Assembly (NCBI GenBank): GCA_965112155.1
Contig: OZ218103.1
Length of the DNA stretch: 64,000 nucleotides
Origin: Podarcis liolepis
Taxonomy: Eukaryota
Reading direction: 5' to 3' (one strand)
Position 1 is the stretch's first letter. Each line of letters starts with the position of its first letter. Both the position numbers and the translations under genes were made by a program. The notes under the pieces were generated by a model. That model worked only from the letters and a program-made list of their open reading frames with translations. It had not been told where the DNA came from and searched no databases. Of the stretch, positions 1 to 64,000 are shown piece after piece.

Positions 1-1149
1 CCCTCTGTTGAACTGCCTTGTTGTCTAACACTTCCTAATGTCAATGCTATTTTTTAAAAATAGATCAAAGGGTCACCCTACTTGCATTCTCTCTTTAGTT
101 ATTCTCCATGGGAGCCAATCTATCCTTTCTTCCCCAGTTCTGTGGCTCATTTGTTCTCTATCCTGCCCCATGATGCTCTGTTTCTGCAGCCTTGCTCTTT
201 CTTTTTCAGCTCCTTCCCACCTCTGTGTCTGTCTGTGTCTTTTTTCACATTGTCAGGCTCACAGGAGGATAGTTCTGCCTGGACCTTGCAAGTGGAACAT
301 TTGCATCCTGTGACTGTCCCATCATATTCTATTCATATATCCCGAAATACAGTTCCCATCATCATGTCATTGACTCATCTTCTTCCACTCTGCTTCCCAG
401 TCTGAGGTTGTGGGGTGATTTTCCCTTCCTGTCTGCAGTATGTGATACTGCTAACTTTTTCACAGCTGGTTTTCTTCCCCATGCATGTTCTTCATCCAGC
501 CCTTTAAAAGGAGAAAATGGTTTATGGATGAAAAAAGGCCCCTAGAGCCAAGAATGCTGTGGATGTGAAGGTACAGCATTCTTGCTTATCTAAGAATGAA
601 AGCTGCTGGGGATCCTTTTGGTATTGTTAATAACAATAATAACATTTATCAGTCACTTTATGCAATAAAAAGTCTCAAAGCAACTTGACAAATTAAATTA
701 CAACACCATTTAAAGCCAGAAAAGTTTAAAACAGCGAGAATGTATAGTACATAAAATGCACGTTCATCAACGAATTAATAAGGACCAAGTCCTACCCACC
801 CCACTAAAAGATGGGCACCACCATAGGAGGCAACATTAATTAACCAAAGGTCTTGGCTTGCTGCACCTAAAAATTGACAAAGATGGTGACAGGCACATCT
901 CCCTAAATAGAGCATTCCACAGGTGAGGCGGTTGGGAACATCACAGAAAAGAATGACTGATTATAAAAAGACTTCATGAATAACTTTGCTTATTTGGGTT
1001 GGTCGCGAGTAGTGTCACAGATGGATGTGCTTCAGACTGCAGCAGTTAGATAACATTTTTCATAGCAATGCCCATTAGGGCTGCCGCAAAGGGGCCGTGC
1101 CCTTCCAGTTAGCTGTGTGAACATGGGGATTTTATTTTTTATACATAAA

Positions 1150-2170
1150 CATAATATTTCAATGAATATTAAACTAAGAAAGATTTTCATTTATACGTAC
1201 AGAAAAAATGGGGCGGGGGCAGAAAAGCGTTTCCATTACTGCACACAGTAAAATCAGCAAATCTATAGACATAGATTCATTAAGCATTATATTAAATCAC
1301 CCTGCTCCATATTTATTTTAGGAATTGCAGTACATCATTTCTCCTGAAAGCCGACATTTTGGCTAGATAAGATGATTCCGAGACTGTCACTGATCCTTCC
1401 CTGATGATATAGATTGTCCTTCCCATTGTTTGGCATAAATCAACTTTGCAGCAACCAATAAATTTGAAATCAGCTCATGCAATCTTTCGCATATTCTTCT
1501 GTTACATAATTCAAAAGAGGGAGGATCAAATGGCAGCTACATTTCATTTTATCAGTCCCACTAGCATTTCCCAAATTCTCTAGTTCTTATACAATTCCAC
1601 TACCTGCAGAGAAAATGTTTTTCCCCCTGATGCTAAAAAGGTACCCAGTATCTGGTTTACACATTTCTGTGGCATAAGATGTCACTGAATTGCCATGTTA
1701 TAGCAGTTTCCCCTTAAATTCAAGCACAATGAAAACATTGACCTTTCCGTAAATAAAAATGTCTGCACTTCCACAGAATTTTTGTAAGTTTCTTGTTCAG
1801 TTTGTCATAAAAGAATTTGACCATATGCACTAATGGAAGATGAAACAAGGGTGGTTGGTGGTTTTTTTGACCGGAGTTCATAGCCATTATCTCTCTGAAC
1901 ATTGCATTTTCTTTTTGTAGAGTCAAATTATGAATATAGGGATAAAAGGCCATATTCTCTGCCTCCAAGATACCTGTGACTTCTTTATAGGCGATCATAG
2001 GAGATCTTCGTTACATTTTTCCAGTAAACTGAAACTTTCTAAATATTGATAAAGATCTAAATCACTTGTTACCCAAGCCAATGTGTTGTATCAGGAGCTG
2101 TTGTTTAGATTTTGAGGATAGACATAGACAAAGATACATTAATGATAGGTGGAATGGTTACATCTCTTGA
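1150..2170 (-). mobile_element. Degenerate LINE-1-like ORF2 3' remnant in ATP6V0B intron 1
   Basis: Minus-strand translation gives L1-type C-terminal peptides (ISNLLVAAKLIYAKQW at ~1423-1470) broken by stops and frameshifts. Boundaries are approximate. Confidence 0.55.
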
Positions 2171-2839
2171 GTTTTTCTATAACTGCCAATTGTGCCATTA
2201 GGAAGCTTCCATCATAGCTACACAGAACATCCTGCCCATACATTGGTGGCTGTTATCTTGCCTTTGGCTGAGCCTGGCTTCTGCACGGGCCTGGCAGAAG
2301 TCAAAAGTGATTGTTTGAGGTCCAAGGTGTTGTATTCCTATGTGGGTCAGTGCTGCAGCACTCAGAAGATAAAGAGTGAGGTAGCCAGTATGGTACCCCA
2401 AATGTTATTTTTGCACTACTGACTGGAGATGATGAGAACTGGAGTTGCACAGCATCTAGAGGATGCTCACATTGGCTACCCTGGAACAGAGGGGGGCAAG
2501 ACTTCCTGTTAGTGCTGAAAGGATTTTAAAAAGTGTGCTGGTAGGAAGCCTGTAGGATAGGAGTCCTTTTCTGTCTCTTATTTCTAGTATATAGTGACCT
2601 TTTGGGTCTTGTTAAACAGAGCACAACAGAAAGGAGTAAGTGATAGTTTCCCCATGAAAGAGGTGATTTGGAAAGGGGCAATTTGTGGTGTAAGCTGTAT
2701 GAAGACTATATAAACCCTTTCTGCTCTCGCTGGGGGGGGGGGGGTTCAGCACTGGTGGCAAGGTGTGAGCATCACAGATTGGGCTTTGAGGAGACCAAGG
2801 CAAAAAGTGGAATCATTCTGTGTTTCTCTTGTTTTTCAG

Positions 2840-8465
<5,626 letters not shown>

Positions 8466-8771
8466 GCCCTTTGCCACCAGCCTGTCTGCCAGCTGCAGAC
8501 TCTGTACATATTTATTTAATGTCTTCTGTTGGCTTGGGATGGAGCTTGGTGTATAAATTTATTCCCGTGATCTTTCCCTGCGAGGCCGTGGAAGAACCTG
8601 ACCAATTGATGTGTGTGTGAGAAAGAATCTGTCCTCCTTTCCTTCCATCCTTTCCTGCTCCACTTCCCCTGAAAGAAGGGGCTGGATGGACCTAGGAGAA
8701 GGAGCCTAGAGTCTTCCAGCCCTTGCACTCTTTGTGGCAACCACTGCCAACAGCAATGCCATGTTCTGTGA

Positions 8772-8777
8772 AATAAA
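8772..8777 (+). terminator. Poly(A) signal of ATP6V0B
   Basis: AATAAA about 310 nt after the stop codon, followed by GT/T-rich sequence. Confidence 0.7.
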
Positions 8778-11700
8778 CTCATCCGTGTCCCAAGTGGTTT
8801 CCCTTCCTTGTGCTGCTGTGCCCCTCCTGCTACCCCGGCTCCTGTTGCCTCTCACAGTCCACATTTTCTGGAACAGCCAGTGGTACTGGCTGAAGATTTG
8901 GCTCTGCGGGCTATGGGAGGTGCCCTCCTAGGCACATCTGTTCCATACTGAAGGGGTGCATAGGAGCTAAAAGTTGTGATTTTTTGAGTTCCCTGAAACT
9001 TCACAAATGATTGGTTAATTAAAATTAATTATGGGAAATGTCTTGTACTGTGATTAATAGTTGCTGTTTCTCTGTGGTGTGCCTGCTGTTCATCAAACTG
9101 CTCAATGCAGGGGTGGGCAAACTTCAGGCTTATCTGATTGTCTTTGTTTCTTTAACTGGAATCCAAAATCTACTAACCAGGGGCAAAATATAGATTATTA
9201 TTTTTTAGAAGGGGTTCCTCTGAGCCCATTTTGAATCCTAGGAATTGGTTTTCAGTACTAGAACGGAGCTTATAGTCCTTTTGCCCAAGTCCTCTCCTGC
9301 GTAACTTTTAACATTTCAGCGGCCAAATTTAGATGGGAAAGGTCATTTTGTTATTTCCTTTAGACAACTGATAGTTGAAAAGCCCTGCTGATTGATTGCA
9401 AATCACTCAGAGGTTTGATAGAGCCTGTGAGGTAGGTGCAAAGGCTGTGACTGGCCCAAGGTCACCCAGTGAGCTTCATGACTTGAGTGGGGATTTGAAC
9501 CCTGAAGTTTTAAAGTGTTGTAAACTTTAAGGGGTTTTTTCCTTTATAATGTGGTATAGAAATGAAATTAATCATCATCAACATCATCCCTGAGAAAGAA
9601 AATGAGACCTGGACATTCCATTGTGGCAGCCACAACCTAGGTTTAAATTACCATTTAGCAATTAGCTTATATATCTGAGTTTCTACACTGGACCCCCATG
9701 GATTGGAGGTTCCCTCTCCCAGGATAAAGAGTATTCCTGCTACCTCTTCCCAGGGGTGGGTAGTTTTGCAGTCCTAGGACCATGAAGCATATTAATTTAC
9801 AAAACTGTATTTGTATCCTATATTGGGAGTTGCCAAAGGTAGCTTTCAGTTAAAGCAAAACTTAGCTGAAAATTAGAAGCCAGAGAGTCACATTGCAGAA
9901 GGGGAAACACTTCTTATGGTAGGATGAATCTAAAGATCTTATAGCTTAAGCCCTGAGCAGGATTTGCCATCTGTAATCCAATCCCATGCCAGCCTTACCT
10001 GGTAACTGTAAGGGTGGGAGGAAAGAGCTGGATTCCAGGCAGCAACATTTGTTATTTTCCCTGCAAAGTTTAGATAGTCAAATGGGGGGTGGTGTGGTAT
10101 TGTGATATATTCTTATTTTAAGGAATATATAAAAAAAGAAAACTGATTCTGTTTGTTTGTTATTTCATTATTTACAGCAAGTCTTCACTGTTCTGATTGG
10201 CTCAGTGCTTTTGGAGAACAACAGAGCTGTGCTTATTTTTCTACAGGAACTTAAAAAATTATGTGGCAGGGTGTTTAGTGTCACCTTTTGGGTTCCTTGC
10301 TGGGACAGAGCCCCACCCCGGGAGATTTCCTGAAACACTTTTGACAACTGTATATTTAGCCTCTTTTCCACGTTTCCCACTACTCTGAGTAAAAACACTT
10401 GAATTTACATGTGTGAGCCATTCTGCTGTTTGTTCTGAAGGCAAAGATGTTCCTTTGGGACACTCTCGGCACTTCTCAATGACATAACTGGTGTTCATCT
10501 AAATAAAGCTTTTAAGAACATTGCTAGTGGGGCAAGATCTGACCCATATAAGCTAGAGCAGATGGGGTTGCATGTTCCCTTGCTCTCCATAATTTGATTG
10601 TCAAACTGTAGCTTTATCAGCATGTGGTTATAAAAGTCATCAAAGGATAGAGAACATCATCTTTATGTTGATGATACCCCGATGCTCTCTCATAGGCTGA
10701 CTGAAATGGATTCATTTAGTGTTTAAAAAATGATGTAGGTCAGGTGGTGGAAGAAGCCCTCCAGTAAATGGCTCTGTCAAGGACGTTTCCTTCAGTTCAG
10801 ATCTGTACATGTTTTGATAGCTAGATGTGATGGCTTGTGTAAATTTAGAGGACATAGAGCCTCAAATTTTAGTTCAGCTTGATAACTGACAAGCCTAACA
10901 TCTTGCTGTGGGGCAAAACGGATTTCAAAAGACAAACATTGTTTTGTCTAGTGCCACATACATTCTTTCCTGGTGATGTATTTACAAAATCTTTCCTATT
11001 TAAAACATATAGGACTATAACAATATGTCCAGAATAGCCTTAACACAAACTGGAGTTGCTATAGGTGGGGATGAGGGATTTATTTTCCTAACCTTTAAGC
11101 TGCGCTACAAGACTTACCTGCTTTTGAATGCAGCCCGGTGGTCCCTACACAACATTTCTTAAGCACTGAGATATGTATAACTTCAAGACCTCTTCAAGGT
11201 CTGCATCTCAGTTACTTGTGATGGCTTCGTTTGCCTGCAGTTCATACTCTTAATGTTCTTCTCTTAATGTTCTTCTCATTGTGATTGCAGCTCAGGGGGG
11301 GCTTTTCTTTACATAGATAATAACTCAAAATTTGACCTGTACACGTAACCTCAGGTCCTTGATTTTGCATACCCCACTTCTGTGTATTTAAATACCGTCA
11401 TTGGGTGAGCAGTCAGTATCACAAGATGAATCTTGATCCAAACAAAACACCTACATTCTGATTGTCATATGTGAAATCATAGTAACTGTCACTGTTCTAA
11501 GAAATGGGCTAGTTTGGCTTTATTCTCATTGGAAATATGCTGGAGAAGTTGTGAGGGTTCCTTCAGATCAGGACAGGTTGCTGTTCTGTGGCATGAGTAG
11601 GGCCTGCTACACTGTAGCTCCACATTTCCCCCCTCAAAACATGTTGTGGTTACTGCCTTGAGGTGGCTTATCTTGCAGAGGCATAACCCTGGCAAGCCCA

Positions 11701-14700
11701 TTGCTTTTTAGGAACCTTACACTGGCCTTGCGTGTTTCTGTGCTGCAGATAATTCTCTCTCTTTAATAAATGTGTGCCCTGCCCTGTCTGCTATGTGCCA
11801 GGCTGATGGTAATAAAAGCAGCTTAAAAGAAGAACATATTCCAACTAGCGAGCAATGGAAGTGGCAGCACAATCAAATGCTTGAAAATAAAAACAGCAGC
11901 AAACTACAAAACACTTCAACTGATATTTAAAAGGCTAGGAAAATAAAAGTCTAGGAAATTAAAAGGCTATGTGCGTCACATCAAAAAGGCATTGTAGTTA
12001 GCACTAGGTGTGCTTTCTTGGGAAAGCATTCCAGTGATGTGCTAAAATGGTGAAGGCCCTTTCTGTAGTCCCCACCTGCCGCCTGCTGTGTTTTTTCCTA
12101 CACTGAAATGGTGTTGCCTCCTAGCACTATGTTAGGAGCTGTTGTCCTCAGGAATCTTGCCACACCATTTTTCTGAGGGTGTTTCTTTCCTTAGTGCCAT
12201 GAACTCCTGTGTCTCATGTGGATGACCTCTGAGGCGGTGCAGACTGGGCCTGAGCCTACATAAGGAGTGAAAGTGAAGTCCTCCATTTTTCCTCTCTAGG
12301 AGGCTTAAGTACAATCACACTGCTTTCCTGGCTTAGTGTTGGCTCCCTGGGTGATTCTGCCACATCCCTGCAAATCTGCTGTAAGATGCAGAAAATCCAC
12401 TCACTTTGGATGTTTGTAGAGTGCCCGGCATAAGGAGCCAAGCTGGCTCATCAGACTAATGAGCTGGCAGGGATCCTTGTAGCATCGTGGGTGGGTGTTG
12501 TGGGGAGACTCTTCCAGGATATTTGTATCCTGCCTCCCACTTAATGAGCATGCAAGTTGCTGGGTGTGGTAGGAAGGTAAAGATTACCAGATCGAGGTAC
12601 TAGGCTGGCATGCAAAGCTGTAAAGAAGAGCTGGGGAGCTTGACAGCTCTCACACACAGAGAGAATAATAAACACATGAGCCCCGCAATATTGCACTGGG
12701 ACTGAAGGAGCTCAGATGTGCTTGGGCAAGAATGTTGGCATGGCTTGCAGAGTGCCTGGAAGCACTGAACTCATTAGGTTAGGTTACGTGATAGTTGGAG
12801 GGGAAGGCTGGGTGGGGCTGGGTGGCTGAGAGGGAGGAAAAACAAAAGAAGCTCTTTGTTCAGAACTTACAGGGTTCTCCAAATTCTAGTGAGGAACAGA
12901 CAATACTTCCTGATGATTCTTGAGGGTATTAAGGTGTGGAGATTTTGGAGGCTAGAGTTAATGGCACTGTCTTGGCAACAGCAGAATAGTCCTATTGGCA
13001 GAGGTTATAGTTCCCTGGAGGAAAACGTGTTTTGCATGCAGAATGCCCCAGGTTCAATTATTAGCATTTCCAACTGAAAAGATACCAAGTGGAGAAAAAG
13101 AAGAACCTTGGACTGCCACTGCTAAGATAGACAGCGCTGTCTATTGTGAGTTCTTCCCAAGGCCTACCTGTGTAGTTGCAAGAACAGCCATTCTGAAGTG
13201 TAACATACAAACAAGTGGCATTTATTTGCTTGTCACAGCTCAAAAATGTTCAGAGAGGGTGATGTTCCATCAGCCCTGCCATAGTTTACCCAAGTTAAAG
13301 TTCAATCCTATTTATTAAAGAAAAGGATACAGAGATGAAATAAAAAGAAATATGCATTTGTATTAAATATATGTAACTATGACAAGTTCATCGTTCAAAT
13401 TTCCTGGGCGCCTCACCACTGTTAACATGTAGCATGTCTGCCAAACCATATTCTCATTTAATGAGCTCCTTCTCTCCTAGAATGAAGAAGGCTCGGTTCA
13501 TTTCACAGTTACCTGGAAATGTATCCCAAAAGCATTCTATAGTACAGCTGGAAAGAGAAACTTTGGAATGAAGGAGCCACAAATTGAACTGAACTGGTGG
13601 GGTGGGGGGCGGCGGCAGACAGACAGACCAAGACAGAGAACATTTGAATGGTCCATGCCAGGTAGGAAGGTGACAGTGACCTAGCAGACACAGGTTGGAT
13701 AACAGTCTCCTAAACATATGGACATTTTGGGAAACCCTAAGCAAGTTAATACCTTGCTATAGCCAATGAGTTACATGTTATGTATGCTTTATTTTTATTT
13801 ATTTTGCATATTTTGATTACTGATGTAGTGCTGGAAATGAAGAGCCCAAATCTCTGGTGTTAGGCACATCTATACCCTACCAAATTCCATGGGTCTGATT
13901 ATGCACCGCCTTATCCAAGTGATAGCCCAAAGTTCTTACTAATACAGAGCTTGCTTCAGGGAGAGGCAACTGCCACTTGCTGGGTTCTGTTCTACTCCAG
14001 CATGCCTAGAAGTGTGACTTCTGTGTGCCGCTTCTGTGGGCAGCATTGGCATCACCCTATCATACCTTCGGCAGCCTGAATTTCCCTTGCATCTCCACTT
14101 CATTTCCAAGTTGCCTAACCAAGCACCAACATGGTGACAGCCACATTTTACATTTGTGGCTATATAACCCTGCTGAGAGGCGGGTCCTGTGAAGCCACAT
14201 TTAGTGGAAACATTCAGTTAACACTGTCCTGGGGCCTCAGCAGATGTGCTTATAAACTTGCCACCTGACCATTTATGTGCCAAATTCAGAGAAGAGTGGA
14301 GAGGCATCAGGAAATGGAAGGACCTTTGCCTTTGCTTTTGCAGTACCCTAGACTTGAAAGGAATCTTAAAAGTGAGATTTATTTATTTTTAATTCTAGAG
14401 AGCTGCAGATTGGAAGGAGGCCCAAACTTCCTTGTTTGTTGCATTTCACCAGTTGGGCTCAGGCTCCCTGATAGTTTTGGTTACCCTAAGTAACACCATA
14501 TTCTAGCTTAAAACATGGCGGGCAGGACTAGTAAGTGGCCTATGATGAACCACAGTGCCACAGAAAATGGGTCAGGGTGGCGAGCTCTGTGGAAGGGACA
14601 GATGGGCCACCACCCTATCTTGCATGTCAAAAACTCACAACCACAGAAAACATTAATTTTGGAATACCAACTAAATGCTCCTTTTTTTGATGTGGCAACC

Positions 14701-15219
14701 CAACTCCTCCTGTTCGGTGTACCTTTGTAAGAGTGGGGCCTAGATTTCTGCGTGCCTGGACCCTGCGTACCTGGGAGCCCTGCTGCTAAGTTCAAAAGTG
14801 AGAAAAAGGAGTGGGCTATTTAGAAGGGAGGGAGATGCATTCTGTATGCAGTCAAACCAGTTCCCTTGTTGCATCTTCACATGCTCCAGAGCCCACGACT
14901 GAAAACGTGTGTGTCCCATGGAGCTGAGCCCACAACGTTTAATATATGCGATTCTATTTATTTTTTTTGCAATATGGTGTGTACAGTTGACATTATGGGA
15001 AAATATCATGGCGACGAACAGCATAAAATCAACAATAACATGAGATTCACAAAACAAGTACGAAATACATCACAGATCGGCAGAGGAGGTCAATACATCG
15101 CCGGTTCACCCCTCAGGTGAGCATCATCACCACTGGGTGATGAGATTCATGCCTTGGCTGGAGTGCGTGTGTGATGAATGGGTACTCCCCACCCCACCCC
15201 CTAGGATCTTCTCCTCTGA

Positions 15220-16400
15220 TCGGGACTGAGAGCCGGCGAGGAACCTGTGATCTCCACCAATCCCGAAGACGCTCTCTCCGCGTTCCCTAATCTCCCACGT
15301 GACTTCTTGGAGAGCAGCCCCCCGTCCTGTTGCACTAAACGGGGCTGACGAGGGCGGCGGCGGCGGAGACAGCGGCCCGGGGAGCGGGCTGGCTGGGAAT
15401 GGCTGGCCGGAGCTGGCAGGGGCGGCGCTGAGCGCGCAGGAGGCGGAGCTGCCGGCGCGCCCAAGCAGGCCTGATCCGCTCCCCGGTGTGGGCGCCGCTC
15501 ATCGTCCTGACTGGGCTCCGCTGTGCTGCCCGGGATGGGGCGCAGGAGCCGCTGTTGCAGCTGGCCGGGCAGCCGCCCGCTCTGAGGCCGGGCCGGGCTG
15601 GGCTGGGGCCGGGGGAGCCGCCGCGCCGTCCCCTGAGCCGCCCGGCCCGGGCGCCGAGAGACAGCGGCACCACGAGCGCACGGCGCGGCCGGGAACGAGC
15701 AGGCGGTGAGCTGGAGCGAGCGGGGCCGAGCCGGGGAGGGAGTCCGCTGCTCGGGCGCGGGGAGCCCAGAGGGGCTGCACCCATCGCGGGCGGGCGGGTG
15801 GGTGGGCGAAGAGAGAGACCCTGCCTTTGCGGCCGCCAGCCTCCTTTTGTTGTGGAGAAGGGGCTGGGTGTGTTCCCAGCAGGTCTTCCTCACACGGCTC
15901 CTCTCGGCGCCTCCATCACCTGCACCCACCTCCGGGGTTCAGGGGCGCATCCCCAGGCGGGGCGCTTCCTCCGGCACCTCAGCCATGTTTCGTCTGATCA
16001 CCCACTCCTGGGCAAACTGGGCATTGTGTGGACCGATGGGCTTGGACATAGGTGTGTCGAGAGGCGCGGATGGATGCTCTCGCGTGTACCAGTTCTCGGT
16101 GGTGTGCAGCGTAGATGCGTGTCTCTAGATAACAGTTGTGCACGGATGTCTGTTTACAAGCAGGTGCGTGGGCGAGAGTAAAGGTGTGCCTCTGGCTGTC
16201 TGTCTGCGCGTATCTCTAGGATGCTGGCACTTGAGCCCCTCCCCCAGCCAGCCTCGCTCCCCCTCCCCCAAGATGGCTCCTGCACAATCCCCAAGGCGCT
16301 TCTTCGAGCAGAGAAAGGCTGGGGCTGTGTCTGGGCCGCCTGGGAATTGGGGAGGGGGGCGCTCTGGCACCTGCTGCACAAGCTTGTTCTCAGCCCCTCC
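15220..16400. promoter_or_regulatory. B4GALT2: CpG island, promoter and non-coding first exon of B4GALT2 (likely donor after 15705, GCG|GTGAG)
   Basis: Very high GC and CpG density with GC boxes. Consensus splice donor at 15706. The next acceptor is at 23273, just upstream of the ATG. Confidence 0.75.
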
Positions 16401-19400
16401 GCCTCTGGGCCGGCTCACTTTTGAGGTTCTTCTACCCGTTTGAGGTTCCTGACAAGACGGGGGATTTCCTGTTCCAGGCAGGGGGATCCGTGGAGAAACA
16501 ATGTAGCCTTTCTCTTAGGAAAAGGGAAGGGGCAGCTGCTTTTAGGAACGAGGGGCCTCACAGCCAAGGCAGCCCAGGCGGAAAATAATGGAGCTTGTAT
16601 ATGTTTACCAGGCTGTGTGCTCTGTGTGGAACAGAATGGCCTTGTTGCTGTCTTTTGGATCAGTTTTGCAAAAAAGAAGATGAGAGGAATAAACACACAC
16701 ACAACAGCAACCCTTGGCTGGCATCCACTTACCTTTCCCAGAGCTTCCCCATGGGCTTCTCTTCAGCCAACTGGTTTTGTTGCCCCTTGGGAGCCCATAT
16801 GGGACTAGGGGCTAGCACTATATATGGCCTAGAAATGTGTGTGCCTGGGAAGCAGGGGGCTCTGTGCTGCCTGTGCCTTCCTGCAGGCACCATTTACGAA
16901 TGTTTCACTTTCCTGTTTTCACAGATAGGTAGATAGGTAACTTTCCAAAACAGGTAACTGTTAGGGATGCTTATGCCAAGTCAGGTCAGCAAGGAACATT
17001 ATTGACCCGAGACTATGTTTTCTGACTCCAGTTAAAACCTGGATATTTTTTAATGCCCACAAATTGTATAAACATTGGTGTCTGCTCTCTGGTGATCATC
17101 AGGCAGAAGACAAGACTGAATTTCCAGATAAATTATTCACAGCCAAGGAGCAGCCCAGCTGCAGTCTGGCTCCATTAGTGGATTGTTAACACTGCAAAAG
17201 CCCATCTCTCCAGCTTTGCTAACTTGTATTTTGCACAGCTTGCCTGTACTCTGTTTGTACAATGGGATATCCAGCTACATACTTAATCGAGGGGAAAGGA
17301 ATGGAGAGACTCCTGTGAGGGAAAACACAGGCAGACCTGGGATGCCATCTCATTTAAGAGGCTGCTGTAGATAATATCCTAGGAATAAGATGGTGGCTAA
17401 TGGGTTCCTGCGATGTGTACTAGCTTCACAAATAGTCTTTCTTGCCCCAGAGATGAGCTGTCTCTGACACACGGGCCAAGTTGCCACTTAAGCAGTTTCT
17501 GACTTCTGCCTCTGTTTCTCATCCTCTTGTGTGAGAGGAGGCCAGGGGTTTTCTTGAATGCAGTGGATGTAGGTTGGCAAAGGAAGTATCTGAGGATGAA
17601 CTCGGGGACCAGCAAAGCTCCTGGGAGGAGATAATTATATTCCTTTGGCACCCACTCCACTAGCCAGAGTGCAGCAAAGCCATAATTTTGAAGGAATTAC
17701 ATGATGGACCACAACTTTACCAGGCCCAGCTAGCATGTGCCATCTAGGGCTGTTTGGGAGTTATAGTTCAAAACTTTGGAGGGTGCTATGTTGACAAGGG
17801 CTGCTTTAGGACAAGAGACATCTGGTTGACAGGTAAAACATAGTGGTTCTAGGATGCCAATGTGTATCTACATATTCTGTTTTGAGATATTTTGTTCCTT
17901 AAGAGGAGCCATTTTATTGTGAACAAGGATGTGTCTGGACTGGTTTTCTTAATCTTCAGGTTCCCAGTGGCAGACTTTGGATCCCCAAATTTCAGTGGCA
18001 CCCTGTGTGATGCTAAACTTTGGTGCCCCCCTCTCATGCTCCATTCTACATCACTGTTCTGGTGCCCCCCTGTGGTGCCAGTGCCTAATGCGGCCAAACT
18101 GGCTGCGCTACCTTAAAACTACCTCTGAGGTTCCCCACACCCTTCCATTTAAGCAAGGCCTTGTTATCTTCACCACGAATAGAGCAAACTCTGGTGAGGT
18201 TATTCATCCAGCAGACTCAGCAAGGCACTGGGATGCTGTCCTGGCACACATTCTGAGAAATGGCTACTTTTGAGATTCCAGCTCTGCAATGTGGTTGGAG
18301 TAGAGCAAGTGCACCTGGCCCATTGCGAACCGTTAGGAAGCTACATGGCCCTGAGACCAGTGTGATGTGCTCTGAAGCCCGCTTCTGCTTGGAGCATGAC
18401 CCATATACAGCAGTGGTGCTGGTGTCAGTTGGTTTGGCAAGGAAGCTGCAAATTTGTACGGGGCTTCATTCATTCCCTGAACCATCAGAATGCCCCTGGC
18501 TATGTTGTCTTCTGCTCTTGAGCTCTCCTTAGTGTATGCTTTGTTGGGTGTGCTGTAGTGGCAGGTGAGATGTGTGAATCTCTGGAATGGGAATTGTTGC
18601 TTCAGCTCAGATGTTTATATTGTTCCTCTCATTGCACTTTCCTCACTGTGTCCTGGAGCAAGTAAGTAGGGTGTTTGGGACATGCAAGGTTAAAATTAAA
18701 TGAGAGTGCCTTATAAATCCTTTTTCCACTCTGCTGCATTCACAATAAACATACTCAGGGGCATTACTAGGACCTTAAAATACTCGGGGCACATGCCCAT
18801 GATATATATTTGCATATGTTAATACGTTCATGTGTAGGTGTAAATTTAGGCTCCCTTTCAAAGGGAAAGCTAGCCTGCAAGCAAAATGGTTTTGGGAAAA
18901 AAAAGAGAGGGGGGCAAGAGATCTAGGACCTAGTGCAAAAGATCCAGGACTCAAGACTTCTGTTCTATCCCCCATATAATGTCCCAGCATGTATTTCAGA
19001 AGTTGTGAAAAGATGTGGTTTGTGTGCCAGGGTGAACACTGTCGTTTTAGTTCAACTCTTTTCAACCCCTAGCTCACAGCTGATATAAAAACTCCCTGCA
19101 CATAGAAATGTGGGTGTTTGGGATAAATCCATGCTTTCCCTGACATTTACATTACTTTGTGGGTGCATTTTTCCCCATGGGAAAGCATTCAACCTCGCTC
19201 CAAACCTTCAGGTTAGATGATAGATCTTTAGGAAGAGTGTTACAATTTGGTTGTGTGATCTAGACCTGGCTGAAGTGAAGATTCCTATCCGTTAGGGTTG
19301 CATCCAAAGCAGCATCAACAGAGTCCTGCTGGCAACAGTGGCGCTTCTGTTTCTTCTCCTACCCCTGGTGTTCCCCCAAAATTTTCTCCAGAGGGTTCCC

Positions 19401-19657
19401 CAATCCTCCAGAGCTGATTTTGAGAGTGTATGTGGAGCTGAATGGGAGAGGAGGTTCCATTCCATTAGCACAATGTCTTTTGTACCAGTGGAACAGGAGC
19501 ATTGAACACTGCCCACAGTCATTGTGAATTTGGAGGCAGAAGGAAGTAGTGATGATCAACTGATTGTTGTAAAATGAATACAGGAGTGTTTTCTTGTGCA
19601 TACATATTTTGGAAAGAGTGACTACTCCCACACCCACCACCAAAAATTTATTCTGAC

Positions 19658-19805
19658 AGCTCAATTAAAAGAGCATGAGACTCATAATCTCAGGGTCATG
19701 GTCAAGGGTTCAGGCCCCATGTTGGGTGAAAGATTCCATTGCAGGTGGTTGGACTAGAATAGATGATCTTCGTGGTCCCTTCCAACTCTACAATTCTATG
19801 ATTCT
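19658..19805 (+). mobile_element. tRNA-Lys-derived SINE with CR1-like 3' tail (Squam2-like)
   Basis: Degenerate tRNA-Lys(CTT) head (agagcatgagactc.taatctcagggtc...gttcaggccccatgttggg) joined to a CR1-type tail ggtcccttccaactctacaattctatgattct. Confidence 0.7.
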
Positions 19806-20226
19806 GCTATTCACTGCCTCCCCATGTAAGAAGGAGAGAGTTATTGGCTTCTTCCCTTTTTGTGAGGGTCATAGAACTCTATAGTGCAGTAGTAAGGCAG
19901 AAAGTCTGCTGTTTCAGTCACAAAGGATGAAAGAGAATTTATGGGATTAAGGTATGTGGGTGAATGTACTGAATATGCAGCTGTCTGACGTGCTAAATGC
20001 TTTGTGATTAGCCCAGCATTTGCCTGAATGAAACAGCTTATTATAACTTTCCTCTGTATTAAGCTGAGAGCCAGATGCTTTGTCCTGGTGCCTGAAGTAG
20101 TTACTTGAAAACTCCTATTTCCTTCCATCAATAGCAGCGAGTGCAGTGAAATGTTTGACTTTGGCATAAGGTAAGACTCCAAATAAATAAATCTATTGTT
20201 ATAGAGACTTTATTCTTCTTCTAACA

Positions 20227-20361
20227 CAGGGATGCAGAACCTCTGGCCCTCCAGATGTTTCTGAACTACCCATTAGCCCCAGCGCAGAAATGGACAGTGG
20301 ACAGGGATGATGGGTGTTGTATTTCAGCAACATCAGGAGGGCCAAAAGTTATCCACCCCTG
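20227..20361. mobile_element. Short hAT-type MITE
   Basis: CAGGG...CCCTG termini and an 8-bp target-site duplication TTCTAACA on both sides. Confidence 0.7.
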
Positions 20362-21826
20362 TTCTAACAAAACCTACTTACACACAGTCCCATGTTCAGT
20401 ACTTCCTAACATTTCAAACAGCTAGAATGAATTAAAGGAGCAGGTTTATTATTATTTTTAAGCTGATATTTCATGCACAGTAACTTGAGATGATGATGAT
20501 GATTATAATATATTTATACTCTGCACTTTTCCCTCACAGGGATTGTGAAGGTCTAGGTGGGGAAACAAAAATATTTGGAGGGGATACCCAGTTCCACACC
20601 AAAAAGCCTTACCCTGTCCCCTAAAGTGAAAAAATAGGCTTATGAAACATTTTCTTTTGGAATGGTGGATAGAGTTTTACTCCCCAAAATGATTTCTAAA
20701 AACTTCATAATAGGAAGACTTTTATGTAAGACTTTGTACAGTACAAGATCCTTACAATATTATTCCTGTACACTTAGAATAAGCAGGTCACGAGTTGCAC
20801 ACTGAAAGCACAATTCTCAAATGCAAAAGCAAGTTGCATTGCTACCTCTGTGAGGCACTGCAATTGGCATGTGAAAGATTCAGTTACTTTGCTTGTGGGC
20901 TTCCTCTTGTTGGCACAGTTGTTGGGTTTGTTTCTGTGCTCTTGCTTGGGCCTCAAAGGACTGTGGGCGTGAGTGGAGAAAGTAGAGGTTTTAGAAGTCT
21001 CTGATAAATATGATGACAGATATTAAGAAGCAGAAACTGATGGCAATAGCTCTGAAAATGAGACTGATTAAACTCCATGTAGTATCCATTGAGTCTTGGT
21101 CACCCTCTTTCCCCCTCTCAGTTCTTTTTATGGAATTGAGTGCTTTATGTCTGCTTGACACTTTGGAGGTCTGGAGGAGACAATAATATTCTTTGTCTTG
21201 CTATAATGTTGATGATTTATTCTCTCTCTATAGTATTTTGCCTGCTCCTCATAAACTGGCAGAACCAAAGAGATGCTAGGTTCCTTACAGCCTTGACCAT
21301 TTGGCCCACTATTGGTCTCTTCTGCTGAACATGTTGGAGCCTGTCTTTGCATGCAGGGAAAGTCCTTAACTTAGTGAGGATTTGAGATCCATTGGCCACC
21401 CTTACCTGGTCTAGCCAGCCAGTTGAAGCCATTTCCTGGAGTGTGCCACTGTCACATTCTGACAACCTATAGGAGCCACAGGTGAGAGCTGAGTGCAGGG
21501 TGGGAACCAAACATGGACAAACTTTCCCAGAAAGAGCATTATGAGTCTGCTGCCAGAGGTACTCCTCCTCTCCTAACACCCCTCAATCTGCATAGGGCAT
21601 TTCAAAAGTATTGCAAATGTTTCAGGGTCCCCAGAAATGTCTATTTTGAGGTAGTGGTGGGAAAAAACCCTGGGTTTTTAAATCATGGCTTCAATATTTC
21701 CAGAAAATTTACTTCTCTAATTAGACTTCAGACTCCTTGAGAATCCTAAGGTTACTTCTCTAGTTAGACTTTAGTCTCATTGGGAATCCTAAGAGTGCCA
21801 TCCTAACCATTCCTATTCAGAAGTAA

Positions 21827-22187
21827 AGGTAAAGGTACCCCTGACCGTTAGGTCCAATTGCGAACGACTCTGGGGTTGCAGCCCTCATCTCACTCTATAG
21901 GCTGAGGGAGCCGGCGTTTGTCTGCAGACAGCTTCCAGGTCATGTGGCCAATATGACTAAGCCACTTCTGGCAAAACCAAGGCAGCGTAAGGAAAGTCAT
22001 TTACCTTCCTGTCGGAGCAGTACCTATTTATCTGCTTGCACTTTGATGTGCTTTCGAACTGCTAGGTGGGCAGGAGCTGGGACTGAACAATGGGAGCTCA
22101 CCCCATTGTGGAGATTTGAACTGCCGACCTTCCGATTGGCAAGCGCTAGGCTCAGTGGTTTTAGACCACAGCGCCACCCGCATCCCT
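21827..22187 (-). mobile_element. Sauria SINE (Squam1)
   Basis: Reverse-complement match to the copy at 28503. (ACCTTT)n tail. 14-bp TSD CTATTCAGAAGTAA at 21813 and 22188. Confidence 0.85.
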
Positions 22188-23340
22188 CTATTCAGAAGTA
22201 AGTCCTATTAAACACAGTGGGGTTTACTCCCAGATAAGTGGGGCTAGGAGTACAGCCCTGCTCTGCATTCTGTTCTTTCTGCCTGCTTTCTGCTATTACC
22301 CTACAAATTCGTTGTCATAGATGAGGGGGGATCCTGCTGATAAGGATAAGATCAGATACTCTTCACATGTGTGCAATTGTGCCTTAGATCCAGCTTGCCT
22401 TTTTTATCCCCTCCACACACAAAAAAGGGACTCCAGCATGGGACAGCAGATTTCAAAGTGAAAATGGAACAGCCCCTCTTAAATAAAGCTCCTGTTGAGA
22501 ATTGTTCCCTTCCAAATGCTGTGGAACTGGTGCCTTTTTCTGATAAGAGGTGTGATGATGGGTGATTGATCTGTGTTATCTGTCATGTCTGTGTGTGCAG
22601 GCTGTAGATCTTTGAGGAAGCAAAGGATAATTGAATACAGAAAAGAGGGCATGGGTGGGGTGCTGGTCTGGTGTGGTAAAGGTCTAGTTCCAGAGCTGGT
22701 ATCTGAGTTGTTGTTGGAGAGAGAAGACAGGCCCTGGTCCCTGGAAAGGGATGCAGTGCCTAACTTGGATCATTCACCTCTTGATTCCTGTGTTTGCCCT
22801 CCCCAAAGCTCAAGGGACACCTGCCCTTCTTTCATTTCTGATGTTAAGGGCAGGAGGATATCAGTGCTGGCAAGTGGGAAGCCCTCTCCTTCCTTCTTAA
22901 TAACCCCTTGTTGAGTGCCAGCCCTTCATCTCTTTTGTTTTTGTTTCTTTGGCTGGGCTGCTTCTTGCCATTTGCCAACATTTCTTTATAGGGGGAGATA
23001 GAATGTCAGGAGAGTTATTAGATTGAAAAAGCTCATCTACTTAGACTGGAATCAGTGCCATAGTGTAAGCATGCATAGTCATTCTGCAGGTTGTGGGTGA
23101 TGGTAGTGATAGGATGGCCACCCTTTCCCCATGAAACATGCCCAAAATTTGTGAGGAAGACAGAAGGGGTAGTACTTGCTTGCCTTTAACACACTGTGCT
23201 CTTATGAGAGTGATTGGTGGGTGCTGCTGGTAGGGAAGGTGTATTTGCTGACCCCTCCATCTTTCCCAAATAGGCTTGGTGCCTGGGCCAGAGCCCCCTA
23301 CACTGTGCCCCCCTGATGCTGGCTGGCCTGTGCCCAGAAG

Positions 23341-26300
23341 ATGAGCAGATTGCTGGTGGGAGTGACCCTGGAGAGGATCTGCAAAGCTGTGCTGCTCTTG
23401 TGTTTACTGCACTTCCTCATCATCATGATCCTCTACTTTGATGTCTACGCCCAGCGCCTGGACTTTTTCAGCCGCTTCAATATGCGCAACTCCTCCCGCA
23501 CTCTGCCCTACGTCAACGTCTCTCGGCCTAACGGGACCGCTGGGCCTCTGGGCCCTGAGCTCCTGGCCCCGAGTGTGAAGTCCGTCAGTATGAACAGCAC
23601 TGTCACCGAGAAGCCCTTACCACCTTGCCCAGAGATGCCTCCTGGCCTAGGTAAGATTACAGATGAGCTCTGTCTGCCTCATGCCGTGTCCTACAGAAGG
23701 CCCTTTAGTGGGGAAACTGTATTGCAGTTATTGGGTTTATTTGTGCCCTGCTTGCCACCTGCTGTTTCCCTGTCAATGCAAATATGTCAAGTGGCTTTGG
23801 CTCCTGATAATAGGAACTAGAAGATCTAGGAATCTGCAGAACAGGCATGGTATTGCAAATCATAGGCTCCAATAGCCTCCACCATTGGAGCCAATCCTGC
23901 AGTGGAAAAGCAGTTGGGAATATGTGGACAGTATTTGTTGAAAGCTGGCAAACTGAATAGTGTTCTTAGTATATTTACAGTGATCAGATAGCGGACTTAT
24001 TATTTCCTTTTTTGCCATGGCAACTCCTTGTCTCTTTCCCAGCCCCACTGTACCTAGCTGGTGCCTTTCTGCAAGTGGGCTACAAGTAATTGGGGAAAGG
24101 GCTCAGCTTCTGCACAGACATGGCTTAGTAGGGGCTACAAGGGTTAGCTCCTTCTTATGCTGATCTCTTCGAATGAATGCATGAAGTAGACCAGCTTTCA
24201 CTCACCTGATGCTCTCCAGATGTATTGGACTACAACATGGCTGCTGCTGCTGAAACTTGTAGCCCAAAAACATCAGGAGAGCACCTGGTTGGTGAAGACC
24301 AAAGTAGACCATCTCCTCACCCTAGGGGGTAAAACATTTAAGGCATAGAGAACTTAATACCCTTATTCCTGACAGGTGGATAAAGAGTTGAAGCACAAGC
24401 TTTGGTATTGATATTTAACTGGGGCTAAAACTTTTATTAAACAATGCAATCTGCAACGAGCAACAACCTTTCCTGTTAACTCTGAATCACTTAGCTGGGT
24501 ATTCGAGTTAACTCTGCTTTGACTGTTTGCTGTCTCTATGCTTGATACATGTTTCGGTTTTTAGGTTTCTTTGCTGATTTTTTTCTGGGCAGTGCCCCGC
24601 CAACTTGGCTAGTGAAAGGGACATGAGCTGTTTGTGTAAGTCAAGAGGCCGTGGCTGATGCATAGATAATGGAGTCCTTTCTCCTGCAGTGGGCCGGCTC
24701 CTTATCGAGTTCAGCACTCCCATGAGCATGGAGCGGGTGCAACGGGAAAACCCAGATGTGCGGGAGGGCGGCAAGTATTCTCCCCCAGACTGTGTGCCTC
24801 GCCAGAAGGTGGCCATCCTCATTCCGTTCCGGCACCGGGAGCACCACCTCAAGTACTGGCTGCACTACCTGCACCCGATTCTACGGCGCCAGAAGGTGTC
24901 TTACGGCATCTATATAATTAACCAGGTGCGTAGAAAATGACAATGTGGGGACAGTGGTGCAGTTGGGTCATTGAGCATTCTGGACTGAATGGTCTCATGG
25001 ATATCTCCTTCAGATGGTAATGTGCATTACTTCAAAATATGGTGTTCCAGCCCTGCTGTCCTCCAAAGCAGAAGGAGTAGGGCCTGGATATCTGACCCAA
25101 AGTTCTGTCCTAATGGCACCACTGATGTGGAAGAGAGCAAGATGGCTGGTTTTAGAACATAGTGCCACCCGGTTCCCTTGAGAGGAACCTGATTAGGGAA
25201 AGCGGTATGTTAGTTTTCATGAATATATGCCTCTCTGTTCTGATTGGAAGCAAAGGCTTCCTGCTTTATGGGGGAAGCAAAGTGTGGGCCTTACAATGCA
25301 CCATGAACTTTGCACCTATGGTAAGTGTGGAATGTGATGTAGATGCTTCTCACTTGCTTCTCGTTTAAAAAAATCAGGCCTGCTCTCTGACATGACGATA
25401 AACCTGAAATACAGTTGATGGGACTTTGCAAGATCTATAAAGGGAGATAGAACAGTTCTAGGAAAAAAATAGAATGTTATTCACAATGAAATATAACAAG
25501 AGCCAGTGTGGTGTAGTGGTTAAGAGCGGTAGACTCGTAATCTGGGGAACCGGGTTCGCGTCTCCGCTCCTCCACATGCAGCTGCTGGGTGACCTTGGGC
25601 CAGTCACACTTCTCTGAAGTCTCTCAGCCCCACTCACCTCACAGAGTGTTTGTTGTGGGGGAGGAAGTGAAAGGAGATTGTTAGCCGCTTTGAGACTCCT
25701 TCGGGTAGTGATAAAGCGGGATATCAAATCCAAACTCCTCCTCCTCAAGAGAGAGGGCGGCCAGCTGCATCAGGTAAGAAAGAGTAAGAGGGTCATGGCA
25801 GTTGATGTGACCCCGCCCTTCATTATCTTTCCATACAGTTTGGTGAAGACACCTTTAACCGAGCTAAGCTGTTGAATGTGGGCTTCCTAGAAGCCCTTCG
25901 AGATGATGAGAGCTATGACTGCTTCATCTTCAGCGACGTTGACCTGGTGCCCATGGATGACCGGAATCTCTATCGCTGTTATGACCAACCCCGGCACTTT
26001 GCTGTTGCCATGGATAAGTTTGGCTTCCGGTGAGTTTGTGCACTTTGATCTTTTTTGAGATGCCAGTGGCCCCTTGAAATTGTTCAGAGTGTCAGAGGCA
26101 AAATGGAATGGGGAATATATGACTTTATTGCACACATATGTGCTCTCATTCTGTGTTGGCTTGGACCTTGTGGGGACCTGCAAGCTCTGAAATGTGTTTC
26201 TTATCTAGATTGCAGTACAGGAACCTCCCCCATTCTTAAGACTACCATGTCACATTTCTTCATAATTTGCAGGGTTTTTGTACTTAAAAGTGGGGATATA

Positions 26301-29300
26301 CAACAGCTTTGGATGAATCCCCAGCCAAAGCAGGGTGCTTTGCAGGGATTCTGGGATGGTCCGAGACAAAGTGGAACCTCTTCAGGGATCCAGAGACAAA
26401 GTGGGGATTTCCCAAAGTGCCTCATGGCACCGTGACAACTCTGACAATTGTCTGCTGAAAGCAAAACTAATGTAGCTAACTTTAGTGTATAAGGAAAGCA
26501 GAAGGGGTGTGGAATGGCTGAAGTAGAAAAGTAGAACAAATGCCAGGGTAATGGGAGGGGGGGGGATTCTGCTGTGACTGACAGGTCAAGCTTGTAACCA
26601 GAGGGAATGAGTTCACCTGGAGTCTTCAACCCCAGTGCTTTGTGGGGAGGAAATGAAATCCCTTTTAGTTCTGTTCCCTGAACCCCAAGATCAACTTTAA
26701 AAGTCCCTAGTTCACAAAAATTGAACCAATTTGTCTGCCATTGGCAAGTTTCATACCTAGGGAAACTTCTTTCATGTTTGCTTTCCGAACAATTGCCCTC
26801 AAAAGACATGGGAAGTTTAAGTGGACACTTTTTACCCATCCCCAAACTGTGAAGGCTGTCCTTGTGGGAAAACCAATGAAGCTATCGTTCAGAAATTTGA
26901 CAGGATTCATCTTTCTTGGAGACTCTGATGCCTGCAAATTTCATCCAATAGTGGGGGAGGGGGAAAGGTTTCCTTAGAAAAATAACCATCAAATTTCAAA
27001 GGTACCTGACAGAAAAAATCCCCACCCTGGAATTATTTGGCTGGCTGAATCTGCTGTGGAGCGGCTAATGTGCCTGCAAATTTTATCCACTGTAAAAAGG
27101 GGGAAAGGTATAGCTTAAAAAACAACAACAATCCAATAGTGAACGAGGGGAAATGAAATCTTGTTTTTCCCCAACTCAGAAGCACTTGGGACTTAGGCAT
27201 GTTGTTTTCTGAAGTACTGACTCAAGGGCCAAACTGAATCTTGTTTGGTGCACACCCCTAATTTAAACTTTGCTGCCTCTTATATGACCAGATGAAATGC
27301 TCCAGGGAAGTCCTTGTGATACTACATTATGGAATGGGCGCTTGCAAAACCTATATGAAGGTGATGTAAACAAGCAGACAGGATCCCCACGTGAATGTTC
27401 TGTGTTGTCTATATTCTTACCTGCCAAACATGGCAAAAGGAGATGGAGGAGGTACAGTGTGTATAAAATGGAATCCTGCATTCCCGCTAAGGAGAAGGGA
27501 AATGGGAAGGATTTAGGAGAGACCTGATGCAGTGGGAGCAATGGGTTGCCATCACATGGCTGATTTGGAAACTGGGATTTAGACTGTGTCAGGTGTAGCT
27601 TGGACCACCCAGGTTCTGTGCTCCTGAACCCATTCGTGGCTTGACTGATTCCCATCTCTCCTGCTTGTCCTCTGCAGGCTGCCATACTCTGGCTACTTCG
27701 GAGGTGTCTCTGGCCTGAGCAAGACACAGTTTCTGAAGATCAATGGCTTCCCTAACGAGTACTGGGGCTGGGGTGGGGAAGATGACGACATCTTTAACCG
27801 GTGCGTGAGAGGCTGGGCCAAGCCTAGCCAGAACTTGTTCTCTGCAAGTTGGTTGTAGTAGCCATGTAGTCTGTTTTTCCATGTGGTGTCTCCTGGGAAT
27901 GTGCTGAGTGGCAGGGAACAGCATTCTCTTCTGGGGTGGGGTAGCTGTGCAAATGGCAGGTGGCAATATGCAACACCTGCCTTTTCTATAACAATGCTCC
28001 CAAATCTGAGAGAGGAGGACATAGGCAGGTAGGTATTCCACAGCACATAACAATCAGGGCCAAATAGCAGGCCTGGGGAGCCAATACTCTGAAAGCCAGA
28101 AGGGGTTGGGGGTGCTGAGGACTGGAGGGTGAGGACTAACTCCTGCTTTATTTAGAGTTTGCCCCCGACCTGTCTGCTGATCTTTGAGCTGCACTTTTTC
28201 TTTGCACAGGATCTCGCTTAATGGCATGAAAGTGTCACGTCCTGATGCCCGCATTGGGCGCTACCGCATGATCAAGCACGAGCGTGACCGACACAATGAG
28301 CCCAATCCCCAGCGGTGAGAAAGACAATGTGCTTGCTAGCTCCCTACCTAGTCCATTGCAAGCTACATAAGGAGATGGAAAGCTCCCACAAAATTTCTGC
28401 ACCATTTTCCAGGGCACATAATAGCTTTCCATCCTGATTTCCAATGGAAAATAATCTTCCAGAAGCCTCTTCCCTTTTATAGCATACTGCTCTACACCTC
28501 GAGGGACGCGGGTGGCTCTGTGGGTTAAACTACAAAGCCTAGGACTTGCCGATCAGAAGGTTGGCGGTTCAAATCCCCGCGACGGGGTGAGCTCCCGTTG
28601 CTCGGTCCCTGCTCCTGCCAACCTAGCAGTTCGAAAGCACGTCAAAGTGCAAGTAGATGAATAGGTACCGCTCCGGCGGGAAGGTAAACGGCGTTTCCAT
28701 GCACTGCTCTGGTTCGCCAGAAGCGGCTTAGTCATGCTGGCCACATGACCCGGAAGCTGTACACTGGCTCCCTCGGCCAATAAAGCGAGATGAGCGCCGC
28801 AACCCCAGCGTCGGCCACGACTGGACCTAATGGTCAGGGGTCCCTTTACCTTACCTTTACTCTACACCTCATGAGGAGAGAGGGGCCACATTTGTTTGCC
28901 TCCCTGTAGAATGACCATGAGACAAACCAAGATAGCCTACAAGTCCTTAGCCTTCCCCCAGAGAGTGTTTTCTATTACTGCGTGTGCGTTCCTCTCTTTC
29001 TGACCTACTCCCCGTTTTAATTCCACTCTCTGCCTCTTACTTCTAAGAGACACAGACATGAATCAGAGTCCCAACCATGGACCAGGTGTGTTTGGTTAAA
29101 TCTATGTTCTGCTAGTTTTAGGCAAGGAAAGAGAAAGAGACTCCTGTCCTGTGCCCTACCATTTATTGTCTGGAACCAGAGAAAAGCCACAGCTGGCATG
29201 GTTTCAGGGCAATACACTAAACCGTATTTCATGAGACCCTGACATTCCACTTGAGAGGGTTGTGTGGTGGTAGTAATCACCTATCATGAGAACTAAATGC

Positions 29301-30016
29301 AGTCACCATCCATAGCCCTCCAGGATCCTATGACGCCATCACACTTTGCAACCTTGCTATATCATTTGACAGGGACTGTTGTTTTACAGCTGAGCTCTGG
29401 GTGGAGAAGCTCACTCTGTTACTTGGGACTTTCAACCTGGAAGGGCTGTGCATGGTGACTGTCCGTTCATGTGTTCAGAAGACACAATTTCATTTCGGAA
29501 GTCCCACAGTGCTTTGTATGCTGGAAATCTGACATAACAAATTGCTTTATTGTGCGTGGATAATGTCACGTAAGGCTCTACCCAAAATCCTTCCAAGTGG
29601 CCTGAGCTGTCATTAGACTCTCTATTCCAGGCTTCCTCAAACTCAGCCCTACAGATGTTTTTGGCCTACAACTCCCATGATCCCTAGCTAGCAGGACCAG
29701 TGGTCAGGGATGATGGGAATTGCAGTCTCGAAACATCTGGAGGGCCAAGGTTGAGGAAGCCTGCTCTATTCCATTCATCAAGGAATGGCTTGTAGGTTTA
29801 ACTTGAATTAACCTAACTGCCTACTTTCATGTGTAAGATGAGTTTTTCTCTGGTTCTCCTGGCAGGTTCACCAAAATCCAGAATACCAAGGTGACCATGA
29901 AACGCGATGGCATTGGCTCGCTTCAGTACCGCCTGGTGGAGGTGGTTCGTCGTCCCATGTACACCAATGTAACCGTGGAGATTGGCCGCCCACCACCACG
30001 CCCCCCTCGGGGCTGA
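23341..30016 (+). CDS. B4GALT2: Beta-1,4-galactosyltransferase 2 (371 aa)
   Basis: Exons 23341-23650, 24690-24925, 25839-26029, 27678-27800, 28210-28314, 29866-30016 (1116 nt, open frame). N-terminus MSRLLVGVTLERICKAVLLLCLLHFLI (type II TM). GT7 motifs VAILIPFRHREHHL, FIFSDVDLVPMDDRN and YWGWGGEDDDIFNR. C-terminus GRPPPRPPRG*. Confidence 0.97.
25500..25746 (+). mobile_element. tRNA-derived SINE (Squam3-like)
   Basis: A/B-box head agccagtgtggtgtagtggttaagagc...gggttcgcgtctcc, MIR-like core gggtgaccttgggccagtcac and a (CTC)n tail. Confidence 0.75.
28503..28860 (+). mobile_element. Sauria SINE (Squam1), full length
   Basis: gggacgcgggtggc...ggttcaaatcccc...gctcctgccaacctagcagttcgaaagc...cctttacctt tail. 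TSD TCTACACCTC at 28491 and 28861. Confidence 0.9.
29628..29763. mobile_element. Short hAT-type MITE
   Basis: TIR CAGGCTTCCTCAA...TTGAGGAAGCCTG and 8-bp TSD CTCTATTC. Confidence 0.8.
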
Positions 30017-31405
30017 CTCTTTGCTGCCTGGCTCTGCCCATGGCCCCATGCATGAGGAGCTGTGCGGATCCCAGCCCTGACTGGTTCAGAGGACTGTGTC
30101 CTGGCTTGGAGGAGCTGTCTGCCTCCTTTGTGGGGATGCGGGAAAGGCCAAGACTACACCTTCGCCTTGCCCCAGCCTTTGGCTGAAGCCCATCTCCTGA
30201 TCACTAGTCAGTTCTCCACAGTGCCCTTCACAGGTTGGGGAGGAAGTGTGAGTGTGTCATGGTGCCTGGCGCAGCGCTTAGGGGTCCTGGGCACAGCCAA
30301 GCCCCACTCCTGGCTGGAAGGCACTGAGAGCAGAGAAACCTTGTGCAGGTTCTTGAACCTCCCTATCCTCTCCCAGAACTTTTCACAGAGCGGCATCCCT
30401 TAAGGATCCCAGAAGTACAGTACAGGTAGTTGTTTTCCTTTCCTCTCAGTGTGCAAGAGTGCCGTTTGAGCCTGCCTTCCAGGGGGTGGCCTGGCCTTAC
30501 GACAAATGCCAGCTCGCAAGGTGTCCAGGTGGTTCACTCGTGCCCAGCTGAGGAGAAGCTCTTCCAAAGGAGAAGCTCTCATGGGCCTGGCCACTTGGCC
30601 ACTGCCCACCTCCATTCATGGCTTGGTGCTGCCCCCCTGCTGGTCCCTGGGTGTCACTTCTGGCTCCAGTAACACAGGGGCGTTTTATACAAAACCCTCA
30701 TTAGAATACTTGAGTGCTTCCTGGGTTAGTGTGACAGGTAGCCTGTCTGTCAAGGGACGACAGGTCATTCTTCCTAGCAGTGTTTGCTCGTCTGTCTGTG
30801 AATGGGGAATATTGGTTGGGCAGTGTGTGCTTCACTTCTCAGCAAGGATGGAATCAAAATGGCATGGTTCGGCCTACTCTCTGGTGTGGGCTGGCTTCTC
30901 TTTTTTACAGGCACCGATAGGCCAATGGCCATGGCTACAGAACAGAGGAAGGTGAAGTTGGCTTCTTGCTGCCTGTCCCCTACCTCTCACCTCCAACCCA
31001 CTTACCCCATACCAACCCTCACTCACTCACCAATCAACCTTCCCGCCATCTGCCAGGTAACCTGCCGTTGACCACTCATCGTGCCCTCTTTGTCAAGCTA
31101 CCATCTGCCACCACCTGAGGCCAGGCCCCTGGGTCCGACCGTCTGCTCATGACACATGGTGGCCGTGTGCCTAATTCCTGGAGCTAGGAAGCTGCTGGTG
31201 TCCCTCATCTCTGGTTATGGTGCCTGGCAGGTAGAATCTCCTGCGCTGGTCCACTTTGGGATGGCAGCTGGGCCAGGCTTGAAGCCAGGCACCAGTGTGT
31301 TGCGCAGCCCAGGTGTTGGTGACTTTTGTACATTTGAATGTTTTGATCCCTTTTCAAGCCTATGGTGAATGCAGCACTGGTCACTACGATCAGACTTTTG
31401 TATTC

Positions 31406-31411
31406 AATAAA
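31406..31411 (+). terminator. Poly(A) signal of B4GALT2
   Basis: AATAAA about 1.4 kb after the stop, with upstream TGTA elements. Confidence 0.65.
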
Positions 31412-31686
31412 GTTTCAAAACTTGGGAGACTCCTTGCCTATGGGATTCAGGTGGGGTCTGTGGATAGGGGCAACGCTGCAGGTTTATGCAATCTGCAGCC
31501 TCCCCTCCTTGTGCTCATCTCGGCAAGGTACAAAATGAAGAATTAAATTCGTTTCCAAATGAATGGCACCTCATTGTGCTTCCCCAACAAGTTTGTTTAA
31601 AGCAGGGACTGGGTTTTCTGGCCCAGGAAACTCTGGACATAGTTACTCAGCCCAGAAGACAAGAGAGAACTATTCTACAAGGTTCT

Positions 31687-31692
31687 TTTATT
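31687..31692 (-). terminator. Poly(A) signal of the VWC2-like gene
   Basis: Plus-strand TTTATT (AATAAA on minus) about 470 nt past the stop at 32161. Confidence 0.6.
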
Positions 31693-32160
31693 GATGCTCA
31701 CACACAGAGAAAAACTGTTAAATAGTAGCAAAAGATGCTATGTTTAGTTGAAGCTGGAGTGGGAATGTGATGGTGGTTGAGGGGTGATTCCCTAAATCAT
31801 ATGGGGAACCTCTGGCTCTCGAGATGTGGCTAAATTATTCCTAACCATTAGCCATGCTGGCTACAGCTGATGGGAGCTGGGAGTCCAACTATATCTGAAT
31901 GGCCACAGGTTGCCCACCCATCCTAAATAAAACGGGCTTTCTCATATGAGCTACTCCCCTGCGTAATAACTAGAGACATTGTCAAGGGAAAGGGTGTAGA
32001 TCTGGAAAGGGGGCTGCGACTGGCAATTGCTTATGTGTATGGTTGAAGGAGTTGGGCCAGGGCTGGGTGTAAGGGCACACTAGGGCTTGTCTGGATAAGC
32101 AGAAGCCTTGCAGGTGCTGAAGAATGGCTGGCCCAGGAATTGTTTGGTGTTTGGAGCAGC

Positions 32161-32345
32161 TCAGGTGTGATGTGCACCTGTAGCCCGGCATCCCCTTAGC
32201 CGCTCACATTTAGCTAAGCGGTTTCCTTCCCAGTAACCGGCATCCTGGCCATCATGACAGCGGCAACGGGTGCAGGGCCCCACCCATATGCTCTCCCCAG
32301 CAGGAATTACGCGTCGCTGGCTCCCATCCACGTAGCAGTTGGGCC
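32161..32345 (-). CDS. VWC2-like gene coding exon 3
   Basis: cag|(G)PNCYVDGSQRRVIPAGESIWVGPCTRCRCHDGQDAGYWEGNRLAKCERLRGCRATGAHHT*. Confidence 0.9.
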
Positions 32346-35300
32346 CTGTGGAGAGACATGTCCATGCATTAGAGTCTGCCATTGTTTGCAGAAGTCTCAT
32401 CATGAATCTTAGAAGCAGAAAGGGCAAGCAGTTTAAGAGTACATGTGTAGGTGGGGGCAACCCAGCCAGATGGGCGGGGTATAAATAATAAAATTATTAT
32501 TATAATTACTCCAGCCTTGCACCCCTATCCTCTACTGGGAGCTCATCTCATGCACAGGTTCTGTGCTAGATGCTGCTTTTGTACCAGGAGGACATTCTTC
32601 ATTTTGGGGGGAGCCCCTCTTCTAACACTAGGGCTAAACACCTGCCAAATCCTTCAAGATGAGGTGGGGGCTACCAGGTGTCCCCCCATCATTTCTAAGC
32701 AGGAAGCTTCCTGTTCAGTTAAGCAAGCTTGTGTCTGGTCAGCTTGGCTCAATTCCTCTCACTTCCCTGCTCCATTAGGACAGGGGCCCTGAACAGCGAG
32801 GGAGACAAAATTCTCTTCCCCTTCTGGACAGCTTGAAGTGGAACATTTGTCCCTTGCTGTGAAGGTGTGTCTTTCTCACCATCCGCACAGGTGGGGCAGC
32901 AGTGGCCCTTCTCGTAGACTGGATTGACGCAGGGCGGAGGGGCGCAGTCAGCCACTAGGCAACGAGCGATGCCATCTAGGTCACAGGTACACTGCTCACA
33001 CTCTGAGGGCTGTGAGAGACAAATATTGGTCAATAGAGCAAGGCAGCTTTACGTGGACAGCACACGGTTATGAAGATGATGATGCAGCACCTCCAGAACT
33101 ATTTTGCATCAGTGGTGCAGAAGCTTATTCTTTTCTGAGAATTGCATTCCCTTGGGAATCTGTTCAGAATTGCATGCCAGTGGTGTGCTGGTCCAGAGTC
33201 AAAGTGGGTAGGGCACCTCCTCTGCTACCCTGTTTCCCTCCCCCTTTTCCTCCTAATAAAATTAGGCTGAGAGAAATAGGTTACCCATCCATCCCACACC
33301 ACCATGTTACAGAATTGACTGGATTTTGCAGTTCCAGAATGAATTAGTCATGTCTTCTGTCTGTAACTTGCAAAAAGAGATATGCGTATGTAAGCAGGTG
33401 GAAAACTCATGCCTCAGATACTTAATTGGATTAGGCTCCTGGCTGCATCTTTGCTTACCTGTATCTGTGCTTTAAGTATCAGGGGAAGGAGTGATCACAA
33501 AAGAAATATAAGGCCCATCATCTTCCTTTTTTTGTAATGTGTGAAGAAGCATTCCAAACTGAATTGCATAGCCATGGCAGTACTGGAATTATACCATCAG
33601 ATGGCACTATCAACCAAGAATTGATAGATAATGAGGGAGAAAGAGCTTCTGTCCCAATCTCCCTTCACTTTGTGTATCTTGTCAGCTCTGGCCAACTCAA
33701 GATTACTCTCAAATAATCATGCGGCTGGTCACTGGGGAAACTGACTGGTCATAAAATGTTGAATAGAGAAAACTCTGAGTGAGTGAGAGATTGTCCCCAG
33801 TAGCGCAGAACCATCAGGGATCCCAATATGCTAAAAAGGCCCATGAATGTGTTTTGGAACCCATTACCCAATCAAGCTCCTCCTTAAAATATCCAGCAAA
33901 GGAGACTGAAGTCATTTTCAGCACCTCACCTCTCATTCACCTTCTCACTTGCAAAACATGAGGCTAATTCTAGCCAAGCCACATGCTTTTGTTCTCTGCC
34001 CTAAGGGGAAAGTTCCAAGATTCTACCTTCTGTCAAATTCCCTCCCTCCTGAACTAATAGGTTGGTTGTCTGATTTCACACCTTCAGGGTGGGTGATGAT
34101 AAAGACTGGTCTCCACTGAAGTTCAAGTGGTTGCAGATAAAAACATTGGTCACTTGCTCTAGATCACTCGTCACAATACTTTAAAATAACAATGATGGAA
34201 GATGACATCAACATTTAACACCAAAAATCACATCTTAATGATATAATTGTCCATGATCATCTTTATAACTCCAGGGAAGGAGATTGCACAACTTCACTGG
34301 CAAGTTGATATCTTGTTCGTACTACAAACCTACAGTACAAAGGAAAGTGTTTACCCTTCCTAATGACAGAACTTTTCTCTCGCTAGATCTATAGCACATG
34401 TCTTGCTTGTAAGCAAATGCAAGATAACTTAGTTCCAGGAAGTGTTGGGAAGCAGCCCTATATTACTGTATCTACAACCCAGATGTTATGGACCTAGAGC
34501 AAAATCTGGCAATCCCTAGTAAAGAACTGAGAAGCTTTGGCTGAGCAAAGTATTTTAGGGCAAGTTAGGCCCCAGCTGAATGGTTCTGGATAATCAAAAG
34601 CTTGCTTGCTATTTTATGATATTTTGGTTGGCCATAATAAAGTTATTATTTGGGGGGAAAATATGGCTCAATATGGCTTTGCAGAAAGCATTTACCGTAT
34701 TTTTCGCTCTATAGGACGCACTTCCCCCCTTCAAATATGAAGGGGAAATGTGTGTGCGTACTATGGAGCGAAGACGCCATAGCCCCGCGACCCTCTCCCG
34801 GCTGGTAGGAGCCTCTTTAGGAGCCTCTTCAGCCGCGACCCTCTCTGGGCTGGAGAGGTGGCGCGCGACGATGGCAGGAGAGCGCGTGCGGGGCTAAAGA
34901 AGCCATAGAAGCTTTCTGCTGCTCCCCGACTTCTTTGGGGCTGGTGGTGGGCTTCCCCCCGCCAGCCCCAAAGAGCAGGTTGAAAGGAACCTGAAGCCTG
35001 GAGAGCGAGAGGGGTCAGTGCGCACCAACCCCTCTCGCTCTCCAGGCTTCCAAGGTAGCCGCCTGAACGCAACTTAAACGGCACCTTGTTTTAGAGGGGG
35101 GAAACAAGAGGGGAAAAATTCTCTCCCTCTCTGCGCAGTGCCTCCTACCGCTTCGCTGATGGGGCGCTGGGCAGAGAGGGGGAGATTTTTTTTTTCTTGT
35201 TCTCCCCCCTCTAAAACAAGGTGCGTCCTATTGTCTGGTGCGTCCTATGGTGCGAAAAGTATGGTACTTTCTGTGTACCTTTCAACAGAATTTTGTGTTT

Positions 35301-36545
35301 GGGTAAGTGGGACAGGCCAAGAGATAAGTCATCACACAATAATTTGATGTTTAGGTAACGGACAATTCACCTAGGAAGAACCCCACTGCCCATTCTTTGA
35401 CTATATGTAGCAACTGGTCCTTTCTTCATCAATACACTTATTTTTTGCAAACACTCAATTCATGCTATCCAAAGAGGCATGGAGCCCAGGAATGGAGGGC
35501 TTTGATCTTCCACCTGCAGCCTCAGGGCTAGAATTTGACTCCCTTCGGCTAGTGCAGGCTTAGTGCCAAAAATACTCCTTTTCCCACCCACCCTCAATTG
35601 TCCAAGTCAGCCATGCTAGAGATTGTTTGGTCTGACTCAAGTCCTAAAATAAACTACACACATTTTTGGCAGCAACAGACAATAGCCAGAAGCAAGGTGC
35701 TGAACTGGTCAATGTCAGGCCTAAGAAATGGATGAAAATGCAATTCAGTTAGTCAAAGGATGCTCAGCTAGGTACTACAGCCAATAAAATTGCCTTCTGA
35801 ATTATCAAAAAGCTTTGGTTTTATGGGACCATCTTAAGAGCACCTCCAGCTTCATAGAGCACTTTTGATTTGGTGCTTCTCACCCACTTTGGAAAAGTTT
35901 TGTTTGTATTTTCTTTTGCTTCAGCCAGTAATGAACAAACCATAAAGAGATAGCCATTCCTGCTTCCAGTCTCTTACTCTCCTGCCTAGGCCTCCCTTTC
36001 AGAACAAGATTTAAGAAACAGAAGTGACCGCTTGCGATTCTTAGACAGTGCCTTTTTCAAGAGCATTCGCTTTTTCTCCTGCTTTTGAATATCCTCACTT
36101 TGCCCATCCATCACCTATCCATCCCTGCCCACCTCGCTCTAGATTCCTTCTCATGCCATCCCCACTATGCCTAATTCTCCCGTAAATGCCTTACCTGGAA
36201 ATGCTGCCCCAGCTCATACACTTGTCCACGGTGCTCACAGCCAACCCTTTCGCAGCGTGGGCAGCAGTCGCTGGGGTAGTGGCTGACGTGAATGCAGGCA
36301 GGTGGCAGAGCGGTGCAGTCTGTGCGGGCGCAGGCGGGCCCCTCCGCTGTGCACTCGCACTGGGTGCAGTGGTCACTGTCCAGGAAATACCACTCCCCAA
36401 CGTAGTACAGGCTCCCGTTGGCATCGCACGTGGTCACTGGCCCTGCCAGTCCTGGGATGGGCACCAGAGTCAGCAGCAGCAGTGCTAAGCTCAGCTGTGC
36501 CAACGGAAAGGGCATCGCTGAACTCGAGGGACAGATGCCGGGCAT
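32161..36545 (-). CDS. Secreted von Willebrand factor C domain protein of the Brorin (VWC2/VWC2L) family, divergent paralogue (221 aa from ATG 36545; 211 aa from ATG 36515)
   Basis: Exons 36545-36195, 33009-32880, 32345-32161, all GT-AG and in frame (666 nt). Signal peptide, two 10-Cys VWC domains ending CCPRC and CCPTC, and a C-terminal GPNC...VIPAG...C..C.C tail. Confidence 0.9.
32880..33009 (-). CDS. VWC2-like gene coding exon 2 (130 nt)
   Basis: cag|PSECEQCTCDLDGIARCLVADCAPPPCVNPVYEKGHCCPTCAD(G)|gtgag. Confidence 0.9.
34695..35264. mobile_element. Non-autonomous Tc1/mariner (pogo/Tigger-like) element in intron 1 of the VWC2-like gene
   Basis: Imperfect TIRs CCGTATTTTTCGCTCTATAGGACGCAC / GTGCGTCCTATGGTGCGAAAAGTATGG, flanked by TA dinucleotides. 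Confidence 0.75.
36195..36545 (-). CDS. VWC2-like gene coding exon 1 (signal peptide, VWC1, start of VWC2)
   Basis: MPFPLAQLSLALLLLTLVPIPGLAGPVTTCDANGSLYYVGEWYFLDSDHCTQCECTAEGPACARTDC...CCPRCERVGCEHRGQVYELGQHFQ|gtaag. Confidence 0.9.
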
Positions 36546-36549
36546 GGGA

Positions 36550-37500
36550 GTTGGCGAGAGGGAGGAGCAGAGCAGCAGCAGCAGCAGTAGGGAAGCGAAG
36601 CGGAGGAGAGCTGGCGGGGAAAGTGGGCATCCAGTCCGCCCCAACGCCGCCCGCGGGGTCCCGCCGGGAGGTTGCCTGCTGAAGCTGCGGCTAAGAACCG
36701 CCCTGGCGTGCCTCGGCCTTTGTGCAGCCGCCGCCCGGCCCGGCCCGCCCCTTCTTGCAACCCGAGCCCGCCCAGGGGCACAGCACCCCCTCCCCAACGG
36801 AGCGGGCGGGACCGGGGCGGTGGGAGGAACCTGGCCCCCTATCTGCACCTCAGGAAAAGCCTGCTAAGACAAGTCCACTGTGCTCCCTCTCCAGACCCCT
36901 CGAACACTCATCCGGGCAGCGAAAGTTGCGTCTCCCCAGTTCCCAGTCTCCGCGGCCTCCAAAACACGCGCGGCGCTGGATCTCTCCCTCCCCCCCCCCC
37001 ATCTTAATCCTAGGAACATTAATAGGCAAAGAAAGAAGCTTCTCAATACTGTACTGTTGCCAAAGCGTAAAGCCAGTGGGACCCCTCCTGGATGAAAACT
37101 GGCCGACGTGTGGCTTCTCTTTACCTCCGATTGCTTGGGTGCAAGCGCGGGCGCGCCAAGAGCTTCAACGCGCACGCTTCCTTCCCCCGGGACGCCCGTC
37201 TCCACGCTCGACCGACATCCTGTCTGCCTCGTGGGCACGGCTCCTTTAAGAGGCGAGGCTTCAGAGGAACGCGGCGGGGCGTTACCATGGAGACGGCGAG
37301 TTTATATTCCAGAGAGTTAGAGGGTGGAGGGGGCTCGGATAGGGCAAGACGCCTGGCCCTCCGCCCCTCCGCCCGGTGTCGCAGGTGAGGGCTACCGCAG
37401 AGTTATGTCCGTGAGTCCGTAGGGAGTGAGGAAGTGTGGGGAGAGTAAAAGGTCTGGGGCGGAAGTGGGCTCGGTGGGCCGAGACCTAGGTGAGTTAAGC
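36550..37500. promoter_or_regulatory. CpG-island bidirectional promoter (VWC2-like on -, CCDC24 on +); probable non-coding CCDC24 exon 1 ending at 37489 (CTAG|GTGAGT)
   Basis: CpG-rich. X-box-like GTTACCATGGAGAC at 37281-37294, GC box and ETS site GGGGCGGAAGTG at 37456-37467, and a consensus donor at 37490. Confidence 0.7.
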
Positions 37501-38370
37501 ACTGGGGAGCAACTGTGGGGAGGGATAATGGGCAATAGGTTACATTTGGGGCTATAAACAACTACCTGACATTCAGAAGACAAACTTCAGGGAAGTTTTT
37601 AATGTGTGACATTTTAATGTATTTTTAATCTTTGTTGGAAGCCGTCCAGAGTGGCTGGGGAAACCCAGTCTGATGGGCGGGGTACAAATAAATAATAATA
37701 ATAATGATTAATAATAATTACGATTAACGGGAATTAGTGCGACTCTCGGGGTTAATGTGAGGGGATGAGTTTGATATATGGGGAGCAAGAAAAATTATAT
37801 GCTCTTATTGTCTGGTGACCCACGTGGTAGAAAGGTGAGTGCAAGTAACAGGATTTGTAGACAGTAGTGCAACTCAGGGGGAAAGTACAGAGCACCACAA
37901 AAATGGGGCCCCTCAAATGGCCATCTAGAGAGTGTCAGGTGATGGAGTCAGGAACAAACGACCTGTGGCAGCACCTGGGCTGGCATGGGCATGTTGTGGT
38001 CTATTGGCGCTGATGGTAGTCACAGCGGCATTCTTATTTTCTACAACAGTTTTAGTCAGAGGGTGGTTAGCCAGGCATGTACATGGCACTCAATTCTATT
38101 TTTTACTTTTACCTTCATCCTTGGTGCTCCCCCCCCCCATAAATGTGTTTAACATCAGGGCAGCAGAAGCAAATTCCATTGTATTCCTGTAATGCTAGTG
38201 CTATGACTTAAGTGAGTTTAGAATGTGAAATTGTACATGCTCAGAGTATTTCACAACCATTTATCTATTGTGCTAATGTATCAGGAATGTAGGAGCAGTT
38301 ATAAAACATGGGAATGGCTTACCTTACAACTGACAACTGACAAATGTAATATGTGTGGCTGTCTAATGGG

Positions 38371-38744
38371 TAAAAGGTAAAGGGACTCCTGACCATTAGG
38401 TTCAGTCATGACTGACTCTGGGGTTGCGGCGCTCATCTCGCTTTATTGGCCGAGGGAGCCGACATACAGCTGGTCATGTGGCCAGCATGACTCAGCCGCT
38501 TCTGGCGAACCAGAGCAGCGCACAGAAACGGCATTTACCTTCCCGCCAGAGCGGTACCTATTCATCTACTTGCACTTTGACTTGCTTTCAAACTGCTAGG
38601 TTGGCAGGAGCAGGGACCGAGCAATGGGAGCTCACCCTGTTGCGGGGATTCAAACCGCCGACCTTCTGATCGGCAAGTCCTAGGCTCTGTGTGATCGGCA
38701 AGTCCTAGGCTCTGTGGTTTAACCCACAGCGCCACCCACGTCCC
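38371..38744 (-). mobile_element. Sauria SINE (Squam1) with an internal 25-bp tandem duplication
   Basis: Reverse complement of the 28503 copy. Short TSD (C)TAATGGG. Duplicated tgatcggcaagtcctaggctctgtg at 38667-38716. Confidence 0.85.
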
Positions 38745-39116
38745 TAATGGGAGAGGGGTGTAAAACCATGGATGTGGCCAGGATTTTAGTTGGGGAGGGA
38801 CAAAGTTATTGAGCTTTTCTTGGGAAATCATGGGTAAAAATACCTCATAAATAGGACATTGCGGGGGGCCAGGTTTCTGTTGGGGGGGCAGAACCTCAGA
38901 TAATTGAATACTTTCAATGCCTTTCAATAATATTTGTGAATCTTGGGAGGGCAGCAGCCCATGTGTAAAACCATTAAGTTCAGTGTCTAAAATTACCTAG
39001 GTGCACCATTGCATGTGGCACCGAATAGTTGTGATGTGGAGCTTCTACTCGCTGTCTCATTGGCACAATCTTTTTTTCCTTTAAAGCCCATTATCGTGGA
39101 ATCGGATACAGCACCC

Positions 39117-42100
39117 ATGTTGCCCTTGCCTGGTACATCTGGGGAATCCTTGCAGTCCGTACCATCACTCTGGACAATGATAGAGGAACAATTAGCACCC
39201 AGTGAGAGGCTTGAGGCGAAAGCTATCTTGGGTCATGGCCTTGTGGAACGGAGCTTGGAACTTCATGCTGAGGTTAAGTACCGAAATACTGGCTCTCCTA
39301 TTCAAAATGATTCACAAAAGAGCAGAACAAACCAACCAACCAACCAACCACCCCTCTTACTACACAATTTAGAAGTGGCTGGTGACAAAGGGATATCTGA
39401 ATAAAGCATAAAATCTAGGTCTCATCAGCTAAAGAGGCAGCACTAAATTTGTAAGGGGATTTGACTGATGAAAGGGCCCGCCTTTCATGTCTATAGATTG
39501 AGTGGAGTGGACTGAGTGCTAAAATTGAGCAGCGCTAAGGGAGGGCTTATAAATTGTATTAAGCCCCCTTCCACTGAGCACTGGCCACTAGTTTTGGCAT
39601 ACATGCATTTTCATATAGAGTAGCATTCATGTGTGTATGGAAAAAACCTCTGGTTTGCCACTTACATCTGCTTTGAGTGCTGTTTAATTTCAGTGAAAGG
39701 AAAGCATATCTGAGAAGGCAATTCAAGGAGGGCATAAAATATTGCAACCCCCCCCCCCCCTGTTTGACAAGGTCCCCATTTGCCAGCTCCCAGCTCAGCT
39801 GGTTCCTAATGCTTGGCCAGAGCCCCTAATCCATGCTATTCCAGGCCCTTTGTTCTCCTCCAGCCATTCATGCCCTTTCTTTATTCAGCATGGTCCTGAC
39901 TGCAGCTGAGAAGAACAGTAAACATCCCAGACGCTTTTCACATGGTAATTGCCTTACCTCCTCCTGAAACCAGAAGAGCAAGCACAGCACACCCTGACAA
40001 GATGGCACCTTTCTCTATCACTTCTTCATGTTAGAGCTTTGCTTGAGATCCAGCCCCCCCCCATTGTGGCCAGTGACCCCCTCCCCAGCCTTTATGGGGT
40101 CTCTCACCTGGCTGTCTATTACATCTTCATCACAAGCCTGATAAATGTGGCCCAGGTACTGCCTGTCTCCCTGCTGTGTTCTTGTATGTGTCTCTGCTCC
40201 CCTCCCCAATTGGATATCTGAGAGGCCGCCCAGGGAAGCAGCTGTACCATAACGTTCCTCTTGTGGATGTGTGGGGCCAGAAAGGGAGTTCTGGCGCTCG
40301 CTTGCCTTACAAATATCCTGCAGATATTTTTGCGGCATGACCTTGACTTTCCTCATGGGAGGAGGGAGAGAATGATTGTGGGTGGGCTGTCTGCAGCTTT
40401 GCACCTTTTATGGAGTGTACAGACGGCAACAATGCAGTGCCCTCTTGCCAGCTACATTGGAATGACAGTGTCCTGGCTAGTGTTCTTATCTTCTGCAGGC
40501 AACTTTGCCCACTTTCTGCAAAAGAGTTGTTTTTTTAAAACCTAAAAACTTCACTCTTAATCCTAAAATACTCTTCACATAAACTAATAGCCTCATAGAC
40601 TGTTCCCAGTCTTTGGGCAGATGCAACGTTTTTCTGAATTTAGTGTACTCTCACACACATTTATCACATTTGAAGCATCTTTTATTTCCTTGATGCGTGA
40701 CATACTTCTGAAAAGTTGTCAGTTCCCTGACTGTGGCCTTTATGAAATGTAATTGTCTACCATCAGGTGAGTAACTAAACCATGGCTAGGTATTGATTTT
40801 TTTTCTTGCAGGCAGGCACCTGGCTTGATTTCCAGGTGTGCAGAATAGCAATACTGGGAGTGGGAGTGCAACTTGTATTTTTAGGTTGTGTCGGTGCTTC
40901 ATCATTTGGGGAGGTGGAGGGTGGGGGAAAGATTACTTTGAGAAAGTTACTGCAGTTTGTGCCAATGTGCACATGTGTGAATTTCTGCATGTGGCAATGC
41001 ACTGTCCCTAATGCAGTCCAACCCCTTCCCTATTTACAGGTGCGGACACTGTTGGAATTCCATCAGGAGTTGCAGTCAGGCCGCCTTGGAGTGGAGCAAA
41101 GCCCACTGCAAGCAGATGACAGCTGGGCCTTGCTGGCAGCTCCCCCCAACCTCAAGGAGCTGGTGAGGGAGGAGATCCGCCTTCTTCTAATTGGCCTACA
41201 GCAGAAGGCATCGCAGGAGGGCAGGTACTGGAGATTGGAAGAGAAGGGACTTGAGAGAATTAAGGGCTGAGTTAAGGGGGAGCAGGTAGTAGGGATAGAA
41301 GAAAAGCAAGCAGACTATATTAAGACCTGAAGCCTATTTGATATAAGAATGAGCCCATTAGTTTCCAACTGATGTGCCTGGTGGTATTTATGTGTGCGGA
41401 ATGGGTGAGTTTTACATCATCTTTTGGCCAAAGCAGTCTAGATTGAGGAAGCCATAACTATTTGTTACGAGAGGCTTAGAGTTTCATGGGACAAATCAGT
41501 TAGGAGGCTAGACAATAACTTGATTGTCTCTCTTAACAAGAACAGGATGGGGGAAACCTCTGATTCCACTCAGATATAAATAAGTCCAGTGCCACCTAGT
41601 GACTAAACTATATATTTACACTAGTGACACAGTATTCTTTCTCCCTTTGCCTTCTAAGGGTGACTGTTCCAGAAATGCTTACTAGGAAATATCAGCTCCA
41701 ATGCAATTTAATTGGCAGTTCCAGTATAGTTTCAACATGATTGCCACTCAGATGGCCAATGTCCAGCAAAAATAACCTGTCCCAAACACATGTTTGCACC
41801 GTACACCTCCATCTGTAACTTGCGCTCCCCATTCAAGTGCAGCTTGTCAGTTTGTGTGTCTCTCTAGTCTTTTTTATCTGTAGAATTAATTCTAGCCTTA
41901 CATTCCCATTCTTTGGGTCTCAATCATATAGCCTTTGTCATTTCCACATAGCTTCCTTACATCATGCAGGAATCACATTGCTGAGCGCCTCTATCAAGAA
42001 TGCCAGTCCTGCTAGTGCATTTGTTTTGTATGGTGTGTTCAGTCCATAGCCTGAGGCTGGGATTATGTCTCACCTCCAAGTTCAAAGTGAGCATTCATCC

Positions 42101-45100
42101 GAGTGAGCACTGGGATCAGCACCTGCTGGAACCCTTGCCTGAGGATTTGCTCCCTGCCTTAGCCCTGTGTAACCAATGAATAGCTCAGTGAAGGCACGGA
42201 TTAGAACAGGCTGGCTAGTAAGGGATAAGCTCTCAAACTCCTCATGCTGGAGTTGTTTGTACCATGTTGCCCTATCGGAGAATCCCTTCACACCCTTCAA
42301 ACCTTTCTACTATCTCTCAGTCACAACCTGAAATTCTGCATTTGTTACTTACTTTCAAATAGCTCCCCTCTTGTTGAATTGACATGAGCACAGGTCATGG
42401 CTCCCTGTGTGCTGCCTAGAACTGGGTCCAATGAATGGCCTGAGGGCTGCATGTAGCCCTCAAGGCCTGTTTTGTTGGCCCTGGGCAACATTTGACACCC
42501 TCCCCAGCCCTCATGCTGCCTTCCCAAAGCCAGATAAGCAAGGCACTAGGATTAGCGAAGGAGGTGTAAAGGATCTGGCAGGGTCCTAGAGTCCTCCTGT
42601 CTCCTGCCCAAAGCCTAATTGCTGCTTCCCTGGAGTGCTCTAGGACTCTCCCAAAGCCTGTTGTCTCACTTAGCTGGCTTTGGGAAGGCAGGGCAAGGAC
42701 TGGGGGGTGGCATCAATTTTTTGCCTCAGTCTCCTCACTGCACAATACAGTATGTGTTCTCTTGGTTCTGTGTCAAACTACTTTTGTGGTCTACTTGGTA
42801 TGGAAAATTGGACCTCACTGGGCTCTTTAGTCCAGCTTGTTTTTCCTTTTAGGCTTCTATTCATTCCAGCTACTGGGTGGTTTTGTGACCCAGCACTGCC
42901 ACCAACTGGTCTTCTCTTGTCCTTATCCTGGAGATGAACAATTACCTTATGGGTGTACGTTTTCTGCTTCACAGGAACCAAGATTGTGCCATCGCTAAAT
43001 ACAGCCCTCATGTGGTCACCTTTGCACTGAAGGCAAATGCTGGCAATAGTCAGTCTTCATCTGGGAGCAGTGCCCTAATCAGGTAAGACTGAAGTAAGCT
43101 GCAGCCTCCACACAATGAACTTCTGGGTTGTGACTTGTTCTTACCCGGAACACCATGAACTGTATCACCACAGGAGGTCTCAGAATCCAGGACTGATTTT
43201 GTCTGTAGGAAGCCTAACACCACAGAGTGACATATGCCATAGACTTAGCAACCTAGCAGCGATTGGTTCTTTTTGCATCTATGGGCAGTTTGGGACTGAT
43301 CACTATTATCTCATTTGATCCTCATACAAGTTCCAGGAGCGCGGACTTGCAATGAGTTGGCCTCCGTGCTGGTTTCAGTCCCATTGTGGCATTAATCTAG
43401 AAATGTGTTTGTATTATTTATATAGATATGCAAACTATGCATATGTAGAATTAGCAGTGGTGTGCCCACTTAAATTATAAGTCTCCATTTTGGATAGAAC
43501 CTTAATGTTAAGTCAGAGAGGCTGTGAAATTACAGACTCAGCCAGCAAAGATGGGGCAATATCAATGGGGTGGGGTGGGGAGACTCACTGAGCAAGCAGA
43601 AATCTTTGTGCAGGGCTTCCACTGACAGAGATGTAGGTGAATCCCACCCCTAGTATGTTTTCCTTTTATATCTAGTTGAAGAAACCAAGAGCAGGTTGGT
43701 ATGCGGAGGTACAGTCTCTCAAACATCTTGGTGAGGTTCCTGGGCATATCAGCTCCAGTTTCTGTGGTGTTAAGTACCACCTGTAGGTGAGTTTCAGAGT
43801 GAGTTCCCTTCTTTTGGCTGATATGGACTTAAAGGGAGGTATAGACCACATTCTAGTCCATTGGGTGGGGTTAATTTCATAGCCTATATCATGCGCCCAT
43901 TGTTCTTTGATTGCATCAGTGTTGTGGGGATTTACTTTAGTTTGTTTTGGAGAAATGGGTGTGCTGTTGTGGGGATGTTTTCGATGATCCCATGAATTTT
44001 TGTTCCTCTGCAGTTATGGTTGGCATGGCCATCCCTGTTAGAAATCTTCTGATTTCCTGTTCAGGTGGGTTGCGGGAGGTGTATAGGTTGGCACAAAATT
44101 CTGAGGTTATTTCTTTGGTGGTGGATGTTAGCACTACCGTCTTTTATAGTGACACAGTGTATACTTGTTTTGAGTGATTCCCCCCCCCCCCCGCATCTGT
44201 TTGCTAATAGTCTGGAGTTCTTCCCTCCATATTCGTAAAAGCATTGTTTAGAGTATAGGGTGTTAATCATTGTTTTATTGATTTCTGGAGAGTCAATTGC
44301 CCTTCTTTTTTGTTCTATGAATTTAAGGAGTTTTTTTGGCTCCTGTTTGTTTGTAGTGTGATGACAAGGTTGAAATGTCTTGTTCTAATTTACCAATTTT
44401 TGAGGAAGTTTGTTTTTTAAGGGATGTCCTCTCCTTTATGTAAGCTCCTCTGATGACCACTTTCATTGTGTCCCAGAGAAGGGGGGTTGCAACGTCGTCC
44501 ACTTCGTTGTCCTTAAAGTAGTTTTGGAGAGTTTTCAAGAGACTCTCTAGGTAGTTCGTTTGTGGTTAGGATGGGGCTGAAGGATCATGATTGGGTAGTT
44601 TATGCTTCCTCTCCTATTATGAGGGTTGCTTCTACTGGGGCATGGTCTGTGATTTTAATGTTCTGTGTCTGAGTCCTAAGAAGCATGCTAGTTCAGTTTG
44701 ATGAATCCCTGTCCTGTGACAGCCATACAGAGAGGATGGGAGTACAACTCATTGAAAGAGACTAGGGGTCCTGGAAAGAAAATGACTGACACCCCCAACC
44801 AAATTCTGTTACCTGATCCTTGTGCCAGTGTCCCATTCAAACTTTGTTTAGTGCAAGAATGCCCAGTTGCGGGCATCAAGCCCGTCTCGTCACAGGAAAA
44901 TGCAAGTCTCACCCAATTTCTGTTTCCTTAGGCCATTATTCTCCAGAACCGCTAATCTGGAATCCTTCTGTAATAAACTGAATATTGCCCATATCAGTGA
45001 GGTAGCCTCTCAACTTCGGTAAGTTTTTGCTCTATTAGGTTTTTTATTTGCACAAATATTGTAAGAGGGAAGAAGGCACAAGAGGGTTACAGGTATCCGT

Positions 45101-48100
45101 TGCAGGTGTCTGGAAGGCAGATATAACAGAAGGCCTTGTGTCTGAGAACAGTAAACTCACTGCAGAGACAGAAGGGAAGATGGGGATGGCATTGTGTGAA
45201 AATGTGTGCAGATGGACCCAAGCAGCTTGTATTCTACCTTCTAACTCTCCCCATCAGTTGTCTCCCAGTCTGGCCTGTACCACAATCATGAAGACAAGGA
45301 GGGGCAAGAGTCTCTTTCCAAACTTCCTCTGGGTACAGATATAATTTCAATGGCACATTTTGCTCTGTGTAATTGCAAGGAGTGAAGCAGATCAAACAAC
45401 AGTTGTGGCAGAACTTGGTGGGAAAGGCATAGCATAAAAATGTGGGAACCGCAAGAGAAGGTCAAGAAGCAACACAGGAGTGTGGTGTCTAAGCCATACA
45501 TAGTCTTGGCTCCCAGTGCAGTCTCCAGTGGGGAACACACAAAGGGCTTTGTAAAGATTCTGCCATCTTGTGCCACTGGGCATCCTGCATATTCCAGGCA
45601 GTATGTATAGTTATTGAAGGGAGCTTGCTAAAGTCCACCCCCAGAAATGCCAGAAAGTGTTCACCAGCCAGGAACTCTGAACAAGGAGAGCAGCAGAGTA
45701 CAAAACAAGGTTTAGAAACACTGTCGGCATTAGAGATACTTGTGCCTAGTTACGAACTACTTCAAAGTAGTGTGGCTTTCTCTTCTCATCCCTAGCAACA
45801 TGAACTGCCACTGCAAGCAGATGGTGGCTATCCTCACATCTAACTTTCATTTGAATTGCCAGCCCCTACATTGGGAATGTAAACAAAAAGTGAGGAAGAT
45901 GTGGAGACACCAAGTCTGCAGTGCTGGCAATTGCTTTCTGTCCCAAATGTGTCACCTCCTTTGGGTCTCACTGGCTGTACTATTTTTCCTAGAACCTTGC
46001 TAGAGGATGAGTGCTGTGATCTGGAAAGATACATCCCCTATTTGCAGGTAAGGAATAAACCCTTCGCATCTCAAGGAGGGTCTCTAGAGTTCCTCATAAG
46101 CAGTGTTTCTCCCATGCACTTCCAAGGATCTGCTTCAAGTTTTGGCCAATAGGTCTGTGAGACTGGTTTTTGTTGCAGCTTAGGTGGAGCATCCGTGGCA
46201 ACATTTCCTCAGCCCTTCTAGACTATTGTGTAAGAACAGAGACAAGGCGCTGTGGGATCTGGCCAAAGCCCCATCTAGTCTAGCACCCTGTTTTCACAGA
46301 TGCTTATAGTAAATTTGCATGCAGGATATCCCCACAGCAAGTCATCTGAGCTGCCACCCATCCCTATATCTCATGGGGGCAAATTCCATAGTTACTTTTG
46401 TTTGTCCTGAATGTTGCAACCATCTTCTGCATTGGATGGACCCAAGTTCTAGTATTACTGCTCTCATGTCTTCCCTCCTGCCCATGTACATAGGAGCTTG
46501 GTCTCAGAGATGTATCGACAAAGCTGTTCCCATGGCTATGGCAGCCTGGGTTAGAACAGAGTGTGGGCAGGCCTTGGGACAGAACTCTTGAGTTCATCAA
46601 GAGAGGAGTGACAAGGGTGTTTGGCTTCCATACCAGTTCTACAACTGCCCAAATAGCTAGCTTTTTTGTCTCCTTCCCAAATCTGGGGGACAGGGAGGGG
46701 CTGAGGAAAGATGTGAGTGGCAGGAAAACTGTTATGATGATTTGGATGTGAAAACACTATCACATTGGGCTGCAGGACTGCTGCAAGAGTACTTCCTGTC
46801 ACCACTGTCTGATGATGATGATGATTAATTATTAAAAAACACACCTTTGCAGCAGTACACCCATAGTGCTGAGAGCTGCCAAGTTATGAAATCACAGTGA
46901 CTTGTGACTGCGGAATCAGGGTCAAAAGCTGGAATGATCATCTAATCCTAATGATAATCTACTCCAGCCTCCGGCAATGTAGGCTATTCACTGCTAGAGC
47001 ATCCCTGAGAAGTGGCCATTTAGCCTCTGCTTAATAGGCTCTCATTTGTTAGAGGTTTTTAAGTCAGCCCACTAAGTTTCTAAGTCAACAACCTGACAGA
47101 CTATTTTCCAGAAGAATATGAAACGAACGTCATCAGCTAAAGGGACTGGATATGCTGGTGCCTATCCATTAGCTTTCTGCAGTGACTGGGGCAACTAGAA
47201 GGCTAGGAGGAAAAATAAGATATTTAATATGGGAAGACTTTCCAACACGAGGAAAACCTTTGAGCAGAGACATGTACATCTTTAAGAGAAATGGTATAGT
47301 TGAAGAAGCAGCTTCTGTGTTGTGTTTCCTATAGCATTTTTCATGTTCCACAGTGCCAACTGGAGGAGGCGCATCACCATGCTGCAGAGCTGCTAGAGGC
47401 AACACATGAGCCCACCATGGCTGGTATGCAGAACCCGAGTCTCGGATAAGGCCATGCTGGGAATTGGGGAAGGGATGCAGCATCATGGTACCTATAGCCA
47501 TCATCTTTAGGCAGGTGTTGCCAAGGAGTGGCATTTGCAATGGGGCATGGTCTCTTTGTGAGTGCCAGCCCCAATGCTCTTCATGATTGTTGCTTCCCCC
47601 AATCCCCATGAAATAGGGTCTTATCTCCACAGAATTACAAGAGGAGAAGCGCGCCATGGAACGGGATTTGCAGCTAAGCCAACCTAAGCCAGGCACCAGT
47701 CCTTCCCTGATATCGAAACATCTTGGGAGTAGCAGCTACCAGCCGCAATTCAGGTGAGCCTGCAAGCACCAAAGCTATGATACCATGAAGCTGCATAATA
47801 TTATAACTGAGGGGTAGCTGTCAAACTGGCGCCTGCAGCAGAGAGGTGCAAGCATAGTTTAGGGTTGGTTTATTATTCTGTGGCAGGGGTCACCAACGCG
47901 GTGCCCTCCAAGTGGGGCTGTTGGGAGTCTAACATCTAGAGGGGGCATCTTGCTGGCACTTTGTGCTGTATGATCTCTAGCATACCTGCCATATTTTAAG
48001 TAAAAATTATGGAGTTCTGTGCAGGACCCATTAGTTCTGCTGTAGAGACTAAGGCTCTTCTGTCCTTGACGCTTTACATGGAAAGATGCTTGGGCAACAC

Positions 48101-48508
48101 CTCCTGCTTCTTGGTAACCCCTTCCTTTCCTTTCACAGTGGCTTAAGAGGCTCGGCAAAAGGACCAAGCTTTGGAGAGATCAGTCCTGCTTCTTCACCAA
48201 CTCTCAGAGACCAGACTTCTCCTTTATGCCATCAGGCACTACCCCGGCGGGGCCACTCAGCACGAGGGTCCTATGGATGGTCGCAGCGAGATGTTGAGGA
48301 ACCCAACCAAGCCAGGAAGGACATTGATGTTCTGTTGCCCAGACCTGTGCTGGCAGTGCCTCTGAAAGGGGGCAGGATTGCTTCGGCCTGCGGGCTGGCA
48401 GTAGCAGGGTTGGACCATGTCTTCCACCCCACGCCTCCTACAGAACCATGCCCAGTGCCCCGCTTCTGCCCTCGCACTCGGCTGCTGCGATGCAAAGGAC
48501 CCAGCTAG
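39117..48508 (+). CDS. CCDC24: Coiled-coil domain-containing protein 24 (383 aa)
   Basis: Exons 39117-39272, 41040-41224, 42975-43082, 44932-45018, 45993-46047, 47354-47423, 47633-47753, 48139-48508 (1152 nt, open frame). Motifs PSLWTMIEEQL..SERLEAKAILG..LVERSLELHAEV, LLAAPPNLKELVREEIRLLL, KYSPHVVTFAL, LLEDECCDLER and EPTMAELQEEKRAMERDLQ match CCDC24. Position between B4GALT2 and SLC6A9 fits the known synteny. Confidence 0.88.
43690..44680 (-). mobile_element. LINE-1 ORF2 fragment, internally deleted, in a CCDC24 intron
   Basis: Minus-strand peptides LLWDTMKVVIRGAYI, FYEYGGKNSRLLAN, EITSEF..NLYTS and KLTYRWYLTPQKL...CLRDC are typical of L1 ORF2. Frameshifted. Confidence 0.8.
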
Positions 48509-49849
48509 GGAATGGAGAGCTGCCGCCTTCCCTTAAGTACCTCATTTCCTACTCCCATGCTGCAGGGTCTTCAAGGGACCCAGCCCTGCAGCATCCTGTG
48601 CCTCAAGAGTTTCTGCTGTTGCCTTTTGCTCATCCTTGTGAACAGGGTCAATGGGATTCCAGGGAAAGCGAAAGGCAAAGAAATGCATACACACAACCTC
48701 CCCCAACCCATGAATGCAGATAAACTACTTGCAAGTGGGACCCATGCCAGTGAGATGCTTCTTCTCCTTCTTGTCCACAACACAGAGCAGTGGGCCTTGT
48801 GGCAGTGAGGCTGTGAACCCAACCCACACCTTCCCCATTCCTCCACGCACACCAAAGAACTGTACCACCCAAGGTTCAGGAATATAAATTTCATTAAAAT
48901 CTATCAGACTTTAAAAATCTACAACTGGAAGAGTCACAGTATGGGAGACGTGTCACAATTATTGCTATGAACAATGAGGCGGCAATGCTAGCTGCCGCCT
49001 TCGACACAGGAGGAAAGGACAGACACGGAACCATGCATTAAATAGTGCAGCCTCGGCGGAGAGGAGGGAAGGTCTGGGGGCTGTCGGCTTAGGGCAAAAG
49101 TACCATCATGGCATGGAGCCATCTGTCCCCCCTCTCCCTCTTAACTGCTCATGATGCAGACGTTTGGCACTTGAACGCTGGCTGCTATGCCCATGCCACC
49201 GGCTGGAACAGGTACCACATGGGTAGGAGCCAGGTGTGCCCTTGCTGTTGGCACCATGGCTACACTGCAGCAATCGTGCACAGCTGGGAGCTGAGGGGCG
49301 CCCCCCCCCCCGACATGCACTGTTTGGCATTGGTTAAGTGAATTGGCATCAGGGTACAAGACAGGATTGTGGCTGCCGGGGTCTCCTGTCTCCTTCACCC
49401 AGGCATTTCTAGGGGGTAAAGTGCAGGCAGCAACACTGACATGGAAACACGGGACGGTGAGGCCGAAAGACGGAACCATTAGTACCTCCTACCCACCTGA
49501 GGCAGATCAGGCCCTGCTTTGTGTTAGGGAGAAAAGCCTTGGAGTTGGAGACGGGGCTGGTGCCTATGGCCAACTTCTCCAAAGCTTCACCATGAAGCTA
49601 GCAGCTTCTGCCCCCACTACTAGTGGAGAAGTGGGCCACATGGAACCCAGGCCTGGCCAGGATAGCCTTTAGGGAAGCTTGTGCTTTTGCTCTGTGTGTG
49701 TGTGTCTTTCCCACCTGCAATGGTGTGGGCAGGACTTGGCACATCATCTGCTCTTAGCACCATGGTTGGCTCTGTCCCTTTCCCTGTGGGATAGGGCAGA
49801 GCTAGGTCCCAATGGTCTCTTGCCTTTGTGGAGACCCCATTCAAATTAA

Positions 49850-49855
49850 TTTATT
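49850..49855 (-). terminator. Candidate proximal poly(A) signal of SLC6A9
   Basis: AATAAA on the minus strand about 1.2 kb after the stop. Confidence 0.45.
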
Positions 49856-51051
49856 CCTCTTAGGGAAAGAGTGTAGAAAAGTGCTTCAGAATAACAGGCT
49901 TGGGGGAGCATCCAGAAGATGCTGTCTAGACCAAGAATGCACACCTGGGCAAAATCTGTCCAGTGGGCTGCATGTGCTGCCCAGTGTTTGTGGCGCTGCC
50001 CGAGATGTCTATCATGGTAATACGGTGCATCCAGCCTCTCAGCTGTCGCTTTTTCTATTTGTGAGAGATGCTGTTTGCTTATGTTTCACTCTGCAGGTGT
50101 GCGATTCTGGATGGTGTGCAAATAAGGCTCAATATTAAGATCAGAAGGGAGACAAGTGCATACTTTTGTTCATGGAGTTGTCATCCTCCCATGCTCTTGC
50201 AACCCAATTAAGGAGAGCTCTCCTGCCCCCTACCCACCCACCGCAGTCATTAACCTGCCAAATTCAATACATAGTTTCTAGCAGGAACGTTTCGTATCAT
50301 GGGAGGCCATGGCGAGAAGTGCAAATTGTTAAGTGCTGGGGAAGCTAGCTTTCCTTTCCTAGGTGGGGAAGCTGGGAAGGTCTGTGCAGTGGTTGGGGGG
50401 GGGGAGGTGCAGTCTTAAGTGCATCTCTGGAAAAGCCCTCGCAGGGGCAGCAGCCTAGCTGAAGGCTGCCTAGCCTGTGGCCAAGCGATGCCTAGAATGT
50501 CAGGATTAACATTTACAATTACAACCAACTCTCTTGCCCTCCCCCTCCCCCCACCCCAACCCCCCATTTGCTTATCTGTGGGGCCAGTCCCCAGGGCCCT
50601 GATCCAGGGCAGTATGGGGCATACCACCCCCAATAGATACCAGACCCCCTGGGCCCAGGTGCAGCTGCCAGAATCCACCCCCAAAGGGGTTGCTGAGCCA
50701 GCGAGGCTCCAACCGACCCTCCTCCTGGTGCCTTTTCCCAAGGCACCCCCAACGGTTCAGCCAGTGCACACCCTCCCCACCCCTGACCCTGGTCCTGGTT
50801 GCGAATTGGGGCCATCCGAACGTGACTGTAAACATGAGGGTTACAAGATGGCACGGGGGCACTAATGAGGTGGGTGGGGTTGGAACTCACAGCCCCTCCC
50901 CCAGAGTCCGGCGCAGCCCGGGAGCCAGGGCTCCCCCACCCAGTGGGGGGACGCTGTCATATATCTGAGCAGAGTAGGGTTTGGAGAACCAGGGCAGGTG
51001 GGAGAGGGGAGGTGCAAGGAGGGCTCCCTGCCCTGCCTCCCAGGCTCATGT

Positions 51052-59884
<8,833 letters not shown>

Positions 59885-60064
59885 CTGCCAGAAGAGGACA
59901 GTCAGTTATTGCAGGTAGGGGAATGGCAAGAGGGTGGGCGGAGGTAAGTTATCCTGTTCCATCCTTCTGGGTCTCCCCTACTGTCGGTCCTGTAAGGTCT
60001 TCCCACAAAAAGAGGGGCTTTAGAAAGGGCAACAGGCAGATAACAAAACAAGTCATATGGATGG

Positions 60065-60074
60065 ACACACACAC

Positions 60075-60108
<34 letters not shown>
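60065..60108. repeat. (CA)n microsatellite
   Basis: About 21 CA units with one interruption. Confidence 0.95.
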
Positions 60109-60112
<4 letters not shown>

Positions 60113-60644
60113 CTGCAACTTTGGATGCTTGCGCTGCTGGTGGTTTAAAGTCACTCCCCTTCCCCAGCTGGAGGCAAAGCAGGCAGGGGGCGGAGAGTTT
60201 GATTATGCTAAGGGGGCTGCTACCCCCTGCCTGCCCAGATGAATAGTCCTGGGTCAGGCTGTAGGGAAGCTGGCAGCTGCAGCCCATACAAAGCAGGCAT
60301 AAGAGGAGTCAGCACAAAGGAGCCTCTGTGCCTGTTCCCTCTGCCTGCCTACTGATGGAGCACAAGAGGCCACAGGAAAGGCAAGCAGATCCCTTTACTC
60401 ACTGGCAGGGAGCCCATCAGGGCATCAGAAAAGCTCTGCTGGACCACACCAAGCCCCACCTAACCCAGTATACTGCTTCCATCAGTGGCTAGCACAATTG
60501 CTTTGGGAAGCCCACAAGCCGGGAGGGGGGCTTCATAAAGATACTTGTTGTTTTGTCCCTGGCACCTGATATTTACAGATTTATCTGAATGATTTATGTC
60601 ATTACTTCATGAATGAACTCTCCATGTGGAGGTTTCATTTAAGC

Positions 60645-61271
60645 CAGAGGTTTTCAACCTTCTTGAGTCCATGGCTCCCTTGACCAACTACGTTCTTTCT
60701 GCGGCACCCCCGTGGGGCTCAGGAGCCCAGTTATGTCACCTTGCTTGCAGAGCCGGCAGCCTCACACCCTTTTTCGAACACCCCCCCCCCTTGTGGAGTG
60801 TTCCCTCAGCCTCCTCTCCGCTTCCCTCTCCTTGGGAGTCCTCCATTGGGAGGCAGCAGCAGGAGCCGCTGGGCCTGCATGGCAGAAAGGCTTCCCTTCA
60901 GCACAGGGCACTCAGATCCCAGCGCAGCACCTGCCTGCCTGCCCGGCCTCCCAATTGTCTGTCCATTCCCAACAGCAAGGGCTGGCGGACTGGCTGGCTG
61001 GGCTCCCTCATCCACTTGCTTGCTTACTCTGAAGCTGCCTCAGCTCCTGGCAACCAACACCTCCTGGCCAGCCCCACAGGCACCAGTTGCCTGGGGAGCT
61101 TGTAGCCAGGGCTTCAACAAACAGCTATGCAAGCCTTTGGGAGGTAGATATGGGAGGGCATCAGAGGAGGGAGGGAAGGAAAGAGGGACAGAGGCCAGTG
61201 TTGCCCGCAGCACCCCTGACCATCATTCAAGGCACCACTGGGTGCCACGGCACACTGGTTAGAAACCACTG
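60645..61271. mobile_element. Non-autonomous hAT element
   Basis: Termini CAGAGGTTTTCAACC / GGTTAGAAACCACTG and an exact 8-bp TSD ATTTAAGC at 60637 and 61272. Confidence 0.8.
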
Positions 61272-61418
61272 ATTTAAGCCATTAAGCTGTTGAGACTTTG
61301 CATCCTGTAATTATTTATCGCCCTTTACAAAGCCCTATAAGCCAGTGACCATAACTGTATCCTGTGACAGGGAGTGCCCAATGTTAACTATGTTTTGTGT
61401 GAAGAAGGAACAGAAATA

Positions 61419-61660
61419 CAGTGGTACCTCTGGTTAAGAACTTAATTCGTTCCGGAGGTCTGTTCTTAACCTGAAACTGTTCTTAACCTGAGGTACCACT
61501 TTAGCTAATGGGGCCTTCTGCTGCCACCACGCCGCCGCCACACAATTTCTGTTCTCAACCTGAAGCAAAGTTCTTAACCCGAGGTACTATTTCTGGGTTA
61601 GCAAAGTCTGTAACCTGAAGCTTCTGTAACCTGAAGCGTCTGTAACCTGAGGTACCACTG
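61419..61660. mobile_element. Tigger/mariner-type MITE
   Basis: TIR CAGTGGTACCTC / GAGGTACCACTG with TA duplication and internal repeated taacctgaag motifs. Confidence 0.85.
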
Positions 61661-64000
61661 TATACCCGTGCTTGTTCCTGGCAATCTCAGGAGGAAAACT
61701 GGATCCTCTCTTTGGCCCTTGGTAGCAAATTCAGAATATGCCCATTAAGCGTAGAGTCTATGGATGTTTACATGGCATCACTAAATTGCCTTTTTATAGA
61801 TGTTAACTCCCTTCTGTACTCACAATAAAAGTGGGGAAATGACTATATCTGACCTTTCAGCACATAAGTGAGAGCTGTTCTATTAAGAACATATAATGGT
61901 ACACGGACTACAGGCAACTCCCCTTTTGCATGGGGATTGAGTTCCGGGTCATTGCGCATGACAGCAGTCACACGTAGGACCGTTCCACCCCTGCCCCATC
62001 TGGGGCCCAAAAACAACATGTGCACCAGCAAATTTGGGTTGCACAGTTATAACTTGCGTGACAAGCCAGCTTCTTCCCTGTAAGACTGGAAACTGGTGGG
62101 GAGAATGCACTAGAGAGTGAACGGCAGGTAAAGAAACACTTGCAATGTCATCTAATCTCCCCAAAAACAATTCCAAACCAATGGTCATTAAATAGCCAAT
62201 GTTATCTCTCTGCAAACAAATCAGGGCGAATGCTTAGTAAACAGGTCATCTGGAAGGAAGTGCCCACGGTGTGTCTATCTGTGACAGCTCAGGAAGGCTG
62301 TTATTGGCTGTAGTAAAAGGACATCGCCAGGAGAGGGAGCCTCAGTCCTCCTTAATCATACCTAGTCCTTTAAGGTCTGTCAGAGAAAATAAATGGTACT
62401 AAACAATCTTGGCCCATCACCCTAGAGTTCCCCTTCCGAATGCGTCCATTGCTAGCCCAAGCCTTAGACATGCCCCTAATTTCTCTATTCCCTAAGGGGC
62501 AGGGGGAGGAACAGAGGCTACTTGCCGCAGCGTTGACAGAGCCAAGGTCTGAGCTACCTTTGGAACAGTACGACTTCCATGTGGCTGGAAGCACTCAGCC
62601 CCACACAGAAGAAGCCCAAGCACCACACAGGACAGGATGCTGTCATCAAGCGTAGCCGCTTTCCGCAGGACAAAAATGGAGCTTTTGTGCATCTAGCTCC
62701 ATCCTGGCACCACCAGTTCCCTGTACTGCCCAAGGATAACAATGGCAGCCTTCAGATCAAAGGAACGGGAGATGTGCTGTGTCAACAACAAAGCCTGGCT
62801 TCTCTTCCCTTAGAGCGGATGGGGCACATCTGGTCATGCTCTGGAGCAATATTTCTCTGGCGGCTACTGCCTGTACCTTGCCCCCTCCTCCTACTGAGAG
62901 ATGGGACATCACCTGAAGATGCTTCTGGGTTCAGTTCTCCCGCATGAGATTTAAGTGATCGTTAGTTCGCTTGCCTACCTACTTGAGGGGTAAATCAGAA
63001 TTTGAAGTAAGTTGGGTCAGCAATTTGCAAAGACTCTTCTCTGTCAACTGCCACTTGTAAAATTATTAACATCTTATTAAGAAAATTTCAGTTATAGAGA
63101 AAATAAAGTGATAAAAGAGAAGGGAGAGAGAGAAGCACAAATAAAAAAGCAAAAAAAATAAAACATAAGAAAAGACATAGGATACACTAAATATAATCAG
63201 TTACACTACCATACATTATTATATAGATATATCAGTACTATTATTGTCCAAATACATATATGATTATTAATAATCTACTATGTTCTGTATAATCTCATTC
63301 CAAATGTCAATATATTTCACCTATTATTCATAAGCAATTAAATAAACCATGACAGAGCTGTTTCTTTCCAGTTGAAGGAGTGATCTGTCAATAAGCAAGG
63401 ATTGGGAGCAAGGCATTGCAGCTGGCGCATCCTAGAATCCCTTGGTTATACGGATGGATGATCAGCCCTGTGCTAGCAGCTTTTGCATCTTGACTTTTTA
63501 AATCAGGGGCAGGGAAACTTGTGGCCCTCCAGACACTGCAGGGCCGAAATTCCCACCATCCTCAACCAGGGATGCTGGGGTTTGTAGTTCAGCCACAGGT
63601 TTCCCCAACCCTGGGTTTAAACCTCCCCAACCAAATGCTGCTGCTTCTCATGAGAGCCTAAAGCATTTCCTTTTATCTTCTGAGAAACTCACATTGGCTC
63701 CTGTGGTTTGCACCTCACACCCTGCCAATGACCCCTCCAGTTGCTGGTGTGTTAGGAAGAGGGTGCTGCACTTGAGTGCTTATGAGAGAGCTCAGCTTTA
63801 CTACAGGAAGGGAGAAAAGAGGGTATTGTAAAGAAAAAGTGGGTGCCCTAGGAAAGAAGCACTTGGCCTCTGTGGGCCCTCCTGTTCATGGCTGGCCCCT
63901 GCCCCATGTTCCAGGATGCTTTGCTGGGGAGGATGTTGCTCCCTGAGCCCCACTACTTCTCAGGAGCTCCGAGATGAACAGGCTGCCAGCAGGAGCATTT

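Follow-up and report, generated by a model that had tools for sequence, protein, structure and literature searches.

The locus lies in a window of 64,000 nucleotides from Podarcis liolepis, which is the whole stretch of DNA that was analysed. On its minus strand we found a three-exon gene of the Brorin family, placed as the first-pass annotation had it, with B4GALT exons on one side (tail-to-tail), CCDC24 on the other (head-to-head, with the CCDC24 Pfam match on the plus strand) and the glycine transporter gene SLC6A9, of the SNF family, close by. No IKZF gene was found among these neighbours in the window. The GT-AG exons yield an uninterrupted reading frame, which is 211 aa long when counted from the ATG at 36515; starting at an in-frame ATG further upstream, at 36545, would give 10 extra residues and thus 221 aa (Table 1). 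In an alignment, the ATG at 36515 (context gcgATGc) is the start kept in the gecko and snake orthologues. Exon 1 contains a predicted signal peptide, an NGS sequon, VWC domain 1 and the beginning of VWC domain 2; the last base of exon 2 is the first base of the Gly codon preceding PNC; and exon 3 supplies the 6-Cys domain at the C-terminus (GPNC...VIPAG...C-x2-C-x-C...YWEGNR) together with the stop codon. The two introns sit at family-conserved positions, which ruled out a retrocopy or processed pseudogene. Both introns also carry repeats: a 574-bp MITE-like insertion with terminal inverted repeats occupies 34693-35266 of intron 1, and intron 2 includes a SINE-like, highly repeated element around 32454-32492, recognised by very high contig depth and many loose contig ends at 32454/32492.

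Table 1. Coordinates of the Brorin-like gene and adjoining features in the window.
Feature	Positions	Strand	Remarks
Coding exon 1	36195..36515	-	107 codons, phase 0, counted from ATG 36515; donor gtaagg at 36194
Intron 1	33010..36194	-	3185 nt, GT..AG
Coding exon 2	32880..33009	-	exactly 130 nt; ...cacag before, gtgaga after; remainder of VWC domain 2
Intron 2	32346..32879	-	534 nt, GT..AG
Coding exon 3	32161..32345	-	...ccacag before; TGA at 32163-32161
3' UTR	31671..32160	-	~490 nt; AATAAA at 31692-31687
5' UTR and CpG-rich promoter region	36516..37500	.	between the Brorin-like gene and CCDC24

Transcription was followed in assembled contigs, which constitute all of the expression evidence, from four runs presumed to be RNA (four studies, two organisms). 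In contigs of all four runs both introns were absent exactly at the predicted junctions, with one contig joint leading from 32344/5 to 32879/80 and skipping 534 nt and the other leading from 33009 to 36195 and skipping 3185 nt. Both joints showed CT..AC ends on the plus strand, that is, GT..AG on the minus strand, and intron-containing contigs of the same locus existed separately. The X1, X13 and X9 contigs began at 31671-31684 and continued into exon 3, so that the transcript contig end at 31671 fell 16 nt past the AATAAA hexamer. The transcript thus joins three exons and is polyadenylated some 490 nt past the stop codon; the open three-exon frame, the poly(A) signal and the two junctions that had been proposed for a check in transcript data were all recovered. 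Upstream, contigs reached at least 36900, and between 36500 and 37500 the G+C content was 55-72%, with an observed/expected ratio for CpG of 0.56-1.17. Since this CpG island sits between the gene and CCDC24, it may serve both, and the promoter region is probably bidirectional. The CpG promoter of the first-pass annotation was therefore retained as a CpG-rich region that may not belong to this gene alone.

We then examined the encoded protein. Family, fold and database searches were run per exon or on the orthologue P0005, and the exons were joined for Cys counts, codon effects and one row of the trees. The 211-aa form contains 26 Cys residues and a single N-x-S/T sequon (NGS, residues 33-35), as previously counted, and is laid out as two 10-Cys VWC (chordin-type) domains followed by the 6-Cys C-terminal domain, with almost no pro-region. 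Each exon matched one Pfam domain above the curated cut-off of 27 bits, namely VWC2L_1st for exon 1 (PF23333; E 1.8e-14, 53.8 bits), VWC2L_2nd for exon 2 (PF23334; E 4.7e-10, 40 bits) and VWC2L_C for exon 3 (PF23331; E 2.1e-17, 63.2 bits), which substantiated the Brorin-family layout named in the first-pass annotation. The hydrophobic stretch LSLALLLLTLVPIPGLAG upstream of the first Cys, whose position is kept in orthologues, is a putative N-terminal signal peptide. One intron follows the start of VWC domain 2 (...F[QK]/PS.CE) and the other splits the Gly codon ahead of PNC. Both positions match those implied for VWC2L by its isoform break points rather than by genomic DNA: isoforms of VWC2L part from one another exactly after ...EEFK and ...CKNG. 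The length and boundaries of exon 2 agreed with the 130-nt exon ending before GPNC that the first-pass annotation gave for family members.

Orthologues with 60-90% identity were present in sharks, rays, gar, sturgeon, teleosts, lungfish, amphibians, turtles and squamates. A protein database search gave 65 matches from chondrichthyans to squamates with 58-94% identity over exon 1, a tetrapod-profile search gave 100 matches at <=1e-20, and the gecko protein was 60-82% identical to orthologues over its full length. Several turtle gene models already lack the GC-rich exon 1; exons 2 and 3 have the lowest G+C and the strongest conservation. Neither the 65 nor the 100 matches, drawn from 5.8 billion predicted proteins rather than from genome searches, included a mammalian, bird or crocodilian protein. 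From these protein comparisons, the gene appears to have been lost in mammals, as had been proposed, and perhaps in archosaurs. Human B4GALT2 and CCDC24 are adjacent, and this adjacency together with the protein searches suggests that the gene is absent from the human B4GALT2-CCDC24 locus. The notion of a gene peculiar to squamates had to be given up, as the spread from sharks to turtles and lizards shows an old jawed-vertebrate gene and not a squamate relic. Nor does it represent a novel type of gene: public annotation already lists it, with orthologues under automatic names (RefSeq 'VWC2-like' and the zebrafish-derived zgc:113531). A search of the accessible literature found no paper on zgc:113531 or this lineage and no published functional study of any orthologue, and the gene is thus an annotated yet uncharacterised member of a known family.

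To place the gene within the family, we analysed trees built from an alignment of 225 columns. The gene and its orthologues (clade X) formed a clade of their own with support of 95/96, outside VWC2, VWC2L and all cyclostome genes, and VWC2, VWC2L and five cyclostome genes were grouped without clade X with support of 100/99. The VWC2 and VWC2L clades each spanned shark or teleost to mammal without the window gene. The spacing of VWC1 agrees with this placement: C-x-x-C-x-C is common to clade X, Ciona and another outgroup (C-T-Q-C-E-C in the window gene, without a DYRGKGC motif ahead of the first Cys), and C-P-C-x-C occurs in all VWC2, VWC2L and cyclostome genes. HCTQCEC, which the first-pass annotation had taken for a sign of divergence, is the ancestral VWC spacing, with a derived one-residue deletion in VWC2, VWC2L and the cyclostome genes. 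Likewise, the supposed insert DGQDAGYWEGNR proved to be a W-containing loop that is present family-wide and only 2 residues longer than in VWC2, and reading it as an insert was rejected. Most of the features earlier called divergent are ancestral. Taken together, the comparisons favour a position outside VWC2+VWC2L rather than that of a third equal sibling, although the AU test does not separate the two; the distinctness of the earlier proposed third paralogue was upheld by the separate clade and by an identity of 35-41% to VWC2/VWC2L. One evolutionary scenario, to which we give a little short of an even chance, is that clade X is an ancestral-type Brorin lineage that split from the VWC2/VWC2L stem before 2R and retained both the W-x-G-N-R loop and a VWC1 spacing like that of Ciona. 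In sharks, fishes, amphibians, turtles and squamates its sequence would have remained nearly frozen for over 400 million years, and mammals and archosaurs would each have lost it independently. Its extracellular partner would be conserved, and its role, unlike the neural roles of Brorin and Brorin-like, would be one that mammals dispense with or cover by another protein.

The main competitor of this scenario is that the gene is a 2R ohnologue of equal rank, a faster-evolving sister of VWC2 or VWC2L that later moved out of the IKZF/Hox paralogon. Long stem branches, the short alignment and a warning of the tree program about long-branch effects are compatible with such an origin, and the AU test does not reject clade X grouped with VWC2L (p 0.27) or with VWC2 (p 0.25). 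However, the maximum-likelihood tree unites VWC2, VWC2L and the five cyclostome genes to the exclusion of clade X, and the VWC1 deletion is confined to exactly that group, clade X having the Ciona state. VWC2 and VWC2L adjoin IKZF genes (VWC2L beside IKZF2). B4GALT2, CCDC24 and SLC6A9 are not known to belong to the IKZF/Hox paralogy group, which also speaks against an ohnologue. We consider an equal-rank ohnologue unlikely.

The coding sequence itself bears the marks of constraint. Across 20 orthologues from shark to lizard, every Cys that was aligned in all sequences was invariant, two incomplete gene models lacking the last four, and the block DGQDAGYWEGNR was nearly invariant. Where transcripts of relatives differ from the window in the exons, all five listed changes were synonymous. 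These comparisons indicate strong purifying selection on the gene. It is very improbable, then, that the gene is decaying, either as a unitary pseudogene in the making or as read-through without function from the bidirectional promoter of CCDC24: contigs do run on upstream of 36900 with an undefined TSS, and a transposon has inserted in intron 1, but the frame is open with all 26 Cys present, the protein is 88% identical to the agamid orthologue, the exon differences are silent, and the splice sites and poly(A) signal, all canonical, are used. Least credible of all is that a squamate VWC2L or VWC2 orthologue was merely translocated to a new place with no separate lineage involved, since, despite the same three Pfam domains and intron positions, squamates (Anolis, Pantherophis, Varanus and Sphaerodactylus) already have a canonical VWC2L that is 95-96% identical to the bird protein, the window protein and its orthologues show the low identity given above, their separate clade itself spans sharks to lizards, and fish records list brorin, vwc2l and zgc:113531 as three distinct genes. 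Translocated VWC2L was accordingly rejected on the canonical squamate gene and the separate clade, and the gene falls inside neither the VWC2 nor the VWC2L clade, where the first-pass annotation would have expected a simple translocation to fall.

Next, we considered structure and likely function. The AF2 model of P0005, an 88%-identical orthologue, had a pLDDT of 84.7, and its best PDB matches in Foldseek were the NEL/NELL tandem VWC (E 1.5e-6), the collagen IIA VWC, the CCN3 VWC and the CV2 VWC1-BMP2 complex. Searching PDB sequences with exon 1 gave weak VWC matches only (CV2, E 0.6). BMP binding is absent from many VWC domains. Brorin and Brorin-like are secreted neural BMP antagonists (PMC5407822, PMC6502786), and an AMPA-receptor interaction has been reported for these two proteins only (PMC6502786). 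By analogy, the window gene probably encodes a secreted tandem-VWC protein that acts as a BMP-binding modulator. It is transcribed from the CpG-rich region head-to-head with CCDC24; homology to Brorin and Brorin-like and the VWC fold suggest a secreted, disulfide-rich product of about 186 aa that would bind an extracellular partner and antagonise or modulate it, most likely BMP ligands, with possible further binding to proteins at the AMPA-receptor periphery.

Together, these results make us confident that the gene is the lizard orthologue of the ancient jawed-vertebrate zgc:113531 / 'VWC2-like' gene, a third Brorin-family lineage that is transcribed and spliced, whose product would be secreted and most likely BMP-binding, and that is under strong purifying selection and apparently lost in mammals and perhaps in archosaurs. 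VWC2 and VWC2L have been studied as neural BMP antagonists and little-understood extracellular AMPA-receptor partners, and research treats the Brorin family as a two-gene family because mammals have two. A third, very strongly conserved gene is present in most other jawed vertebrates, zebrafish and Xenopus-type models among them, and the name 'VWC2-like' conceals it in public databases. Phenotypes of brorin and brorin-like knock-down or knock-out in fish may thus be buffered by the third gene, and orthology tables that pass the name 'VWC2L' between species can mix two different genes. The lineage would also be a clear example of an old secreted modulator of signalling that mammals have apparently lost, and one that is directly testable in zebrafish.

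Among known systems, the zgc:113531 / RefSeq 'VWC2-like' genes of fish, amphibians, turtles and squamates are orthologues in the same clade and show no substantial difference from the window gene. VWC2L (Brorin-like) matches the window gene in its three Pfam domains and their order, the two intron positions, the 130-nt middle exon, a similar length (~210-230 aa) and its richness in Cys, and is a secreted protein, as the window protein is predicted to be. The window protein differs from it in the lack of an acidic pro-region and of the DDYRGKGC motif before the first Cys, in a C-terminal loop 6 residues longer than in bony-vertebrate VWC2L, in its separate clade and 35-41% identity, in the VWC1 spacing (C-x-x-C-x-C versus C-P-C-x-C) and in having B4GALT2 and CCDC24 as neighbours. 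VWC2 (Brorin) shares the domain architecture but has ~130-150 aa ahead of VWC1 (P0101, P0103), compared with ~5 residues in clade X, and belongs to a different clade with ~38-39% identity. The tandem-VWC BMP modulators (Crossveinless-2/BMPER VWC1, chordin and NELL) have the same fold as the clade X model, whereas clade X proteins are far smaller and consist of only two VWC domains and the family-specific C-terminal domain.

Four public runs, each from a different study and guessed to be RNA (three belong to one organism and one to a second), supplied contigs that were aligned to 31000-36900; such contig data carry neither strand nor expression level. A 33009-36195 joint skipping 3185 nt and a 32344/5-32879/80 joint skipping 534 nt were present in contigs of all four runs of this presumed RNA, and both read CT..AC on the plus strand, that is, GT..AG for a minus-strand gene. 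They coincide exactly with the predicted exon junctions, the two that the first-pass annotation had proposed to look for in transcripts. The introns were covered by other, separate contigs, indicating that unspliced and spliced forms are both present. At the 3′ side, contigs ended at 31671-31684, at least 16 nt past an AATAAA at 31692-31687, which bears out the poly(A) signal claimed earlier and puts the length of the 3′ UTR at about 490 nt. In the upstream direction, contigs continued past 36900 and thus do not fix the 5′ boundary of the transcript.

The reading frame was uninterrupted through all three exons, encoding 211 aa if translation starts at ATG 36515 and 221 aa if it starts at ATG 36545; the 211-aa form contains 26 Cys and a single sequon, NGS, as the first reading had it. 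The spliced protein was used for Cys and codon counts and as the tree row; Pfam was run separately on each exon. One domain of the Brorin layout was found per exon, all three above the curated thresholds (see table), confirming the proposed family assignment as a match beyond chance. ATG 36515 has the better context (gcgATGc), and the gecko and snake orthologues start at its equivalent (M-[PR]-[FL]-P..., then LSLALLL). Just 5′ of the first ATG, 36546-36600 holds a triplet run of CTG/CAG type (minus strand, GCTGCTGCTGCTGCT). Contigs of relatives differ from the window in the length of this run and of its flanking 5′ region, through indels of 3 nt and 6 nt; those of one of the two organisms, organism B, also carry a 14-nt deletion at 36546, so that ATG 36545 and its 10 additional residues are probably not conserved.

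Coordinates of the Brorin-family gene and of neighbouring exons in the window
Feature	Position	Strand	Pfam match	Flanks and end
Exon 1	ATG 36545 or in-frame second ATG 36515 to 36195	minus	VWC2L_1st, 1.8e-14	then gtaagg
Exon 2	33009..32880 (exactly 130 nt)	minus	VWC2L_2nd, 4.7e-10	...cacag before, gtgaga after
Exon 3	32345..32161	minus	VWC2L_C, 2.1e-17	...ccacag before; TGA at end
B4GALT exon	25806-26021	plus	Glyco_transf_7N, 8.1e-21	
B4GALT exon	27679-27801	plus	Glyco_transf_7C, 1.9e-20	
CCDC24 exon	40806-41270	plus	PF15669, 1.7e-10	
SNF-family transporter exon	51264-51824	minus	PF00209, 1.6e-12	

Pfam-matched exons of all three neighbours agree with the described position between B4GALT2 and CCDC24, near a transporter gene. 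The B4GALT exons, upstream in window coordinates, contain the beta-1,4-galactosyltransferase motifs FNRAKLLNVGF, DVDL and WGWGGEDDD, and the order corresponds to B4GALT2-CCDC24-SLC6A9 on human 1p34. Since B4GALT 3′ UTR contigs terminated at ~31376-31450 and the Brorin-family transcript at ~31671, the two genes lie tail-to-tail, ~220-300 nt apart, without overlap. The region 36500-37500 has a G+C content of 55-72% and a CpG observed/expected ratio of up to 1.17; because it sits between the gene and CCDC24, it is probably a bidirectional promoter common to both, so that the CpG richness noted at first reading stands and the gene's sole ownership of the promoter does not.

Both introns contain repeats. 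A 574-bp insertion in intron 1 (34693-35266) resembles a MITE: it is bounded by TA, contains internal palindromes and has terminal inverted repeats of 29 nt that are 86% complementary. It was missing from intron contigs of all four runs, where a joint 34692->35265 skips 572 nt, and is therefore peculiar to the genome or lineage of the window; some of its segments were highly repeated among the presumed-RNA contigs. In intron 2, contig depth rose to 6000-15000 over ~32454-32510 (GGGCAACCCAGCCAGATGGGCGGGGTATAAATAATAAA...ATTATTATTATAAT) in each of the four runs, and loose contig ends lay by the dozen on either side; the stretch resembles the tail of a SINE-like repeat that is transcribed and very abundant.

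Exon 1, used in a word search within a 225-aa ORF to keep full-length proteins eligible, matched 65 proteins, and a profile built from nine orthologues of tetrapods and lungfish retrieved 100 at <=1e-20. Matches came from squamates (Gekko, Phrynocephalus, Candoia, Thamnophis, Pituophis, Pseudonaja) and turtles (Emys, Gopherus, Chelonoidis, Chrysemys, Platysternon, several gene models lacking the GC-rich exon 1), with further orthologues in frogs, caecilians, lungfish, sturgeon, gar, sharks, rays and many teleosts, some named zgc:113531. The gene, described in the first-pass annotation as kept in squamates, is on these predicted proteins a general gnathostome gene and not a squamate relic. Neither search returned a mammalian, bird or crocodilian predicted protein, whereas with VWC2L as the query mammals, birds, turtles and squamates all appeared, at 95-100% identity; the suspected loss in mammals is thus supported, and the gene is apparently absent from archosaurs as well. 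The protein is very highly conserved. Fish, shark and amphibian orthologues share 60-69% identity with that of the gecko; no Cys varies among those aligned in all 20 sequences (gar and seahorse, both incomplete gene models, have gaps at the last four Cys columns), and the block CRCHDGQDAGYWEGNR-AKC is nearly invariant. All five listed exon differences between the window and relatives' transcript contigs are synonymous.

Teleost Brorin, one Ciona gene and genes of lamprey and hagfish were collected with a name look-up and a profile searched exhaustively against 1.84 billion representatives. In the resulting tree (IQ-TREE, LG+C20, 48 rows, 225 columns, rooted on Ciona), the window protein and its orthologues formed a single clade, clade X (95/96), at 35-41% identity to the other group, consistent with the distinct third lineage proposed. 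All VWC2, VWC2L and five cyclostome genes grouped without it (100/99). Clade X might instead be sister to VWC2L or to VWC2, and AU tests rejected neither tree (p 0.27 and 0.25, respectively); against both stand that grouping and an independent character, as every VWC2, VWC2L and cyclostome protein has a one-residue deletion in VWC1 (C-P-C-x-C), whereas clade X, Ciona and one more outgroup sequence have C-x-x-C-x-C. Placement of clade X outside VWC2 and VWC2L is therefore likely, not settled; that it is nested inside neither and is older than the shark/bony-vertebrate split is settled. A simple translocation of VWC2 or VWC2L is excluded by this separate shark-to-lizard lineage and by squamates' retention of canonical VWC2L.

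Three teleost proteins auto-named 'VWC2-like' (P0132, Coilia; P0229, Chanos; P0228, Engraulis) were sister to Brorin (97/88), not to VWC2L, and probably represent a fish-specific vwc2 duplicate; that name thus spans at least three different genes. A non-vertebrate-looking member, P0091 (Logan contig, 341 aa), has C-x-x-C-x-C spacing and WAGNRDAQC, near YWEGNR-AKC of clade X, and could help polarise family characters.

P0005, an agamid orthologue with 88% identity to the window protein, was modelled with AlphaFold2 from an alignment of 47 sequences; the model had a mean pLDDT of 84.7, exceeding 90 over residues 41-190, and an all-beta, disulfide-rich fold. Its best Foldseek match was the tandem VWC repeats of NEL/NELL (E 1.5e-6), followed by single-VWC matches to collagen IIA, CCN3 and the BMP-2-bound VWC1 of Crossveinless-2. 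Zebrafish forebrain development requires Brorin, an inhibitor of Bmp signalling (PMC5407822), and Brorin-like is a secreted neural BMP antagonist according to Miwa et al. 2009 as cited there and in PMC6502786. By homology, clade X proteins would be secreted tandem-VWC proteins binding BMP-class ligands extracellularly, the most likely mechanism, to which we give roughly an even chance. Brorin and Brorin-like are also among AMPA-receptor interactants, with a postsynaptic role unknown in that study (PMC6502786); for clade X, a role beside these receptors is possible, and less supported than BMP binding. A screen at the cell surface found VWC2L to bind CD36 (PMC9578707).

No paper mentioning the gene was found in our literature search, and public annotation already holds it, with an automatic name that misleads and a placeholder from zebrafish; rather than something new in kind, it is an as yet uncharacterised member of a family already known. 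The Brorin family has three lineages rather than two, the third very strongly conserved, with ancestral VWC1 characters, and seemingly missing from mammals and archosaurs. The 130-nt exon attributed to its relatives gained indirect support, since VWC2L isoforms of many species diverge right after ...EEFK and ...CKNG, break points bracketing 43 codons plus one base, as in exon 2 here. Two features first read as divergence need reinterpretation: HCTQCEC has the ancestral spacing, shared with Ciona, and DGQDAGYWEGNR, described as an insert, has its counterpart in VWC2 in EEGTWRVERQ, with which it aligns and which it exceeds by only two residues; it resembles an insert solely against bony-vertebrate VWC2L, in which the loop is shortened.
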